A stretch of 64,000 nt of DNA. Source: Arenicellales bacterium. Lineage in GTDB: Bacteria; Pseudomonadota; Gammaproteobacteria; Arenicellales; JAJDZL01. Position 1 is the stretch's first letter. Every line of letters starts with the position of its first letter. The notes beneath the pieces were generated by a model. That model did not search any database. It saw nothing but the letters and a program-made list of their open reading frames with translations, and was not told where the DNA came from. The position numbers were made by a program, and so were the translations under genes. Location of the stretch: the NCBI GenBank assembly GCA_965200425.1, contig CBDAUA010000001.1, positions 7,271 to 71,270 of the forward strand, written 5' to 3'. Below are positions 1 through 64,000 of the stretch, piece after piece.

Positions 1-220
1 TATATGGAGAAATATCAGACGTATAGTGGAGATCGCACTCTTCAGTAGAGACTACTGCCCAACCCCCTTCAGCTTTCATACCACGCATTGCAGCTGCGGT
101 ATTCGGTCGCTGATGTCCCATACCAGCACAATGCGGAACTTGGTAAAACCGATTTCGTGCGACAACAGGCCCGATCTGGACGGATTCAAAGAGAATATCG
201 TAGCGTGGATCTCTCGGCAT
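1..220 (-). CDS. Histamine/trimethylamine dehydrogenase-family flavoprotein, N-terminal part (runs off window)
   Basis: Manual translation from ATG at 220: MPRDPRYDILFESVQIGPVVARNRFYQVPHCAGMGHQRPNTAAAMRGMKAEGGWAVVSTEECDLHYTSDISPY. NRFYQVPHC (FMN-linked Cys) and KAEGGW are hallmarks of TMADH/DMADH/histamine dehydrogenase. Not in the ORF track. Confidence 0.88.
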   Translation of the reverse strand, partial: MPRDPRYDILFESVQIGPVVARNRFYQVPHCAGMGHQRPNTAAAMRGMKAEGGWAVVSTEECDLHYTSDISPY

Positions 221-631
221 TGTGATGTCTTTTTACCGTTTAGTTAGAGAGATCTAGTCCTTAGTCTGAAAAATCTTTCTTTTCACTATAGAAATCTGCG
301 TACTAAATTCAGCCATGCCAAAACTTATTACCTTTCGGTTCCTAGCAATGTTTTTCGTCGGTCGTCTTCTCAAAATGACAATTTCAGTATGATTAGTGTC
401 TGTAAGTTCTATAGCAGAGGCACTTTACTACTTTGTTCAGAGGCGTTTTGTGGCAATACATTAAGCCTGATGGATTTCCACAGCTTGCCTCAAAATCAGC
501 CATCGCGCCTGTGCGCAGCCTTATCAGACAAAAAATATTAGTGTATGACAACACTTCACAGAATGATGTTGAGGTAGTTCGAAGATTCAATGTCTGCAAA
601 CGATTCCCAACATTGAAGCAACAAAAGAAAA

Positions 632-2026
632 TTAGCCGCTCCAGAGTCCTTCTCGAACCAAGTCACTCATTGTGGCTTCGATACCTCGTTTCAATATCTC
701 GACGGTTTCGTCTACTTGCTGGCGATTCAAAATTAGTGGCGGAGAGAGTACGTTCAAATGCGCAATCGGTCGCACAATCAATCCAAGCTGTTGACAGTGG
801 GCAGCAATACGATCGCCAATCTTAATTTCAGCATCAAATATTTCTTTAGATTCGGTATCCTTTACGTTTTCAACGCACATCATAAAACATTTGCCTCGAA
901 CATCGCCAACGATGGGTAGGTCCAAAAGCGCATTGAGCTTTTCCTCAAAATATGGTCCAATTACTCGAACATGTTCACAGATATTTTCTCGCTCGATTAT
1001 TTCGATATTTTTCAGTGCAGCCCGACAACATACCGGGTGTCCGGAATACGTGAAGCCGTGTGTGAACATTCCATTTTCACTTGGCGAACTGATTACTTCA
1101 TAAATTTCATCGGATAACATAGTCGCCGATAAGGGTAAATATCCGGAAGAAATACCTTTGGCAGCAGTAATGATGTCCGGCTGAATTCCAAAAATCGATT
1201 CCGAGCAAAACATGTGTCCGATACGACCGAAACCAGTCACCACTTCGTCCGAAATATAAAAAACCCCATACTTACGGCATACATCTAGTGTGCGTCGATG
1301 ATACCCTTCAGGTGGCACAATGACTCCTCCTGCCCCCATAATCGGTTCAGCGATAAATGCTGCTACATTGTCCTCTCCGAGTCTCAAGATTTCTTGTTCC
1401 AATTCATCAACGAGAAAATCACAAAATTGCTCATCCGTCATACCTGCCGGTTTCCGATAAGGATTTGGAGAAGATACATAGCTGACAAGTCCTGAAGCCA
1501 AATCAAAGCCTACGTGGTCGGCTTCTACTCCAGTCAAAGTCATCGTTAAATAGGTACTGCCATGATATGCGTCTGTTCGAGAAATAATTTTCTTCTTGGT
1601 TGGTTTGCCAATTCTATTGAAGTAGTAGTGAATGATACGAACTGCAGTATCGTTCGCCATCGAACCACCAGAGCCGTAAAACACATGGTTCAAATTGTCC
1701 GGAGAAATCTCTGCCAATTTAGCAGCGAGTTCCGCCGAAGGCGGTGTCGTCAAGTGATTGAAAGAAGAGTAATACGGAATTGCACGTACTTGGTCAGCAA
1801 TGGCTTGTGCCATCTCTTCGTTTCCATAGCCTATGTTGACACACCACAACCCACCGATTCCATCGATGTATCGTTCACCGTCACTGTCATACACATAAGG
1901 ACCGTCGGCTTCCGCAACTACCAAAGATCCTTCATCGTGAAATACCGAAAAATCGGTCCATGGATGAATGTAATGATCTTTATCTTTTTCCCACAAATCC
2001 TGGGTATCGTATTGTCTCTTAAGCAC
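632..2026 (-). CDS. Class III PLP-dependent aminotransferase (omega-amine:pyruvate type)
   Basis: GGLWCVNIGYG, YHGST, AEPIMGAGG and DEVVTGFGRIG...DIITAAKGISSGYLP (PLP lysine) motifs. Confidence 0.93.
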   Translation of the reverse strand: MLKRQYDTQDLWEKDKDHYIHPWTDFSVFHDEGSLVVAEADGPYVYDSDGERYIDGIGGLWCVNIGYGNEEMAQAIADQVRAIPYYSSFNHLTTPPSAELAAKLAEISPDNLNHVFYGSGGSMANDTAVRIIHYYFNRIGKPTKKKIISRTDAYHGSTYLTMTLTGVEADHVGFDLASGLVSYVSSPNPYRKPAGMTDEQFCDFLVDELEQEILRLGEDNVAAFIAEPIMGAGGVIVPPEGYHRRTLDVCRKYGVFYISDEVVTGFGRIGHMFCSESIFGIQPDIITAAKGISSGYLPLSATMLSDEIYEVISSPSENGMFTHGFTYSGHPVCCRAALKNIEIIERENICEHVRVIGPYFEEKLNALLDLPIVGDVRGKCFMMCVENVKDTESKEIFDAEIKIGDRIAAHCQQLGLIVRPIAHLNVLSPPLILNRQQVDETVEILKRGIEATMSDLVREGLWSG

Positions 2027-2078
2027 TTTTCCTTCTCTGTATCATTTCATACGAATGAAGTTATCTGCTCGAACTTAA

Positions 2079-2498
2079 TCAACAGCAAGCATCTTGCTTC
2101 ACAGCAATTACTTCGATTTCCATCAACCATTCGGGTTTTGCTAGCCCCTGCACAATCACTCCAGTCGAAACCGGAAACACGCCTTTCAACCAGCTTCCTA
2201 TCACCCGATAAACTGATTCGCGATAAGCTCGATCCGTAATAAAGACTGTAATTTTGCAGATGTCACCAAGACTTGAATTTGCTTCCTCCAACAACTGCTT
2301 GACGTTGCGCATCGCTTGATCCGCCTGCGCAGCGGGATCACCTTTACCGATTACATTTCCTTCAAAATCGCTACCAACTTGCCCTCTCAAAAATATCAGG
2401 TTTCCAGCAATCACGACTTGGCACAAGTCATTGTCCAGTGACTGTTCGGTATAGGTATCTTTCGTATTGAATTTTCTGAGTCTAATATGCTCGCCCAT
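2079..2498 (-). CDS. RidA/YjgF-family enamine/imine deaminase
   Basis: 139 aa; GQVG, QAMRNVKQLLEEA, FPVSTG and LMEIEVIA motifs. Confidence 0.9.
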   Translation of the reverse strand: MGEHIRLRKFNTKDTYTEQSLDNDLCQVVIAGNLIFLRGQVGSDFEGNVIGKGDPAAQADQAMRNVKQLLEEANSSLGDICKITVFITDRAYRESVYRVIGSWLKGVFPVSTGVIVQGLAKPEWLMEIEVIAVKQDACC

Positions 2499-2516
2499 AG
2501 TCTTGCTTCGATAAAG

Positions 2517-3968
2517 TTAGGTAGTGGAAATTCTGTCACTTAGATCTGCGGCTCTTTTCACGAATTCGAGTGCATCTGTAAAATCGTAGTTCATATAGAC
2601 CGCATTTAGATGTGCAAATGGCGGTGACTGTGCAAACAACTGAAATGTCAATTTATGGTTCGCATAGTCTGAATTCAAAAGATCTCTTGCCAACGCGAGT
2701 AATTTACGCCGATCTTCGAACAACCATTCTTCGTTAATTGAATAGTATTTTTCTAACCAGGGCTTGATTTCCTCGGTTTGAAAATTCTCGTAATCTGGTG
2801 TCAGACAAATTTGCCCGCCACACAATTCTCTTGCCAAATGCATCATATGAGGAAGCTGAGTACAAGCCAGTACCCTTCCTGTATACAGTAGAGATTGATT
2901 TGGCATCAGCAGTCCTTTGGGACTACGTTGCGCAGCTGCGATAGAAGCTGTAAGATGAGCGTTGATTCCTTCTCGATAACAGACGAGTTGCGCTAGCTTT
3001 TCCCTCACTGCTTGTTGTTTATCCAAGCCGGTCTGGCGTACATTGAACAAAGCGACTCCTATCAGCATATCTGCAATTTTTTGAATGCGCTGTACAAAGG
3101 CAAACGCACTATAACGATGTAAAGTAGCACGAATGAATGTTGCTGCCCGTGTATGTTGGTAAAACAGTACGTCTTCCCAAGGTATCAAGACATCATCGAA
3201 AATCATCAATGTGTCGATTTCATCAAAGCCGTTAGCAAGAGGATAATCTACAGATGCCGCTCGGCCTCGAAATCCAGTACGGCAGATGTGGGTCAGTCCT
3301 TTCGCGTTCATGCGCACGATTACACCAAGCGCATAATCGGACAATTTTTGATCTCCCCAATTGGCGATTGTGGGCTTTACAAAGGCTTGGTCGGCATAAG
3401 CCGATGCCGTTTCATATTTCGCACCGCGAATAATCAGTCCCGCATCAGTTTCTTTGACGACATGTAATAGCATATCGGGATCTTGATCTTGGGGACGTTT
3501 CGAGCGATCTCCTTTCGGATCAGTATTCGCAGACACGTGAAACACATCGTTTTCGATTACTGAGTCAATGTGATTTTTGATGTTTTCTGCAAAGCGAGGG
3601 TCGATTTCCGACAACACATCACTGCCATCGTACAGTGACCACATCTCACCAACGGTTTCGTCCCCTACACGAGTGACAACACCACCAATGTCATCCAATA
3701 TCATGTCGACTGCATTTCGTCGGTGATGCCAATCCTCTTGCTCGAATGGCATCTTGAGAATTACCGCACTTGGATTTCCTTTCTCGTCGGTATAGGTCAG
3801 AAAATCGCGAGTCTCTTCTTCCTGTTGGAGATCAAATATTCTCGCCCGAATATTAACGATGGGTTCGAATGCCTTATGGTTTGGAACGTCATCAACACGT
3901 TTACCATCGATCCAAACTTGTCTTCCATCTTGCAGCGACTCTCGATATTCTTTTCCCGTGCGCAACAT
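2517..3968 (-). CDS. HpaB/PvcC-family FADH2-dependent monooxygenase, oxygenase component
   Basis: MLRTGKEYRESLQDGRQVWIDG start, TDPKGDRS, GLIIRGAK and FDEIDTLMIFDDVLIPWE motifs. Confidence 0.88.
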   Translation of the reverse strand: MLRTGKEYRESLQDGRQVWIDGKRVDDVPNHKAFEPIVNIRARIFDLQQEEETRDFLTYTDEKGNPSAVILKMPFEQEDWHHRRNAVDMILDDIGGVVTRVGDETVGEMWSLYDGSDVLSEIDPRFAENIKNHIDSVIENDVFHVSANTDPKGDRSKRPQDQDPDMLLHVVKETDAGLIIRGAKYETASAYADQAFVKPTIANWGDQKLSDYALGVIVRMNAKGLTHICRTGFRGRAASVDYPLANGFDEIDTLMIFDDVLIPWEDVLFYQHTRAATFIRATLHRYSAFAFVQRIQKIADMLIGVALFNVRQTGLDKQQAVREKLAQLVCYREGINAHLTASIAAAQRSPKGLLMPNQSLLYTGRVLACTQLPHMMHLARELCGGQICLTPDYENFQTEEIKPWLEKYYSINEEWLFEDRRKLLALARDLLNSDYANHKLTFQLFAQSPPFAHLNAVYMNYDFTDALEFVKRAADLSDRISTT

Positions 3969-4816
3969 GTCAATGTTCTCCTCGTTTCAGTATGCGGTCC
4001 GGCTGTACACCGCTAAAACGGTTAAGTGGTCAAAATTAAAAAATTAACTATACTACAAATTTGATTGATTACTCTTGTTTAGCAATCCACCTGAATTATG
4101 CGATAAAACCTCACGAAAGAATTTTCACATTATTGCTTAGCTTTATGTGAAGAATGACGAGTATAGTGCCTCTAATAGAGCAGTTCAATGTTTGCACGAT
4201 AGTCGATCTTTCGCACAGGAGAGTGTGAAAATATTGGGGACGCCAAAATCATGGTAAAGATGCTAGATTCATCATCGAACGAGTCGTCAAGTCTATCTAC
4301 TTTAAAGAATATTCAATTTTTGATCAGCTCTTTTGAATCCATCGTTACTGCGCGCAGTGATGTTTGGTTTTCACTCAATATCATTGATGAACGCTGAACA
4401 CAAAGGCCCGAGTAGCACAATTGTGCTAGGATGCCCCTCGTCGCTAATTCTTGAGCTTCAATATTTTAAATTGACAGTTGGATTTCGACGCTTTGACTAC
4501 CGCTCCTACAGTTGATTGCTGTTGCCTGGACATCCTATGCTCCTAGCTACATTTTATACTTAGTAGGCCGGATTCGATTTTGGTTTAATTTTGATTCATA
4601 GATGTCAATTTCTCGATGAATCAATGAGGTGCGCTAGATCATCTCTGAGTTCAGGAACTGGTTCTTTCAAAAGCTTGTTGAATTGGTGCGATAGCATTGG
4701 CACCATCAAATCATGCCAAACTCAGTGCCTCTGCAGCGCAAGCAAAAGGTAGTATGTGTTTTAGACAGTATTCAAGTTAGTCAATAACGAATACCCGGAG
4801 TTTGTGGTCGCGATGT

Positions 4817-5362
4817 TTACAATAAGTTCTCCGACAATGCATCCGAATTTTTGTCGCTATCCATAAATTCTGACTTCAATGACATTAAAACAGTTACCGC
4901 ATCAATATCAAAATAGTTCCTCAAACGAGCGGAAATCCTACTTTCCAAACCTACCTCCAATTCTTCCTCACTGGCAAGTAGCGAGTTGATCTGGTACAGT
5001 ATTTCGTCTTCATTCACACCACTGTTGGGAAAGTGCGAGTCGACTTGTACTTCCAAAATTGTTGGAATCGGATTGTTGACGATTTTCAAATGATCCGAAA
5101 CCGAAAACAAATTTACTCACTTAGTTTCGCTAATTAACTTCCGCCGCAAGTTATCTAGTAACTGTAGCAGATTATCCGAACTGTCTATCCGATTCGATTC
5201 TTTTGTCAATTCATTGCTTTCGGAGACTGCATATTAGCTGATACCGACGAGAACTTCGATGATTTTATACATAGGTTTAATATCAAGTTCTTTCATCGGA
5301 GTTGAATTCAAGTTAACTTCGAATTCTAAATCGCATACAGCATTTGGATTGATAGACTACAT
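4817..5362 (-). pseudogene. Probable degraded gene of unknown function
   Basis: The 97-aa ORF 4817-5110 extends in frame to an ATG at 5362 through three in-frame stops (TAG, TAA, TGA); it abuts the left end of the Rpn array. Confidence 0.35.
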
Positions 5363-5940
5363 AATTATAGAAACTCGTTAGTTTTCAACGGTTAAATCTA
5401 TATTTTCTACAATAGATCAAATACAGAGGCGACTTAACTGAAGCCTTATTCTCCATGCCTTTCGTTTCCGCTTTTGTTTACTCGATAAAGTCAATTTCGG
5501 GTCTTCTGTACATCGATATTTACATTTGGAACTCGATTTTAACAACGAAAAACTCATATATTGTAAAATGCTTTAGTGAGCCGATTACCTGCGCTTGTAA
5601 TTACCCGGTCAGCTCGTCGATGAGTACTGTATCGTCGTTTGGAAAGAGCCAGCTGCGATCGAACTTACCACTAGCCTAACAAGGGCTGTCGTATCAGAAG
5701 TCTGTTCTATCGTCTGCACATTTCAGGCTAAATTCTGCTTTGTGTTGCGAAGCACTTGTTTGCATACCAAGCAGCTTCAATGCAAGTTGAATTCAACTTC
5801 CTGTTCTTTACGAAATGACGAGCGCGTCTTTCAAGCAACAGTCAGTACTGTTGTTCGAAATCCGGCTTCATGTTGAGTCGTCGACGCAGTGCGTCGTGGC
5901 TAGCTTCAGTTTCTTCGACCTCACACTTTCAGGAGGCCCT

Positions 5941-7032
5941 TTGCCAACACCTAGAATTCCTTACGATTCTTTCTATAAACGTATCTTCTCCCACCCGCTA
6001 ATGGTCTACGAACTGATTCAACTTCTATCAGCGAATCAGCTGGAGTTGGACACTTTACAATTATTCGCCACCGAACATGTCTCTAGGGATCTACAAAAGC
6101 GCTACCAAGATCTGGTCTACCAGGCAACAAGCATGACAAACGGTAGGGCGGTGTACTTAGCCTTCGAGTTTCAGTCAACGGTGGACAAACATATGCCGTT
6201 ACGGATGAACAGCTACTGTTCACTGTTGTTGGAGCAATTGGTTCGGACACAGCCGATGGGACTGGATAGTGCTTACCCAAGGATCTATCCAATCGTTATC
6301 TATAATGGAAAAAGTCGGTGGACTGCTCCACTACAGTTGAGTGAATGGTTCGGTCGACGAAGTTCGTTGCTGAGTAATTATCGGGGACGGTGTCGAATCA
6401 ATTTAGTGGATTTATCGACGTACAAGGAATGGGCATTGCAATGTGAAGGCAGTCCACTGGCGTTGTTGATTCGATTGGAAGGAGTCGAATCAGTGGAGGA
6501 GTTGGCTGAAGTTGCAGAAGAATTTACCGAGTGGTATCAGAGCAGCGGTGTAGATACACTAAAAGCAGATTTGACGGGTTTGTTAAAGGCAAATGCAGAA
6601 TTAGTAGGCGGTATCGAATTACGAAACAGGTTAGCAGGAGTACAAGACATGGGAAGGTTAGCGGAGACGATGAAAGAATGGATTGCTGAGAAAGAAGCAG
6701 CTGGGATTGCTCTAGGACTGAAACAGGGATTGGAGCAAGGACGGGAACAGGGTCTGGAACAAGGATTGGTTCAAGGACGAGAACAAGGATTGGCTCAAGG
6801 ACGAGAACAAGCGGCTTTAGAGTACGTTAAAGGCAAACGTGATGTGTTATTGCGACAAGTGGAGTCAAAGTATGGACTACAGGTACGTGAAGAATTGACC
6901 GAGACCTTACAGCGGTGCACAAAGTCAGAAGCGCTGGATCGGTTCGCAGATTGGATCTTTGAGTGCGATACTGTTGACGAACTGTACCAACGCATGCGCT
7001 CAAGTAGCAATGGTATGAATTGGCTCGATTAG
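5941..7032 (+). CDS. Rpn/YhgA-like PD-(D/E)XK nuclease (Transposase_31 family), copy 1
   Basis: YDSFYKRIFS, RYQDLVY, FEFQSTVDKHMPLRM and PIVIYNG motifs, GLEQGREQ repeats, DUF4351-like tail. Start moved to TTG 5941, which follows AGGAGG. Confidence 0.92.
   Translation: MPTPRIPYDSFYKRIFSHPLMVYELIQLLSANQLELDTLQLFATEHVSRDLQKRYQDLVYQATSMTNGRAVYLAFEFQSTVDKHMPLRMNSYCSLLLEQLVRTQPMGLDSAYPRIYPIVIYNGKSRWTAPLQLSEWFGRRSSLLSNYRGRCRINLVDLSTYKEWALQCEGSPLALLIRLEGVESVEELAEVAEEFTEWYQSSGVDTLKADLTGLLKANAELVGGIELRNRLAGVQDMGRLAETMKEWIAEKEAAGIALGLKQGLEQGREQGLEQGLVQGREQGLAQGREQAALEYVKGKRDVLLRQVESKYGLQVREELTETLQRCTKSEALDRFADWIFECDTVDELYQRMRSSSNGMNWLD
6649..7032 (+). CDS. Putative intragenic small protein (RpnS-like) from an internal in-frame start; equivalent starts at 8853, 11575 and 13729
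   Basis: AGGAG (6636-6640) lies 8 nt before an in-frame ATG (MGRLAETMKEW...) and is conserved in all four copies. Confidence 0.65.
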   Translation: MGRLAETMKEWIAEKEAAGIALGLKQGLEQGREQGLEQGLVQGREQGLAQGREQAALEYVKGKRDVLLRQVESKYGLQVREELTETLQRCTKSEALDRFADWIFECDTVDELYQRMRSSSNGMNWLD

Positions 7033-7049
7033 ACAATATTGCCACAACT

Positions 7050-7370
7050 ATGGGAAGGCTAGCAGAGACGATCAAAGAGTGGGTTGCTGAGAAAGAAGCA
7101 GCTGGGATTGCTCAAGGACTGAAGCAAGGGTTGGAACAAGCGGCTTTAGAGTACGTTAAAGGCAAACGTGATACGTTATTGCGACAAGTGGAGTCAAAGT
7201 ATGGGTTACAGGTTCGTGAAGAATTAACTGAGACTCTACAACAGTGCACAAAGCCAGAAGCGCTAGATCGGTTCGCAGATTGGATCCTTGAGTGTGATAC
7301 TGCTGCCGAACTGTACCAACGCATGCGCTTGAATTCCAATCGTATCAATACACACATCCCAGGTAAATAA
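7050..7370 (+). CDS. Stand-alone copy of the Rpn C-terminal module
   Basis: MGRLAETIKEWVAEKEAAG...RLNSNRINTHIPGK; starts at the residue equivalent to the internal Met of the long gene. Confidence 0.75.
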   Translation: MGRLAETIKEWVAEKEAAGIAQGLKQGLEQAALEYVKGKRDTLLRQVESKYGLQVREELTETLQQCTKPEALDRFADWILECDTAAELYQRMRLNSNRINTHIPGK

Positions 7371-8144
7371 AGATAGTCTGATCAATCTTTAGTTTTGATT
7401 GTTGCTGCTTCGCCAACAAAGAATAATTGCCAAATCTTGGTCCACGCGAAGCCAAAAACAGTGTGATGGCATCACATTAGTAAAAGTCTCTAAGGGCAAT
7501 TTCTATCCGTACCGTATAAGTACTTCAATGTTAACTCACTGTAAATTAACTAGTACGAGATTAGAGAATCTTTGTCCGTTGGCTTTCAACGGTTAAATCT
7601 ATATTTTCTACAATAGATCAAATACAGAGGCGACTTAGTCTGAAACCTTATTCTCCATGCCTTTCGTTTCCTCTTTTGTTTACTCGATAAAGTAGATTTC
7701 GCGTCTTCTGTACATCGACATTTACATTTGGAACTTGATTTAAATAACGAAAATCTCATATATTGTAAAATGTTTTCGTGTAGCCGATTACTTGCGCCTA
7801 CAATTACCCGGTCAACTCGTCGATGAGTACTGTATCGTCGTTTGGAAAGAGCCAGCTGCGATCGAACTTACCACTAGCCTAGCAAGGGCTGTTGTTTCGA
7901 AAATCCGTTCTATCGTCTGCGCATTTCAGGCTAAATTCTGCTTTGTGTTGCGAAGCACTTGTTTGCATACCAAGCAGCTTCAATGCAAGTTGAATTCAAT
8001 TTCCTGTTCTTTGCGAAATGACGGGTGCGTCTTGCAAACACCAGTCTAGTACTGTTGTTCGAACTCCGGCTTCGTGTTGAGTCCTCGACGCAGTGCGTCG
8101 TGGCTAGCTTCAGTTTCTTCGACCTCACACTTTCAGGAGGCCCT

Positions 8145-9143
8145 TTGCCAACACCTAGAATTCCTTACGATTCTTTCTATAAACGTATCTTCTCCCACCC
8201 GCTAATGGTCTACGAACTGATTCAACTTCTATCAGCGAAGCAGCTGGAGTTGGACACTTTACAATTGTTCGGCACCGAGCATGTCTCTAGGGATCTACAA
8301 AAGCGTTACCAAGATCTGGTCTACCAGGCAACAAGCATGACAGACGGTAGTGCGGTGTACCTAGCCTTCGAGTTTCAGTCAACGGTGGACAAACATATGC
8401 CGTTACGGATGAACAGCTACTGTTCATTGTTGTTGGAGCAATTGGTTCGGTCACAGACTATGGGACTGGATAGTGCTTACCCAAGGATCTATCCAATCGT
8501 TATTTATAATGGAAAACGTCGGTGGACTGCTCCACTAGAGTTGAATGAATGGTTCGGTCGACGAAGTTCGTTGCTGAGTAATTACCGGGGACGGTGTCGA
8601 ATCAATTTAGTGGATTTATCGACGTACAAGGAATGGGCATTGCAAATTGAAGGCAGTCCACTGGCGTTGTTGATTCGATTGGAAGGAGTCGAATCAGTGG
8701 AGGAATTGGCTGAAGTTGCAGAAGAATTTACCGAGTGGTATCAGAGCAGCGGTGTAGATACACTAAAAACGGATTTGACGGGTCTGTTAAAGGCAAATGC
8801 AGAGTTAGTAGGCGGTATCGAATTACGAAACAGGTTAGCAGGAGTACAAGACATGGGAAGGTTAGCGGAGACGATGAAAGAATGGATTGCTGAGAAAGAA
8901 GCAGCTGGAATTGCTCAAGGACTGAAGCAAGGATTGGTTCAAGGCAAACGAGATACGTTATTGCGACAAGTGGAGTCAAAGTATGGGTTACAGGTTCGTG
9001 AAGAATTAACTGAGACTCTACAACAGTGCACAAAGCCAGAAGCGCTAGATCGGTTCGCCGATTGGATCCTTGAGTGCGATACTGCTGCCGATCTGTACCA
9101 ACGCATGCGCTCAAGTAGCAATGGTATGAATTGGCTCGATTAG
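8145..9143 (+). CDS. Rpn/YhgA-like nuclease, copy 2
   Basis: Near-identical to copy 1; AGGAGG + TTG start; shortest QG-repeat tract. Confidence 0.92.
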   Translation: MPTPRIPYDSFYKRIFSHPLMVYELIQLLSAKQLELDTLQLFGTEHVSRDLQKRYQDLVYQATSMTDGSAVYLAFEFQSTVDKHMPLRMNSYCSLLLEQLVRSQTMGLDSAYPRIYPIVIYNGKRRWTAPLELNEWFGRRSSLLSNYRGRCRINLVDLSTYKEWALQIEGSPLALLIRLEGVESVEELAEVAEEFTEWYQSSGVDTLKTDLTGLLKANAELVGGIELRNRLAGVQDMGRLAETMKEWIAEKEAAGIAQGLKQGLVQGKRDTLLRQVESKYGLQVREELTETLQQCTKPEALDRFADWILECDTAADLYQRMRSSSNGMNWLD

Positions 9144-9160
9144 ACAATATTCCCACAACT

Positions 9161-9451
9161 ATGGGTAAGCTAGCGGAGACGATGAAAGAATGGATTGCTG
9201 AGAAAGAAGCAGCTGGAATTGCTCAAGGACTGAAGCAAGGATTGGTTCAAGGCAAACGAGATACGTTATTGCGACAAGTGGAGTCAAAGTATGGGTTACA
9301 GGTTCGTGAAGAATTAACTGAGACTCTACAACAGTGCACAAAGCCAGAAGCGCTAGATCGGTTCGCCGATTGGATCCTTGAGTGTGATACTGCTGCCGAT
9401 CTGTACCAACGCATGCGCTCAAGTAGCAATGGTATGAATTGGCTCGATTAG
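9161..9451 (+). CDS. Stand-alone Rpn C-terminal module (308-bp repeat unit)
   Basis: MGKLAETMKEW...SSSNGMNWLD. Confidence 0.75.
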   Translation: MGKLAETMKEWIAEKEAAGIAQGLKQGLVQGKRDTLLRQVESKYGLQVREELTETLQQCTKPEALDRFADWILECDTAADLYQRMRSSSNGMNWLD

Positions 9452-9468
9452 ACAATATTCCCACAACT

Positions 9469-9759
9469 ATGGGTAAGCTAGCGGAGACGATGAAAGAATG
9501 GATTGCTGAGAAAGAAGCAGCTGGAATTGCTCAAGGACTGAAGCAAGGATTGGTTCAAGGCAAACGAGATACGTTATTGCGACAAGTGGAGTCAAAGTAT
9601 GGGTTACAGGTTCGTGAAGAATTAACTGAGACTCTACAACAGTGCACAAAGCCAGAAGCGCTAGATCGGTTCGCCGATTGGATCCTTGAGTGTGATACTG
9701 CTGCCGATCTGTACCAACGCATGCGCTCAAGTAGCAATGGTATGAATTGGCTCGATTAG
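9469..9759 (+). CDS. Stand-alone Rpn C-terminal module (second 308-bp repeat unit)
   Basis: Identical protein to 9161-9451, offset by exactly 308 bp. Confidence 0.75.
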   Translation: MGKLAETMKEWIAEKEAAGIAQGLKQGLVQGKRDTLLRQVESKYGLQVREELTETLQQCTKPEALDRFADWILECDTAADLYQRMRSSSNGMNWLD

Positions 9760-9776
9760 ACAATATTCCCACAACT

Positions 9777-10101
9777 ATGGGTAAGCTAGCGGAGACGATG
9801 AAAGAATGGATTGCTGAGAAAGAAGCAGCTGGGATTGCTCAAGGACTGAAGCAAGGGTTGGAACAAGCGGCAGAAGTACGTTAAAGACAAACGTGATGCG
9901 TTATTGCGACTAGTGGAGTCAAAGTATGGGCTACAAATTCGTGAAGAATTAACTGAGACTCTACAGCAGTGCACAAAGCCAGAAGCACTAGATCGGTTCC
10001 CAGATTGGATCCTTGAGTGCGATACTGCGGAAGAGCTGCACCAACGCATGCGCTTGAATTCCAATCGTATCAATACACACATCCCAGGTGAAAAAAGATA
10101 G
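9777..10101 (+). pseudogene. Frameshifted Rpn C-terminal module
   Basis: GCGGCAGAAGTAC replaces GCGGCTTTAGAGTAC (net -2 nt), giving a stop after ~35 codons; the remainder continues in another frame to 10101. Confidence 0.8.
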
Positions 10102-10866
10102 TCTAATCAATCTTTAGTTTTGATTGTTGCTGCTGCGCCAACAAAGAATAATTGCCAAATCTTGGTCCACGCGAAGCCAAAAACAGTGTGATGGAATCAC
10201 ATTGGTAAAAGTCTCTAAGGGCAATTTCTATCCGTACCGTATAAGTACTTCAATGTTAACTCACTGTAAATTAAGTACGAGATTAGAGAATCTTTGTCCG
10301 TTGGCTTTCAACGGTTAAATCTATATTTTCTACAATAGATCAAATACAGAGGCGACTTAGTCTGAAACCTTATTCTCCATGCCTTTCGTTTCCTCTTTTG
10401 TTTACTCGATAAAGTAGATTTCGCGTCTTCTGTACATCGACATTTACATTTGGAACTTGATTTAAATAACGAAAATCTCATATGTTGTAAAATGTTTTTG
10501 TGTAGCCGATTACCTGCGCCTGTAATTATCCGGTCAGCTCGTCGATGAGTACTGAATTGTCGTTTGGAAAGAGCCAGCTGCGATCGAACTTACCACTAGC
10601 CTAGCAAGGGCTGTCGTATCAAAAATTCGTTCTATCGTCTGCGCATTTCAGGCTAAATTCTGCTTTGTGTTTCGAAGCACTTGTTTGCATACCAAGCAGC
10701 TTCAATGCAAGTTTGAATTCAACTTCCTGTTCTTTACGAAATGACGAGCGCGTCTTTCAAGCAACAGTCAGTACTGTTGTTCGAAATCCGGCTTCATGTT
10801 GAGTCGTCGACGCAGTGCGTCGTGGCTAGCTTCAGTTTCTTCGACCTCACACTTTCAGGAGGCCCT

Positions 10867-11910
10867 TTGCCAACACCTAGAATTCCTTACGATTCATTCT
10901 ATAAACGTATCTTCTCCCACCCGCTAATGGTCTACGAACTGATTCAACTTCTATCAGCGAAGCAGCTGGAGTTGGACACTTTACACTTGTTCGCCACCGA
11001 ACATGTCTCTAGGGATCTACAAAAGCGTTACCAAGATCTGGTCTACCAGGCAACAAGCATGACAGATGGTAGTGCAGTGTACCTAGCCTTCGAGTTTCAG
11101 TCAACGGTGGACAAACATATGCCGTTACGGATGAACAGCTACTGTTCACTGTTGTTGGAGCAATTGGTTCGGACACAGCCGAAGGGACTGGATAGTGCTT
11201 ACCCAAGGATCTATCCAATCGTTATCTATAATGGAAAAAGTCGGTGGACTGCTCCACTACAGTTGCGTGAATGGTTCGGTCGACGAAGTTCGATGCTGAG
11301 TAATTATCGGGGACGGTGTCGAATCAATTTAGTGGATTTATCGACGTACAAGGAATGGGCATTGCAATGTGAAGGCAGTCCACTGGCGTTGTTGGTTCGA
11401 TTGGAAGGAGCCGAATCAGTGGAGGAGTTGGCTGAAGTTGCAGAAGAATTTACCGAGTGGTATCAGAGCAGCGGTGTAGATACACTAAAAACGGATTTGA
11501 CGGGTTTGTTAAAGGCAAATGCAGAATTAGTAGGCGGTATCGAATTACGAAACAGGTTAGCAGGAGTACAAGACATGGGAAGGTTAGCGGAGACGATGAA
11601 AGAATGGATTGCTGAGAAAGAAGCAGCTGGGATTGCTCAAGGACTGAAACAGGGTTTGGAGCAAGGATTGGCTCAAGGACGAGAACAAGCGGCTTTAGAG
11701 TACGTTAAAGGCAAACGAGATACGTTATTGCGACTAGTGGAGTCAAAGTATGGACTACAGGTTCGTGAAGAATTTACCGAGACTTTGCAACAGTGCACAA
11801 AGCCAGAAGCGCTAGATCGGTTCGCCGATTGGATCCTTGAGTGTGGTACTGCTACCGAACTGTACCAACGCATGCGCTCAAGTAGCAATGGTATGAATTG
11901 GCTCGATTAG
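10867..11910 (+). CDS. Rpn/YhgA-like nuclease, copy 3
   Basis: Same motifs as copy 1; AGGAGG + TTG start. Confidence 0.92.
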   Translation: MPTPRIPYDSFYKRIFSHPLMVYELIQLLSAKQLELDTLHLFATEHVSRDLQKRYQDLVYQATSMTDGSAVYLAFEFQSTVDKHMPLRMNSYCSLLLEQLVRTQPKGLDSAYPRIYPIVIYNGKSRWTAPLQLREWFGRRSSMLSNYRGRCRINLVDLSTYKEWALQCEGSPLALLVRLEGAESVEELAEVAEEFTEWYQSSGVDTLKTDLTGLLKANAELVGGIELRNRLAGVQDMGRLAETMKEWIAEKEAAGIAQGLKQGLEQGLAQGREQAALEYVKGKRDTLLRLVESKYGLQVREEFTETLQQCTKPEALDRFADWILECGTATELYQRMRSSSNGMNWLD

Positions 11911-11927
11911 ACAATATTGCCACAACT

Positions 11928-12246
11928 ATGGGAAGGCTAGCAGAGACGATCAAAGAGTGGGTTGCTGAGAAAGAAGCAGCTGGGATAACTCAAGGACTGA
12001 AGCAAGGGTTGGAACAAGCGGCAGAAGTACGTTAAAGACAAACGTGATGCGTTATTGCGACTAGTGGAGTCAAAGTATGGGCCACAAGTTCGTGAAGAAT
12101 TAACTGAGACTCTACAACAGTGCACAAAGCCAGAAGCGCTAGATCGGTTCGCAGATTGGATCCTTGAGTGTGATACTGCTGCCGAACTGTACCAACGCAT
12201 GCGCTTGAATTCCAATCGTATCAATACACACATCCCAGGTAAATAA
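11928..12246 (+). pseudogene. Frameshifted Rpn C-terminal module
   Basis: Same GCGGCAGAAGTACGTTAA lesion as the module at 9777. Confidence 0.8.
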
Positions 12247-13020
12247 AGATAGTCTGATCAATCTTTAGTTTTGATTGTTGCTGCTTCGCCAACAAAGAAT
12301 AATTGCCAAATCTTGGTCCACGCGAAGCCAAAAACAGTGTGATGGCATCACATTAGTAAAAGTCTCTAAGGGCAATTTCTATCCGTACCGTATAAGTACT
12401 TCAATGTTAACTCACTGTAAATTAACTAGTACGAGATTAGAGAATCTTTGTCCGTTGGCTTTCAACGGTTAAATCTATATTTTCTACAATAGATCAAATA
12501 CAGAGGCGACTTAGTCTGAAACCTTATTCTCCATGCCTTTCGTTTCCTCTTTTGTTTACTCGATAAAGTAGATTTCGCGTCTTCTGTACATCGACATTTA
12601 CATTTGGAACTTGATTTAAATAACGAAAATCTCATATATTGTAAAATGTTTTCGTGTAGCCGATTACTTGCGCCTACAATTACCCGGTCAACTCGTCGAT
12701 GAGTACTGTATCGTCGTTTGGAAAGAGCCAGCTGCGATCGAACTTACCACTAGCCTAGCAAGGGCTGTTGTTTCGAAAATCCGTTCTATCGTCTGCGCAT
12801 TTCAGGCTAAATTCTGCTTTGTGTTGCGAAGCACTTGTTTGCATACCAAGCAGCTTCAATGCAAGTTGAATTCAATTTCCTGTTCTTTGCGAAATGACGG
12901 GTGCGTCTTGCAAACACCAGTCTAGTACTGTTGTTCGAACTCCGGCTTCGTGTTGAGTCCTCGACGCAGTGCGTCGTGGCTAGCTTCAGTTTCTTCGACC
13001 TCACACTTTCAGGAGGCCCT

Positions 13021-14100
13021 TTGCCAACACCTAGAATTCCTTACGATTCTTTCTATAAACGTATCTTCTCCCACCCGCTAATGGTCTACGAACTGATTCA
13101 ACTTCTATCAGCGAAGCAGCTGGAGTTGGACACTTTACAATTGTTCGGCACCGAGCATGTCTCTAGGGATCTACAAAAGCGTTACCAAGATCTGGTCTAC
13201 CAGGCAACAAGCATGGCAGACGGTAGTGCGGTGTACCTAGCCTTCGAGTTTCAGTCAACGGTGGACAAACATATGCCGTTACGGATGAACAGCTACTGTT
13301 CATTGTTGTTGGAGCAATTGGTTCGGTCACAGACTATGGGACTGGATAGTGCTTACCCAAGGATCTATCCAATCGTTATTTATAATGGAAAACGTCGGTG
13401 GACTGCTCCACTACAGTTGAGTGAATGGTTCGGTCGACGAAGTTCGTTGCTGAGTAATTACCGGGGACGGTGTCGAATCAATTTAGTGGATTTATCGACG
13501 TACAAGGAATGGGCATTGCAAATTGAAGGCAGTCCACTGGCGTTGTTGATTCGATTGGAAGGAGTCGAATCAGTGGAGGAGTTGGCTGAAGTTGCAGAAG
13601 AATTTACCGAGTGGTATCAGAGCAGCGGTGTAGATACACTAAAAACGGATTTGACGGGTCTGTTAAAGGCAAATGCAGAGTTAGTAGGCGGTATCGAATT
13701 ACGAAACAGGTTAGCAGGAGTACAAGACATGGGAAGGTTAGCGGAGACGATGAAAGAATGGATTGCTGAGAAAGAAGCAGCTGGAATTGCTCAAGGACTG
13801 AAGCAAGGATTGGTTCAAGGACGAGAACAAGGATTGGTTCAAGGACGAGAACAAGGGTTGGCTCAAGGACGAGAACAAGCGGCTTTAGAGTACGTTAAAG
13901 GCAAACGAGATACGTTATTGCGACTAGTGGAGTCAAAGTATGGGTTACAGGTTCGTGAAGAATTTACCGAGACTTTACAACAGTGCACAAAGCCAGAAGC
14001 GCTAGATCGGTTCGCCGATTGGATCCTTGAGTGCGATACCGTTGGCGATCTGTACCAACGCATGCGCTCAAGTAGCAATGGTATGAATTGGCTCGATTAG
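13021..14100 (+). CDS. Rpn/YhgA-like nuclease, copy 4
   Basis: Same motifs as copy 1; AGGAGG + TTG start. Confidence 0.92.
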   Translation: MPTPRIPYDSFYKRIFSHPLMVYELIQLLSAKQLELDTLQLFGTEHVSRDLQKRYQDLVYQATSMADGSAVYLAFEFQSTVDKHMPLRMNSYCSLLLEQLVRSQTMGLDSAYPRIYPIVIYNGKRRWTAPLQLSEWFGRRSSLLSNYRGRCRINLVDLSTYKEWALQIEGSPLALLIRLEGVESVEELAEVAEEFTEWYQSSGVDTLKTDLTGLLKANAELVGGIELRNRLAGVQDMGRLAETMKEWIAEKEAAGIAQGLKQGLVQGREQGLVQGREQGLAQGREQAALEYVKGKRDTLLRLVESKYGLQVREEFTETLQQCTKPEALDRFADWILECDTVGDLYQRMRSSSNGMNWLD

Positions 14101-14117
14101 ACAATATTGCCACAACT

Positions 14118-14444
14118 ATGGGAAGGCTAGCAGAGACGATCAAAGAGTGGGTTGCTGAGAAAGAAGCAGCTGGGATTGCTCAAGGACTGAAGCAAGGGTT
14201 GGAACAAGCGGCTTTAGAGTACGTTAAAGGCAAACGTGATACGTTATTGCGACAAGTGGAGTCAAAGTATGGGTTACAGGTTCGTGAAGAATTAACTGAG
14301 ACTCTACAACAGTGCACAAAGCCAGAAGCGCTAGATCGGTTCGCCGATTGGATCCTTGAGTGCGATACTGCTGCCGAACTGCACCAACGCATGCGCTTGA
14401 ATTCCAATCGTATCAATACACACATCCCAGGTGAAAAAAGATAG
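14118..14444 (+). CDS. Stand-alone Rpn C-terminal module
   Basis: MGRLAETIKEW...HIPGEKR, intact frame. Confidence 0.75.
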   Translation: MGRLAETIKEWVAEKEAAGIAQGLKQGLEQAALEYVKGKRDTLLRQVESKYGLQVREELTETLQQCTKPEALDRFADWILECDTAAELHQRMRLNSNRINTHIPGEKR

Positions 14445-15536
14445 TCTAATCAATCTTTAGTTTTGATTGTTGCTGCTTCGCCAACAAAGAATAATTGCCA
14501 AATCTTGGTCCACCCGAAGCAAAAACAGTGTGATGGCATCACATTAGTAAAAGTCTCTAAGGGCAATTTCTATCCGTACCAAAAAAAGTACTAGAACGTT
14601 AAGACACTGTTAACTAACCAGGACGCGATTAGAGAATCTTCGTCCGTTGACTTTCATTGATTTCAATAACTTGCGCCCCTGGAAAAAAGATAGACTATGC
14701 AAATTCTAAAGTCCATACGTCTGAAATTCATCGCAAAGATTGGGTTGTGAAAAATTGACTTTTGAAGTCGGTGTTTGACAAGATGCCAACTAGAACATCA
14801 AAATAAATATCGAAAATATAGACGGCAGCCATGAACACATCTTTAGGTGTTGAATTTGATCATGATTAGTGATCTTATGAAAGAGTTTCCTCATATATTT
14901 TCAATTGAAATTGACTGTATAGTTTTATTAAAGCGAGCTTCTACGACACTAGTAAGCCAATTGCATTGAGTATCGAAAGACAGTCGGTAATGATTTCAAG
15001 AAAACGCTGCCAAATACCTCAAACTGATAATTTAATGTCTTTCAATAGCTTGGTGAAAACAAAAATCTCCTGATGTTTGTGCATTCATTTTAGAAGCCAT
15101 TACTTCGACTACAAATATTCACAGAATATTTCAATAACTTTCGGTCGACCCGCCGACACCCTTGTCGTGTCTGTTGCATTGCAATATTAGTCCTTTTCGC
15201 CCTAGCCATGCTGGAGACCTGGAGAACTCCTGATCCAGCACAAATTACCATCAGAAAAGGAACCAATTCCATGCGTTTTCGACACCCCTATTTGGTGACT
15301 TCGTAAAAAGACTCCTTTCTAGAGTTGTTTTCTCTCACTCGATGTGAACCTTTGAATTGGAAAAAGCGATTGGATTGCCAGAGTTTCAACTCTGTTGTTG
15401 CGCCAATTTCTTACCAATCAATAAATTAGTACAGCAGTTAAGGAAATATTCCGTCGAAATCATGAGGCCCAGAAAAAAAGCCACCAGCGAACCGGTGGCT
15501 AAAAATAGGAGGATAAAGCTATTAAATGAAAATCTG

Positions 15537-15854
15537 TTATGCAGCAATTCGAATATCTGCTTCCGACTGAGATTCGGTTGGATCAATTTTTTTTGTTTTT
15601 GGTTCTACCAGCAGGTTATCGTTAGCTGCTTTATTAATCTTTTCGTCTATGATTTCAGTTATTGCATATCTCGGAATACCAATGTCAGTCAACACTTCGT
15701 CACTTAGACGTTGTAGGCTTCGTATCGCTTGTCTTCGGATTACTACCCCCTGATAAGCTCGCCATACTTTGCCGACTAAAGTGCCAAGTGCTACGTATTT
15801 TTGAGCACGCGGAAATCGGCGAGGGTTTAATCTGTTGTTCTGTGTCATTTCCAT
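15537..15854 (-). CDS. DUF1127 (YjiS-like) small protein
   Basis: RRQAIRSLQRLSDEVLTDIGIPRYAI matches the DUF1127 L..LSD..L.DIG..R pattern. Confidence 0.82.
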   Translation of the reverse strand: MEMTQNNRLNPRRFPRAQKYVALGTLVGKVWRAYQGVVIRRQAIRSLQRLSDEVLTDIGIPRYAITEIIDEKINKAANDNLLVEPKTKKIDPTESQSEADIRIAA

Positions 15855-15899
15855 ATACCTTTAAGTTCGTATCCAAATCTATGTGGTTAGAAAAATTCG

Positions 15900-15986
15900 C
15901 TAACCGGTCAAATTCGCGAGAATAAGAACTACGACTACTGCACCGATGAAAGCGATCCCTACTCGATCATGAATTCTTTTCAACAT
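15900..15986 (-). CDS. Putative 28-aa single-pass membrane protein
   Basis: MLKRIHDRVGIAFIGAVVVVLILANLTG*, preceded by AGGA; lies directly upstream of the DUF1127 gene. Confidence 0.5.
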   Translation of the reverse strand: MLKRIHDRVGIAFIGAVVVVLILANLTG

Positions 15987-16441
15987 TGTTCTCGTCCTAT
16001 CGTGAGATTAAAAATGAATCGTTTACCTGAATCAGTCTTTGGTTTTTCTCTTTACATAAACCTATCAATGACTCAGTAATAATTTAATGTATTTTTAGCC
16101 AAAATCAATTGATGAATTTTCCTCTATACATGAGTATTAATTCATGGTTAACAAAATAATATATAATTTATATACTATTGTTTTTATGTTTAAATTTGTC
16201 ATAAAATAAAAGAATAATAAAATTTATTCTGCAAATAATATTCATATATTAAACGTCTATCAAGGGAGTCGTAAAAACTTGTTCTTTCAGCTCACGATGA
16301 ATTTTTAGTTTGGAACGATCACAAGTAGTATCTCCCCATCTAATTTCTTCTTTAGTACAATTCAATTCTCGTGAAAAATAAACGCCCTTTCACATTAGAT
16401 TTTCGATTAAATAAATTCAACCTGTTTACTGAGATCCATTT

Positions 16442-17848
16442 ATGGGAAAAGGAACGCTTTACAACAAAATATGGAATCAACATACTGTTTGCCAACTAAA
16501 GACAGGTCAATATCAACTGTTCATCGGTTTGCATTTGATTCATGAAGTCACTAGTCCACAAGCTTGTGACATGCTTCGGGAACGAGGACTAAAGGTTGGT
16601 TATCCAGATCGAACAATTGCGACGATCGATCACATTATTCCAACCAAAGATTCGGCGCGTCCCTACCAAGACCTGCAAGCTGAAAACATGGCTCAAGCGT
16701 TGCAGGAAAATACCACCGAGTTTAACATTCGCTACTTTAAACAAGGTGCAGCCGAGCAAGGTATCGTTCATGTCATCGGCCCAGAACTTGGAATGATTCA
16801 TCCAGGGATGACGGTTGCCTGCGGTGATTCACATACTTCAACCCATGGTGCTTTCGGTACACTTGCGTTTGGTATCGGTACCACTCAGGTGGGTGATGTA
16901 CTGGCAACACAGTGCTTGAGTATGGATCCTTTGAAAGTACGTAAAGTAGTTATTGACGGTGAGCTTGCAAATGGAGTGTTTGCCAAGGATGTCATTCTTC
17001 ATGTCATTCGAAATCTAGGCGTGAAAGGCGGAATTGGTTATGCCTATGAATACTCAGGATCGACGATAGAAGCCATGACCATGGAAGAGCGCATGACTGT
17101 CTGTAATATGTCGATTGAAGGTGGTGCTAGAGCGGGTTACGTGAACCCCGACCAAACCACCTATGATTATTTAAGGGGACGTCGGTATGCCCCAAGTTCT
17201 GATTCATGGAGTAATGCAGTTTCCCATTGGGAATCAATTCGGTCGGATGAAAACGCACAATATGACGACGTTGTCAAGTTCGATGCAGCGGATATCGCTC
17301 CGTGTGTCACTTGGGGAATCAATCCTGGTCAAAGTGTAGGCATTCATGAAAATTTACCTCATCCTAGTTCGTTGTCTAGCGGTGAATCGGAAACAGCTGA
17401 ACGTGCACTCCAACATATGAATCTAAAACCTGGTCAGTCCATGTCTGGTGTAAAAATTGATGTGGTTTTTATTGGAAGCTGTACCAACTCCCGAATTGAA
17501 GACTTGCGTGCAGCGGCAAGTGTCGTGAAAGAACAAAGAGTCGCCAATGGAGTACGAGCAATTGTTGTACCTGGCTCGAGACGAGTTGCCAGTGAGTCCG
17601 TTGATGAGGGCCTGGATCAGATTTTTATGGATGCGGGACTGGAATGGCGAGAGCCTGGTTGCTCCATGTGCCTGGCGATGAACAACGATCGACTGCACGG
17701 CGATGAAATTTGCGCTAGCACTAGCAATCGAAACTTCATTGGCCGACAAGGCAGCCCAAACGGTAGAACATTACTTATGTCACCTCCCATGGCAGCGGCA
17801 GCAGCAATTACCGGTGAAGTAACAGATATTCGTAGTCTAAGCTACTAA
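16442..17848 (+). CDS. leuC: 3-isopropylmalate dehydratase large subunit
   Basis: [42 protein letters not shown] and STSNRNF motifs. Confidence 0.97.
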
Positions 17849-17855
17849 AGAAAAA

Positions 17856-18467
17856 ATGTCAGATCAGAGAATCACATCAATTTCGGGCAAAAGTATTGTC
17901 GTTTACGGTGACGACATCGATACCGATCGTATCATTCCAGCTCGGTTTTTAAAGGAAGTTACCTTCGCAAATCTTGGTCGTTATCCATTCCATGATGAAC
18001 GTTTCAAAGCAGATTCCAGTCAAACTAATCATCCGTTTAACGACCCGGCTCGACAGGATTCTAAAATTCTTTTGGTAAATAAAAATTTTGGCTGCGGATC
18101 AAGTCGAGAACACGCACCACAATCGTTGAAACGTTGGGGAATCGATGCCATCGTCGGTGAATCTTTTGCGGAAATCTTTGCTTCCAATTGCATCACTCTG
18201 GGCATTCCCGCCGTAACGGTTCGTGAAAATGATGTAAAGAAAATACAAAGTTGTTCATCGACAAATTCGGAATTAGAATGGACTTTGGATCTAAATTCTT
18301 CGATATTGACTTCTGATGAAGTGACCGTTGACATTCATATGCAAGAACATCACAGAAATACGCTAATTGATGGACTTTGGGATAGCACATCATTGCTTTT
18401 GGAAAACTTGAACGAAGTTCGAAGCGTTTACAAAAAACTACCGTACACTCAAAATTATCGAATGTAA
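17856..18467 (+). CDS. leuD: 3-isopropylmalate dehydratase small subunit
   Basis: DIDTDRIIPARFL and NFGCGSSREHAPQ motifs; follows leuC. Confidence 0.97.
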   Translation: MSDQRITSISGKSIVVYGDDIDTDRIIPARFLKEVTFANLGRYPFHDERFKADSSQTNHPFNDPARQDSKILLVNKNFGCGSSREHAPQSLKRWGIDAIVGESFAEIFASNCITLGIPAVTVRENDVKKIQSCSSTNSELEWTLDLNSSILTSDEVTVDIHMQEHHRNTLIDGLWDSTSLLLENLNEVRSVYKKLPYTQNYRM

Positions 18468-19377
18468 TTTTTACTGTAAGCGTTCGCCCTGGCGCTTCGG
18501 TAATTTTGATCCCGTCCTGGACAAGAGCAGTATCTGACACTTTGTCCAGCAATCCTATCGATTAGTGCTTTCGTTACTACTGTTCCACACGGGTAAATTT
18601 GAGTTTTTCTATCCGGTAGTACATCTTATATTCGGGTGAATCGATGCCTCTAAAGCAAATGCGGAGTCCAAATTATCTAGAGTAGCCGCATCGGAAACCC
18701 GTGGCTCTCCTAAGACAATTGTCCTTTGTGCCAAAAAAAGTAAAGTAAGTTAGAATTAAAATTACGATTGTGAAAATCAACTGTTCGACTCACCTCCAAC
18801 ACACTGTAGTCAAAGAAAGCGATATGTAGGTGGGCATTGTAAGTCGGTAGAAAAAGCAAAGATTTGTGCAACTTTAGAGCTTCTATGAGAATTCTCTTTG
18901 CGTTCATGGTGTTGGAATAGACCAACTTGCTGATTAAATCGTACGGGAGTAAAGCATTTGTTTGTTTCTGGTCTGGCAGTACAAGTGTCATTGCGTTAGA
19001 TCATTCCATGAACTTAACTAAGAGCTACAGAAACTAGATTTGCACTTCGGGGCACTTGTTGTATTCTCTAGAAAAAGCCAGAGCGATGGAAATTCATGTG
19101 CTGAATCTAAATTGAATAGTAAAGATGAGCTTCGACGTGATATACCTCGCGTATTAATGTAATCTTGAATTGAGTCCTCGATCCTTTCAAGCAAGTTTCC
19201 AGCAATATTTTTGATGTGCTCTTATAAACTATCAAATGAAAAATTTAAACGATTCTATTGGGCAACCAAATTCAGCTACAAAATTTATTCGTTGGCTTTT
19301 AGAATGTGATTTAGCAGTGCAGTATTGAAATTTCTATAAAGCATTTTCCTGACTAACTTCTAACCTACACAATACAA

Positions 19378-20280
19378 ATGAATGAACAAAAGCTCAACAC
19401 TATGGAAAAGACCATAAGTGTACCCGCCTTTACAAAACTAGTGGATTTTGCAGCCGCTAGTATTGGTGGCATTGGAATAAAAGTGCTGTCTGAGCTGCGA
19501 AAGATTGTGATCACGCTGGCAATCTTCTTGTTGCTCGTACCTGTTCCTAGTTACGCCGAACAGTATCAAGGTACAGTTGATTTTAACTCTCGAGTTCCCA
19601 TTCAATCTCTGATGAAAGGTACCGTGACAGCGGTACATGCTCAAGTCGGAGAAATCGTGGAAAAGGGGCAAATTTTAATTCAAATGGACTCTCGCTCCCA
19701 CCAAGCGAGGCTAGATGTTGTCAATAGTCGTGTTGAGCGTATAAAGATAAAACTTGATACTACCGAGGAAGAATTTGTGCGAAAGCAAGAGCTGTTTGAT
19801 CGCGGCTCACTTTCACTACTTGCATATCAAGAATCCGAGAACGAAGTCCGTGAGTTACGCTCTAAGTTGATTGAAGCAAACGCCAAATTGACAATCGCCA
19901 AGATTCGGTTAGCGAGAACCAGATTGAATTCCCCAATGGATGCAGTGGTCGTTTACAGCACTGTATATCCTGGTATGAACATACATCCATATTTCTCGGG
20001 AACATCGCTAATGATTGTCGCTAGTATGGGTGAATATAAAGTACGTGCAAATGTGCCTATTGATGTTCGAAAGAATCTAAAGATTGGTGATTTGGTTCAG
20101 GTCAATGTGGAAGACGAGACTTATACTGCCGAAGTCGCGTTTACATCACTGGATCCGAGTTTTCCATTACAAGATCCGATGGAGACAGCTCAACCGTTGA
20201 CCTATGGCGTTGACTTAAAATTTCGTACTGAAGATAAGTTAATACTTCCTGGTACTGCTGCAGTCGCAATTATCAACTGA
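19378..20280 (+). CDS. RND/HlyD-type periplasmic adaptor (membrane fusion protein); true start possibly GTG 19483
   Basis: Lipoyl-like GTVTAVHAQVGEIVEKGQILIQMD, coiled coil, LNSPMDAVV and LILPGT. Confidence 0.85.
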   Translation: MNEQKLNTMEKTISVPAFTKLVDFAAASIGGIGIKVLSELRKIVITLAIFLLLVPVPSYAEQYQGTVDFNSRVPIQSLMKGTVTAVHAQVGEIVEKGQILIQMDSRSHQARLDVVNSRVERIKIKLDTTEEEFVRKQELFDRGSLSLLAYQESENEVRELRSKLIEANAKLTIAKIRLARTRLNSPMDAVVVYSTVYPGMNIHPYFSGTSLMIVASMGEYKVRANVPIDVRKNLKIGDLVQVNVEDETYTAEVAFTSLDPSFPLQDPMETAQPLTYGVDLKFRTEDKLILPGTAAVAIIN

Positions 20281-20371
20281 TGATCTGGCGTGGGATAAGC
20301 TCCTCGCCGGCTATCTCATCTCGAGTCATATTTGGTCGAACACCGATTCTTTCCTAATAAAACTCCCAAAC

Positions 20372-21235
20372 GTGGGTAAAGCATTTTTTTGGATGACGGG
20401 AACTCTCTTTAGCTATACTGCCGTAGCAGTAGCAACGAGAGAAGTTTCAATCGAAATGGACACTCCTTCTGTCCTTTTTGTTCGCTCAATCAGCGCGATC
20501 TCGATAATTCTCATTTTGATCGCGTTTTCGACGAAGGGCTTTGAACAAATAAAAACAACTCGCATCAAACTTCATGTGATCCGAAATTGCACCCACTTTG
20601 TCGGCCAATTTGGATGGTTCTTCTCTATCGCTACCATTCCGCTCGCGCATGTATTCGCTTTGGAATTTACTGTACCGATTTGGATTGCTTTGCTAGCTCC
20701 TATTTTTCTGGGCGAAAAACTAACTATTGAACGTGCTGCTTATATACTCATCGGTTTTATCGGAGTCCTTGTCATTGTCCGCCCAACTGGTTTCCAAATT
20801 GAAGCAGGTGAATTGGCGATGCTATGTGGAGCTTTGGGCTTTGCTTGCGCGATGCTCGGAACAAGGAAATTGATACAGACTGAATCTCCACTCAACGTAT
20901 TGTTTTATATGTCCGTTCTGCAGTTGCCTCTATCTGGAACGCTCCTTCTAAGTACTGGCGGTCCTTTCCAAATTCCGAGTCTCCTGTCGTTGATTCTTAT
21001 AATCTTCATAACGTCCGGTGTAATGTTTGCGCATTACTGCATGGTGCGTGCCTTTATGGTTGCAGATATTCTTACAGTCATTCCAATGGAGTATCTGCGA
21101 TTACCGATGATTGCAGTAGTAGGTGCTCTTCTTTATGCGGAATCTGTAGACACAGCAACAATCATCGGGGGAATAACTATTCTGTTTGGAAACTACCTGA
21201 ATGTACGTCTTTCAACGCGTGAGGGAACGGTTTAA
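20372..21235 (+). CDS. DMT/EamA-family transporter
   Basis: About 10 hydrophobic segments; LAPIFLGEKL...GFIGVLVIVRP. Confidence 0.9.
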   Translation: MGKAFFWMTGTLFSYTAVAVATREVSIEMDTPSVLFVRSISAISIILILIAFSTKGFEQIKTTRIKLHVIRNCTHFVGQFGWFFSIATIPLAHVFALEFTVPIWIALLAPIFLGEKLTIERAAYILIGFIGVLVIVRPTGFQIEAGELAMLCGALGFACAMLGTRKLIQTESPLNVLFYMSVLQLPLSGTLLLSTGGPFQIPSLLSLILIIFITSGVMFAHYCMVRAFMVADILTVIPMEYLRLPMIAVVGALLYAESVDTATIIGGITILFGNYLNVRLSTREGTV

Positions 21236-21411
21236 AATGACATACTTCCCATAGATTCAAGTTTGGGCATATTAGAGATTTGTTGCACACAACAGACAAT
21301 AACTCTAGCTAATTCGCAAATTGGTTAACTACGAAGTACATAGATTAACAAATAAATGTATGAGTGAACCGTTTGAAAATGAGAGAACGGTTTATATAGG
21401 AGAATTTTAGT

Positions 21412-21486
21412 TGGTGGGCGATACTGGGATTGAACCAGTGGCCTCTGCCGTGTGAAGGCAGCGCTCTCCCGCTGAGCTAATCGCCC
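21412..21486 (-). tRNA. tRNA-Val (anticodon CAC)
   Basis: Reverse complement GGGCGATTAGCTCAGCGGGAGAGCGCTGCCTTCACACGGCAGAGGCCACTGGTTCAATCCCAGTATCGCCCACCA folds as a cloverleaf with encoded CCA. Confidence 0.96.
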
Positions 21487-21604
21487 TCTTCGAAATCAAT
21501 TATAGAATAATATCGAATTTTCTCGTTTGAAGAAGTCAAGCGGACATTTCATGAGCTATCAACATCTACAAAATTAATTCCCAGAAAAAATCAGTAAGTT
21601 AACA

Positions 21605-22309
21605 ATGAAAAAATCGATTCGAACCATCATGTTCGACGTCTTCGGAACAGTGGTTGATTGGCGGATGAGTATCGCTAACGAAGTACGACAAATTCCCGAA
21701 TTAAGTTTCGTAAACGGTGAAGAATTTGCAGATAGATGGCGTGCAAAATATCAACCTGCAATGGAACGAGTCCGTAGTGGCGGACGAACTTGGGTAAAGC
21801 TGGATGATCTACATTTTGAAAATCTGAATGAACTACTCGATGATCTCGGTGTCGAGAGCTTGAGTGACGAAATCAAGTTTCATCTTAATCACGCCTGGCA
21901 TCGACTTGAACCCTGGCCGGATTCTGTTGAAGGATTAACCAGATTAAAGAAAAGATATACGATTACGACACTTTCCAATGGCAATGTTTCTTTACTTTTG
22001 AATATGGCAAAACGAGCCGGTCTTCCTTGGGATATGATTCTAGGTGCTGAAATCGCCAAACACTACAAACCGCAACCAGAGTCTTATCTAAACTCAGCGG
22101 ATTTGATTGATGTTGACCCCGCGGAGTGTATGCTTACCGCAGCACACAACTCTGACCTCATTGCCGCAGCCGCATGTGGGTTTCGCACAGCCTTCGTTGC
22201 TCGGCCAACGGAATATGGACCGGCACAAACTGAAGATTTAGAACCTTCTGCCCAGTTTGACTTTGTTGCAAAAGACTTTGTTGATTTAGCAGCTCAGCTA
22301 GGGTGCTGA
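21605..22309 (+). CDS. Haloacid dehalogenase type II (HAD superfamily)
   Basis: FDVFGTVVDWR, LSNGN, YKPQP and AAHNSDL motifs. Confidence 0.92.
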   Translation: MKKSIRTIMFDVFGTVVDWRMSIANEVRQIPELSFVNGEEFADRWRAKYQPAMERVRSGGRTWVKLDDLHFENLNELLDDLGVESLSDEIKFHLNHAWHRLEPWPDSVEGLTRLKKRYTITTLSNGNVSLLLNMAKRAGLPWDMILGAEIAKHYKPQPESYLNSADLIDVDPAECMLTAAHNSDLIAAAACGFRTAFVARPTEYGPAQTEDLEPSAQFDFVAKDFVDLAAQLGC

Positions 22310-22382
22310 TCCTCTAGCAATTGTAACGAACATTTCTAGTTTCTCACTGAATCGCTTTTGCTATTGAATTTATACGTCTGAA

Positions 22383-23585
22383 ATGAAGTTGCTATATTCT
22401 TCAATGGGCGTTACTTTGGCGATGATGTTTACCATGGCTGTCGGCAGCTCAGCTATATTGGCAGTCGCCGTTAGCGCTCCGGATGCCGCACCGGATATAG
22501 GTGTTCAAGCGACCTATGTCGGTGTGTTTACCGGGTTCGTCTACTTCGTGTCCATGTTTTCTGGTAGTTTCTGTACCGGATTCATTGTCAAATATGGTCC
22601 CATAAGAGTGCTTCAGTTTTCAGCCTTCGTAACCATTTTGGGACTCGTTGCATTCGTAGTCGGTACTCCTCTCACTACGGTAATCTGCGCCGTGTTACTT
22701 GGAATCGGATACGGTCCTATCAATCCGGCCAACGCCCCCGTATTGTTGAAGGTAACGAATACCAAAAATCGAGCTTTCATGTTCTCGATAAAACAGTCTG
22801 GAGTTACTGTGGGTGGTGCGTTCGCGGCTCTAATGGTTCCAATAGTAGCAACCTGGCATAGCTGGGAACTGGGTATTGTATGCATTGCTTTGCTGGGCGT
22901 ACTATCTCTACTAATTCTGAATCCACTACAACCAAATTACTATAGTGATACAACTCGTGCTGTACACAACTGGTCACTTATTGCAATCATTGGCCCGGTC
23001 ATTCAAATTCTAAAAATACCGCTGTTGCGTGGATTCTCTATGGTTGGCTTTACCTTCGCTGGTGTACAAATTAGCGTAAGTAGTTTCTTCGTCGTCTTTC
23101 TGGTCGAGAGAGGATTCAGTTTGATACAAGCCGGACTTTTCTTTTTGCTGGTAAATCTTGGTGGAATTTTAGGTCGTGTAGCTTGGGGCAGTCTTTCCGA
23201 CAAATGGCTCACTCCAAAATATTCGCTGGCAGCGATCGGTTTTGTATCTGCAGCTTCGTTGAGCATAATGTTTATGATTTCAGTTAGCTGGAATGTATTG
23301 CTACTTTACTTTTTCTCGTTCATATTGGGAAGCTGCACGCATGGTTGGAATGGGGTCTTTCTTTCGGAAGTTGCCAATCAAGCTCCCGAAGGAGAATCCC
23401 ACAATTGGACAGGTGGAGTCCAATTCTTGATTTATGGTGGTGTCGCAATTCTACCACCAATCTTCGGAGTAATCGTTGTATCCACTAGTGGATACACGAT
23501 TCCATTTTTCTTGATCGCCATATCTTGTTTGCTCGCTAGTTTTTCATTGTTGTGGCTCTACAAGACCTACTCTGAATTCCGTTAG
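22383..23585 (+). CDS. MFS transporter
   Basis: About 12 TM segments; GRVAWGSLSDKW and SIKQSGVTVGG motifs. Confidence 0.88.
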   Translation: MKLLYSSMGVTLAMMFTMAVGSSAILAVAVSAPDAAPDIGVQATYVGVFTGFVYFVSMFSGSFCTGFIVKYGPIRVLQFSAFVTILGLVAFVVGTPLTTVICAVLLGIGYGPINPANAPVLLKVTNTKNRAFMFSIKQSGVTVGGAFAALMVPIVATWHSWELGIVCIALLGVLSLLILNPLQPNYYSDTTRAVHNWSLIAIIGPVIQILKIPLLRGFSMVGFTFAGVQISVSSFFVVFLVERGFSLIQAGLFFLLVNLGGILGRVAWGSLSDKWLTPKYSLAAIGFVSAASLSIMFMISVSWNVLLLYFFSFILGSCTHGWNGVFLSEVANQAPEGESHNWTGGVQFLIYGGVAILPPIFGVIVVSTSGYTIPFFLIAISCLLASFSLLWLYKTYSEFR

Positions 23586-24037
23586 TAGAAAATTTTCTAA
23601 GGTGCTTGCTCAATAAGTTACGGAACAACAGAAAACGCACTGCAAGATCGATCCCTAGTGCAACAAATAGTCAATGAATTGCGCAGATTCTTAATCGAGA
23701 TTCCGTAAAGAGAATATGAGTTTCAAAGTAAACGCTCAACGGCTTGAATTTAATAATTTGTTTATTCCTACGGGGTAACGACGATAGACAATTTTAGGTG
23801 GTCTTTATCTGTATTTAGTGATTTATGCCGCAATCTACAAATATATCTTGTTGGATAAAAATTCTCAGTAGTATACTTGCAGCATCAATCATGTCGTAAC
23901 TGAAATTGAACCATAAGTGACAAACACAGAAAGCAACGCTTTTTCTTAATTTCTTTGTTGAAAATTGGTAATGGTAGTATCATGATTTTGACTCATTCTC
24001 TTTGCTTATTTCTACTGTCAGCGACAGTGATTGAATT

Positions 24038-26401
24038 ATGTTGAATTTAAAGTTCTCACCCGAGTTATCCAAACAAGCTCTCGAACCCGGTTTGTTGAAT
24101 TTCGGTCTAGGTCGTGAACGATACGTGGTCCAAGGTCAATCAATGGTTGTGATTCCACTTACCCCTGGGGACAAAATTGAAATTGTGGATCCGGAGGGTT
24201 TGCAACCAGCCCATATCGCCGCATTCGACTCTCGAGGAAATATTTGCTCTGGGCAGTTCGCATCGAATTCGGTGACCGACGGTCGACAACTCGAAAAGAT
24301 GTTGACGAGAAACACCAATGGGGCAATTAAAATCAAATCGAAGTTAAAGTTGTTTGATATTGATTTGGCAAGTGCTGAAACCGCAGTGATCCTCAGTGGT
24401 GAAACATTTCCTGGATCGCGTGAGTCATTTATCTGTAATCTTGAATGCATCGCTTTAATTGGTGCGCCAGGCCAGTCGATGAGAGCGGATCAACAAAATC
24501 CACCAACTGAATTAGTCGTTTGGATTGACCGTAGTCAACCAAACATACATATCAAAAGCGATGTGCCTGACCCTCTAGCAAACCCGTCACAAGATTTTAG
24601 AATAAAAGCCGCTACAGCCAAATCTTTTGAAGTTAATGCCGGTGACTATATTCAGATTGTTGATATAGATGGTCGACAATGTTCAGATTTCCAATGTTTT
24701 GATATCAAAAAGCTAGATCTGGGGATAGAACGCGGCTTGGACGCTACAGCCACACGTACAATGATGATGGCAGCTTATCCGACGCCTGGTCTTCATTCGA
24801 AATTTTTTGATGTAGACTTGGAACCAGTGGTTGAGGTCATACAAGATACTTGCGGTCGACACGACAGTTTTGGTCTCGCTTGTACAAGTAAATATTACGA
24901 TGACTTAGGTTACCCTGGTCATGTCAATTGCTCGGATAATTTCAATTTTGCACTCAGTGAATATCCAGTTGCTCCACGTAAAGGATGGATGGCAATCAAT
25001 TTGTTTTTTAATACATTTTTTGATGATAACTTCCAACTGTACTGCGACGAACCTTGGTCGAGACCAGGAGATTACGTGCTTATGCGTGCGACCCGAGACA
25101 TGGTTTGTGTTTCCTCGTCGTGTTCAGATGACATTGACGCGGCTAATGCATGGAACCCAACGGATATTCAAGTACGTGTGTACGACAAAAATAACTTTTT
25201 TAAGCGCGCAATCGCAGTTCGCAAAACAACGGATTCAGAACCAACAATGACACAGGAAACTGGCTTTCATTCAGAGACCTCCAAATTAACTCGAAATTTT
25301 GTCGAATATTCAGGATATTGGTCACCCAACAGATATACAAATCAAGGTGCCATCAGTGAGTACTGGGCTTGTCGCCAAGGTGCAGTGGCGATCGATCTTT
25401 CTCCTTTAAGAAAGTATGAAGTTATGGGCCCAGATGCTGAACTTTTGCTTCAAACCTGCCTCACAAGAGATGTCAAGAAGTTAGCTGATGGGCAAGTTAC
25501 ATATACCGCGATGTGTAATCAATCCGGCGGAATGATTGATGACGGTACTTTGTTTAAACTTTCTCAAAACAACTTTCGCTGGATTGGAGGATGTGACGGT
25601 TCAGGTTTGTGGTTGAGGGAGAAAGCGGCGGAATTGGGGTTTAAGGCCTGGGTTAAAAATTCGACTAATCACCTCGCTAATTTGCAGGTCCAAGGTCCAG
25701 AAAGCCGTAACATCCTTAAAGAAATGATTTGGACAAGACCAGATCAAGCATCGATTGAAGAACTTAAATGGTTTCGATTTTCGATTGCACGAATGGTTGA
25801 TTCGACCGGGATTCCTATCGTTATTTCACGAACCGGATATACGGGTGAACTTGGCTACGAAATTTTCTGCCACCCTCGAGATGCTGCTGAAGTTTGGCGA
25901 ATTATTATGAATCCCAGAGGAAATTCACCAGTCGTACCTATGGGTCTCGAAGCTCTTGACATTTTGCGAATTGAAGCAGGTTTGATCTTTGCAGGATATG
26001 AATTCTGCGAGCAAACAGATCCATTTGAAGCCGGGATTCCATTTACCGTTCCCTTGAAGTCTAAACAGGATGACTTTATTGGACGCGAAGCTTTGTTGCG
26101 ACGCAAAGCTAGCCCACAACGTAAACTTGTAGGTTTAGAGTTAGTGGGAAGGGAACCGGCAGCTCATGGTGACGGTGTATTTGATGGTAGATACAAGGTT
26201 GGGGAAATTACGAGCTCCACAGTTTCACCCATTCTTGGTAAAACGATTGCCCTTTGTAGAATGAATATCGAATATGCTGATGTCGACACTGTTATCGAAG
26301 TTGGGAAATTAGACCACCATCAAAAGCGTATTCCAGCAAAGGTTGTTCCGTTTCCTCATTTCGATCCAACAAAATTACGAGCAAGAGGTTTCTATAACTA
26401 G
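24038..26401 (+). CDS. tdm: Trimethylamine N-oxide demethylase (DUF1989 + GcvT aminomethyltransferase fusion)
   Basis: DUF1989 motifs (DGRQCSDF, DTCGRHD, NCSDNF) fused to a GcvT domain (DLSPLRK, SRTGYTGELGYE, LRIEAG); 787 aa; tmm nearby. Confidence 0.85.
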   Translation: MLNLKFSPELSKQALEPGLLNFGLGRERYVVQGQSMVVIPLTPGDKIEIVDPEGLQPAHIAAFDSRGNICSGQFASNSVTDGRQLEKMLTRNTNGAIKIKSKLKLFDIDLASAETAVILSGETFPGSRESFICNLECIALIGAPGQSMRADQQNPPTELVVWIDRSQPNIHIKSDVPDPLANPSQDFRIKAATAKSFEVNAGDYIQIVDIDGRQCSDFQCFDIKKLDLGIERGLDATATRTMMMAAYPTPGLHSKFFDVDLEPVVEVIQDTCGRHDSFGLACTSKYYDDLGYPGHVNCSDNFNFALSEYPVAPRKGWMAINLFFNTFFDDNFQLYCDEPWSRPGDYVLMRATRDMVCVSSSCSDDIDAANAWNPTDIQVRVYDKNNFFKRAIAVRKTTDSEPTMTQETGFHSETSKLTRNFVEYSGYWSPNRYTNQGAISEYWACRQGAVAIDLSPLRKYEVMGPDAELLLQTCLTRDVKKLADGQVTYTAMCNQSGGMIDDGTLFKLSQNNFRWIGGCDGSGLWLREKAAELGFKAWVKNSTNHLANLQVQGPESRNILKEMIWTRPDQASIEELKWFRFSIARMVDSTGIPIVISRTGYTGELGYEIFCHPRDAAEVWRIIMNPRGNSPVVPMGLEALDILRIEAGLIFAGYEFCEQTDPFEAGIPFTVPLKSKQDDFIGREALLRRKASPQRKLVGLELVGREPAAHGDGVFDGRYKVGEITSSTVSPILGKTIALCRMNIEYADVDTVIEVGKLDHHQKRIPAKVVPFPHFDPTKLRARGFYN

Positions 26402-27109
26402 CTAAATTCCTAGATAGGCTCTTTTTACGTGTTCATTATCAGCTAGCACGACTGCTTTATCTTGCATTGCTATTCTACCGTTCTCTAAAACATAACCGTA
26501 GTCAACAAGTTTCAGAGCAAGATCAGCATTTTGCTCAACTAGGATCACCGTTACCCCTCGACGATTAATTTCCTGTAAGATTTCTCCGATTTCCTGAACG
26601 ATCAGCGGGGCAAGTCCTAAGGAGGGCTCGTCCAACAGCAGGATCTTTGGGCGTGACATCAGAGCGCGTCCGATCGAAAGCATTTGTTGCTCTCCTCCAC
26701 TCAATGTTCTTGCTTGTTGATTTTGTCGCGCTTGCAAAATAGGAAAATACTGGTAGATTTTCTCTAAATCCTGGTTAATTCGCTTCTGATCGTTGTAAAT
26801 GAAAGCGCCTAATAGTAAGTTCTCTCGAACTGACAAGTCCTTGAATACTCGTCTTCCTTCTGGCACATGTGCAATACCCAGTTCTAACATCTTGTCAGCT
26901 GGAATATTGTTCAGTAGTTGATCATCTAACGTAATTTTACCTTCGCTAGGACGAACGAGACCTGAAAGCGCGCGCAGGGTTGTACTTTTTCCTGCACCAT
27001 TGGAACCAATCAAGGTAATAAATGCACCATCGCCAACACTGAAGCTAATACCCTTCAAGGCTGCGACATTATGATAATTAACCTTTAGATCAGTAACCGT
27101 TAACTCCAT
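26402..27109 (-). CDS. Liv-type ABC transporter ATPase (LivF-like)
   Basis: GSNGAGKST, LSGGEQQM and LLDEPSLGLAP. Confidence 0.93.
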   Translation of the reverse strand: MELTVTDLKVNYHNVAALKGISFSVGDGAFITLIGSNGAGKSTTLRALSGLVRPSEGKITLDDQLLNNIPADKMLELGIAHVPEGRRVFKDLSVRENLLLGAFIYNDQKRINQDLEKIYQYFPILQARQNQQARTLSGGEQQMLSIGRALMSRPKILLLDEPSLGLAPLIVQEIGEILQEINRRGVTVILVEQNADLALKLVDYGYVLENGRIAMQDKAVVLADNEHVKRAYLGI

Positions 27110-27224
27110 TAAATCTCCGACCTAGTTTTCAGCAAATGCTTCATCTTTTTCACCAGCTCGAATATTTCAAAGTCATTCACACTGAGAAAGTTAACAATCG
27201 TCATAGCAAGCAATCTTCGGTTGA

Positions 27225-27977
27225 CTAATTTCCACCCAAGTATGCCTGAATTACGTGAGGATTATTTCGAACTCTTTCCGGCGATCCATCATCTAAAACC
27301 GTACCAAAATTCAACACAGTCAGCCGATCGCAAAGCCCCATGACCGCCTTCATGTTGTGCTCGACGAGAACGATCGTGACACCTGAATCTCGAACCTTTT
27401 GCGTCAACTGCATCATACGACGGGTTTCTTCCGGATTCATACCCGCGAATGGTTCATCCATCAGCAACAGCCTGGGCTTTGACGCCAATGCAATAGCAAC
27501 TGCCAATACGCGCTGAAAGCCCAACGGCAGTTCTGCTGCCAATTGATCGCGCCGATCCCAAAGTGACATAAATTCAAGTACTTCCTTTGCGCTTTTACGA
27601 GCAGCTTGCTGTTTGCTTCGGTCTAATCCCAACAATGCTGAAAAAACATTGGTCTTGGCTTGATTATGATTTCCTATTAGAACGTTTTCGAAAACACTCA
27701 GTTCCTGAAATAAAGTCGTTTCCTGAAACGTCCGCACGACCCCCAAACTCGCAATATATGAAGGCTTTTTTCCTCGAATACTAACATTGTTGAATAATAC
27801 ATCACCAGCCGTAAATGAAAGAAATCCCGCAATCATTTTGAAAGTTGTACTCTTTCCAGCGCCATTTGGCCCGATCAATCCATGAATATCCCCTTCATTG
27901 ACGCGAAAACTGACGCCATTGACAGCAACCAGACCACCAAAATTTTTGGTTAAGTGATTTACATGAAGAATCGACAT
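27225..27977 (-). CDS. Liv-type ABC transporter ATPase (LivG-like)
   Basis: GPNGAGKST, LLMDEPFAGMN and VEHNM. Confidence 0.93.
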   Translation of the reverse strand: MSILHVNHLTKNFGGLVAVNGVSFRVNEGDIHGLIGPNGAGKSTTFKMIAGFLSFTAGDVLFNNVSIRGKKPSYIASLGVVRTFQETTLFQELSVFENVLIGNHNQAKTNVFSALLGLDRSKQQAARKSAKEVLEFMSLWDRRDQLAAELPLGFQRVLAVAIALASKPRLLLMDEPFAGMNPEETRRMMQLTQKVRDSGVTIVLVEHNMKAVMGLCDRLTVLNFGTVLDDGSPERVRNNPHVIQAYLGGN

Positions 27978-28945
27978 TAGGTGAAATTTTGCCCTCTTGT
28001 CCGATAAAAAACCTTCATTTTCTCCAAAATATCTTCCAATCCCCCTCGCAAATAAAGAATAAACAGAATCAAAGTTGCTCCATATATCGCTGGTCGAAGC
28101 TGATTCACTTCGCGAAAGACTTCATCCAATATTGACAAAACGACCGCTCCCAGAATTGCACCATAAAACGTCTTATATCCTCCTACGATGACCCAAATCA
28201 GAATGAAAACCATAAATCCAATATCGAACTGCTTGGGAGCGACAGTACCGATGTAGTGAACTTTGAGTGCACCTGCCAGTCCGACGAACAATGAGCCGAT
28301 AATGAATGCCAGTGTTCGATAGTTCCAGGTATTGACTCCAACGGACTCGGCAAGAGCCGCTTTCCAATGAACCGCATGTAAGGTCAATCCAATACGAGAT
28401 TTTTCGATTCGGTAGAGCAGAAAGACACAAACACTAACAATGATTAGAACCAAGTAGAAATAAGGGATCGGCTCCAAAAAGTCGATATCGAACAGTTCTG
28501 GTGACGGAATTGCACTAATTCCTCCGGTGCCTCCAAAGGGTCGAATGAACTGAATCCAACACAATCGAATCGCCTCACCGGCAGCAAAGGAGCCAATTAA
28601 AAAATAAAACTGCGTCAATCGAAATAGTGGATAACTCAACATCGCAGCGACAAAACCAGCGGCCATTCCCGCTAATGGAAGTGTGATCCAAAACGAAATT
28701 CCAAAACTTTTACTAAGAATCGCACTGGTATAGGCTCCTACTCCCATCATCACAGCATGAATTAAAGACCATTCTCCCGTCAAGGTAACAAGACGATAAC
28801 TAACGACTACTAGCACGTTGATCGTCAGAAAAATCAAAAAGTCTTGATGGTGATACTTTAAGAAATGAGGAAGAACGATTAGAAAGGCGAACAATCCCCC
28901 AAAAGCGACATAAGTTTTAAGCGCGGAAGATGAAAGCTTATTCAC
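27977..28945 (-). CDS. Liv-type ABC permease (LivM-like)
   Basis: Hydrophobic; SRIGLTLHAV...AESVGVN; operon context. Confidence 0.9.
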   Translation of the reverse strand: MNKLSSSALKTYVAFGGLFAFLIVLPHFLKYHHQDFLIFLTINVLVVVSYRLVTLTGEWSLIHAVMMGVGAYTSAILSKSFGISFWITLPLAGMAAGFVAAMLSYPLFRLTQFYFLIGSFAAGEAIRLCWIQFIRPFGGTGGISAIPSPELFDIDFLEPIPYFYLVLIIVSVCVFLLYRIEKSRIGLTLHAVHWKAALAESVGVNTWNYRTLAFIIGSLFVGLAGALKVHYIGTVAPKQFDIGFMVFILIWVIVGGYKTFYGAILGAVVLSILDEVFREVNQLRPAIYGATLILFILYLRGGLEDILEKMKVFYRTRGQNFT

Positions 28946-29807
28946 TGAACTTGTGTCCCATGATTCCTGTTGGACGAATGATCAAAACCAATACCATAAT
29001 CAGTAAACCCGAAATTGTGGCAATAGTTCCACTGAAATATGTAGTGATGAAAGTATGGAAAAGTGCGTAGAGTACTGCAGCAATTACCGCGCCTGGTAGA
29101 CTACCGATGCCTCCAACAATGGTGACGATAAAGGCAGTTATTATGACGTTGTGCCCCATATGAGGATTGATGTTCGTAAGTGGTGCCATCAAAGCACCAG
29201 CCAAACCGGCCAATGCTGAGCCGACACCGATAGCGATCACTGAGATTTTTATCGCACTAATGCCTTGAAGGGTAGCTGCTTCTCGGTCTAGTGCAACCGC
29301 ACGCAATGCCCAACCCAGCTTTGTTCGAGTCAAGAAGTACCAAAGAAGCATCAAGGCTGATATAGAGACACCGATGCTAAACAATCTCTGATTAGGAATT
29401 CGTACTAAGTCCATAATCACCAATGTACCTTCATAAGGAGGTGGAACTTGCTTGGACGGACCTTCCCCACCGAGATAAGTGGCGATCACCTGTAGAATAA
29501 ACAGCACTCCAATAGAACAGATCAGACCACCTAACGGATTATCGATCATCGGTCGAAACATGAAACGTTCCATTACCAAACCAATTCCAGTTACTATAAG
29601 AATCGCAAGGGCAACTGAAAACAAATAAGGAACATCATTTTGTGCGTGAACATACCACACTGTGTATGCACCGATCATTACGAGTTCACCGTGAGCGAAA
29701 TTAACCACTCGCATCACACCGAAGACAAGTACTAATCCGATTGCGGCTAGAGCATAAAAGCCGCTCTGGATAATTCCGTTAACGATAGTTTGGACAAACA
29801 GGTCCAA
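28938..29807 (-). CDS. Liv-type ABC permease (LivH-like)
   Basis: GLVLVFGVMRVVNFAHGE and VGGIGSLPGA. Confidence 0.92.
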   Translation of the reverse strand: MDLFVQTIVNGIIQSGFYALAAIGLVLVFGVMRVVNFAHGELVMIGAYTVWYVHAQNDVPYLFSVALAILIVTGIGLVMERFMFRPMIDNPLGGLICSIGVLFILQVIATYLGGEGPSKQVPPPYEGTLVIMDLVRIPNQRLFSIGVSISALMLLWYFLTRTKLGWALRAVALDREAATLQGISAIKISVIAIGVGSALAGLAGALMAPLTNINPHMGHNVIITAFIVTIVGGIGSLPGAVIAAVLYALFHTFITTYFSGTIATISGLLIMVLVLIIRPTGIMGHKFSE

Positions 29808-29844
29808 TGAATCGACCTTCGTTCAATTTGACTTTGAGTAAAAC

Positions 29845-29882
29845 AAAAAAAGGGGAGAGACTGATTTTCTCTCCCCTTTTTT
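29845..29882. terminator. Intrinsic terminator/stabilising hairpin between the binding-protein gene and the permease genes
   Basis: A7-GGGGAGAGA-ctgattt-TCTCTCCCC-T6. Confidence 0.8.
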
Positions 29883-29898
29883 CTATCTGTAGATGAAT

Positions 29899-31194
29899 TT
29901 ATACGGTACGCAGACCCAAATCTTTCATGTGTCTGATCAAAACACTGGTATTTTCATCAAGCCATAGTGCAAGGTTACCGAATTCTTGAATACGAGCTCT
30001 ACCGTCTTCGACGACAACAACAGGCCAGCCACCTATAAGAACATTGTTTAATCCCCAAAGTGATGCCCCCCACCAATTACCGCCTCCGAAAACGAACCTT
30101 TGATGATTGCTCGTCATGTAATTCGCGACAACTTCTGACTCGACGCTACCTGAAGCTTGGGCATTTTCAATCCAATTCAGTAATATCACTGGATATTCCC
30201 AAGCGACAGCAGACCAGTCATTTGGATGATCTTTGCGGAAGGCAGCGTCAAATCCCGCAGCGTCCGGAAAATTAATTCTATCGTCTGCCAAAGCGGGATC
30301 ATCAAAATCAGGGAATTGGAAAATCGTACCGTTCACGAAATCAACGCTCGTTTTAGCGATAATTTCATGGTAGTAGTCGAGTGTGCAAGATATGATCTTG
30401 CCCTGAAAACCTTGATGATAGAGCTGCTCCATAATTGGAGTGACGTAAAAACTCGTAGCCATGCAGAAAATATCCGGATTCTTGGCGAGCACGGAACTGA
30501 CTATAGGTGCAAAGTCAGTTACATCAAAACCATGCAGGTTGGTATCCACGACCTCAATACCAGCGACTTCGAACGCCGCTTTATAAGTTGCAGTAGACTG
30601 TAACCCGTACTCCGCGTCATTGTTGGTTACGATTACGGCAGTTTTTGCATCAGGAAAATTTCTCGCCAGCCACTCTACTCCAGTCACGTTGTACAGAGGA
30701 TGTGATTCACAGGTTGCAACTAGGTACTTTGATTCGGGAGTAATATCACTTGGCAATAATGTAGTTGTCAGTACTTTCTTTCGTGTAGCCCAGGGTAATA
30801 CGGCACCAACAGTTGCGCCTCCCAACATCATGACCATTTTCGCGTCATCTTCAAGCACAAGCTTTTTCATTCCTTGTACCGCTTGGGCGGTATCGTAGCC
30901 GTGATCATAGGTAGCGACATTGATATCGTATGTTTCGCCACCGATTCGGACGCCACCTGCAGCATTTATGTTATTTGCGATAATTTCGCAACCATAAGAT
31001 CCTGGCAAACCCCAGGGAGCCAAATCACCCGTCATTGGAATATTCATTCCAACCGTTAGTGTTTTGTTAGCGGAATATGCTCGACTAGGAATAATACTCG
31101 CAGCAGTAGCGGTAGTGGCACCAGCAGCTACCTGTTTTAAGAACTTTCGCCTTGATGGATGTAATAGTTTACTTTCCATAATTTTTACCTTCAT
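29899..31194 (-). CDS. Liv-type ABC substrate-binding protein with Tat signal
   Basis: SRRKFLK twin-arginine leader; PMTGDLAPWG...INAAGGV. Confidence 0.9.
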   Translation of the reverse strand: MKVKIMESKLLHPSRRKFLKQVAAGATTATAASIIPSRAYSANKTLTVGMNIPMTGDLAPWGLPGSYGCEIIANNINAAGGVRIGGETYDINVATYDHGYDTAQAVQGMKKLVLEDDAKMVMMLGGATVGAVLPWATRKKVLTTTLLPSDITPESKYLVATCESHPLYNVTGVEWLARNFPDAKTAVIVTNNDAEYGLQSTATYKAAFEVAGIEVVDTNLHGFDVTDFAPIVSSVLAKNPDIFCMATSFYVTPIMEQLYHQGFQGKIISCTLDYYHEIIAKTSVDFVNGTIFQFPDFDDPALADDRINFPDAAGFDAAFRKDHPNDWSAVAWEYPVILLNWIENAQASGSVESEVVANYMTSNHQRFVFGGGNWWGASLWGLNNVLIGGWPVVVVEDGRARIQEFGNLALWLDENTSVLIRHMKDLGLRTV

Positions 31195-31375
31195 TGAGTT
31201 ACTTCAACTAATTCTATTATCACATAAAGTAATATTACGTGTTAAATTCTCGCATGCCTCAAATCGAATTAACGTTGAAAAACAACTAAATCATAGATTG
31301 ATAATCCATCGTTATAATCTAATTATGAATTGAAGAATTTAACTCAATAGATTTGAACAATACTGGAGTAATTAC

Positions 31376-32713
31376 ATGACACGAGTAGCAATAATTGGAG
31401 CCGGACCATGTGGTTTAGCACAGTTACAAGCATTTGCATCAGCAGAAAAAAAAGGAGCAACGATTCCTGACGTTGTGTGCTATGAGAAACAGAGCGACTG
31501 GGGTGGCTTATGGAATTACACTTGGCGAACTGGTACGGATGAATATGGAGAGTTAATCCACGGTAGTATGTACCGTTATTTATGGTCCAATGGACCAAAG
31601 GAGTGTCTGGAGTTTGCGGACTACACGTTTGAACACCACTTTGGTAGACCCATTCCTTCGTTTCCACCTCGTGCTGTATTGGCCGACTACATCAAAGGTC
31701 GATCTGAAACCGCAGGCGCCCGTAAGTTTTGTAAGTTTTTGAATTCTGCCCACTGGGTAACATACAACGAGAGTGACGAAAATTTCTCCGTCACAATGAG
31801 AGATTTAGCCAACGCCTCACTGGTAACCGAAGAGTTTGATTATGTTGTTGTGGCGACAGGTCACTTTTCAGTTCCCAACGTTCCAAACTTTAAAGGATTT
31901 GACACATTTAACGGACGACTTCTACACGCTCACGATTATCGCGATGCGAGAGAATTCGCGGGAATGGATGTTTTAATCATCGGTACTAGTTACTCAGCAG
32001 AAGACATCGCATCCCAGTGTTACAAATACGGTGCAAAATCCCTAACAATTAGTCACCGAACTGCAGCTACCGGCTTCCACTGGCCTGACTCTTTTGAAGA
32101 AGTTCCATTGTTAACGCATGTCGAAGGAGATGATGCTTACTTCAAAGATGGCACCAGTAAGCATATCGATGCGATTATCTTATGCACTGGGTACCTTCAT
32201 CATTTTCCTTTCATGGACGAAGATCTACGACTAAAAACTACGAACCGCATGTGGACACCTGGACTATATAACGGTGTCATTTGGGAAAAAAATCCAAAGG
32301 TGATGTATCTAGGGATGCAGGATCAGTACTACACTTTTAACATGTTTGACGTGCAAGCCTGGTATGTACGAGATGTCATTATGGGCCGCATCGAATTACC
32401 TTCAGCTGAAGAAATGCAACAGGATAGTCAAGCTTGGCTTGATCGAGAAGCCACCCTTGAAAACTATGAGCATGAAATTTGGTTTCAAGGTGACTATGTT
32501 CAGAAGCTACTTGATCAAAGCGATTATCCAAATTTTGATGTACAAGGTATTAACAATACTTTTATGGATTGGGAACACCACAAGCATGACGACATCATGG
32601 GATATCGAGATAACGGACACCGTTCACTCATGACACGTAACATGCAACCCGTTCATAACAAGGTATGGTTGGAAGCGATGGACGATAGTCTGGAGTCGTA
32701 TTTAGGGGCCTAG
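31376..32713 (+). CDS. tmm: Trimethylamine monooxygenase (bacterial FMO)
   Basis: GAGPCG, WGGLWNYTWRTG, SMYRYLWSNGPKECLEFADY, FNGRLLHAHDYR and IGTSYSAEDI. Confidence 0.93.
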   Translation: MTRVAIIGAGPCGLAQLQAFASAEKKGATIPDVVCYEKQSDWGGLWNYTWRTGTDEYGELIHGSMYRYLWSNGPKECLEFADYTFEHHFGRPIPSFPPRAVLADYIKGRSETAGARKFCKFLNSAHWVTYNESDENFSVTMRDLANASLVTEEFDYVVVATGHFSVPNVPNFKGFDTFNGRLLHAHDYRDAREFAGMDVLIIGTSYSAEDIASQCYKYGAKSLTISHRTAATGFHWPDSFEEVPLLTHVEGDDAYFKDGTSKHIDAIILCTGYLHHFPFMDEDLRLKTTNRMWTPGLYNGVIWEKNPKVMYLGMQDQYYTFNMFDVQAWYVRDVIMGRIELPSAEEMQQDSQAWLDREATLENYEHEIWFQGDYVQKLLDQSDYPNFDVQGINNTFMDWEHHKHDDIMGYRDNGHRSLMTRNMQPVHNKVWLEAMDDSLESYLGA

Positions 32714-32807
32714 GGATGAAAACCCCCTAAGATTTCTTGTTCTAGTATTAAAACGGTTAAGAGGCTTTACCTTCCTTCAATTTCCAGTCGTTTCAGAAAA
32801 AACTTCA

Positions 32808-32833
32808 AGATTCCGGCTTTCAAGCCGGAATCT
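32808..32833. repeat. Perfect 12-bp inverted repeat (REP-like or terminator hairpin)
   Basis: AGATTCCGGCTT-tc-AAGCCGGAATCT. Confidence 0.6.
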
Positions 32834-33233
32834 CAACTGACTTCCAATAATCAACTGAGATTCTGAAATTATTTCAGAATGACTTATTGGATTTGCGGCC
32901 TTCCTCATGCACGATAAATAACAAGAAGAAACGTTATCGATTAGCAAGCAAAATTCATTTGAAGGGTGTAAAGGAAAGAAGGCTAAACTGGTGATATGTA
33001 GCCTCTGCAATCGATCCGACTAGTGCAATCAGAAGGTAGATTTTGACTGAAGCTTCCTCGAGTTTAAGGATTTATTCAGTGCGACAGTATTTCAAGTACC
33101 AATCTGTCAACGAAATAGCTGAGTGTAAAGCTATTGATTCATGGTTCCCTTTACCCGATTGCCCAATCTTTCGAGGCCTTATCCAACAATCAAATTAATT
33201 TGTGTGATGACAAGTTGAGGGGATCAAATTCCA

Positions 33234-36200
33234 ATGTCTGAAGTTCAAGGTCTAACGAACGCCAACGAATTTTATAGTAGTCACTATTTCTCAGTCATTT
33301 TTCCGAATAAGCTGGACACGACTATTCGAAAGTGGAACAAAGAAGTTGAGCAAACGGGTACGGGTGTCAAGGCAAGGCAGCTGGTTGATGAGATTCGAAA
33401 GTTAGCGCCGCTTTACCGTGAGTTTCTAAACAAATTCAAGCAAGCCGAACGCAGCCAAGCTGAGCGCTGGGCATTACAGCGTGACTGGTATTGTGAATTC
33501 TTAAGCAAGTTGGGATATGAATGCATTCCTCGAACTTTGTCTGTTGATGGTGTTGAAGTTCCTATTTTTCACAAAGAAGTTGACGAAAGTGGTTATGACC
33601 GTTTTTTGATTCTAGCTGCCTTCGATGCGGACGCGAGTGACGAAGATCCATTGTCATTGCGACCTCATAAAGTTCAGTTCGAACCAGATCCACTATTTGC
33701 AGAGGATTTGCTTGATTGGTCCTGGCAGCGCGTGATCGATGAGTATATTTTTTCGCAAGTTCATCCGCCGCGGTGGGTGTTGCATTTGTCGTACTCGCAG
33801 ATGATATTGATTGACCGTACAAAATGGCCGATGCAACAATATCTGCGATTTGATCTAACTGAAATCTTCGATCGACTAGAACGATACGCGTTGGCTGCGA
33901 TCGTGTTAATGTTGCACCCGAAAGGGATTGGTTTGAGACAGGCTTCAAGTGGTTTTCTTGATGGTTTGGAACAAGATAGTCATCGTCATGCTTATAGTGT
34001 GTCGACCGATTTGAAGTATGCCATGCGCGAAGCAATTGAATTGATTGGCAATGAAGCGATTTGGTATTTGCAGCAGAATCGAATGCAAGGCAGACTTGAT
34101 GACCAGCTCGCCAGGCAATTAAGTCGTGAAAGTCTGCGCTACCTGTATCGTTTGTTGTTTTTGCTGTATCTAGAAGCCCGCCCGAACTTAGGCTATGTGC
34201 CGATGAATTCAGAGACCTTTGTCAGTGGCTATAGTTTAGAAAGTTTGCGCGAGTTAGAAATGGTTCAGTTGACCACAGAACGTTCTCGCACCGGCTATTT
34301 TCTGCATGAAAGTATCGAGCAATTGTTCCGCTTGGTGCGTGAAGGACTTCAACCAAGTACTGAGCACCAAGAGGATTTGCATGCCGATGCAGAATCGTTT
34401 CAGATTCGTGCTGTGGATGACAAATTATTTGCTCGTCAGTCCTTAGAAATTCTCAGCCAAGTGAAGTTTCGCAATTTCATCTTACAAAGAGTTATTAGAC
34501 TCTTATCGCTGACGAGACCGGATAGTAAAGCACACAAGAAACGAGGTCGCATTTCGTATTCACATTTGGGGATCAACCAGTTGGGGTCAGTGTATGAAAC
34601 CTTACTTCCATACCGAGGTTTTTTCGCCAAGGAGGACTTGTATGAAGTGTGCCGAAAAAACGTCAGCCCTGACATCTTAGATGTCGCGCATTTGGTAAAT
34701 GTGGACGATTTGCAAGACTATGATGAAGCTGAACGTGTATATGAAGATCAGCAGAAAACGATATTACGAAAGTATTCAAAAGGACGATTTATCTATCGCT
34801 TGGCCGGTAGAGAAAGAACCAGTAGTGGTAGTTTTTATACTCCTGAATCACTGACCCAGTGTGTCGTGAAATATAGCTTAAAAGAAGTAATTCGCGAGGA
34901 GATGACAGCAGCGGAGATATTGAAGCTGACGGTCTGTGAACCGGCCATGGGTTCTGCTGCATTTATCAATGAAGCGGTCAATCAATTGGCAGAGGCCTAT
35001 CTTGCGCGACGCCAACGCGAACGAAAGCTCAAAATCGAGCGCAAAGACTATGTGGATGAACTACAGAAAGTTAAACGTTACATTACCGACCGAAACGTAT
35101 TTGGAGTCGATTTAAATCCAGTCGCCACCGAATTAGGCGAGTTATCGATGCGTCTTAATTGTATGTATCAAGATGGACAGTCACCGTGGTTTGGTTTTCA
35201 AGTTTATTGTGGGAATTCGCTGGTAGGGGCGCGTCAGGAGTTTTTTCGAACAACTGAACTTGCAGAGAAGAATTGGTACAAGAAGACTGCAATTCGAGTC
35301 GATTCAGGCAGATCTGGAAAACTTGAACTACCCGAAGAATGCATCTACCATTTTCTTTTACCTCATCCAGATATGCTGAGCCAGACAGCGAATAAAAAGT
35401 TAAAGCAGTTTCTCGAGCCCTCGATCGTACAGTTATTTGCCCAAAGAAAGAAGGAGTTTAAAAATGCGTGCTCTGGCCATGAGCTGAATCAATTGCAACG
35501 AATTTCATCCATTTTGGATGTACTGTGGCAACGACAGGCCGCGCAACTGGCGCAAAGTCGGAAAGGCACACAAGACCAAATGGAAGTTTGGGGCGCCGAA
35601 GTCAAGGGCGACAATCATACGGAATACTCTGACAAAGATCGGTATCTTGAAAACTTTAATCCAACGAAGGAAAACCATCCTATAACAGAATACCAAATAC
35701 TCAAACTGGTGATGGACTACTGGTGTGCGATGTGGTACTGGCCGCCTATTGCCTCTCCCCCCCCCCCAACGAGAGCCGAATACATTCACGACTTGATGAC
35801 ATTGGTGTCGTTTCGAAGTAAGGATGACCGAGAGCTTCAATCTGAGGATTTAATTGTATTCGGAGAGGGCAAAGAATTAGAGCAAAAACTACGATCTCTC
35901 AAACAGCAGCAAGGCTATGTTTCTTTCAAGGACCTATTGACAAATATTCCAAGATTGAAGCTGGCGCATAAACTTGCCAAAAAGTATCGATTTTTTCATT
36001 GGGAGCTAGAGTTTGCAGATATTTTTCTAAGTAAATCGAACGATGGTGAGAGCCGAGGAGGCTTTGATCTAGTCATAGGAAATCCACCCTGGATCAAGTT
36101 AGAATTCAAAGAACAAGATGTGCTGGCAGAGTTTGAACCGAAAATCTGGGTTCGTAAAATGTTGGCAAGCAATGTCACAGCCTTTAGACCGACATTGTTT

Positions 36201-38132
36201 CAAAAACACCCAGACGCGAAGGATGAGTTAATTGAACACGGAACCAATATGCTGTGTACCCAACAATTTTTAAATTCAGAACAAAACTATCCATCCCTCA
36301 AAGGCCAGCCAACGAATTTATACAAAGCCTTTATCGGTCAGAGTTGGTGGTTTTCAAACAGACGGGGGGGGGCAAGCGGATTGCTCCATCCAAAAGATGT
36401 TTTTGATATAGTCAAGGGCGACAGCTTTCGGCAAGTAGCTTATCCTCGACTACGTTACCAATTTCGCTTTCATAATGCTTTTAAACTATTTCCTGACGTT
36501 GGCCACAGAGCACAATTTGCCGTCAACATTTACTCAAAGCCCAAGGAGGAGCTAGGTTTTGACCTGATTTCTAATCTTTATCTGCCAAAGACGATTGACG
36601 CTAGCTATCTTCATAGTGGTAGTGGTGACATCCCAGGTATCAAAGACAGAAAGAACCAATACAACACTTCGCCTCATAAAGCACGTGTAATTAAGATTGA
36701 TAAATTGATTCTTGAAGATTTCGCGGCAGTCGTTAATCGAGCCGGACAGCAGCAGCACACAGTTCCGATATTGGAATTACATTCTACTGAGCTGCTGTCA
36801 GTGATCAAAAAATTTGCACAGATCCCAAATCGACTAGGAAATTTAAGCGAAGACGTCCACGTTTACTGGCATTGGCATGAAACAGGTGCCCAAAAGGACG
36901 GCACCATTCGTAGACAAACTCAGTTCATAGAAGAACCAACGAAGTTCATCTACTCCGGCCCACATTTTTTCGTCGGCAATCCATTTGCAAAAACACCTCG
37001 TGCTGTCTGCCTAGCCAAAAACCACTACGATGCTTTGGATCTATCTTATATCCCCGATGATTATTTGCCACGCACGAACTATGTGCCGGCTTGTAATACC
37101 ATCGAATACGACACTCGAACTCCAAATACACCATGGACCGATGAGGACGAGATTCGAATCAAAACGACTCAATACTATCGCGTGTTGTTTCGAAGAATGA
37201 TTCATCCCGCATCTGAGAGAACTCTCATCTCAAGTTTGGTTCCGAAAGCTGTAGCGAGTATAGACGCGTGTACCACAGTGGTCTTTCGAAGCTGTAAAGC
37301 TGCAGTTGAATTTGCTGGCCTTTGTAATTCAATTGTGTTGGACTACTTCACCAAATGTTCTGGTGTAACCCACGCAAATAAAAGTACATTGGATCAATTA
37401 CCCGTACTCGGAATTAAAATGAATGTACAGTTACGCTCTGCCTTAATCGTAAGAGCATTGATTTTGAGCTGTCTTAGCTCGCACTATCGTGGACTATGGG
37501 AGTCACTATGTCAGCTCAAGGTCGACATGACTCGAACCAAGACATTAGACTCGACCAATCGCGTTAGCTATTTAGAGTTATTCCAGCACGACGCATGGAC
37601 CATTACAGACCCGCAAATTGACGCTGAATTCTTTTCCCAGCTGACCCCGCATTGGCAAAGAAATGTCGCACTACGTTCAGAACGCATGCGCCGCCAAGCT
37701 CTAGTTGAAACCGATGTACTAGTCTCGATGGCCTTTGGCTTTACTTTGGATGAACTACTCGCTATGTATCGAATTCAGTTTCCGATATTACAAAAATATG
37801 AAAACGAAACTTGGTATGATGCAAAGGGTCGTATAGTCTACACATCCAAATTAGGATACAAAGCAGCACCGTCCAAAGCGGTTAAGAATGACAACAATTG
37901 GAGCATATGCACAAATGTTCGAACCGAGAACAATATCGCATTAGGCTGGGAAGACATCAAAGATCTTGAAGAAGCTGTGGTGACTCAACAAGTTCTCGAC
38001 AACACTCTTGCAGGCGAGCCAGTAGAGCGAACCATTGAATATCGAGCTCCATTTTCGAAATGTGACCGGGAACAAGATTATCGTCAGGCTTGGGAGGTAT
38101 TTTCTGATCGGTTTTCTAGCGAACAAGCCTAG
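33234..38132 (+). CDS. Large N6-adenine DNA methyltransferase (Eco57I/type IIG-like, DISARM DrmMI-like), paralogue A
   Basis: GSFYTPESLT, CEPAMGSAAF (SAM binding), FGVDLNP, FFHWELEF, GFDLVIGNPPW (catalytic) and TNLYKAF; long C-terminal target-recognition region. Confidence 0.9.
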   Translation: MSEVQGLTNANEFYSSHYFSVIFPNKLDTTIRKWNKEVEQTGTGVKARQLVDEIRKLAPLYREFLNKFKQAERSQAERWALQRDWYCEFLSKLGYECIPRTLSVDGVEVPIFHKEVDESGYDRFLILAAFDADASDEDPLSLRPHKVQFEPDPLFAEDLLDWSWQRVIDEYIFSQVHPPRWVLHLSYSQMILIDRTKWPMQQYLRFDLTEIFDRLERYALAAIVLMLHPKGIGLRQASSGFLDGLEQDSHRHAYSVSTDLKYAMREAIELIGNEAIWYLQQNRMQGRLDDQLARQLSRESLRYLYRLLFLLYLEARPNLGYVPMNSETFVSGYSLESLRELEMVQLTTERSRTGYFLHESIEQLFRLVREGLQPSTEHQEDLHADAESFQIRAVDDKLFARQSLEILSQVKFRNFILQRVIRLLSLTRPDSKAHKKRGRISYSHLGINQLGSVYETLLPYRGFFAKEDLYEVCRKNVSPDILDVAHLVNVDDLQDYDEAERVYEDQQKTILRKYSKGRFIYRLAGRERTSSGSFYTPESLTQCVVKYSLKEVIREEMTAAEILKLTVCEPAMGSAAFINEAVNQLAEAYLARRQRERKLKIERKDYVDELQKVKRYITDRNVFGVDLNPVATELGELSMRLNCMYQDGQSPWFGFQVYCGNSLVGARQEFFRTTELAEKNWYKKTAIRVDSGRSGKLELPEECIYHFLLPHPDMLSQTANKKLKQFLEPSIVQLFAQRKKEFKNACSGHELNQLQRISSILDVLWQRQAAQLAQSRKGTQDQMEVWGAEVKGDNHTEYSDKDRYLENFNPTKENHPITEYQILKLVMDYWCAMWYWPPIASPPPPTRAEYIHDLMTLVSFRSKDDRELQSEDLIVFGEGKELEQKLRSLKQQQGYVSFKDLLTNIPRLKLAHKLAKKYRFFHWELEFADIFLSKSNDGESRGGFDLVIGNPPWIKLEFKEQDVLAEFEPKIWVRKMLASNVTAFRPTLFQKHPDAKDELIEHGTNMLCTQQFLNSEQNYPSLKGQPTNLYKAFIGQSWWFSNRRGGASGLLHPKDVFDIVKGDSFRQVAYPRLRYQFRFHNAFKLFPDVGHRAQFAVNIYSKPKEELGFDLISNLYLPKTIDASYLHSGSGDIPGIKDRKNQYNTSPHKARVIKIDKLILEDFAAVVNRAGQQQHTVPILELHSTELLSVIKKFAQIPNRLGNLSEDVHVYWHWHETGAQKDGTIRRQTQFIEEPTKFIYSGPHFFVGNPFAKTPRAVCLAKNHYDALDLSYIPDDYLPRTNYVPACNTIEYDTRTPNTPWTDEDEIRIKTTQYYRVLFRRMIHPASERTLISSLVPKAVASIDACTTVVFRSCKAAVEFAGLCNSIVLDYFTKCSGVTHANKSTLDQLPVLGIKMNVQLRSALIVRALILSCLSSHYRGLWESLCQLKVDMTRTKTLDSTNRVSYLELFQHDAWTITDPQIDAEFFSQLTPHWQRNVALRSERMRRQALVETDVLVSMAFGFTLDELLAMYRIQFPILQKYENETWYDAKGRIVYTSKLGYKAAPSKAVKNDNNWSICTNVRTENNIALGWEDIKDLEEAVVTQQVLDNTLAGEPVERTIEYRAPFSKCDREQDYRQAWEVFSDRFSSEQA

Positions 38133-38362
38133 CTTCGTTAAGGCATGCCTCCTTCTGTTGTCGCTTTTCGGAAATTCTCAGATCACTGAAAGACTTTATC
38201 GCGAGTGATTTCTGACATTCCAATCCAAAACCTTCTAAATTAAAAAGACGATATTCTGAATCTACACCAAAGTCAAGGGAGATGTTCGTCTTGCGACAGC
38301 TCAGTTTGATTGAAATATCGAGCGAAACTACATACAATATTCACAAAATGATCAATTGGGGG

Positions 38363-38709
38363 GGGGGTGACTTGGTTTCGACGCGAGTTACAAAGCCGTT
38401 GGAGCATGTCGAGGTGCAGCTGCCTCGTTAATCTTGCTGCAATTCAATAGTTGCCAACGACGACAACTACACTTTAGCGGCTTAGCTGCTAAGCTCCGTG
38501 ATTACCTTGTCTGGATGGTTTGAAACGGGGTCATATAAGCCAGGCTAGTTTACAGTAAGCGTCTTGTTAAGCTGTGAGTGAAAATTTGACGAGACAACTA
38601 CTTTTAGATTTGTCTATTCAGTCTAACTGTGTGAAAAAATTCAATAGACTAAGCATGTAGTGGCCGGCGAGTAGAGGGCTAACGGACGCGGGTTCAATTC
38701 CCTCCACCA
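38363..38709 (+). ncRNA. ssrA: tmRNA; tag (A)ANDDNYTLAA*
   Basis: 5' GGGGGTGACTTGGTTTCGAC, tag ORF GCCAACGACGACAACTACACTTTAGCGGCTTAG, CTAAGCATGTAG and 3' GGACGCGGGTTCAATTCCCTCCACCA. Confidence 0.95.
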
Positions 38710-39225
38710 AATTGTTTGTTCTAAACCATCCTTTGTTATTTTTCCAGATTTAGATCAGACGAACACTTCAATAATTTGTATTTGGAGTTTGAGTAATATC
38801 CAAGCTTAATCGGTACGGTGATAAGAGGACGTTCGCAAAATAGGATGTCCGGTAGAAAAGTCTTGGTATATATACGACTGCTTAAACAACAATCTAAACT
38901 GGATTACCTAAACGCATTCGCAAGTACGCGTGGGGCAGTACTTTGTAGTGGAACTGAGTCAGAGGTTGGTGAAAGAACTATTTGGCGGGTTCAGCACTAT
39001 GGATGACTAGCCTTCTGATTAACTCTCTTTGTCGAAGAACATTGATCGATTTTTAGATTCAGCAGTGAGTGCGACAGTATTTCAAATACCGGACCGTCAA
39101 CGAATTTGCTGAGTGTAGGGTTATTGATCCATGGTTACCTTTGCCCGCCGTTTGCGCATTCTTAAGATTTCCTTACCCGACGATCAAGTTGATCTGTGTG
39201 AGAACTGTTGAGGTAACAAATCCTA

Positions 39226-42200
39226 ATGCCTGAAATTCAAGGTCTAACGAACGTCAACGAATTTTATAGTAGTCACTACTTTTCAGTCATCTTTCCGCAT
39301 AAACTCGATACCACTATTCGCGAGTGGAACAAAGAAGTTGCGCAAACGGGGACAGGTGTCAAGGCAACGCAGCTGGTTGATGAAATTCGAAAGTTAGCGC
39401 CGCGTTACCGTGAGTTTCTAAACAAATTCAAGCAAGCCGAACGAAGCCAGGCTGAGCGCTGGGCATTACAGCGTGACTGGTATTGTGAATTCTTAAGCAA
39501 GTTGGGATATGAATGCATTCCTCGAACTTTGTCTGTTGATGGTGTTGAAGTTCCTATTTTTCACAAAGAAGTTGACGACAGTGGTTATGACCGTTTTTTG
39601 ATTCTAGCGGCCTTCGATGCGGATGCCAGTGACGAAGATCCATTGTCATTGCGACCTCATAAAGTTCAGTTCGAACCAGATCCACTATTTGCAGAGGATT
39701 TGCTTGATTGGTCCTGGCAGCGCGTGATCGATGAGCATATATTTTCGCAAATTCATCCCCCTCGGTGGGTGTTGCATTTGTCGTACTCGCAGACGATATT
39801 GATTGACCGTACAAAATGGCCAATGCAAAAATATTTACGGTTTGATTTAAGTGAAATCTTCGATCGACTAGACCGATACGCATTAGCTGCGATGGTGTTA
39901 ATGTTACACCCGAAGGGGATCGGGTTAAGACAGGGCTCAAGTGGCTTTCTGGATGGATTGGAACAAGATAGTCATCGTCATGCTTATAGCGTGTCAACCG
40001 ATTTGAAGTATGCCATGCGAGAGGCGATTGAATTGATTGGCAATGAAGCGATTTGGTATTTGCAGCAGAAGGGAATGCAAGGCAAACTTGATGACGAGCT
40101 CGCCACGGAACTAAGTCGTGAAAGTCTGCGCTACCTGTATCGTTTGTTGTTTTTGCTGTATCTAGAAGCCCGCCCGAACTTAGGCTATGTGCCGATGAAT
40201 TCAGAGACCTTTGTCAGTGGTTATAGCTTGGAGAGTTTGCGCGAGTTAGAAATGGTTCAGTTGACCACAGAACGTTCTCGCAACGGCTATTTTCTGCATG
40301 AAAGTATCGAGCAATTGTTCCGCTTGGTGCGTGAAGGACTTCAGCCAAGTACTGAGCACCAAGAGGATTTGCATGCCGATGCAGAATCGTTCCAGATTCG
40401 TGCTGTGGATGACAAATTATTTGCTCGTCAGTCCTTAGAAATTCTCAGCGAAGTGAAGTTTCGTAATTTCATCTTACAAAGAGTCATTCGACTGTTATCG
40501 CTGACGCGCCCTGGAAGTAAAGTGCACAAGAAACGAGGTCGCATTTCGTATTCACATTTGGGGATCAACCAGTTGGGGTCAGTGTATGAAACCTTACTTC
40601 CATACCGAGGGTTTTTCGCCAAGGAGGACTTGTATGAAGTGTGCCGAAAAAACGCCACTCCTGACATTTTAGATGTGGCACATTTGGTGAATGTGGATGA
40701 ATTGGCAGACTACGGTGAAGCTGAACGTGTATATGAAGATCAGCAGAAAACGATATTACGAAAGTATTCAAAAGGACAATTTATCTATCGCTTGGCCGGT
40801 AGAGAAAGAACCAGTAGTGGTAGTTTTTATACTCCTGAATCACTGACCCAGTGTGTCGTCAAATATAGCTTGAAAGAGCTAATTCGCGAGGACATGACGG
40901 CTGCAGAAATATTGAAGCTGACGGTCTGTGAACCGGCCATGGGCTCTGCGGCGTTTCTCAATGAAGCGGTCAATCAATTGGCGGAGGCCTATCTTGAGCG
41001 ACGCCAACGCGAACGAAGGCTCAAAATCGAGCGCAAAGACTATGTGGATGAACTACAGAAAGTCAAACGTTACATCACCGACCGAAACGTATTTGGAGTC
41101 GATTTAAATCCAGTTGCCACCGAATTAGGTGAGTTATCCATGCGTCTTAATTGTATGTATCGAGATGGACAGTCGCCGTGGTTTGGTTTTCAAGTTTATC
41201 TCGGAAATTCTCTGGTCGGAGCGCGTCAGGAGTTTTTTCGAACGACTGAACTTGCAAAGAAGAATTGGTACAACAAGACTTCATTTCGAGTCGATTCGGG
41301 TAGCTCTCGAGATGCAGTAGCAGCCGAATTCATGCGTGCCGAAGATAGTATCTACCACTTTCTTTTACCTCATCCAGATATGCTGAGCTATACAGCGAAT
41401 AAAAAGTTCAAGCAGTTTTTCGAGCCCTCGATCGTACAGTTATTTACCCAAAGAAAAAAAGAGTTCAAAAAAGCGTTTTCTGCACATGAGCTGAATCAAT
41501 TGCAACGAATTACATCCATTTTGGATGTACTGTGGCAACGACAGGCCGCGCAACTGGCGCAAAGTCGGCAAGGCACACAAGACCATATGGAAGTTTGGGG
41601 CGCCGAAGTCAAGGGCAACAAACAGACGGAATACTCTGACAAAGATCGGTATCTTGAAAGCTTTAATCCAACGAAGGAAAACCATCCTGTAACAGAATAC
41701 CAAATACTCAAACTGGTAATGGACTACTGGTGTGCAATGTGGTATTGGCCGCCTATTGCCTCTCCCCCCCCCCCAACGAGAGCCGAATATATTCACGACT
41801 TGATGACATTGGTATCGTTTCGAAGTAAGGATGACCGAGAGCTTCAATTTGAGGATTTATTTCTATCTACAGAAAAAAAAGAACTGACGCAGAAACTGCG
41901 TTCTCTCAAACAGCAGCAGGGCTATGTTTCTTTGAAGAACCTATTGACAGCAGTTCCAAGATTGAAACTGGCGCATAAACTTGCTAGAAAGTATCGCTTT
42001 TTTCATTGGGAGCTAGAGTTTGCAGATATCTTTCTAAGCAATAAGAACGACAGTCAGAGCCGAGGAGGCTTTGATCTTGTCATAGGAAATCCACCCTGGA
42101 TCAAGTTGAATTTCAAAGAACAAGATGTGCTGGCAGAGTTTGAACCGAAAATCTGGGTTCATAAAATGTCAGCAAGCAATGTCACAGCCTTAAGACCGAC

Positions 42201-44136
42201 ATTGTTTCAAAAACACCCACAGGCAAAGAATGAATTAATTGAGTACGGAACTTATATGCTGTGTACCCAACAATTTCTAAACTCAGAGCAAAACTATCCA
42301 TTCCTCGAAGGCCAGAAAACCAATTTATACAAAGCCTTTATCGGTCAAAGTTGGTGGTTTTCAAAAAGGGGGGGGGTGAGCGGATTGCTCCATCCAAAAG
42401 ATGTTTTTGATACAGTCAAAGGCGACAGCTTTCGTCAACAAGCTTATCCTCGACTACGCTACCATTTTCGATTTCATAATGCTTTGAAACTATTCCCTGA
42501 CGTTGGCACCTCAAGACAATTTGCTGTCAACATTTATTCAAAACCCAAGGAGGAGCTAGGTTTTGACCTGATTTCGAATCTTTATCTGCCAAAGACGATT
42601 GACGCTAGCTATCTTCATAGTGGTAGTGGTGACATCCCAGGTATCAAAGACAAAAAGAACCAATACAACACTTCGCCTCATAAAGCACGTGTCATCAAGG
42701 TTGATAATTTGGTTCTTCAAGATTTCGCGGCAGTCGTCAATCGATCCAGCCAGCAGCTGCACAAAGTTCCGATATTGGAATTACATTCTACTGAACTGCT
42801 GTCAGTGATCAAAAAATTTGCACAGCTCCCAAATCGACTAGGAAATATTTACGAAGACGTTCACGTTTACCGGCATTGGAATGAAACAGGTGCCCAAAAG
42901 GACGGCACCATTCGTAGACAAACTCAGTTCGTCGCAGAGCCAGCACAGTTCATCTACTCTGGTCCACATTTTTTCGTCGGCAATCCATTTGCAAAAACAC
43001 CTCGTGCTGTCTGTCTAGTCAATACTCACTACGATGCTTTGGATTTAACCTATATACCCGATGACTACTTGCCACGCACGAACTATGTGCCGGCTTGTGA
43101 TGCTGACGAGCACGACACTCGAACTCCGAATACACCATGGACTGATGAGGACGAGATTCGAATCAAAACGACTCAATACTATCGCGTGTTGTTTCGAGAA
43201 ATGGTTCATCCCGCATCTGAGAGAACTCTCATCTCAAGTTTAATTCCGAAAGCTGTAGCGAGTATACTCACCTGTAATACAGTAGTCTTTCGAAGCAGTC
43301 AAGCTGCAGTTGAATTTGCTGCACTTTGTAATTCAATTGTGTTGGACTATTTCACCAAGTGTTCTGGCGTAACCCACGTAACTAAAAGTACATTGGGGCT
43401 ATTACCCGTACTCGGAATTAAAATGAATGTACAGTTACGCTCTGCCTTAATCCTAAGAGCATTGAACTTGAACTGTCTTAGTTCGCACTTTGGTGAATTA
43501 TGGGAGTCACTATGTCAGCTCAAGGTCGACATGACTCGAACCAAGACATTAGACTCTACCAATCGCGTTAGCTATTTGGAGTTATTCCAGCGCGACACTT
43601 GGACCATTACAGACCCGCAAATTGACGCTGAATTCTTTTCCCAGCTGACACCGCATTGGCAAAGAAATGTCGCGCTACGTTCAGAACGCATGCGCCGCCA
43701 AGCTCTAGTTGAAACCGATGTCCTAGTCGCAATGGCATTTGGCTTTACTTTGGATGAACTACTCGCAATGTATCGAATTCAGTTTCCGATAATACAAAAA
43801 TATGAAAACGACACTTGGTATGATGCAAAGGGTCGTATTGTCTACACATCCAAATTAGGATACAAAGCAGCACCGTCCAAAGCGGTTAAGAATGACAATA
43901 ATTGGAGCCTATACACTCGTGTTCAATCTGAGACCAATATCGCGTTAGGCTGGGCAGACATCAAAGATCTTGAAGAAGCTGTGGTGACTCAACAAGTGAT
44001 CGATAATACTCTTCCGGGTGAGCCAGCTGAACGAACCATTGAATATCATGCTCCATTTTCGAAATGTGACCGGGAACAAGATTATCGTCAGGCTTGGGAC
44101 GTGTTTTCTGAACGGTTTTCAACCGAACGAGTTTAG
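39226..44136 (+). CDS. Large N6-adenine DNA methyltransferase, paralogue B
   Basis: Same motifs as paralogue A; colinear and highly similar over the full length. Confidence 0.9.
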   Translation: MPEIQGLTNVNEFYSSHYFSVIFPHKLDTTIREWNKEVAQTGTGVKATQLVDEIRKLAPRYREFLNKFKQAERSQAERWALQRDWYCEFLSKLGYECIPRTLSVDGVEVPIFHKEVDDSGYDRFLILAAFDADASDEDPLSLRPHKVQFEPDPLFAEDLLDWSWQRVIDEHIFSQIHPPRWVLHLSYSQTILIDRTKWPMQKYLRFDLSEIFDRLDRYALAAMVLMLHPKGIGLRQGSSGFLDGLEQDSHRHAYSVSTDLKYAMREAIELIGNEAIWYLQQKGMQGKLDDELATELSRESLRYLYRLLFLLYLEARPNLGYVPMNSETFVSGYSLESLRELEMVQLTTERSRNGYFLHESIEQLFRLVREGLQPSTEHQEDLHADAESFQIRAVDDKLFARQSLEILSEVKFRNFILQRVIRLLSLTRPGSKVHKKRGRISYSHLGINQLGSVYETLLPYRGFFAKEDLYEVCRKNATPDILDVAHLVNVDELADYGEAERVYEDQQKTILRKYSKGQFIYRLAGRERTSSGSFYTPESLTQCVVKYSLKELIREDMTAAEILKLTVCEPAMGSAAFLNEAVNQLAEAYLERRQRERRLKIERKDYVDELQKVKRYITDRNVFGVDLNPVATELGELSMRLNCMYRDGQSPWFGFQVYLGNSLVGARQEFFRTTELAKKNWYNKTSFRVDSGSSRDAVAAEFMRAEDSIYHFLLPHPDMLSYTANKKFKQFFEPSIVQLFTQRKKEFKKAFSAHELNQLQRITSILDVLWQRQAAQLAQSRQGTQDHMEVWGAEVKGNKQTEYSDKDRYLESFNPTKENHPVTEYQILKLVMDYWCAMWYWPPIASPPPPTRAEYIHDLMTLVSFRSKDDRELQFEDLFLSTEKKELTQKLRSLKQQQGYVSLKNLLTAVPRLKLAHKLARKYRFFHWELEFADIFLSNKNDSQSRGGFDLVIGNPPWIKLNFKEQDVLAEFEPKIWVHKMSASNVTALRPTLFQKHPQAKNELIEYGTYMLCTQQFLNSEQNYPFLEGQKTNLYKAFIGQSWWFSKRGGVSGLLHPKDVFDTVKGDSFRQQAYPRLRYHFRFHNALKLFPDVGTSRQFAVNIYSKPKEELGFDLISNLYLPKTIDASYLHSGSGDIPGIKDKKNQYNTSPHKARVIKVDNLVLQDFAAVVNRSSQQLHKVPILELHSTELLSVIKKFAQLPNRLGNIYEDVHVYRHWNETGAQKDGTIRRQTQFVAEPAQFIYSGPHFFVGNPFAKTPRAVCLVNTHYDALDLTYIPDDYLPRTNYVPACDADEHDTRTPNTPWTDEDEIRIKTTQYYRVLFREMVHPASERTLISSLIPKAVASILTCNTVVFRSSQAAVEFAALCNSIVLDYFTKCSGVTHVTKSTLGLLPVLGIKMNVQLRSALILRALNLNCLSSHFGELWESLCQLKVDMTRTKTLDSTNRVSYLELFQRDTWTITDPQIDAEFFSQLTPHWQRNVALRSERMRRQALVETDVLVAMAFGFTLDELLAMYRIQFPIIQKYENDTWYDAKGRIVYTSKLGYKAAPSKAVKNDNNWSLYTRVQSETNIALGWADIKDLEEAVVTQQVIDNTLPGEPAERTIEYHAPFSKCDREQDYRQAWDVFSERFSTERV

Positions 44137-44451
44137 CTTTTGAGACATGCTTACTGCTGTTGTCGCTTCGGAAATTCTCAGGTTACTCAAAGACTTTATC
44201 GCGAGTCTGCATTAGAACATAAATCAAGGAATCGACAAAATTCTAATTCATCTCTCGTCCCTACAATCTGTTGATACGACTTGGATGCCACAAACTTGAT
44301 TATGCAATTGCATGAGTAATTTACTATGTTTCAGTATAAGCACCTCATAACAAAAATGCCGCATGATTGGCAGTTGCAATAAGCAGTCGAGTAGGTAGTC
44401 AATACTCCCACCAGCCGCGTTTACCGCCCACCATGGCATCATCGACTTCGA

Positions 44452-44670
44452 TTAGTCTATGCAATAAATAGCTGTGATCGCGAGCAACCATTTATGCAGT
44501 GGCAATTTGGTGCTCTCGAACACCCTGCCAGCTGTCACCGAAGCCTTATGTTGGCGTTGTGCGCATTGATGACTGTAATGGCGCGTTAATATGCGGGCGC
44601 GATCGTGCCCACAACGCGGACATTCAAGGCCATTTGGGCAGCGATGACGATAAATGGCTTGAATAGGTTT
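44452..44670 (-). mobile_element. IS1595-family transposase N-terminal remnant
   Basis: Manual translation IYRHRCPNGLECPRCGHDRARILTRHYSHQCAQRQHKASVTAGRVFESTKLPLHKWLLAI matches the IS1595 zinc ribbon/SVTAGT.F..TKLPL..W pattern; truncated. Confidence 0.8.
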
Positions 44671-44701
44671 GATCTACTCGACGAAACTAGTTTAGAAGCA
44701 T

Positions 44702-44741
44702 AAAAAAAGTAGTATTACCGTGATTTTTGGCAATACTACTT
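44702..44741 (-). terminator. Intrinsic terminator of the mgs operon
   Basis: AAGTAGTATT...AATACTACTT stem with an A-tract on the + strand (U-tract on the - strand). Confidence 0.7.
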
Positions 44742-44754
44742 CGAGGAACTGGAA

Positions 44755-45153
44755 TCAATTTCCGGTCCTTACTTTGCCATATTCATGATCGAGTTCGATC
44801 AGTGGATGTGTTTCAGCACACTGGAATTTAACCAAAAGCTCTCGAGCAATCATGTCTCGATCTTGTTGATTTTCAGGCAATTCCATGTCCTGAGGAACCT
44901 GTACCCAACCGTTGATGTTTCGGTCAAATACCGCCGGCCGATTTTCTTCGTACCCTAAATGTACGTCTTCTAACCAATTCAGATCGTCCCATCCCATAAA
45001 TTCAACGTATTTTTGGAGAAATGGTGTAATCCGAGTATAGTCAGGTACAAGATTGACATCATACCGATAACCAATATGCTGTCCAATCTCTGCTTGACGT
45101 GCAGCTGTCGAGGCACCCTGCGCTTGTCGACTAATATTCATTACTTTTTCCAT
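44755..45153 (-). CDS. Hypothetical protein, last gene of the mgs operon
   Basis: 132-aa ORF 10 nt downstream of the mgsC-like gene and followed by a terminator. Confidence 0.75.
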   Translation of the reverse strand: MEKVMNISRQAQGASTAARQAEIGQHIGYRYDVNLVPDYTRITPFLQKYVEFMGWDDLNWLEDVHLGYEENRPAVFDRNINGWVQVPQDMELPENQQDRDMIARELLVKFQCAETHPLIELDHEYGKVRTGN

Positions 45154-45163
45154 ATCATCAATC

Positions 45164-46537
45164 TCAGTATCGAGTCATATCGGGCTGGCCAACAGTATAT
45201 TGAGTGCCTGCCAAGGGCACCATTGCCATGGCTGAAGCTTCCATAGTCAACGCTGCTAGATCTTCTGGTTCTAACGAGTGAACATCAGTCTTACCACAAG
45301 CTCGAGCCATCATTTGACACTCAATGGCAAGTGTATGTAGAAAATTGTACACACGCTCGGCAGCATCATCGGGATTCAATCGTTCTCTTAATTTTGGATC
45401 CTGAGTTGCTACTCCGACTGGACAACGACCAGTATGACAGTGATAACAATATCCTGCTTCGACACCAATTTCGTTTTCAAAATCAGCCTCTGGGATGTCC
45501 TTATTGCAGTTTAACGCCATTAGTGCGGAGTGACCGATGGCTACCGCATCCGCCCCTAGAGCCAAAGCTTTCGCTAGATCACCACCGTTTCGAATACCAC
45601 CAGCATAAATGAGAGAAATCTCCCCAGTCTTATCAACATCATCCAAGGCCTTTCTCGCCTGTCGGATTGCAGCGATTCCGGGTACTCCAGTTTCTTCCGT
45701 CGCCAAATGTGGACCAGCGCCAGTCGATCCTTCCATTCCGTCAATGTAAATCATGTCTGGGCCGGTTTTTGCTGCCATCCGAACATCGTCATACACTCTG
45801 GCGGCGCCCAACTTCAACTGAATGGGAATTTGCCAATCGGTAGCTTCTCGTATCTCTTCGATTTTCAGTGCTAAGTCATCAGGACCTAGCCAGTCAGGAT
45901 GACGCGCGGGTGAACGTTGGTCAATACCAGCTGGCAATGATCTCATTTCCGCCACTTGATCGGTGACTTTCTGTCCCATCAAATGTCCGCCTAGACCGAC
46001 TTTACAACCCTGGCCGATGAAAAATTCCACTGCATCGGCTAATCGTAAATGATGTGGATTAAATCCATACCGAGATTGGATGCACTGATAGAACCACTTA
46101 GTCGAGTAACGTCGTTCATCGGGGATCATGCCACCTTCACCAGAACATGTGGCAGTTCCTGCCATCGTGGCACCTCGAGCCAGCGCAGTCTTCGCTTCGT
46201 AAGACAATGCTCCGAAGCTCATACCTGTGATATAGACTGGTATATCCAATACTAAAGGTCGCTTTGCGCGTGGACCCAGTACAGTCTTAGTCACACAGCG
46301 TTCTCGATAGCCTTCGATTACAAATCTTGTCAATGTTCCCGGAAGAAAAGTTAATTCGTCAAATGTCGGAATTTTCTTAAAGAGTGAAAAACCCCGCATT
46401 CGATAGCGGCCCAACTCAGATTTGATATGGATGTCATCGATAACTTCGGGAGAAAATATCCTGCTTTGACCTAAATTGCTTGTATCCCGCCGTACTTTAG
46501 GAGGACCGGGTGGTGTAGTTTTGGGTTTTGCTTCCAT
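45164..46537 (-). CDS. mgsC: N-methylglutamate synthase FMN subunit (MgsC/GlxD-like)
   Basis: MSFGALS, SGEGGM, GQGCKVGLGGHL and CYHCHTGRCPVGVATQDP. Confidence 0.82.
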   Translation of the reverse strand: MEAKPKTTPPGPPKVRRDTSNLGQSRIFSPEVIDDIHIKSELGRYRMRGFSLFKKIPTFDELTFLPGTLTRFVIEGYRERCVTKTVLGPRAKRPLVLDIPVYITGMSFGALSYEAKTALARGATMAGTATCSGEGGMIPDERRYSTKWFYQCIQSRYGFNPHHLRLADAVEFFIGQGCKVGLGGHLMGQKVTDQVAEMRSLPAGIDQRSPARHPDWLGPDDLALKIEEIREATDWQIPIQLKLGAARVYDDVRMAAKTGPDMIYIDGMEGSTGAGPHLATEETGVPGIAAIRQARKALDDVDKTGEISLIYAGGIRNGGDLAKALALGADAVAIGHSALMALNCNKDIPEADFENEIGVEAGYCYHCHTGRCPVGVATQDPKLRERLNPDDAAERVYNFLHTLAIECQMMARACGKTDVHSLEPEDLAALTMEASAMAMVPLAGTQYTVGQPDMTRY

Positions 46538-46551
46538 ATTCTTTCTGCCCT

Positions 46552-47382
46552 TTACAGCACGAGCTTCTTTTCAGTAGGTTCTAAGTTGTCGTAGTTCCAC
46601 AATTGCTTTCCAGATTCGATCTTGCGCATATTGCTAGCCCCATTCGGGGCTTCAAGACCATACTGACTCAGCTTTCTTTCAATCCAATCTCGCTCAAGTT
46701 CAGTCATTTCGCCGTCAACTGCATCCACACCCAAGCCCTGAATCTTTCCACCAACGTAAATTACGCCATCATACATAGAGTCGCCCAAATTCACTCCGGC
46801 ATCACCCAAGATGATCATGCGTCCACGCTGCATCATGAATCCGCTAAATGCCCCGGTTCGACCGCCCACAATGATCGTTCCACCTTTCATGTCGATTCCA
46901 GTTCTAGAACCTACATCGTTTTTACAAACCAAGTCACCGCCTCTCATAGCAGCACCAAATGTGGAACCAGCATTTTTTTCGATAACAACCGTTCCAGACA
47001 TCATGTTTTCAGCACACGACCAACCCACGCGTCCAGTAATTCGAATGTTTGGTCCATCACTCAAACCACACCCAAAATAGCCGAGACTACCCTCGAAAGT
47101 TAACTTTAAGCGATTCAGAATACCAACTCCAAGAGAGTGCTTCGCTCCTGGATTCAGCACTCTAATGTCTCCATATCCTTCGCGCATTAGCTGAGTGATT
47201 TTCTTGTTTATTTCTCGGGCATTTTGATTCGTACAATCAAATTCAGCACTCTTGTCAAAATCAACATCGATCGCAAGAGGTGATGCAAATCGTTCAGCTT
47301 CAACTGCGGAAAAGAAAACTTGCTGCGTACGACCGGTTAGCCGTTCCGCATGCATGGAACTAGCTTCTCTTAGTTCTGCCAT
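46552..47382 (-). CDS. mgsB: N-methylglutamate synthase GXGXG subunit (MgsB/GlxC-like)
   Basis: NPGAKHSLGVG, GSLGYFGCG and repeated MxxG beta-helix motifs. Confidence 0.82.
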   Translation of the reverse strand: MAELREASSMHAERLTGRTQQVFFSAVEAERFASPLAIDVDFDKSAEFDCTNQNAREINKKITQLMREGYGDIRVLNPGAKHSLGVGILNRLKLTFEGSLGYFGCGLSDGPNIRITGRVGWSCAENMMSGTVVIEKNAGSTFGAAMRGGDLVCKNDVGSRTGIDMKGGTIIVGGRTGAFSGFMMQRGRMIILGDAGVNLGDSMYDGVIYVGGKIQGLGVDAVDGEMTELERDWIERKLSQYGLEAPNGASNMRKIESGKQLWNYDNLEPTEKKLVL

Positions 47383-48314
47383 ACTCGAACCTCTCCTTCA
47401 TACGGATCAAATGTTTCTATTTCGTGAGGAAATACGCTGCGAATCGCAACTTCTTCTGAGGCAAGCGCGACAAATTCATCAGATTCATAGAGTACCATCG
47501 GTTTCGCTGCCATGTAGTCCTTTGCCATTCCCAGTTGATCCAAAGAAGCAACCACGTAGGTGAATACACCGTCTAGGTCCCGAAGCGATCGATTCATAGA
47601 TTCTTCCAAATCATCACCTCGATCTAGCGAGTCAGCCAAGTACACTGCAATCAACTCTGAGTCGCAATTCGACATAAATCGGTGTCCGCGCCGTTCCAAC
47701 GCACGTCGAGAATTCCAATAATTGGTGAGTTGTCCATTGTGTACTACCGATACATCTAGATATGGATAGGCCCAATATGGATGCGCTGAGCGAATATCGA
47801 CATCAGATTCGGTTGCCATACGTGTATGGCCAATCGCATGGGTACCTTGGAAGCTACCCAAGTCATACTGAGCACCGACAGTGTTTGCATCCCCAAGATC
47901 CTTCACGAGTTCCAATCCTTTTCCTATCGATAGAATTTCAACTCCTTCAACATCTTCAAGATAATCGGCAAGCCCTCTCAGTTCGCCACCATACAAAAAG
48001 CGAAAACGAAAAGCGTACTCCGTTGCTTTTTCTTCGGAAATGACGTTCGCTCCATACTCGGTAAGTCGAGACTTGACAGTCGAATATCGGTCTTTAATTT
48101 GTTGATGAATTTTAAATCCAGATCGTAAGTCTTCACCTTCGGCTACTTTGAACCGCATCACGTATTCGGAACTCGCCGAATCGTCCGGCGTTCCATAAAA
48201 GGCTAGACCAGTTGAATCAGGTCCGCGGTGCTTTAGAGCTTGTAACATCGACAGCAATTCACTACCGATGTCGGAAGTCTTTCCGCGATGTATTAATCCT
48301 GCAATTCCACACAT
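47370..48314 (-). CDS. mgsA: N-methylglutamate synthase class II amidotransferase subunit (MgsA/GlxB-like)
   Basis: Start moved to MCGIAG at 48314 (AGGAGAGG RBS); HRGPDSTG, GHTRMATES and VHNGQLTN. Confidence 0.82.
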   Translation of the reverse strand: MCGIAGLIHRGKTSDIGSELLSMLQALKHRGPDSTGLAFYGTPDDSASSEYVMRFKVAEGEDLRSGFKIHQQIKDRYSTVKSRLTEYGANVISEEKATEYAFRFRFLYGGELRGLADYLEDVEGVEILSIGKGLELVKDLGDANTVGAQYDLGSFQGTHAIGHTRMATESDVDIRSAHPYWAYPYLDVSVVHNGQLTNYWNSRRALERRGHRFMSNCDSELIAVYLADSLDRGDDLEESMNRSLRDLDGVFTYVVASLDQLGMAKDYMAAKPMVLYESDEFVALASEEVAIRSVFPHEIETFDPYEGEVRVWQN

Positions 48315-48328
48315 AAAATAGCCTCTCC

Positions 48329-49804
48329 TTATGGCAAACAATCAATGTATGTTTCCATATCCCAATTGGTCACTGTCGACATGAACTTTGCCCACTCGTC
48401 TTCTTTGTAGTGCAAGAACACTTTACCCATTTCATCTGGAAGAGCATTCATAATTGTGTCATCCTTCTTCAGAGCTTCAATGGCTTCACCCAATGACATC
48501 GGCAACTTAGTGACTTCTTTACCAGCTTCCATTGCTTCATAAATATTACGATTCTCTGGTTCACCTGGTTCAAGATCGTTTGAAATTCCGTCATCAAAAG
48601 CTTTCAAGAGCCCAGCACATAGTAAATACGGATTAACCATAGAGTCCACCGCTCGGAATTCAAACCGTCCCGGTGCCGATATTCTCAAGGCAGTTGTTCG
48701 ATTCTGAAAACCCCAGTCTTTGTACACCGGCGCCCAGAATCCTGTATCCCATAATCGCCGGTACGAGTTAACCGTCGAACAACCAAGAGCAGTTAGTGCG
48801 TCTAAATGTTTCATTACACCGGCAACCGATTGGAGGCCAATTTTACCTGGTAACTGCAAATCATCCGTGTCTGGCATGAACAAGTTTTCACCGCCACTAC
48901 GGTAGGAATAAACATCATCCAAACCGTTGAGTGGATCATTACCGAGGTAATTTATTGAATCTTTACCACCTCTCCATAGCGACATGTTGGTATGACATCC
49001 ATTGGCCGATACACCCATGAATGGTTTGGTCATAAAACACGCGATTAAATTGTTTTCACGTGCAACTTGTGCACAAATTTGACGGTAAGTCGATAACCGA
49101 TCACAAGTTCGAAGAGCATCGTCATATGTGAAATTCAACTCCAGTTGTCCTGGTGCATCTTCGTGATCGCCTTGAATCATATCCAACCCCATAAATTTGG
49201 AATATTCAATGACTTTCAGAAATACAGGCCGAAGACTTTCAAATTGATCGATGTGATAACAATATGGATTTGAAAATCCACCGTCCGGCATACCATCCTC
49301 ACCTCTTTTCAACCACATCATTTCTGGTTCCATGCCGTGACGTAAATGTAAACCGTCGTGTTTGGCTTGAAATTCGTCATGGAAAATTCGCAGATTTCCG
49401 CGGCAGTCAGAAGTCAAATGTCCACCTGGATTTACTCTTTCCTCACGGTTGCGGAAACAGGTGCAGTAAACACGTGCAACTCGCTTATCCCAAGGTAGCT
49501 GGCAAAAGGTTTCGGGATCAGGAATACCAACCAGCTCCATTGCTTCAGGGCCATAGCCGATGTAGTCTCCATGTCGATCGATGAACAGATTCGCGGTAGA
49601 ACCATATACCAGCTGAAATCCTCGTTCAGCAATCTGTAGCCAGTGATCGGAGGGTACGCCTTTTCCGACTATACGCCCCGTCACTGAAATAAATTGATAG
49701 TAGATATAGTCTATGTTCAGTTCGATAATTTTCTCTCGAACTTGGTTGACCAGGTCTGCACGCCCTGGCGCATTTACATGTCTTTCAAGATCTGTCGAAT
49801 CCAT
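48329..49804 (-). CDS. Glutamine synthetase-family ligase, putative gamma-glutamylmethylamide synthetase
   Basis: EPEM, DHEDAPGQLELN, FMTKPF, WGFQNRT and EFRAVDSMVNPYL; first gene of the mgs operon. Confidence 0.8.
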   Translation of the reverse strand: MDSTDLERHVNAPGRADLVNQVREKIIELNIDYIYYQFISVTGRIVGKGVPSDHWLQIAERGFQLVYGSTANLFIDRHGDYIGYGPEAMELVGIPDPETFCQLPWDKRVARVYCTCFRNREERVNPGGHLTSDCRGNLRIFHDEFQAKHDGLHLRHGMEPEMMWLKRGEDGMPDGGFSNPYCYHIDQFESLRPVFLKVIEYSKFMGLDMIQGDHEDAPGQLELNFTYDDALRTCDRLSTYRQICAQVARENNLIACFMTKPFMGVSANGCHTNMSLWRGGKDSINYLGNDPLNGLDDVYSYRSGGENLFMPDTDDLQLPGKIGLQSVAGVMKHLDALTALGCSTVNSYRRLWDTGFWAPVYKDWGFQNRTTALRISAPGRFEFRAVDSMVNPYLLCAGLLKAFDDGISNDLEPGEPENRNIYEAMEAGKEVTKLPMSLGEAIEALKKDDTIMNALPDEMGKVFLHYKEDEWAKFMSTVTNWDMETYIDCLP

Positions 49805-50599
49805 GAGACTCCTTAATCATTCATTTATTAGTTACTCAAAAATATTGCACGGATATGCAAAGACTTGCAAATTATACATACACTCTCAATAAGAATTTAT
49901 TGCAAAGTTGACAAGTGACCCTTTCGCTGTTAGTAGATCGGTAGTAGTTAATATAGGAAAGTTACCCAACAAATAGAAAGTCAAGACTTCGCGAATTGTA
50001 ATACGCCGTTGGATTGCGATTGGATCGGACTGGGCCACACGAATTTGTGGCGTAACCCGAGCTGAATCATGGCCTTGCGCCTGAATGGACAAAATGAAAA
50101 CAGCTTCAACCGTGCCGCGAGCGACATCAAAGCAAGACCACAAGAAATTGAAGGCATAGGCAGCCTGATTCCAGCGTGACTACGAAGCCTTTCAACTTGG
50201 TTCATGTTCACTGCACCGACCGTCAGCGTCACATTCAGTCCCAAACTGACTCGAAGGTGGATGACAGCTAAACCGCGCAGAAACGGTCGAAAAAGTCCAA
50301 AATCTCGACTTCAACTCGCTGACTCTAACCACTCGCGTCGACAAGCTCTACGATGAAATTGGCGCTAGACTCGAAGTCCGCTGTGTGCACTGCTCACTTT
50401 AGGCCTCACACAATGTCCTAGTAGGCCCACTGAACGCATCAAACACTACACTACTTCAAATGCACTTAAACTTCGAAGACTGCAACTGTGCGTACAAAAG
50501 GTGCAAACCAATTAAGCCTCGACTCCCGGCATGAATCGTTCAAATCCTTTCTAGCTATTGTTTATCTTTATCCACCGCCGACCGTGACCGATGTTAACG

Positions 50600-50900
50600 C
50601 CACAGTTAGCTACGCCAACCTATCTTGAATGCTTCCACCATTGAACTTATCGAAGGTTCAGCTCCGCTGTGCCAACATGAATCGATACACGGCTCGTCTC
50701 AAAGCCGCAGTCCATGTTCCTGGGCAACCCAGGCCGTGGCCTTTCCCAAGATTTCATAGAGCTCCTTGAGGCATGTGTTTTTACGGCGCAAAAGCACAAG
50801 CTCTACTGAAGCCTCACGAGAGGCATCGCACTCCACAGGATCCCGTTTCGACTCCCGAATCAAACATGAATCGTCGCCCACGTCGGTTCAAACGCCCGCG
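50600..50900 (-). mobile_element. IS3-family transposase remnant (OrfA end/OrfB start); boundaries approximate
   Basis: ELVLLRRKNTCLKELYEILGKATAWVAQE resembles the IS3 OrfA C-terminus (ELRRLRRENARL..EREIL.KA.AWFA.E); degraded. Confidence 0.6.
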
Positions 50901-51478
50901 CTAGTTGCGACATCGTCGACCCTGCGCCGCTAACTCAACAATCCTTTCTTTCAGATCTGATGAATACGTCTTACTCCCGAAATTGGAAGTCTCTAAGTTT
51001 AATTTTGGGATACATACAAGATTTACGAGTCTACGGTGAATATGAATGCGCGATTATTCACGTAAACACTGAATTTGGCAAACTACGTACTGATATTTTC
51101 GAACAGATCAATGAACTATTCTTCAACTCTTTGGGCCGATTTACGCAATGGCATAAAGAAGAACAATAAAGGAAAGATACTGGAATCGAATTTAATGGTC
51201 TGGGTGCGGAAGCTGGGGTTGACTGCCACTACCCAATTTAAAGGCACCGAAGCTGGCGATTTAGATTCGAATGACGGCTATTGAAGAAATTGATCTGAAC
51301 ATTACAGCAAAACCTTGCCAAGAATACCGTAAGTACGGAGGTCTCCCATTTACACGATGCCTCGAATTCAAAGGAATCCACAGATTGGTAATCATATATC
51401 GTACGAATCTATTGATTAATTTCGATACTATATGCAAAACATCCTTCCAATCACAAATTCGTTAGGAGCGACAATGAT

Positions 51479-52702
51479 ATGAAAAAATTTACACTCGCAT
51501 TCATACTCGTCTTTGTAAGTATTCATTTGAGCGGTTGTGTTACCAATGGAGTCTCGAGCAGCAGCGCGACGCCAACAGTTGCTAATTCGGTTTTTGGTTC
51601 AAGTGAAAGTAATATACCTGAGGTTTATCAAGATGGTCGTTTGGACGTAGCCGTAGCGGTGTTTGACCCGGGGCTTCCCGAAAACGAAGATGACTATGAA
51701 AAATTGGGGATTTGGCCAGAAGTACGACGAACAGAGGCAATTCGATTCGCTGGATTGCTCAAACACGAACTCCAGGAAACCGCTGCATTTGGAGTTGTTC
51801 GGGTAACACCAGATTTGGAGGTCGCGGCCGACCTTTTTATTGTTGGCGAAATCAAGAAATCCAACGGTGAAGATGTCAACGTTGAAATCAAAGTTTACGA
51901 CGCAAGCGGGAAGCGATGGATGAAAAAATCATACAGTCATAGAGTTAAGTCAAATCACGCTGACGACAGTCGAAGAATAGAAAAGGACCTTTATCAACCA
52001 GTTTTTCAGAATATTGCTAACTCCATTGCGAATCAGTTGAAGCAAAAGAAGTCAGTTCGAATCGCAGAACTAAGAGCGATCGCCGACTTGCAATTTGCAA
52101 ACGTGTTTGTCGGAGGCACTCTTTCTCAGCATCTGAAATTGAACAATAGAATTGTTGAGTTGGTGTCGGTGCCTGCTCAAGATGACCCGATGTTCATCCG
52201 TATGCGAGCTCTAAGAATTGCTGATGGATTGTTTATGGATAAAATGCAATCCCACTATGATAATTTCGTTCAGGAAACCGAAGTTAGTTACCTATCTTGG
52301 CAGGAATTTAGTCTGGATTCCTCCAAGCAAAAACGTAAAGCGAAAGAGAAGGCAACACTACAGATGATTGGTGGTATTGCCTTGCTACTTGGCGCAGCGA
52401 AAGCTGCTGATGACCACAAAGACGACGACAGCAATGCTAAGCTAATCGCTGCAACTGCTGCTGCAGCAGGAGGCGTACGATTATTACGAAAAAGTTTTAC
52501 TTCGCGTGCAAAAGGAAAACTTCACCATCAAAACTTACTTGAGCATGGAAAAGATCTAAATTTCGAAGTTGCACGACAACTAATAAAAGTTGAAGATGAA
52601 ACTGTCGCGTTGCAGGGAAGCATCCAGCAGCAATACAAACAGTGGCAACATGTGCTAAAAAATCTCTCCGATTCGGAAACCATCCCCGATGTCCAACAAT
52701 AA
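51479..52702 (+). CDS. Putative lipoprotein of unknown function
   Basis: Signal peptide with LSGC lipobox; 407-aa ORF; AGGAG RBS. Confidence 0.8.
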   Translation: MKKFTLAFILVFVSIHLSGCVTNGVSSSSATPTVANSVFGSSESNIPEVYQDGRLDVAVAVFDPGLPENEDDYEKLGIWPEVRRTEAIRFAGLLKHELQETAAFGVVRVTPDLEVAADLFIVGEIKKSNGEDVNVEIKVYDASGKRWMKKSYSHRVKSNHADDSRRIEKDLYQPVFQNIANSIANQLKQKKSVRIAELRAIADLQFANVFVGGTLSQHLKLNNRIVELVSVPAQDDPMFIRMRALRIADGLFMDKMQSHYDNFVQETEVSYLSWQEFSLDSSKQKRKAKEKATLQMIGGIALLLGAAKAADDHKDDDSNAKLIAATAAAAGGVRLLRKSFTSRAKGKLHHQNLLEHGKDLNFEVARQLIKVEDETVALQGSIQQQYKQWQHVLKNLSDSETIPDVQQ

Positions 52703-53105
52703 ATTTTAGAATTTTAGTCCTTATGAGCTTGATCGAACCCCTAGTAATCGATTTTGACGGTAGCATGTTATCCCGAAGTGATGAAGGTTCAATTGAATTT
52801 ATTGGAGAATCCTATTGAACGTCAGCATCAAGATTTCTTAAGCTTAGTACTTCAAGTGTTCTTTTTCTCATTGCCATCAGTTAGAGGTTTGGATTGGCAG
52901 TTGTAAACTACTTGATCAACTCTCCGAATGGATATCGAGTTCACTTTTGTAATTTACTGGCTGGTTAAAGCAATTCAAACCAACTTAATCAGAAACAAAA
53001 ACATAATCCTTATGGAGAACTTCTGATTGAACTGAAAAAGGTTTTGGATTCAGGACAGATTTTGTAGCCGCGAAAATCTAGCCGATCTAATTTGCAAGAA
53101 TTTCT

Positions 53106-54446
53106 TTACTGAGGAATCGCATCGAATTCAATTCCCGCGTTTAGACCTTTCATTACATCAATTTCAGCCCAAGCCAAAGCAATCTCGTATTCGATTCTCT
53201 TTAGTTCATATAAGGAAAAAAGCAATTCCGCCTGAGCATCACCCAAGTCAGATTGCTCTTCAAGCTCGTATAACGCTCGACTCCTATCCATGTACTGATC
53301 TCTAAAGTTCGATCGCACCTGTGCTGCAGTAAGCTCTACTTCCAATAGTTTCAGTTTTTTCCACAATGTAAAAACTTGGGCCTCATATTGGTCTCGAATC
53401 GCATCTAATTCTAGCTGTACTCGTTCTATGTTTTTTTCACTTAATTTCAGCGCTCGCGACTTGCTTTTTCCCGCGATCAAAGGAATTTTCAATTGAAATC
53501 CAACAGATGAACTGTTGCGACTTCCCGTTTTAATTTCCCACGCATTTGCCTCAATGACCGCTTCTAACTTCGGAGCATAGCGTTTCTCTTCCACCTTTCG
53601 AGCATCGACTGCTGCTTGTATCTTTGATTTAGCAAAAAGCACCGCATAATCGCTCCTTGTAACTTCATTCAGTAATTCCTCAAATTCAGGAATCGGCCGT
53701 TCAACGTAACTGCTGACATCAGGATCCACCAAATCACGAGGTATGGTGTTAAATAGACCAAGAGCCCGTCCCAAATCTCTGCGACTACTGATTTGATCTA
53801 AAGACGCTTCTTCACGTACATGAAATCGCTCGCGATAAGTGGTTTCTAACGCGAGGACATCTACTTCTGCGTGTGCTTCGTACATTTCCATTTCTTCGAG
53901 ATGTCGGTTGTAACGCAAAAAAGCCAACGTCATTTTTTCATTCTTCACTGCATAGTCGAGATCTGCAAGTAGTACCGTGAAAAATTTTTGCATGATTTCC
54001 AAACGACGCAACCTATGTTGGTGAGCTAGTGCTCGTTCTGCTTGACTTAATCGAGTTTGTGCTAGATCCTTCGAAGCCTGAGAAAATCCAAAATCGTAAA
54101 TGGGATAGATTAACTCCAAATTTAAATTACTATCATTAGAGAATTGAGATCCTTCGGACGAAGCCCTGTCAACAGATTGTGGTGTAATCGTGGCATTTAG
54201 TCGTAAACCTGCACCGGAATCAAAATAATCACGATTTATTCGCGCTGTTTCCACATCCAGTTCACGGTGACGAACTGAATGATTGGGTTTGTCCGCGTAC
54301 GCGAGTGCTTCGGACAGTGTTAGTGGGTTTTTGGGAAGAATAGAATCGACAACAGTAGCGATAGAAGACGCGTCAACAGAAACCAAAATAAAGTTAGCCG
54401 CAAAAACACAAACAATTGCTATTGACAAATTTCTTCTAAAGCTCAT
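53106..54446 (-). CDS. TolC-family outer membrane protein
   Basis: PLTLSEALAYA, IYPIYDFG and FQLKIPL; helical repeats. Confidence 0.85.
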   Translation of the reverse strand: MSFRRNLSIAIVCVFAANFILVSVDASSIATVVDSILPKNPLTLSEALAYADKPNHSVRHRELDVETARINRDYFDSGAGLRLNATITPQSVDRASSEGSQFSNDSNLNLELIYPIYDFGFSQASKDLAQTRLSQAERALAHQHRLRRLEIMQKFFTVLLADLDYAVKNEKMTLAFLRYNRHLEEMEMYEAHAEVDVLALETTYRERFHVREEASLDQISSRRDLGRALGLFNTIPRDLVDPDVSSYVERPIPEFEELLNEVTRSDYAVLFAKSKIQAAVDARKVEEKRYAPKLEAVIEANAWEIKTGSRNSSSVGFQLKIPLIAGKSKSRALKLSEKNIERVQLELDAIRDQYEAQVFTLWKKLKLLEVELTAAQVRSNFRDQYMDRSRALYELEEQSDLGDAQAELLFSLYELKRIEYEIALAWAEIDVMKGLNAGIEFDAIPQ

Positions 54447-54479
54447 TGAACTGGCACAAATCGACGATTCTCATCAGCT

Positions 54480-55058
54480 CTATTCGCTACTCGCCGATTG
54501 CCTTATGCTACGTTTGTACTTAACAAAATTGGTTTTTTTGTAGTGCTGTTCGACTACAAATTTCCCAAGCAACATGAACTCCTCGGCATCCTTGGTTGCT
54601 CCTGTGTAACGCATTACACGATTTCCCTCTAGATCCAAGAACAAAAATACTGGCGTTGCTCTAACTCGATTGTGTCGTAGCGCAAAATCCTTTTCGGGTA
54701 TATCCTGTCCGTCAAAATCGACAATCAAATTGTCCCCCTCGACATTCATCATCAGCACTCGAAAGTGCTTCCGATAGTAGTCCTGTACCTCTGACTGATT
54801 AAATACCATCTCCTTCATCCGCTCACACCATGGACAATCGTTCAATTCAAACATCACCATGATATTGCTCTGACCTTCTTCGATAGCTAACTCAACCTCT
54901 TCTTGCAGGTCACCAAAGCTTTGATGAAAGAAATATTCATCCGGATCCCTTATTTCGGCAAGAGCCATGGTCACACCTAGGCAAAATGCAATGATCACCG
55001 CGAATGAAAATCTTTTGGCTAAATGCAGCATCTTCTGAAGTTGGCTGGATATATTCAT
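54480..55058 (-). CDS. soxW: SoxW-like thioredoxin
   Basis: CPWC active site and VRATPVFLF cis-Pro loop; follows soxB; start moved to ATG 55058. Confidence 0.75.
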   Translation of the reverse strand: MNISSQLQKMLHLAKRFSFAVIIAFCLGVTMALAEIRDPDEYFFHQSFGDLQEEVELAIEEGQSNIMVMFELNDCPWCERMKEMVFNQSEVQDYYRKHFRVLMMNVEGDNLIVDFDGQDIPEKDFALRHNRVRATPVFLFLDLEGNRVMRYTGATKDAEEFMLLGKFVVEQHYKKTNFVKYKRSIRQSASSE

Positions 55059-55068
55059 CGCTAAATCC

Positions 55069-56814
55069 CTAAGGACTCCAAGCTCCGATACCTGGATTGC
55101 CATCCTTTATCTTTATAAGGGGTTGATTGGTACTGTCGATTCGTATCGTTTGCTTTTTACGCAAATACTCCGCAACGACTTCCCATACTGGTGGTCCTGG
55201 AGAAACTTCACCGACTGTAGCCCAACCTGACACCATGTAGTTCTTATATGCCAATATTGGATCTCCATTTTCCAATCGAAGATCAGAAATACGATTGCCG
55301 ATTGTTTCAGTTGGATCGATGCTATATGTCAACCCCGACACCCGAACCATATCGCCGCCTTGTTGGTAAAACGGATCAGAATTAAATGAGTTATCCGCCA
55401 CATCTTCTAGTATGAGCTTCAAGGTTTCTCCATTCATCTCTCGCACATAAGTTTCGGGATAAGTCATGGCGGTTTGAGCAAGAACATCTTCCATCGTTAT
55501 GGTTTGGCCTGGAATAACTGAAGTTCCCCAGCGAAAACCGGGAGACAGTGCAACTTCAGACCCCAAAACACTGCGTAACGCATCCCCAATGATCTCGTCA
55601 AATGTTCCGTTGAAGTTGCCTCGCCTAAATAGCAAGGATTCCGTCATCGAAAGTTCTTCATCCAATACATCCGAGTATGGCTGTCTTGATCGTTCTATAA
55701 ACTGTTGCATCTCGACATCAGGATCCAAATAATTCCCAAAAACCGGCAACAGCTGATAACGAAATTCACTCGCTCCAGCAGCTCCAAACTTGAGATCAAG
55801 CACTCCTACAAATTTTCCGTTGGACCCAGCGTTTGTGACCAGAGTCATACCAGCAGAATTCTGAACGTGAACAGGAGTGGGTATCGCGTCATGGGTATGT
55901 CCACCCAATATGGCATCGATACCGGTAACCAAACTGGCTAGTTTCAGATCTACATCCATACCGTTGTGAGACAACAAGATCAACGCATCCGGGCTCTCAT
56001 TTGCCCGAATCTGGTTCACCAATTCCTGTAGCTCATCCATTCGTATACCGAACGACCAATCTGGAATATTTCTTCTTGGATTAGAGATAGGGGTGTACGG
56101 AAACGATTGCCCAATGATCGCGACATCAAATCCACCGAGTGTTTTGATGGTATACGGCTGAAATACGTGACCTGTAAAGTCGTCGAATGCAGGTTTTTCT
56201 TCGAACAGGGCATCTTCAGTCAAGAATATGTTTTGGGCAAGAAATTCTCCCGAAAACGCTTCTAGATTTGCTCGTAGTTCGGCGGCTTGATAAGTAAATT
56301 CCCAGTGACCAGTGGCGACGTCAACTCCAAGAATATTGTTGGCTTGGACCATCTCCATACCGCGCGTCCACAGCGCAGTGCCAGTACCTTGCCAGCTATC
56401 ACCACCATCAAGCAAAATGGTTCGTTCTTCACCAAAACTTTGCCTTAGCTGATCAACCAATGTCTTGATATAGGCATACCCACCGACTTTTCCAAACTTT
56501 CTGGCTAGCTCTGAAAAATTAGAATAGGTAAACGCGTATGCTTTTGGCGAAGCATTCGCAATCCCATAATTTTTCAAGAATGCATCGCCCACAATATGGG
56601 GTGGCTTACCCCATGCATCATTAACACCAATATTGACATGGGGCTCTCGGTAATAGACTGGATTCAGTTGGGCATGGCTATCTGTTATGTGCAGAAGACG
56701 AACATCTCCAAAAGAAGGAATATCGTAAAAATTGGTACCCGCAGTCGAAACTGCGGGTATGATTCCGGCTGCACTTGCTACTGCAAGTGTTTGTATGAAC
56801 TCACGACGGTCCAT
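55069..56814 (-). CDS. soxB: Thiosulfohydrolase SoxB
   Basis: Tat leader MDRREF; HITDSHAQL, DGGDSWQG, GHWEFT, LSHNGMDVD and GGHTHD. Confidence 0.96.
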   Translation of the reverse strand: MDRREFIQTLAVASAAGIIPAVSTAGTNFYDIPSFGDVRLLHITDSHAQLNPVYYREPHVNIGVNDAWGKPPHIVGDAFLKNYGIANASPKAYAFTYSNFSELARKFGKVGGYAYIKTLVDQLRQSFGEERTILLDGGDSWQGTGTALWTRGMEMVQANNILGVDVATGHWEFTYQAAELRANLEAFSGEFLAQNIFLTEDALFEEKPAFDDFTGHVFQPYTIKTLGGFDVAIIGQSFPYTPISNPRRNIPDWSFGIRMDELQELVNQIRANESPDALILLSHNGMDVDLKLASLVTGIDAILGGHTHDAIPTPVHVQNSAGMTLVTNAGSNGKFVGVLDLKFGAAGASEFRYQLLPVFGNYLDPDVEMQQFIERSRQPYSDVLDEELSMTESLLFRRGNFNGTFDEIIGDALRSVLGSEVALSPGFRWGTSVIPGQTITMEDVLAQTAMTYPETYVREMNGETLKLILEDVADNSFNSDPFYQQGGDMVRVSGLTYSIDPTETIGNRISDLRLENGDPILAYKNYMVSGWATVGEVSPGPPVWEVVAEYLRKKQTIRIDSTNQPLIKIKDGNPGIGAWSP

Positions 56815-56909
56815 TGCTACCAAACACAGTATCGCGAGCTAGTTGTTCGCAACGGATAAGTCAATGCTCTCGCATTTGAGAACTAAGTTAAATTTAATTT
56901 GGCTTCGAT

Positions 56910-57248
56910 CTATCGAATGACTCGACCTTCCCATAGCTTTTGTTCTCGGTTCGCTTGAACAATTGCTGCTTCACTTTGAAATTTTGCTTCGGCAACCAAT
57001 TTCATGGCTTTTTCTTGATCACCAGTCTGCGCAGCCTCGGCAGCTTGCTTTAAAAGCTTTCTAATATCTCGCCATTCATGGCCGAGTTTACCTGACTGTT
57101 TTCGGAGTTCATTAGCTTCTTTGTATGCTTCGTTGAATGCTAATGCGAAATCCGAAGAAGTTGCTTGAGAAACTGATGCCATTGCGAAAAACAAAGAAAA
57201 ACACACAATGAACAAGAACCCAAAGTGCCGAATAGTTGTCAATTTCAT
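56910..57248 (-). CDS. soxK: SoxXA-binding protein
   Basis: Exported helical protein with EWRDIRKLLKQA, located between soxA and soxB. Confidence 0.8.
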   Translation of the reverse strand: MKLTTIRHFGFLFIVCFSLFFAMASVSQATSSDFALAFNEAYKEANELRKQSGKLGHEWRDIRKLLKQAAEAAQTGDQEKAMKLVAEAKFQSEAAIVQANREQKLWEGRVIR

Positions 57249-57266
57249 GCTCTTTCCCCTGTTCAG

Positions 57267-58103
57267 TTACTTACGGACACCAGGCCCGTTGAATTTCAAT
57301 CCATTGCTCATATAAGTCAAAAAGTACTCAAGATTCCGATACTCTGGCCCCTGGGGTTTAAACGCTTTTGCGCGCACCTGCTGATTGCAACCACTAATTC
57401 GACGATGCAATGTACCGATTGCGCCCCATTTCAAACGATAAACTGGGAAATGACTAGTGTGTCCCAATGCTGGACTGAGCTGTTCAGTACGGAGATACCC
57501 ACCGGAGCCACCAACGTGACAGTCAGCACAAGCAAAATTAAGTTGGCCGCGCTTAGTGTAATAGAACCGTTTACCCGCTTCATAAGCCGCCAGAGCTCTC
57601 GGATCATCGGGAATCACCACATTGATGGTTTCACCACGAGAGGTGAACGCCATATAAGCGGAGATTGCGGCAATGTCTCCAGACTTATATTTCAGAGGTT
57701 TTTCACCATTTGCCTCTCTACACTCGTTTATCGCTAGTTCTAAGGTGATGACTTGACCTCGATCTAAATCAAAATGTGGATAATTCTGGCGAATACCAAT
57801 CCCACCGTTTTCAAAACAATCCGCATATGACTTGCCATTAGCAAACGGAGTTTCAAATGCGATCTGACCTCGCTCAAGTGCTAACTCATAAGGTGCAAAT
57901 TCCTCAAGATCATTCCATTGCTCCCGTGCGGACTCATTAATTGAATAGATTCCATTGATGAAGTCTTCCTTGGGGGTATCCGAAAATTTGGTCAGATAAT
58001 AATTTTGAAATGCCATACGATCTTCTTCTGGTGTTGCAAAAGACAGAATTGATATTCCGGCCAATACACATCCAATGAGTACAGATAGCGACAATCTCTT
58101 CAT
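57267..58103 (-). CDS. soxA: SoxA cytochrome c (mono-haem, type III-like)
   Basis: KRGQLNFACADCH, FPVYRLKW and GCNQQVRA; first haem site degenerate (SYADCF). Confidence 0.95.
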   Translation of the reverse strand: MKRLSLSVLIGCVLAGISILSFATPEEDRMAFQNYYLTKFSDTPKEDFINGIYSINESAREQWNDLEEFAPYELALERGQIAFETPFANGKSYADCFENGGIGIRQNYPHFDLDRGQVITLELAINECREANGEKPLKYKSGDIAAISAYMAFTSRGETINVVIPDDPRALAAYEAGKRFYYTKRGQLNFACADCHVGGSGGYLRTEQLSPALGHTSHFPVYRLKWGAIGTLHRRISGCNQQVRAKAFKPQGPEYRNLEYFLTYMSNGLKFNGPGVRK

Positions 58104-58146
58104 ACGATTAAACTCTCCTCGATTAACTCTGTCAGCAATGTAATTG

Positions 58147-58458
58147 CTATTTGATCACGTATTCTTTCTCGCCCGATTCACCCATGTTGTCAGACCAACG
58201 AAGAACAATTGCATCACCGGCTTTTGGTCCCACTAATTTAAAGGATAAATACGGATCCTTTGAAATAGCCGGTCCCCAATGTGATCGCAACAATTCTTGA
58301 CCCTGCCAATGGCATGTCACAGCTTCCACATAATGCGCGGGGATTGGCTTGCCAGTTTTCCTGTCTTTTCGTTGACCAGTTTCCATCGGGTGTTTGATCA
58401 ACATTTTGACTTCGACTCTATTGTCGCTAGTGACTCTCGCTTTTGCTTTCATAGCCAT
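58147..58458 (-). CDS. soxZ: SoxZ
   Basis: HPMETGQRKD, IPAHY, ISKDPYLSF and WSDNMG. Confidence 0.96.
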   Translation of the reverse strand: MAMKAKARVTSDNRVEVKMLIKHPMETGQRKDRKTGKPIPAHYVEAVTCHWQGQELLRSHWGPAISKDPYLSFKLVGPKAGDAIVLRWSDNMGESGEKEYVIK

Positions 58459-58482
58459 AATTTAATTCCTCATCAATTCGTT

Positions 58483-58959
58483 TTAACCACCGCATCCACC
58501 GATGGTTACTTTAACTTCTTTCACTCCTCGAAGTACTTGACCATTGGAACGAACCAAAGCAATCACATCCGATGTCTTACCCATCTTTATTCGTACCGAA
58601 ATTTCTGGTGAAACTGATGAGTTCAAGTCAAATGCAGCGACCATTGGCGCTGGATTTTCCGGCACGAGAATAGCAATAGATTCGACAGATTCGGTTTTTG
58701 CTGTTACTTTGATCGGCACGACTGCGCCATTTTCAGCAATATCCGGTCCTTTAACGGTAATCATTTCACTGTCTTCAATACCGTCCTCTCCAAATAAAGC
58801 TTTCAATGTGCTATCTACATCTTCGGAGTCGAATGCCATTTGAGGCCGCGCTGCATGGGCCATATTTCCTAACATTCCCCATGATGCCGCGAGTCCTACT
58901 AAACTAGACGCAAGAGCTCCTTTTAATACTGTACGCCTGCGTTGTTGAAATTTATCCAT
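58483..58959 (-). CDS. soxY: SoxY sulfur carrier
   Basis: Tat leader, PDIAENGAVVP and C-terminal VKVTIGGCGG. Confidence 0.97.
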   Translation of the reverse strand: MDKFQQRRRTVLKGALASSLVGLAASWGMLGNMAHAARPQMAFDSEDVDSTLKALFGEDGIEDSEMITVKGPDIAENGAVVPIKVTAKTESVESIAILVPENPAPMVAAFDLNSSVSPEISVRIKMGKTSDVIALVRSNGQVLRGVKEVKVTIGGCGG

Positions 58960-58970
58960 AAGAGCACCTC

Positions 58971-59345
58971 TTACAACGTGTAAATATATTCAGTGATTTT
59001 ATCAATTTCCTCGGAAGTTAAAATACCATGTCTTCCGAATGGAGGCATCATCGTGTTTGGATTGGATGCTGTTGAGTCGTAGATGATTGCCCTCATTTTG
59101 GCCTTATCCGGAAATCTTTGTTTCATAAAGATCAGTGGCGGACCATGGCTACCAGGAAATTCTCCACCCTCAATAAAGTGACAAGTCAAACAATTCCCTT
59201 TTTTTCGGTCTTCCGTCAGCTCTTTTCCTTCCGCAATAACATCGGCAGAACTATCAGCGTGACTAGTTCCAGGATGAACAGTTGAGAACCATACTACGAC
59301 AAAAAACAAACAGATTCCTAAAGATGTGCTAATTTTTGAAATCAT
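58971..59345 (-). CDS. soxX: SoxX cytochrome c
   Basis: KKGNCLTCH, GPPL and NPNTMMPPFG. Confidence 0.96.
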   Translation of the reverse strand: MISKISTSLGICLFFVVVWFSTVHPGTSHADSSADVIAEGKELTEDRKKGNCLTCHFIEGGEFPGSHGPPLIFMKQRFPDKAKMRAIIYDSTASNPNTMMPPFGRHGILTSEEIDKITEYIYTL

Positions 59346-59640
59346 TTTGACCTCTCAAAACGAATTTATAGATAAATTGTACCTATTTATGCCCCAGTTT
59401 GAAGTTTATACTACTTGGTAAATCGAACAAAAACTAAGCAATCATTCCAATCGCTTATAAGTCAGACAGGTTTTTTGAAAGATCGTTCTACCCACGGGTA
59501 CTTATCACTAGTCATTTCAAATTCTAGCCCGAGGCAATATGGACTACGCACTAGTGACTGCTTCAAACCGCGAAGTATAGAAAAACTAAGCCGTTTAAGT
59601 CAAATTATTTTATCAGCCATTTCGATCGAAAGGTGACTCA

Positions 59641-62600
59641 TTGAGTCTTGTTCGGGTTTCTTCCTACTGTCCTATAGCCATTGTCGGCTTAGCCTGCCGA
59701 TTTCCCGGTGGTGTCGAAAGCCCAGATCAATTCTGGAACAATATTCGTTCTAAGGATGAGCAAGTTGAGCCCATTCCAAAGGAGCTTTTCAACGGTCAAC
59801 CATTGTTACCAGATACAACAAATGGCGAATATGCAAAGGTAGGTTGCTTCATTCACGATATCACTAGATTTGATGCTGCCTTCTTTGGCCTTTCTCCGAG
59901 AGAGGCGACTGACATGGATCCTCAACAGCGGATGTTGCTCGAATTGGCGTGGTTGTGCATGGAAGATGCTGCGGTCACCCCCGAACAACTGGCAGAGCTC
60001 GAAACAGGTGTGTATGTAGGTGTTATCAATCACGATTATGAGAGGCTCATTCTCTCCAATCCATCTAACATCTCCGCATACACAGGACTAGGGCGCTCCA
60101 CCAGTATCGCAGCGAACCGTATTTCATATTGCTTCAATTTTTCTGGCCCCAGTATAACAATCGACACGGCGTGCTCTTCGTCACTGACCGCGGTAGACTC
60201 CGCCTGTAAAGCATTGGCGTCTTCGGAAATTGACGTAGCCTTCGCTGGTGGTGCAAACGCAATCTTATCATTGGAAAGCTACATCGAGTTCTCGCAAGCC
60301 ACCATGCTCAGTAAGTCTGGCAAATGTCATGCATTTGATGCCAAAGCAGATGGTTTTGTTCGAGCGGAAGGTGCAGGTCTAATTTTGCTCAAGCGATTGG
60401 CGGATGCACTTGCGGACGGCGATCGAATCCATGCCACGATTTTGGCAACGATAGTCAATCAAGATGGCAAAACGAGTGGAATCATGGCACCGAGTGTGCA
60501 AGCTCAAAGCAAGATGATTTTAGAATGCATGGCCAGCTGTGGTTTATCCCCAGAACAAATTGGGTACGTAGAAGCCCATGGCACTGGAACTCAGCTTGGA
60601 GATACGATCGAAGCAAGATCAATTGGTCAAACCTATGGAAATTCCACGACCTTGAAAAAATTGCCAATTGGTTCTGTGAAAACGAATATCGGGCACACAG
60701 AATCAGCAGCGGGAATCGCCGGATTGATCAAAACTGTACTTTCAATAAAGCATCGAGAAATACCGCCGAATCTCAATTTTGTTCATCCTAATCCTGCAAT
60801 TGATTTTGAAAATCTCGGAATTCGGGTTCCCGTTGAAGTTGAACCCTGGCGCAACTCGGGTGGCGAACCACTTATCGCGGCTGTCAATTCTTTTGGCTTT
60901 GGTGGTACGAACGCGCATGCAATCCTTCGTCAAGCACCCAAGTCCTGGAATATTCGCTCAGAAGGGCATAAGAAACCGCTTGTTCTTCCACTAACCGGCC
61001 CTACATCTGATGCAGTCACTGAATTGCAAAGCACTGCGATTAAATTAACCGATGCCAACTCAGCATGTCACACACTCGGCCGTAGACCTCGATCTACAAT
61101 TCGGCAAGCCTGCGTTTTGTCGGGCCAACAAATCATAAGCGCTCTAAGAGTATCAGACGACAAAAACTTTTTACAAGTCGAAAGTCCATCAGAACAGCTG
61201 AGATTCCCAATAGCATTTGTATTCAATGGGATAGGCAGCAATTGGCTTTCAAATGAAGGGGGGCTGTACGCCAGCGAACCTGAATTTCGTTCGGTGATCG
61301 ATCTCTGTGATTCTCTGTTCCAATCGATTTCCCCCTCATTCGCAATCCGGTCTTTCTTCACGAAAAAAGCTCTATCAAGACAACCAAGTGTCGAACTCTC
61401 ACATGCAGTTCACTTCTCATTGCAAATCGGATTGACTGAATTATGGAAGTCGTGGGGTATTCAACCACAAGCCGTCGTTGGACATAGTGTGGGGGAAATT
61501 GCTGCAGCGTACGCTGCTGGATGTATTGATTTATGCAAAGCTGTCAAGATTGTAGCCTTAAGGGCAAGAGCTTTACAAAAGCTATGCGGTTCCGGTTTGA
61601 TGTTGGCAGCCTCCATTTCCCCGCAAATAGCACAAAGCTACATTGAAGATGGCAATGATGAACTTTTTATCGCAGCCATCAACAGTCCATCTTCAATTAC
61701 ATTTTCGGGCACCTCGACTGCGATTCGGTTACTCGAAATTGAACTTAAGAAAAAGGGCGTGTTTTGTCGAGAACTCGAACTTCCTGTTCCTTTCCATAGC
61801 CCACTGATTGATCAGTGTAGTACCGAAGTTCGAGCCTCCATTGACGAATTGTCAATTGCACGCATGGATTGCCGCTGGTTTTCTTCGCTCAACGGACTTG
61901 AAATTCAAAACCAAACAAAGGACATTGATTTCTGGTGGAGGAACTTTCGCTCACCGGTTCGATTTGAGGACGCGTTGAATAATTGTTTGGCGGAAAGTTT
62001 TCGGGTGTTTGTAGAGATCGGACCACACCCCTACCTTGGACTTAATATCAGTGAGTGTCTACAAAAGAAAAATTTGGTGGGTCACGTCGTTGGCTGCTTG
62101 AAAAAAAACGAGAACGACGATCAGACTATTCGCTCAGCAGCTGCGACTTTGTTTAACTTGGGATGCAATATCAACTGGGAAAGAATAAACCCCAAGTCAA
62201 GCGTTTGCGATCTACCCAAAACAAAATTCAATCGAAAAAGATTTTGGCTACACAACGATATACATTGCGCTTCAATTGCCCCAGAATTGAATCTGCCTGT
62301 TATCAACTCTCAACCGATTACCAAGACTGGTGAACCAAATCTTCATGTTTGGGATATTCCACTAATTGTCCGAGATTGGCCATGGTTAAACAAACATCGT
62401 CTCTACGGTGAAACGATTTTTCCGGCAGCCGGATATATCGAAACTGTACTCGAGTCAGCTAAGCATCGATTTGGTGACAAAGCACTCGAAATAAATTCGA
62501 TGGAATTTATAAAACTTCTCCAGCTAGACCAGTCCAGCAAAGAATATTCAATTTCGCTTTGTTTGGAAGTCGCCGACGACCAAAAATCTGAATTGATACG

Positions 62601-64000
62601 CTTTCAATTCCAAGACCAACCGGGCCTGTCCAATTATTGTCAAGGTAAGCTGAAGAGACTCTACTTACCTAATCCTGAATTTCGACAAGTGCAATTTGAG
62701 GAATTTACTTCAGGTAACGAGTCAGAGTGGATGAACCGAGTTCAATTCAATCTACCAGGATTTGAAGGAGACTTTGCCACTTGGATAATTCGAAACGCTA
62801 AACTTCTAAGCGAATCCGAAGCAATGCTCGAAATTGAATTTGGTGATCGTGACGCTACACAGCTGAATTATTCAATCGATCCATCATTGCTCGATATCTG
62901 TTTTCGAGCAGTATCCATGTTGATTAACGATTCTAAGTTATTTCTTCCAATCGAAATCAACAGACTCCAATATTGGCGCAAACCTAGTCGAAAGCTTCGA
63001 TGTAGCATTTTTGTTACTCAACTCACAGAAGAGTCCTTCTCCGCGAATATTGATATTGCGGATGTTTCCGGCAAGCTTTGCGCCAGAATATACGAGCTAA
63101 AACTTCAGTCGTTCACATCAAATCGCTCCAATCAATTCATCGAAAATTTAAGTCCTGATGTCTATGTGCCGAAATGGGTTCGGCATCAGCACAGTTTCGC
63201 ATTGACATCCGGTGCTATTCGCCAAAGACTATCAGAATTTGCACTTACGCGCTCAAACGCCTACCAAAGAGATGTTTACTATGAATACGTCGCTCAGGAA
63301 TTAGAGCGAATTACGATTGCATACATTGGACAAGCATTACAGGAGTTGGGGCTTGAAACATCCAAACCTACATCCATTTCGTTTAGTAGTCTGATGCGAA
63401 AATGTGATGTCGATTACCAACAAGAAAAACAATTTTTCTCTTGTCTAGAATTACTAGAACGTAATCAATTCATAGTATTCACCAACAAAGAATCAGTTAA
63501 TGTCGAGTTTCTGCATGAAGTTCCTCATCATCCTCAACAAGTACTATCAAAAATACTAAATCTTCCGTATCTCGCTGAGTACTTGTCTGAGTTACTTTTG
63601 ATCACTCGCTGTGGGGAGAACTTAGCAAAAGTCCTTTCCGGACAAATGACAGGATTAGATTCTCTGTTCCCGAACGGGTCGGTAGACGACCTTCGAAACT
63701 TCTACAGCAATTCTCCGACTTGTCGAATTTATAACGAAGTGCTGTGTGAATCTATCGAACTGTTGCTGGAAAGTTGGGTAGAAGACAGGCCCTGTCGTAT
63801 TTTGGAATTAGGAGGCGGGACTGGGGCTTTACTAAACCTGTTAACACCAATATTGTCAAGGTATCGAATCGAGTATACCTTTTCCGATATTTCGCAAATC
63901 TTTTTACGACATGCGAAAACGAGATTTCGTGAACTTGACTTTGTTACATATCAACAGTTCGATGCTGATTCTGATCCGTTTGTTCAAGGCTTCACCCACC
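59641..64000 (+). CDS. Type I polyketide synthase, KS-AT-DH-cMT..., partial (runs off window)
   Basis: Manual translation from TTG 59641: PIAIVGLACRFPGG, MDPQQRMLLE, DTACSSS, EAHGTGT and KTNIGHTESAAG (KS); GHSVGE and PFHS (AT); HRLYGETIFP (DH); RILELGGGTG (methyltransferase). Absent from the ORF track, presumably because no stop lies in the window. Confidence 0.92.
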   Translation, partial: MSLVRVSSYCPIAIVGLACRFPGGVESPDQFWNNIRSKDEQVEPIPKELFNGQPLLPDTTNGEYAKVGCFIHDITRFDAAFFGLSPREATDMDPQQRMLLELAWLCMEDAAVTPEQLAELETGVYVGVINHDYERLILSNPSNISAYTGLGRSTSIAANRISYCFNFSGPSITIDTACSSSLTAVDSACKALASSEIDVAFAGGANAILSLESYIEFSQATMLSKSGKCHAFDAKADGFVRAEGAGLILLKRLADALADGDRIHATILATIVNQDGKTSGIMAPSVQAQSKMILECMASCGLSPEQIGYVEAHGTGTQLGDTIEARSIGQTYGNSTTLKKLPIGSVKTNIGHTESAAGIAGLIKTVLSIKHREIPPNLNFVHPNPAIDFENLGIRVPVEVEPWRNSGGEPLIAAVNSFGFGGTNAHAILRQAPKSWNIRSEGHKKPLVLPLTGPTSDAVTELQSTAIKLTDANSACHTLGRRPRSTIRQACVLSGQQIISALRVSDDKNFLQVESPSEQLRFPIAFVFNGIGSNWLSNEGGLYASEPEFRSVIDLCDSLFQSISPSFAIRSFFTKKALSRQPSVELSHAVHFSLQIGLTELWKSWGIQPQAVVGHSVGEIAAAYAAGCIDLCKAVKIVALRARALQKLCGSGLMLAASISPQIAQSYIEDGNDELFIAAINSPSSITFSGTSTAIRLLEIELKKKGVFCRELELPVPFHSPLIDQCSTEVRASIDELSIARMDCRWFSSLNGLEIQNQTKDIDFWWRNFRSPVRFEDALNNCLAESFRVFVEIGPHPYLGLNISECLQKKNLVGHVVGCLKKNENDDQTIRSAAATLFNLGCNINWERINPKSSVCDLPKTKFNRKRFWLHNDIHCASIAPELNLPVINSQPITKTGEPNLHVWDIPLIVRDWPWLNKHRLYGETIFPAAGYIETVLESAKHRFGDKALEINSMEFIKLLQLDQSSKEYSISLCLEVADDQKSELIRFQFQDQPGLSNYCQGKLKRLYLPNPEFRQVQFEEFTSGNESEWMNRVQFNLPGFEGDFATWIIRNAKLLSESEAMLEIEFGDRDATQLNYSIDPSLLDICFRAVSMLINDSKLFLPIEINRLQYWRKPSRKLRCSIFVTQLTEESFSANIDIADVSGKLCARIYELKLQSFTSNRSNQFIENLSPDVYVPKWVRHQHSFALTSGAIRQRLSEFALTRSNAYQRDVYYEYVAQELERITIAYIGQALQELGLETSKPTSISFSSLMRKCDVDYQQEKQFFSCLELLERNQFIVFTNKESVNVEFLHEVPHHPQQVLSKILNLPYLAEYLSELLLITRCGENLAKVLSGQMTGLDSLFPNGSVDDLRNFYSNSPTCRIYNEVLCESIELLLESWVEDRPCRILELGGGTGALLNLLTPILSRYRIEYTFSDISQIFLRHAKTRFRELDFVTYQQFDADSDPFVQGFTH

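Follow-up and report, generated by a model that had tools for sequence, protein, structure and literature searches.

A tandem array of Rpn-family nuclease genes with free-standing C-terminal modules in an Arenicellales bacterium

Structure of the array and its long genes

The window, i.e., the whole 64,000-nt stretch of Arenicellales bacterium DNA analysed here, contains at positions 5386-14656 four tandem direct units, all head-to-tail (Table 1), with starts separated by 2204, 2722 and 2154 nt and gene bodies that are 97-100% identical across the units in 300-nt blocks. Each unit carries one long forward-strand ORF (5815-7032, 8025-9143, 10741-11910 and 12901-14100). The Pfam model PF04754 (Transposase_31) matches all four (E 1.6e-19 to 4e-19, 69-71 bits, cut-off 21), and the NCBIfam Rpn model TIGR01784 gives 26-27 bits, under its cut-off of 52.1. 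The nuclease motifs YD, QDLVY and FEFQS are all found in the long genes, and in an alignment of seven homologues the residues D9, D57, E76, Q78 and R88 are invariant, with the spacing of D11, D63, E82, Q84 and R94 of RpnA, which are the residues mutated by Kingston 2017 according to the available part of that paper. Copy 1, in which a PD-(D/E)XK nuclease domain is followed by an S module at the C-terminus, also matches E. coli RpnE in an hhalign profile comparison (probability 96.6%, E 6.7e-10). Repeat comparison, Pfam search and alignment agree with the initial annotation that four tandem Rpn units with intact nuclease motifs lie here.

The long genes likely start at a TTG codon (5941, 8145, 10867 and 13021) rather than at the ATG or GTG opening each ORF: AGGAGG stands 4 nt 5' of each TTG, the Pfam match begins at the TTG, the identity of the units is 84% upstream of it versus 97%, and the called start in the relative P0010 is the equivalent codon. 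At 5784-5799 the region upstream of copy 1 contains a perfect 16-nt palindrome, AAGTTGAATTCAACTT; the AGGAGG of this gene is at 5931-5936, and the region returned zero matches in Rfam. Of two conserved 61-nt blocks in the spacer between units 1 and 2, that at 7453-7513 contains the palindrome GTGATGGCATCAC and that at 7577-7637 the hairpin CGTTGGCTTTCAACG. Unit 2 contains a 308-nt tandem repeat (3.8 copies, 8863-10054).

The outer flanks are similar to C1:12347-12619 (left, 81-88% identity by blastn) and C1:21927-22251 (right, 86%), and are thereby homologous to the 3' part (left) and the 5' part (right) of a 663-nt segment that the units of this genome's three other arrays contain internally; the sequence flanking the array of the window is unique on both sides. 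No defence island was seen around the array, the neighbours resembling metabolic genes as judged by their translations, and the PADLOC models gave zero matches.

Table 1. Features of the array and its flanks in the window
Feature	Position	Strand	Basis or remark
Left outer flank of element	5077..5385	+	blastn: matches 3' part of 663-nt segment
Unit 1 upstream region, probably non-coding	5386..5940	+	palindrome and AGGAGG
rpnL copy 1, 363 aa from likely start TTG 5941, ORF open from 5815	5941..7032	+	Pfam PF04754, 3.1e-19
In-gene S module of copy 1, 127 aa	6649..7032	+	internal ATG after AGGAG-N8
Free-standing S module, old type, 106 aa, tail ...NRINTHIPGK	7050..7370	+	ATG 7050, 17 nt past rpnL stop
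Spacer unit 1/unit 2 and unit 2 upstream region	7371..8144	+	conserved 61-nt blocks
rpnL copy 2, 332 aa from likely TTG start, internal ATG 8853	8145..9143	+	PF04754
Free-standing S module, 96 aa, recent duplicate of copy 2 S part	9161..9451	+	equal linker length
Second recent free-standing duplicate, 96 aa	9469..9759	+	protein sequence equal to module 9161
Third free-standing module of unit 2	9777..10101	+	broken hybrid
rpnL copy 3, 347 aa from likely TTG start, internal ATG 11575	10867..11910	+	PF04754
Old-type free-standing module of unit 3, 35 aa	11928..12246	+	2-nt deletion identical to module 9777
rpnL copy 4, 359 aa from likely TTG start, internal ATG 13729	13021..14100	+	PF04754
Old-type free-standing S module of unit 4, 108 aa, intact	14118..14444	+	ATG 14118
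Right outer flank of element	14657..14981	+	blastn: matches 5' part of 663-nt segment

Internal starts, free-standing modules and repeat variation

Inside each long gene an ATG (6649, 8853, 11575 and 13729) stands behind GCAGGAGTACAAGAC, so that the AGGAG-N8-ATG arrangement noted in the initial annotation was found in all four genes; it recurs in all 13 complete in-gene modules of the genome, and its equivalent, AAGGAGTAGAAGA(T/A)-ATG, occurs in nine of nine long genes, about 50% identical, examined in two related genomes. Four-residue repeats (GLEQ/GREQ), variable in number, make up part of the first helix of the C-terminal module. In the DNA, TRF calls imperfect 12-nt repeats at 6714-6811 in the in-gene module of copy 1, 12-nt repeats at 11637-11679 in copy 3, and 12/24-nt repeats at 13791-13879 in copy 4. 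Among the 13 in-gene modules the linker from EKEAAGI to KRD ranges from 11 residues, the length in copy 2, to 75, the lengths falling into two series, each with four-residue steps, and the 11 intact long genes of the genome have 11 different linker lengths.

Six free-standing modules (one to three per unit), four of them intact, were seen in the window, each beginning exactly 17 nt past the preceding TAG, at the Met that corresponds to the internal start, as the initial annotation had described; the homology between gene and free-standing copy starts at the ATG itself. The broken module 9777 is duplicate-like in its 5' part and of the old type in its 3' part, and its 2-nt deletion leaves 35 aa, with the frame picking up again at 9904. 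Genome-wide, all 15 free-standing modules begin 17 nt past a TAG, an ORF of at least 96 aa is present in 12, and no ribosome-binding site was found before any of them. The helix length agrees with that of the neighbouring long gene in none of the 11 measurable old-type modules of the genome; only the recent duplicates 9161 and 9469 of unit 2 have the helix length of their gene.

The 2.6-Mb genome contains 14 such long genes in four arrays, and at least one module follows each of the 13 whose 3' end lies within a contig. The layout is also found in relatives: one or two free-standing modules are present at eight of the nine loci examined in the related genomes G009 and G008, and all 11 of these modules have an open frame that begins at the conserved Met. 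Two free-standing modules also follow a 32%-identical paralogue in the genome that carries the array, and in two sub-lineages of relatives the free-standing copy has its own AGGAG. A profile search of the wider family returned 2181 cluster representatives at E ≤ 0.001; 57 of the best 150 are at most 140 aa long, and many of the short proteins share the start position, ML(A)E....

The free-standing modules appear to be under purifying selection, with a dN/dS of about 0.25 from non-independent pairs (Nei-Gojobori; 0.24 for 66 free versus free pairs and 0.28 for 78 in-gene versus in-gene pairs), although gene conversion from selected in-gene copies could be the source of the low values. Mosaic exchange between free-standing and in-gene copies was observed. 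Since three of the 15 free-standing modules and two of the 14 long genes are broken, some decay is tolerated.

The model of the free module (pLDDT 75.8) shows four helices, of which one is long (residues 4-51) and the others short, and no structural match to PDB 7TH0 was returned. In complex prediction, the tail of long gene 1 and module 7050 scored 0.63, compared with 0.30 for the best of three controls, with a contact agreement among runs of at least 94% and a partner pLDDT of at least 81; among solved complexes 58 of 80 attain this mark, and among mismatched pairs two of 110, counts that hold only roughly because own alignments were used. Module 7050 is thus predicted to pair with the C-terminal module of rpnL; the model joins helices of unequal length without penalty and therefore cannot speak to the repeat-number rule discussed below. 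Of the two Pfam families named in the initial annotation, Transposase_31 was recovered in all long ORFs, and the window's own modules reach 16.9-17.2 bits with DUF4351 (PF14261), under its gathering cut-off of 25. That model spans only about 59 residues, past the repeats; it is matched by 11 of 21 aligned modules at E ≤ 0.1 (best 1.3e-05), and several database relatives exceed the cut-off.

An Rpn long/short interpretation and its alternatives

According to the available part of Zhong et al. 2023 (PMC10400941), RpnS blocks RpnL and is made either from inside rpn or from a separate downstream gene, hypervariable four-residue repeats decide which RpnS blocks which RpnL, and a single extra repeat abolishes neutralisation in E. 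coli. We consider it probable, at about three chances in four, that the locus is an amplified toxin-antitoxin array of this RpnL/RpnS type, a type with a presumed role in phage defence. In each unit the encoded protein combines an N-terminal PD-(D/E)XK DNA endonuclease with a C-terminal helical module, and the internal ribosome-binding site and ATG would yield a short protein identical to its tail. By analogy with E. coli RpnS, the short protein may pair with this tail through the repeat helix and hold a toxic nuclease silent, and such an array could contribute to defence. The free-standing modules would correspond to downstream rpnSs-type genes, as with ypaA behind rpnE, and probably arose when a module inside a gene recombined unequally with an earlier copy downstream of it. 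Because they lack ribosome-binding sites and lie 17 nt behind a stop, they would most likely be translated by ribosomes that terminate at the upstream gene and restart. Tandem direct duplication would have produced the four arrays, and slippage of the 12-nt repeats a different helix length in every intact long gene; by the E. coli rule, the paralogues would then be insulated from each other's short proteins. The initial annotation had proposed a copy-number-tunable antitoxin. This idea is weakened by the E. coli rule together with the length mismatch between old-type modules and their neighbours; the old-type modules are probably not plain extra antitoxin. They may instead be a conserved accessory, either a weak or trans-acting binder or a recombination partner, and only the two fresh duplicates of unit 2 could serve as extra cognate antitoxin.

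Exchange among the copies is the basis of a different and unlikely reading, in which the free-standing modules are mainly a store of alternative tails, and recombination with them replaces the C-terminal module of the long gene and resets its helix length, as in silent-cassette variation, any protein product being secondary. Free-type diagnostic bases in the in-gene modules C1:16123, C1:18845 and C4:317291, reverse patches in the free modules C4:1065775 and C1:17047, the hybrid module 9777, the identical 2-nt lesion in free modules of two units with different long-gene 5' types and the lack of ribosome-binding sites here would all fit. However, a pure DNA store needs neither the frames open from the conserved ATG in 12 of 15 modules nor the low dN/dS, and near-identical neighbours are expected to exchange sequence whether or not this has a function; the copies with their own AGGAG in two sub-lineages, and E. 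coli YpaA, which is translated (PMC10400941, available part), also count against this reading. Less likely still is that a repeat family prone to recombination has left modules and arrays behind as neutral debris, without any function for themselves. The broken copies and the variation of duplication boundaries among arrays would agree with this, and the complete mismatch of helix lengths in old-type modules is what is expected without selection for pairing, but the layout is kept in homologues of about 50% and 32% identity, the modules of the relatives examined are all intact, dN/dS is far under 1, and small proteins with an equal start position are widespread.

Two further explanations concern the repetition itself. 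Pfam calls the family a putative transposase, and near-identical copies occur at four loci on two contigs, so the unit might be an insertion sequence moved by the Transposase_31 protein and the arrays repeated insertions. We regard this as very improbable, since the outer homology limits differ among the four arrays, the units are strictly head-to-tail with array-specific boundaries, and only imperfect 14-23-nt pairs, not terminal inverted repeats, were found around the unit; Zhong et al. argue likewise for rpn in general (PMC10400941, available part). Least probable of all is that reads of the 14 paralogues were wrongly assembled, giving a false array or copy number. One array does reach a contig end (C1:606801), and the contigs assembled from short reads in four public runs end within the repeats, so that they are unable to confirm the order. 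But the four units differ in many substitutions and in repeat number with frames intact, both flanks of this array are unique, and the layout is the same in related genomes of one to four contigs. Moreover, in three of the four runs contigs of 1.7 to 8.2 kb enter from outside and stop at 5412, just inside unit 1, the contig of the fourth, an RNA-library run, being 734 nt.

Comparison with known Rpn systems

The initial annotation was right in reading Rpn/YhgA-type genes whose C-terminal module opens with an internal start and is copied into separate ORFs beginning at the same Met, but not in calling the architecture undescribed. The available part of Zhong et al. (PMC10400941) already reports internal RpnS, downstream rpnSs genes annotated as DUF4351 (ypaA, or rpnESs, behind rpnE; rpnCSs behind rpnC in some strains), hypervariable repeats and rpn arrays from tandem direct duplication, and the E. 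coli K-12 rpnE-ypaA layout agrees. As all of these features recur here, the locus is a rich new example rather than a new system. Our analysis adds a genome with 14 genes in four arrays, a helix range of 11-75 residues, the length mismatch of old-type modules, selection, mosaic exchange and the layout in relatives.

The closest likeness is to E. coli rpnE-ypaA. There too, a small gene encoding only the C-terminal module lies on the same strand a few bases 3' of a long gene with an internal start, the ypaA ATG being 12 nt past the rpnE stop, compared with 17 nt here. In both cases the first Met of the small gene corresponds to the internal start of the long one (M244 of RpnE), and the copy is nearest to its own upstream gene yet has a different number of four-residue repeats (by one in YpaA). 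Unlike rpnE-ypaA and rpnC-rpnCSs, the array has up to three tandem modules per gene, and the E. coli duplication includes AAGGAGAGATTA, whereas the spacer here has no ribosome-binding site. Sequence similarity between the S modules here and E. coli YpaA is not detectable (hhalign probability 2.9%), and RpnE is inactive according to RefSeq, whereas the long genes here keep the catalytic set.

With RpnA, RpnB, RpnC and RpnP2, the long genes share a Transposase_31 PD-(D/E)XK nuclease with the D...D...ExQ...R motif set, a translation start, here read from sequence, at the head of a variable C-terminal domain whose first long helix has hypervariable four-residue repeats, and tandem arrays from direct duplication. 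In the short form the repeats begin near residue 19-27, versus 8-20 in the available part of PMC10400941, and the module is predicted as one long and three short helices, versus a three-helix bundle in PDB 7TH0. Like stand-alone DUF4351 proteins, although they stay under the gathering cut-off of that family, the modules of the window are small and helical and correspond to the tail of an Rpn-family protein.

Layout of the array and of the family in its genome

The array at 5386-14656 is composed of four head-to-tail units with start spacings of 2204, 2722 and 2154 nt, and the gene bodies of these units are 97-100% identical in each 300-nt block. Each unit holds one long gene (rpnL), whose C-terminal part is headed by an internal ATG (the in-gene module, a putative RpnS), followed by one or more separate open reading frames (ORFs) that encode this tail only (the free-standing modules). 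The initial annotation described this arrangement correctly, namely, the coordinates, the internal starts, the 17-nt gaps, and the six free-standing modules with four of them intact. When free-standing and in-gene modules are aligned, similarity starts right at the ATG. The long genes themselves most likely begin at a TTG codon with an AGGAGG 4 nt upstream, since the Pfam match begins there, the units diverge upstream of it (84% versus 97% identity), and a called relative (P0010) starts at the equivalent codon. The TTG context is the same in all 14 copies of the long gene in the genome.

Features of the array and of the related arrays on contigs C1 and C4 of the same genome (window positions unless a contig is named)
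Feature	Position	Strand	Remarks
Array 1 (window)	C1:12.3-22.3 kb
Array 2	C1:597.6-606.8 kb		reaches contig end
Array 3	C4:316.5-326.3 kb
Array 4	C4:1065.5-1070.0 kb
Long ORFs, one per unit	5815-7032, 8025-9143, 10741-11910, 12901-14100	+
Most likely TTG starts of long genes	5941, 8145, 10867, 13021
Internal ATGs of long ORFs	6649, 8853, 11575, 13729		each after GCAGGAGTACAAGAC (AGGAG-N8-ATG)
Free-standing module, unit 1	ATG 7050		106 aa
Free-standing modules, unit 2	ATG 9161, 9469		96 aa each
Broken free-standing modules	ATG 9777, 11928		35 aa each; common 2-nt deletion
Free-standing module, unit 4	ATG 14118		108 aa
Halves of 663-nt segment	5077-5349, 14657-14981		outer flanks of the array
Perfect 16-nt palindrome	5784-5799, 7987-8002 (also 5300-5314)		candidate operator
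61-nt conserved block	7453-7513, 10178-10238, 12329-12389, 14520-14580
Second conserved block	7577-7637		adjoins the 61-nt block
57-aa spacer ORF	7586-7759, 10308-10481, 12462-12635	-	probably spurious
Shorter divergent version of the 57-aa ORF	5417-5557
Metabolic-looking neighbours	632-3968	-
Metabolic-looking neighbours	16442-17848	+

Several smaller features accompany the units. A perfect 16-nt palindrome (AAGTTGAATTCAACTT), recurring in the units, lies ~140 nt upstream of the TTG and would be a candidate operator should autoregulation by the helical short protein occur. A 61-nt block that follows the last module of each unit is 97-100% identical across the four units and carries the palindrome GTGATGGCATCAC, and the conserved block next to it contains the hairpin CGTTGGCTTTCAACG; an Rfam search of positions 1-17000 at E <= 0.1, these blocks included, gave no match. 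A promoter/terminator scan of 5200-10400 returned 3 promoter-like sites where 8.3 were expected, and gave no hit at the junctions of the modules. The basic 57-aa ORF (MRFSLFKSSSKCKCRCTEDAK…) in the spacers of units 2-4 is probably spurious. As far as can be read from translations, the neighbouring ORFs are aminotransferase-like, small RidA-like, 483-aa monooxygenase-like and, downstream, LeuC-like, and the surroundings thus named look like metabolic genes and not a defence island.

The window belongs to a genome assembly of 2.64 Mb (10 contigs) with four arrays, in which there are 14 near-identical long genes (protein identity 92-100%); the arrays total ~33 kb, 1.3% of the genome. Of the 14 genes, two carry frameshifts and one is truncated at a contig end; the 11 intact ones have 11 distinct linker lengths, where the linker is the stretch of residues between EKEAAGI and KRD, taken as the measure of the helix that bears four-residue repeats. 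That helix length is unique to each intact paralogue does not hold as a general rule, as two long genes (L011 and L012) of the related genome G009 share a length.

Nuclease domain and repeat-bearing tail

All four long ORFs match the Pfam family PF04754 (Transposase_31, YhgA-like) with 69.4-70.7 bits (cut-off 21; E ~1e-19), upholding the family assignment for which the initial annotation had proposed an HMM search. In an alignment of seven homologues, consisting of two window proteins, four from two related genomes and one distant paralogue, the residues D9, D57, E76, Q78 and R88 are invariant. Their spacing, D-19-E-x-Q-10-R, is that of D63, E82, Q84 and R94 in RpnA, and D9 corresponds to RpnA D11. 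According to Kingston et al. (2017), the substitutions D11A, D63A, E82A and Q84K abolished all three RpnA phenotypes, and R94 also belongs to the set of residues whose mutation abolished or altered them. The motifs QDLVY and EFQS are kept in 13 of the 14 genome copies, the exception being frameshifted. Comparison of the long-protein alignment with E. coli K-12 RpnE by hhalign gave a probability of 96.6% (E 6.7e-10) over 153 nuclease-domain columns. The scores to NCBIfam TIGR01784 (Rpn family recombination-promoting nuclease/putative transposase) are 26.0 and 26.9 bits (E 7e-06 and 4e-06), below the cut-off of 52.1. By Pfam match and active site, then, the long proteins are members of the Rpn family, yet far from the curated TIGR01784 subfamily, given these scores under the NCBI threshold. 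PADLOC matched no model to the long protein and two modules, and phmmer and profile searches found no Rpn entry among PDB sequences.

The tail module begins with MGRLAETMKEWIAEKEAAGI, continues with four-residue repeats (GLKQ, GLEQ, GREQ, GLVQ, GLAQ), and ends with a conserved block of ~60 residues. The internal AGGAG-N8-ATG is present in all 13 complete in-gene modules of the genome, and the linkers of these modules are 11, 23, 26, 26, 35, 35, 38, 42, 43, 47, 51, 65 and 75 residues long, forming two series that each step by four residues; tandem repeats of 12/24 nt identified by TRF underlie this variation. In one long gene outside the window (C1:603599-604765), ~40 codons of the repeat tract are in another frame (…LEHWNRDFGTRIGARTGTGSGT…), after which the original frame is restored and the protein stays open at 388 aa; two compensating indels within the 12-nt repeats would explain this excursion.

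The AlphaFold model of the module at 7050 (56-row alignment, pLDDT 75.8) consists of a long helix (residues 4-51) that bears the repeats, followed by three short helices. Structure searches with the module returned generic helical matches only, with Z up to 6.5, and the RpnA-S structure (PDB 7TH0) was absent from the matches of Foldseek (two models) and VIA-align wide (first model). Likewise, the module profile did not match RpnA-S among PDB sequences, and hhalign of 56 modules against E. coli YpaA gave a probability of 2.9%, that is, no detectable similarity. RpnS domains have been called highly variable (Zhong et al. 2023, PMC10400941). The DUF4351 family (PF14261), for which an HMM search had also been proposed, is recovered in distant relatives and falls short in the window: its modules score 16.9-17.2 bits, under the gathering cut-off of 25, a match at E <= 0.1 is found in 11 of 21 aligned modules (best 1.3e-05; relatives up to 25.6 bits), and distant database homologues reach 48.8 bits, above the cut-off.

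Free-standing modules in the genome and in relatives

The genome has 15 free-standing modules, all of them 17 nt after a TAG, with an ORF of at least 96 aa in 12 cases and with 84-88% identity to in-gene modules. Most are of an older type with a distinct tail (...NRINTHIPGK or ...SRIKTHIPDEKR). The linkers of the 11 old-type modules measured are 18, 18, 27, 15, 25, 27, 19, 27, 15, 27 and 27 residues long; the value 27 recurs across three different sequences, and in none of the 11 does the linker equal that of the neighbouring long gene. Only the two recent 308-nt duplicates of unit 2 (9161 and 9469) match their own gene.

We searched 30 further genomes, 18 from the same genus and 12 from other families of the order, and found a match at E <= 1e-10 in nine, all within the genus. 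At nine loci examined in the related genomes G008 and G009, the long proteins are ~50% identical to those of the window, the internal start AAGGAGTAGAAGA(T/A)-ATG is kept in all nine long genes, and one or two free-standing modules stand behind the long gene at eight loci (11 modules, all open from the conserved Met), so the search of related genomes for Rpn genes with C-terminal-only ORFs that had been suggested from the sequence did recover the layout. The module is as long as its neighbour's tail in 0 of these 11. The duplicate of two sub-lineages starts with the ATG, as in the window, and lies 25 nt behind the stop; that of two others starts ~40 nt upstream of the ATG and includes its own copy of the AGGAG stretch, which is altered to AAAGAG in one of four such copies (L015). 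The different boundaries between sub-lineages indicate that module duplication arose several times, with varied limits and the Met always kept.

A 32%-identical Rpn paralogue in the window's genome (L020, C4:1167476-1169744) also has two free-standing modules. At this locus (C4:1166800-1170300) the repeats are GREE/GMEK, the free-standing tail modules lie 270 and 870 nt downstream, and they have no Met where the main family has its internal start. The residue at which the public gene call P0016 begins appears as V in the stop-to-stop ORF of L020, which points to a start codon other than ATG.

A profile of 21 modules, searched against 1.84 billion cluster representatives, matched 2181 of them at E <= 0.001. 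The best 150 of the 2181 comprise 57 of at most 140 aa, 53 of 141-260 aa and 40 of more than 260 aa, and Transposase_31 is carried by the long ones scanned (75 of the best 150 were scanned). By our reading of the table, about two dozen among the matches listed start no more than three residues away from where the module begins, typically with ML(A)E...EW and then four-residue repeats. Free-standing modules of this family are therefore common. A word-based protein search with the 106-aa module returned 6 proteins only, five on contigs of the same lengths as C1 and C4 of the window's genome and the sixth the window ORF itself, and a profile search of genome contigs with the long-protein alignment returned 4 loci only, two of them in G008.

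Six public metagenome proteins (P0009, P0011, P0012, P0013, P0014 and P0020), 219-395 aa long and here called 'poly-S', are made up of two to four successive tail modules, and every module has four-residue repeats of its own. P0020 is the exception in that its start precedes that of the module, and the nuclease-family and DUF4351 models yielded one match, a weak one to DUF4351 under the cut-off in P0014. We noticed no proteins of this kind in the main-text account of Zhong et al. (2023, PMC10400941).

Readings of the modules and comparison with known Rpn systems

We favour the RpnL/RpnS reading, in which the long protein would be a DNA endonuclease and the short protein from the internal start would keep it silent through pairing of the repeat-bearing helices. 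In complex prediction, the tail of long gene 1 (127 aa) and the module at 7050 (106 aa) scored 0.63 versus 0.30 for the best of three controls; this mark is attained by 58 of the 80 solved complexes and by 2 of the 110 mismatched pairs, counts that are approximate owing to the use of own alignments. Contact agreement over the runs was at least 94% and partner pLDDT at least 81. The predicted contacts, in parallel register, follow the C-terminal half of the long helices and extend to the small ones. This supports, in silico, self-association of the module and binding of the short form to the long form, and has no bearing on the effect of unequal repeat number. Because the free-standing modules have no ribosome-binding site and lie 17 nt behind a stop, they would most likely be translated by termination and re-initiation, and their yield would then depend on how much the long gene, or its in-gene short form, is translated.

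Rival readings concern the array as a whole, as a mis-assembly or a transposon, and the free-standing modules, as neutral debris or a recombination store. For the first, the short-read contigs of four public runs break within the repeats and neither confirm nor refute the order and number of units; stretches that lack coverage carry no information. About half of the sampled words of 5000-14990 are present in contigs of three metatranscriptome libraries, where presence in an RNA library does not equal transcription; several other runs also hold about half of the array words, making six studies in all, with one run labelled sponge metagenome. An insertion sequence or transposon would account for repeated units. 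However, the outer homology limits differ among the four arrays and no convincing terminal inverted repeats were found at the units, which speaks against this reading and fits tandem direct duplication plus recombination. In addition, a 663-nt segment sits within each unit of the other three arrays and occurs in the window as two halves at the outer flanks only, indicating that the duplicated unit has different boundaries in different arrays.

As to neutral debris, pooled Nei-Gojobori estimates over 76 codons outside the repeats, in the 25 modules of at least 95 aa (12 free-standing, 13 in-gene), gave dN/dS of 0.24 among free-standing modules (66 pairs), 0.28 among in-gene modules (78 pairs) and 0.25 between the two (156 pairs; dS 0.18), the pairs being non-independent and open to constraint imported by gene conversion from in-gene copies. 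These low values back a role at the protein level, without amounting to proof. Diagnostic sites reveal patches of 'free-type' bases inside in-gene modules and vice versa, and the module at 9777 is a hybrid, so free-standing and in-gene copies do exchange sequence. The initial annotation took the modules for tandem cassettes of the small protein that give a copy-number-tunable toxin/antitoxin or phage-sensing array. We doubt that the old-type modules are simple extra antitoxin, since their linker never equals that of the neighbour (0 of 11); the two fresh duplicates of unit 2, which match in length, could be extra antitoxin. A bolder reading is that the old-type modules are not spare antitoxin but a conserved, deliberately length-mismatched third component, as their helix stays near one value (5 of 11 at 27) while the long genes span 11-75. 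We regard this as unlikely, with a probability of roughly 15%. If it were true, the old-type protein could pair with the in-gene short or long proteins of any paralogue, and such pairing would fix, for all 14 nucleases together, the threshold at which they fire; the other possibility is that the old-type module acts as a recombination partner that resets helix length.

The initial annotation further proposed a new architecture. Every element of it is, however, already in print (Zhong et al. 2023, PMC10400941), and the locus is thus not a new kind of system. Zhong et al. reported that an internal translation start yields RpnS, which blocks the toxic RpnL, that RpnS also occurs as a separate gene annotated DUF4351, that ypaA behind rpnE is translated and rpnCSs stands behind rpnC in some strains, that each downstream copy derives from its own upstream gene, that rpn arrays are the product of tandem direct duplication, and that plasmid Rpn protects against some phages. 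In their account all RpnS, the downstream ones included, differ by four-residue repeats in the first long helix, and one repeat added to RpnC-S or RpnC-L abolished neutralisation unless both had it; in a commentary on that paper, repeat variation is put forward as a means of insulating multiple rpn copies. Among the 25 highest-ranked of 422 matching papers from 2023 on, we noted no further study of these modules, and the supplements of Zhong et al. may hold multi-module or mismatched rpnSs cases. What drives and limits the four-residue repeat code that pairs the short protein with its nuclease is a question left by that paper and its commentary, for which the locus offers a rich natural data set: 11 intact long genes with 11 helix lengths, 15 modules rarely matching their neighbour, and traces of exchange.

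In E. coli K-12, the ATG of ypaA lies 12 nt after the rpnE stop. The counterpart of its first Met is M244 of RpnE; YpaA shares 75% identity with the RpnE tail and exceeds it by one four-residue repeat. Like ypaA (rpnSs), the window modules are same-strand ORFs just after an rpn stop whose first Met corresponds to the internal start, and they are closest to their own upstream gene. As in the RpnS of Zhong et al. (2023), an internal AGGAG-N8-ATG, here a sequence feature, heads the C-terminal domain, and hypervariable four-residue repeats in the first long helix are common to the long and short forms. The locus is an unusually rich example of the known RpnL/RpnS kind rather than a new system, and with it the known range of the rpnL-rpnSs layout reaches a group distant from the enterobacteria.

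What the first reader, a model, noticed from the sequence alone, without database searches (positions are those of the whole stretch)
33079..44206. Twin giant adenine methyltransferases in direct repeat around tmRNA, differing at clustered putative specificity loops
Seen: two ~5.1-kb direct repeats (~33079-38205 and ~39069-44206, including ~150 bp of shared upstream and ~60 bp of shared downstream sequence) bracket ssrA. The proteins are almost identical in long blocks. In the C-terminal third they differ in short clusters: DVGHRAQF/DVGTSRQF, YWHWHETG/YRHWNETG, CLAKNHY/CLVNTHY, FRRMIHP/FREMVHP, SIDACTT/SILTCNT and THANKSTLDQ/THVTKSTLGL. Established: in single-chain MmeI/LlaGI/PglX-like enzymes, such short loops set the recognised bases. 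Inference: two specificities from one scaffold, able to re-assort loops by gene conversion. Crossover between the repeats would delete ssrA, which may lock both copies in place.
Basis: partly seen in the sequence, partly recalled or inferred. Interest (0 to 1): 0.75.

Follow-up and report, generated by a model that had tools for sequence, protein, structure and literature searches.

The report
Solo ArmB methyltransferase twins flanking tmRNA
Two diverged copies of a giant DNA-methyltransferase gene, which normally belongs to the four-gene ARMADA anti-phage system, sit alone on either side of the tmRNA gene, appear to belong to a larger recombining gene family in this genome, and carry slippery C and G runs that could switch them on and off.

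Summary
The repeat is real. Windows 33078-38206 and 39068-44206 are 91.3% identical. Each holds one intact ORF (1632 and 1636 aa, 89% identical), and the two flank a tmRNA gene. The proteins are not MmeI/LlaGI-type enzymes. They are full-length homologues of ArmB, the PglX-like N6-adenine methyltransferase of ARMADA type II. All 16 other homologue loci examined sit beside ArmA/ArmC/ArmD-type helicase genes; the 64-kb window has none. The pair is part of a bigger family: database bookkeeping places at least five full-length paralogues (84-90% identical) on the same 606,801-bp contig, and they are statistically mosaic. The twins differ along their whole length (33/69/69 differences by thirds; dN/dS 0.25), not only in the C-terminal third. 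A new point is that both copies hold an in-frame C11 and a G9 tract, absent from 16 of 16 operon armB genes. This suggests phase variation, as in pglX. Different specificities remain untested, and the 'ssrA lock' has no support.

The parts
33078..33233 (+). shared 156-nt leader of copy 1 (the repeat starts sharply at 33078)
33234..38132 (+). copy 1: solo ArmB-like N6-adenine DNA methyltransferase gene, 1632 aa (P0001)
33807..33827 (+). LIDRTKW in the N-terminal domain. D194 and W198 are invariant across 9 aligned ArmB N-termini. It is a possible nuclease-like motif, not shown to be one.
34938..34964 (+). SAM-binding motif EPAMGSAAF (aa 569-577)
35757..35767 (+). C11 homopolymer inside the ORF (codons 842-845, PPPP); candidate slipped-strand switch
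36081..36092 (+). catalytic motif NPPW (aa 950-953)
36364..36372 (+). G9 homopolymer inside the ORF (codons 1044-1047)
36111..37673 (+). aa 960-1480: the zone that is hypervariable among E. coli ArmB alleles (putative target-recognition region).
38133..38206 (+). shared 3' tail of copy 1 (the repeat ends sharply at 38206)
38310..38338 (+). promoter-like site upstream of tmRNA (TTGAAA-17-TACAAT, 10 of 12)
38363..38709 (+). tmRNA gene (ssrA). It has a 6-nt gap against the consensus in the T-stem/acceptor 3' strand and is preceded by a G10 run at 38358-38367.
   Evidence: not called by ARAGORN
39068..39225 (+). shared leader of copy 2
39226..44136 (+). copy 2: solo ArmB-like methyltransferase gene, 1636 aa (P0002)
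41764..41774 (+). C11 homopolymer in copy 2 (codons 847-850)
42368..42376 (+). G9 homopolymer in copy 2. Its flanking codons differ from copy 1, but the run is kept at 9.
42118..43677 (+). copy 2 equivalent of the ArmB hypervariable zone (aa 965-1484)
44137..44206 (+). shared 3' tail of copy 2

Best explanation
The two repeats are diverged copies of a 5.13-kb single-gene unit. Each encodes a stand-alone homologue of ArmB, the PglX-like gamma-class N6-adenine DNA methyltransferase and presumed specificity component of the ARMADA type II defence system.

Shown:
- Both genes are intact, keep the SAM-binding and NPPW motifs, and are under purifying selection.
- They lack the ArmA, ArmC and ArmD partners within 64 kb.
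- They belong to a tight, lineage-specific clade of paralogues that are mosaics of one another.
- Both copies carry C11 and G9 runs built from the rarest Pro and Gly codons.

Inferred:
- Each copy is transcribed from its own conserved leader.
- Each copy methylates its own short, probably non-palindromic, motif.
- Gene conversion among the paralogues shuffles alternative alleles of the recognition loops.
- Slippage in the C and G runs turns single copies off and on. A population would then carry a changing set of m6A marks, for defence, for escape from others' restriction, or for regulation.
- The position around ssrA is incidental.
For: Family:
- Pfam finds Eco57I plus N6_Mtase. PADLOC model PDLC03614 scores E 4.7e-242 and 2.4e-244 over residues ~175-1632.
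- tblastn against plasmids gives 39 records, 28 of them covering >=80% of the query at 30-42% identity.
- 10 of 10 distinct homologue loci opened, plus 6 of 6 further E. coli alleles, lie next to a ~950-aa SNF2 helicase gene. In the 10 loci opened with wide flanks, a ~2100-aa DEAD+DUF1998 helicase (split into two ORFs in L009) and a UvrD helicase are also present.
- This is the armABCD arrangement described in bioRxiv 10.1101/2025.09.15.676423 and PMC13463889 (passages read).
- In the E. coli plasmid homologue, G605 lies in EPAMGSAAF and N971 in NPPW. These are the residues mutated in ArmB in that preprint.
- Fold search of residues 500-1632 hits M.BseCI, CamA, M.TaqI and PglX/BrxX at E 3e-6 to 4e-5.

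Solo:
- No helicase appears among the 38 neighbouring ORFs scanned.
- tblastn of 19 ArmA/ArmC/ArmD-type proteins against the window gives nothing better than E 0.25.

Functional:
- dN 0.053, dS 0.216, dN/dS 0.25. The motifs are intact.

Family and mosaicism:
- P0001, P0002, P0003, P0004 and P0149 (84-90% identical) are all booked to a 606,801-bp contig, as is the window's LeuC.
- The nearest neighbour switches between 150-residue segments.
- The maximum chi-square test gives p<=0.05 in 15 of 30 triplets, five of them at 0 of 500 permutations.
- The five paralogues show five distinct haplotypes built from re-used loop alleles.
- The solos form a clade nested among operon ArmBs.

Recognition zone:
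- 305 of 357 variable columns among 7 E. coli ArmB alleles map to residues 960-1480.
- Within that zone, 57 of the 67 twin differences fall on those columns (odds ratio 4.7, p 1e-6).

Tracts:
- The window has 5 G/C runs >=9, against 0.14 expected.
- Synonymous-codon shuffles recreate C>=9 in 5 and 7 of 1000, and G>=9 in 3 and 0 of 1000.
- 0 of 16 operon armB genes have a G/C run >=8.
- Three relatives' fragments change frame exactly at the C run, in both slippage directions, and one at the G run.

Precedents (passages read):
- A G tract in pglX drives Pgl phase variation (PMC4365076).
- Point changes in the PglX recognition domain change the motif (PMC11341690).
- DrmMI methylates ACACAG without the rest of DISARM (bioRxiv 10.1101/2021.12.28.474362).
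Against: - No methylation data exist, so both different motifs and activity of a solo ArmB are inferences. PglX does not methylate without its partners (PMC11341690), and ArmB alone has not been tested in the passages read.
The DNA of the other copies was not seen.
- Twin differences are only mildly enriched in the recognition zone: 67 of 171 differences in 32% of the length, against 305 of 357 in E. coli.
- pN tracks pS (rho 0.60, p 2e-4). This fits patches of different ancestry and does not need selection on specificity.
- Positions variable in E. coli may simply be weakly constrained.
- 16 of the 20 premature ends in relatives' fragments lie away from the two tracts. Assembly errors at homopolymers would also produce the four that coincide.
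- The structure model is poor around the catalytic motifs (pLDDT 30-50 at model residues 123-163 and 439-468).
Confidence: 0.55

Rival explanations
1. Interchangeable specificity subunits. The solo copies are alternative ArmB modules that work in trans with a single ArmA/ArmC/ArmD machine encoded elsewhere in the genome. Switching or recombining copies would then retarget one ARMADA system.
For: - All four ARMADA proteins are needed for defence, and armB is the variable gene among 426 E. coli islands (PMC13463889, passages).
- PglX needs its partners to methylate (PMC11341690).
- The solos keep the full ArmB architecture, including the N-terminal domain.
Against: - No arm partner or remnant lies in the 64 kb.
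- ARMADA type II is reported to have a strict gene order (preprint passage).
- 16 of 16 other loci keep armB beside armA.
- The rest of the genome could not be searched.
Confidence: 0.2
2. These are self-contained single-chain Type IIG/IIL restriction-modification enzymes (MmeI/DrdV-like) that cut with an N-terminal nuclease and methylate with the same chain. Two copies would give two specificities.
For: - The best PADLOC models are labelled Type IIG.
- Residues 30-240 fold confidently into an alpha/beta domain.
- The best fold matches for that domain are the DrdV chains, with probability 0.72-0.99 for the first six matches (0.41 for a seventh chain), followed by NucC and restriction-endonuclease-like proteins.
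- The genes stand alone.
Against: - Fold E-values are only 0.011-0.14, with TM 0.18-0.20 on the query.
- No Pfam MmeI or nuclease domain reaches E<=0.01.
- Only D194 and W198 of the candidate motif are invariant, and its spacing (D-x-x-K) is not the classical (D/E)-x-K.
- In the family's normal setting the nuclease is assigned to ArmC (preprint passage).
Confidence: 0.12
3. Functionless leftovers. The copies are duplicated debris of a lost ARMADA island, drifting and converting one another, and the homopolymer frameshifts in relatives are decay or sequencing error.
For: - Relatives hold many truncated copies, with 20 premature ends at scattered positions.
- The genome shows other tandem gene arrays.
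- pN and pS co-vary.
Against: - Two 4.9-kb ORFs remain intact despite dS 0.22, with dN/dS 0.25.
- The catalytic motifs are intact.
- The G9 run is kept while its flanking codons changed.
Confidence: 0.08

Closest known systems
ArmB of ARMADA type II (armABCD; E. coli NCTC 12900, ATCC 8739, EDL933)
   Same: - Full-length collinear homology (30-42% identity, up to 100% coverage).
- Same SAM-binding and NPPW motifs at matching positions.
- The same zone is variable between alleles.
   Different: - No armA, armC or armD nearby.
- Several paralogues per genome instead of one.
- Differences are spread over the whole protein.
- C11 and G9 tracts are absent from 16 of 16 operon genes.
PglX/BrxX of BREX and Pgl
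   Same: - Fold-level match (8q56, 8c45, 9ewz).
- A C-terminal recognition region in which single residues set the motif.
- Phase variation through a G tract in pglX (PMC11341690, PMC4365076, passages).
   Different: - The NCBIfam BREX_1_MTaseX score is 24.6 bits for copy 2 (no match listed for copy 1) against a cut-off of 500.
- No brx genes nearby.
- About 400 residues longer, with a large insert between motifs I and IV.
DrmMI of class 1 DISARM
   Same: - PADLOC DrmMI models match the methyltransferase core (E 1e-44).
- DrmMI methylates a non-palindromic site and does so without the DISARM core.
   Different: - The match covers only parts of the protein.
- No drmD/A/B/C genes nearby.
MmeI/DrdV Type IIL enzymes
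   Same: - Single chain with an N-terminal alpha/beta domain, a helical linker, a gamma-class methyltransferase and a recognition domain.
- DrdV is the best fold match of the N-terminus.
   Different: - The nuclease motif is not established.
- No sequence-level match to any solved structure.
- 1.7 times the size.
Phasevarions and shufflons of Type III mod and Type I hsdS genes
   Same: Repeat-driven on/off switching and recombination among alternative recognition modules. This comparison is from my own knowledge; one search gave listings only.
   Different: - Here whole 4.9-kb genes are the units.
- No invertase or inverted repeats were found.

Membership tests
ARMADA type II ArmB | Full-length homology to the methyltransferase encoded in armA-armB-armC-armD operons | tested here: met
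   28 of 39 plasmid records cover >=80% of P0001. The solo clade is nested among operon proteins in the tree.
ARMADA type II ArmB | SAM-binding GxG motif and NPPW at the positions mutated in ArmB (G605, N971) | tested here: met
   EPAMGSAAF and NPPW are present in both copies. In the E. coli homologue they lie at 601-609 and 971-974.
ARMADA type II ArmB | Gene lies in an operon with the ArmA (SNF2), ArmC (YprA/DUF1998) and ArmD (UvrD) helicases | tested here: not met
   No helicase among 38 ORFs of the window. tblastn of 19 Arm proteins gives a best E of 0.25. The rest of the genome was not seen.
ARMADA type II ArmB | Required for anti-phage defence | not testable with these tools
   Needs genetics.
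Type IIG/IIL (MmeI-like) restriction-modification enzyme | N-terminal PD-(D/E)XK nuclease with catalytic residues | tested here: inconclusive
   Confident alpha/beta domain. DrdV is the best fold hit at E 0.011-0.14. Only D194 and W198 are invariant. No Pfam nuclease or MmeI domain.
Type IIG/IIL (MmeI-like) restriction-modification enzyme | Gamma-class methyltransferase and recognition domain in the same chain, with the gene standing alone | tested here: met
Type ISP (LlaGI-like) | Helicase-like ATPase domain between the nuclease and the methyltransferase | tested here: not met
   No helicase or ATPase family among the Pfam hits at E<=0.01.
BREX PglX | Reaches the NCBIfam BREX_1_MTaseX cut-off and has brx neighbours | tested here: not met
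   24.6 bits for copy 2 (no match listed for copy 1) against a cut-off of 500. No brx genes nearby.
DISARM class 1 DrmMI | Full-length match to DrmMI models and drmD/A/B neighbours | tested here: not met
   The best DrmMI model scores E 2.5e-44 in three short stretches, against 4.7e-242 for the best model overall. No drm genes nearby.
Simple-sequence contingency (phase-variable) gene | In-frame homopolymer of 9 or more bases, beyond chance | tested here: met
   C11 and G9 in both copies, with 5 runs against 0.14 expected. Synonymous shuffles recreate them in 0-7 of 1000.
Simple-sequence contingency (phase-variable) gene | Tract length varies within or between populations and changes the frame | tested here: inconclusive
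   3 of 20 truncated relatives break at the C run (both frames) and 1 at the G run. Sequencing error is not excluded, and no reads were available.
tmRNA (ssrA) | Match above the Rfam gathering score, with an intact tRNA-like domain | tested here: inconclusive
   165.9 bits against 47. However, the T-stem/acceptor has a 6-nt gap and non-standard pairs, and ARAGORN is silent.

The most novel reading that the evidence does not exclude
This genome has turned the specificity gene of a multi-gene defence system into a free-standing, recombining, phase-variable multigene family. Five or more full-length ArmB genes would each be switchable through C/G runs, and their recognition loops would be re-dealt by gene conversion. 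The family would act either as a combinatorial methylome generator or as a set of plug-in targeting subunits for one ARMADA engine. It would be a whole-gene analogue of hsdS shufflons.
Probability: 0.2. Interest if true: 0.8.

Novelty: new variant of a known kind. Interest (0 to 1): 0.6.

Why it matters
- ARMADA was described only in 2025-2026, and how ArmB sets its target is not known.
- A natural series of closely related ArmB proteins that differ at a few dozen positions is a ready-made map from residues to recognised bases. The same positions vary among E. coli alleles.
- Stand-alone, multi-copy, possibly phase-variable ArmB genes would show that a defence-system methyltransferase can leave its operon and live as an orphan or trans-acting enzyme.
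- This bears on how methylomes diversify and on how annotation pipelines label such genes. Here the label is 'Type IIG'.

Tried and rejected
- Genomic island at ssrA: no second copy of the tmRNA 3' end, no further tmRNA fragment, and no integrase among the ORFs scanned.
- Mobile element: no terminal inverted repeats at the unit ends.
- Sequence relatives with solved structures: none for the two family profiles or for P0001, even at E 10. One chance-level hit appeared.
- Phage-borne homologues: only one 9%-coverage hit in 50,697 phage records.
The other paralogues and the ~45%-identical metagenomic group were therefore never seen as DNA.
- Organism: a LeuC search gave no named close hit, so taxonomy was left open.
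- Mapping differences onto a protein-DNA model: model coordinates are not exposed and no DNA docking tool is on hand. I used secondary structure and E. coli allele variation instead.
- Loop-targeted positive selection: not supported. No 100-codon window has dN/dS above 0.56, and pN follows pS.
- bioRxiv supplements (the ARMADA domain tables) were closed, and they may say what the ArmB N-terminal domain is.
Full report
**1. The observation**

- blastn aligns 33078-38206 with 39068-44206 at 91.27% identity over 5154 columns. The repeat finder gives the same register, with start-to-start spacing of about 6.0 kb.
- Each copy holds one long ORF: 33234-38132 (1632 aa, P0001) and 39226-44136 (1636 aa, P0002). 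They share 1461 of 1637 aligned residues.
- Similarity starts sharply 156 nt before the start codons and ends sharply about 74 nt after the stop codons.
- No terminal inverted repeats mark the unit.
- Between the copies, Rfam finds a full-length tmRNA at 38363-38709 (165.9 bits), with a promoter-like site at 38310-38338.
- ARAGORN reports only a tRNA-Val elsewhere in the window.

**2. How the copies differ**

- 170 of 1631 aligned codons differ in amino acid. dN is 0.053, dS 0.216 and dN/dS 0.25, so both genes are old duplicates kept under purifying selection.
- Differences are clustered: 41 eight-residue windows have >=4 changes, against 9.6 expected, and 0 of 2000 shuffles reach 41. By thirds the counts are 33, 69 and 69.
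- Dense clusters also lie outside the C-terminal third, at residues 690-705, 869-876, 898-905 and 932-939.
- Synonymous differences are unevenly spread (chi-square 55.8, 32 df, p 0.006). Across 50-codon windows pN follows pS (Spearman 0.60, p 2e-4).
- The patches rich in replacements are therefore also older at silent sites. This is what exchange with diverged donors produces. Selection aimed at a few loops would not produce it.
- No 100-codon window exceeds dN/dS 0.56.

**3. What the proteins are**

- Pfam finds Eco57I and N6_Mtase.
- PADLOC's best models are labelled Type IIG (E 4.7e-242 and 2.4e-244), with partial DrmMI matches.
- NCBIfam hits all fall far below their cut-offs.
- No solved structure is a sequence relative.
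- An AlphaFold model of residues 500-1632 has mean pLDDT 73.9. It is poor around the catalytic motifs and about 90 from residue ~1150 onward. It matches M.BseCI, CamA, M.TaqI and PglX/BrxX at E 3e-6 to 4e-5.
- A model of residues 1-560 has mean pLDDT 67.7, about 90 for residues 30-240. It has an alpha/beta domain whose best, weak matches are the DrdV chains (E 0.011-0.14), followed by NucC and restriction-endonuclease-like folds.
- Across nine diverse N-termini only D194 and W198 of the LIDRTKW stretch are invariant. I do not regard a nuclease as shown.

**4. The family context**

- The one genome-contig scan returned a single locus, a Firmicutes MAG at 37% identity. There the homologue lies between an SNF2 helicase and a 2108-aa DEAD+DUF1998 helicase followed by a UvrD helicase.
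- tblastn against plasmids found 39 records, 28 of them near full length.
- All nine plasmid loci I opened show the same set of helicase genes. They come from E. coli, Aulosira, Pseudanabaena, Microvirga, Martelella, Cylindrospermopsis, Haematobacter, Tsukamurella and Streptomyces. The order is circularly permuted in Cylindrospermopsis.
- This is the ARMADA type II operon: ArmA helicase, ArmB PglX-like methyltransferase, ArmC YprA-family helicase-nuclease and ArmD UvrD-like helicase. It is described in bioRxiv 10.1101/2025.09.15.676423 and PMC13463889 (passages read).
- In the E. coli plasmid homologue, G605 and N971 fall in EPAMGSAAF and NPPW, the ArmB residues mutated in the preprint.
- By contrast, the window holds no helicase gene among 38 ORFs scanned and no ArmA/C/D-like coding remnant (best E 0.25). 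Its neighbours are metabolic genes.
- In a midpoint-rooted tree the window proteins and their close relatives form a tight clade on a long branch, nested among operon-borne ArmBs.

**5. Not just twins**

- An exact look-up books P0001, P0002, P0003 (1630 aa), P0004 (1646 aa) and P0149 (1636 aa), plus fragments P0136 and P0133, to a contig of 606,801 bp. The window's LeuC is booked to the same length.
- The five full-length proteins are 84-90% identical.
- Other contigs (1,524,832; 196,467; 24,561; 13,500 bp) also carry several copies or fragments each.
I did not see that DNA.
- The paralogues are mosaics. The nearest relative changes from segment to segment; for example, P0003 is 98% identical to P0144 in residues 1-150 and 100% identical to P0002 in residues 299-448.
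- A maximum chi-square test on the five same-contig proteins gives p<=0.05 in 15 of 30 triplets, five of them at 0 of 500 permutations.

**6. The 'specificity loops'**

- I used E. coli as a natural guide. 526 of 5426 complete genomes carry the locus. Seven ArmB alleles (83-93% identical) were aligned with the twins.
- 305 of their 357 variable columns map to P0001 residues 960-1480, while residues 1-840 are almost invariant.
Some states recur there, for example HWNE, and xK(G/N)HY against LN(S/T)xY.
- Within the zone, 57 of the 67 twin differences fall on E. coli-variable columns (odds ratio 4.7, p 1e-6).
- In the model the six clusters sit in loops, hairpin turns or strand ends. Five of them lie in segments with pLDDT about 80-94.
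- The five same-contig paralogues show five different combinations of a small set of loop alleles. All four combinations of two alleles occur at loops 2 and 3 among the relatives.
However, the twins put only 67 of 171 differences in this zone, which is 32% of the length. That is unlike the E. coli pattern. Weak constraint could also explain the overlap.

**7.

- Both copies carry a C11 run (35757-35767; 41764-41774; PPPP) and a G9 run (36364-36372; 42368-42376).
- The window has five G/C runs >=9, against 0.14 in shuffles. Four are in these genes and one abuts the tmRNA.
- The runs use the rarest Pro and Gly codons. Synonymous-codon shuffles recreate them in 0-7 of 1000 trials.
- The codons flanking the G run differ between the copies, but the run stays at nine.
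- None of 16 operon armB genes has a G/C run >=8, and the wider family has no PPPP at that site.
- Among 20 prematurely ending relatives, three change frame exactly at the C run, in both directions, and one at the G run. Sixteen end elsewhere.
- This fits slipped-strand switching, as reported for the G tract of pglX (PMC4365076; PMC11341690). Homopolymer sequencing error is not excluded.

**8. Mechanism and rivals**

- I favour stand-alone, independently switchable m6A methyltransferases whose recognition loops are shuffled among paralogues (confidence 0.55). DrmMI, a relative, methylates ACACAG without its partners. PglX does not methylate alone, which keeps the trans-acting rival alive (0.2).
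- The Type IIG reading (0.12) rests on a weak fold match.
- Functionless debris (0.08) is contradicted by the intact ORFs and dN/dS 0.25.
- The 'ssrA lock' has no support. No island signature was found. Other copies sit elsewhere. The tmRNA gene itself lacks 6 nt of the T-stem/acceptor relative to the consensus.

**9. Novelty**

- My searches found two ARMADA papers. In the preprint, 'orphan' and 'paralog' occur 0 times.
- I found no description of solo, multi-copy or tract-bearing ArmB genes. The supplements of the preprint were closed, and subscription literature is not covered.
- I class this as a new variant of a known kind.

Noticed in passing
window 38358-38367 and 38684-38709: The tmRNA gene is preceded by a G10 run. 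In the Rfam alignment it lacks 6 nt of the T-stem 3' strand and acceptor, with non-standard pairs marked there. ARAGORN does not call it. It may be atypical, damaged or mis-assembled.
   Followed up: partly
window 5376-14660: Four tandem copies (period 2.15-2.7 kb, blocks 97-100% identical) of a unit encoding a YhgA-like (Transposase_31) protein. A 308-bp tandem repeat of 3.8 copies lies at 8863-10054 inside one of them. This is a second multigene array in the same window.
   Followed up: partly
window 24038-32713 and 45164-49804: The methyltransferase-ssrA block sits between genes that look like one methylated-amine pathway. On one side are a DUF1989-GcvT fusion, a branched-chain-type ABC transporter and a flavin monooxygenase. 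On the other are glutamate-synthase-like, GXGXG, amidotransferase and glutamine-synthetase-like genes.
   Followed up: no
window 59641-63999: An open-ended polyketide synthase gene (KS-AT-DH-methyltransferase domains) runs off the window. sox genes (SoxA, Z, Y and cytochromes c) lie just upstream at 57267-59345.
   Followed up: no
L002, L011-L016 (E. coli armB alleles): Among seven E. coli ArmB alleles, 305 of 357 variable columns fall in one 520-residue zone, and residues 1-840 are nearly invariant. This is a clean module-swap pattern that could guide motif assignment in ARMADA.
   Followed up: partly
window 44755-45153 and 51479-52702: Two ORFs (132 aa and 407 aa) have no Pfam family at E<=0.001.
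   Followed up: no
L001 14780-16165; L008 14929-15777: Some ARMADA-like operons carry an extra gene of no known family between armB and armC: 461 aa in the Firmicutes MAG and 282 aa in Haematobacter.
   Followed up: no
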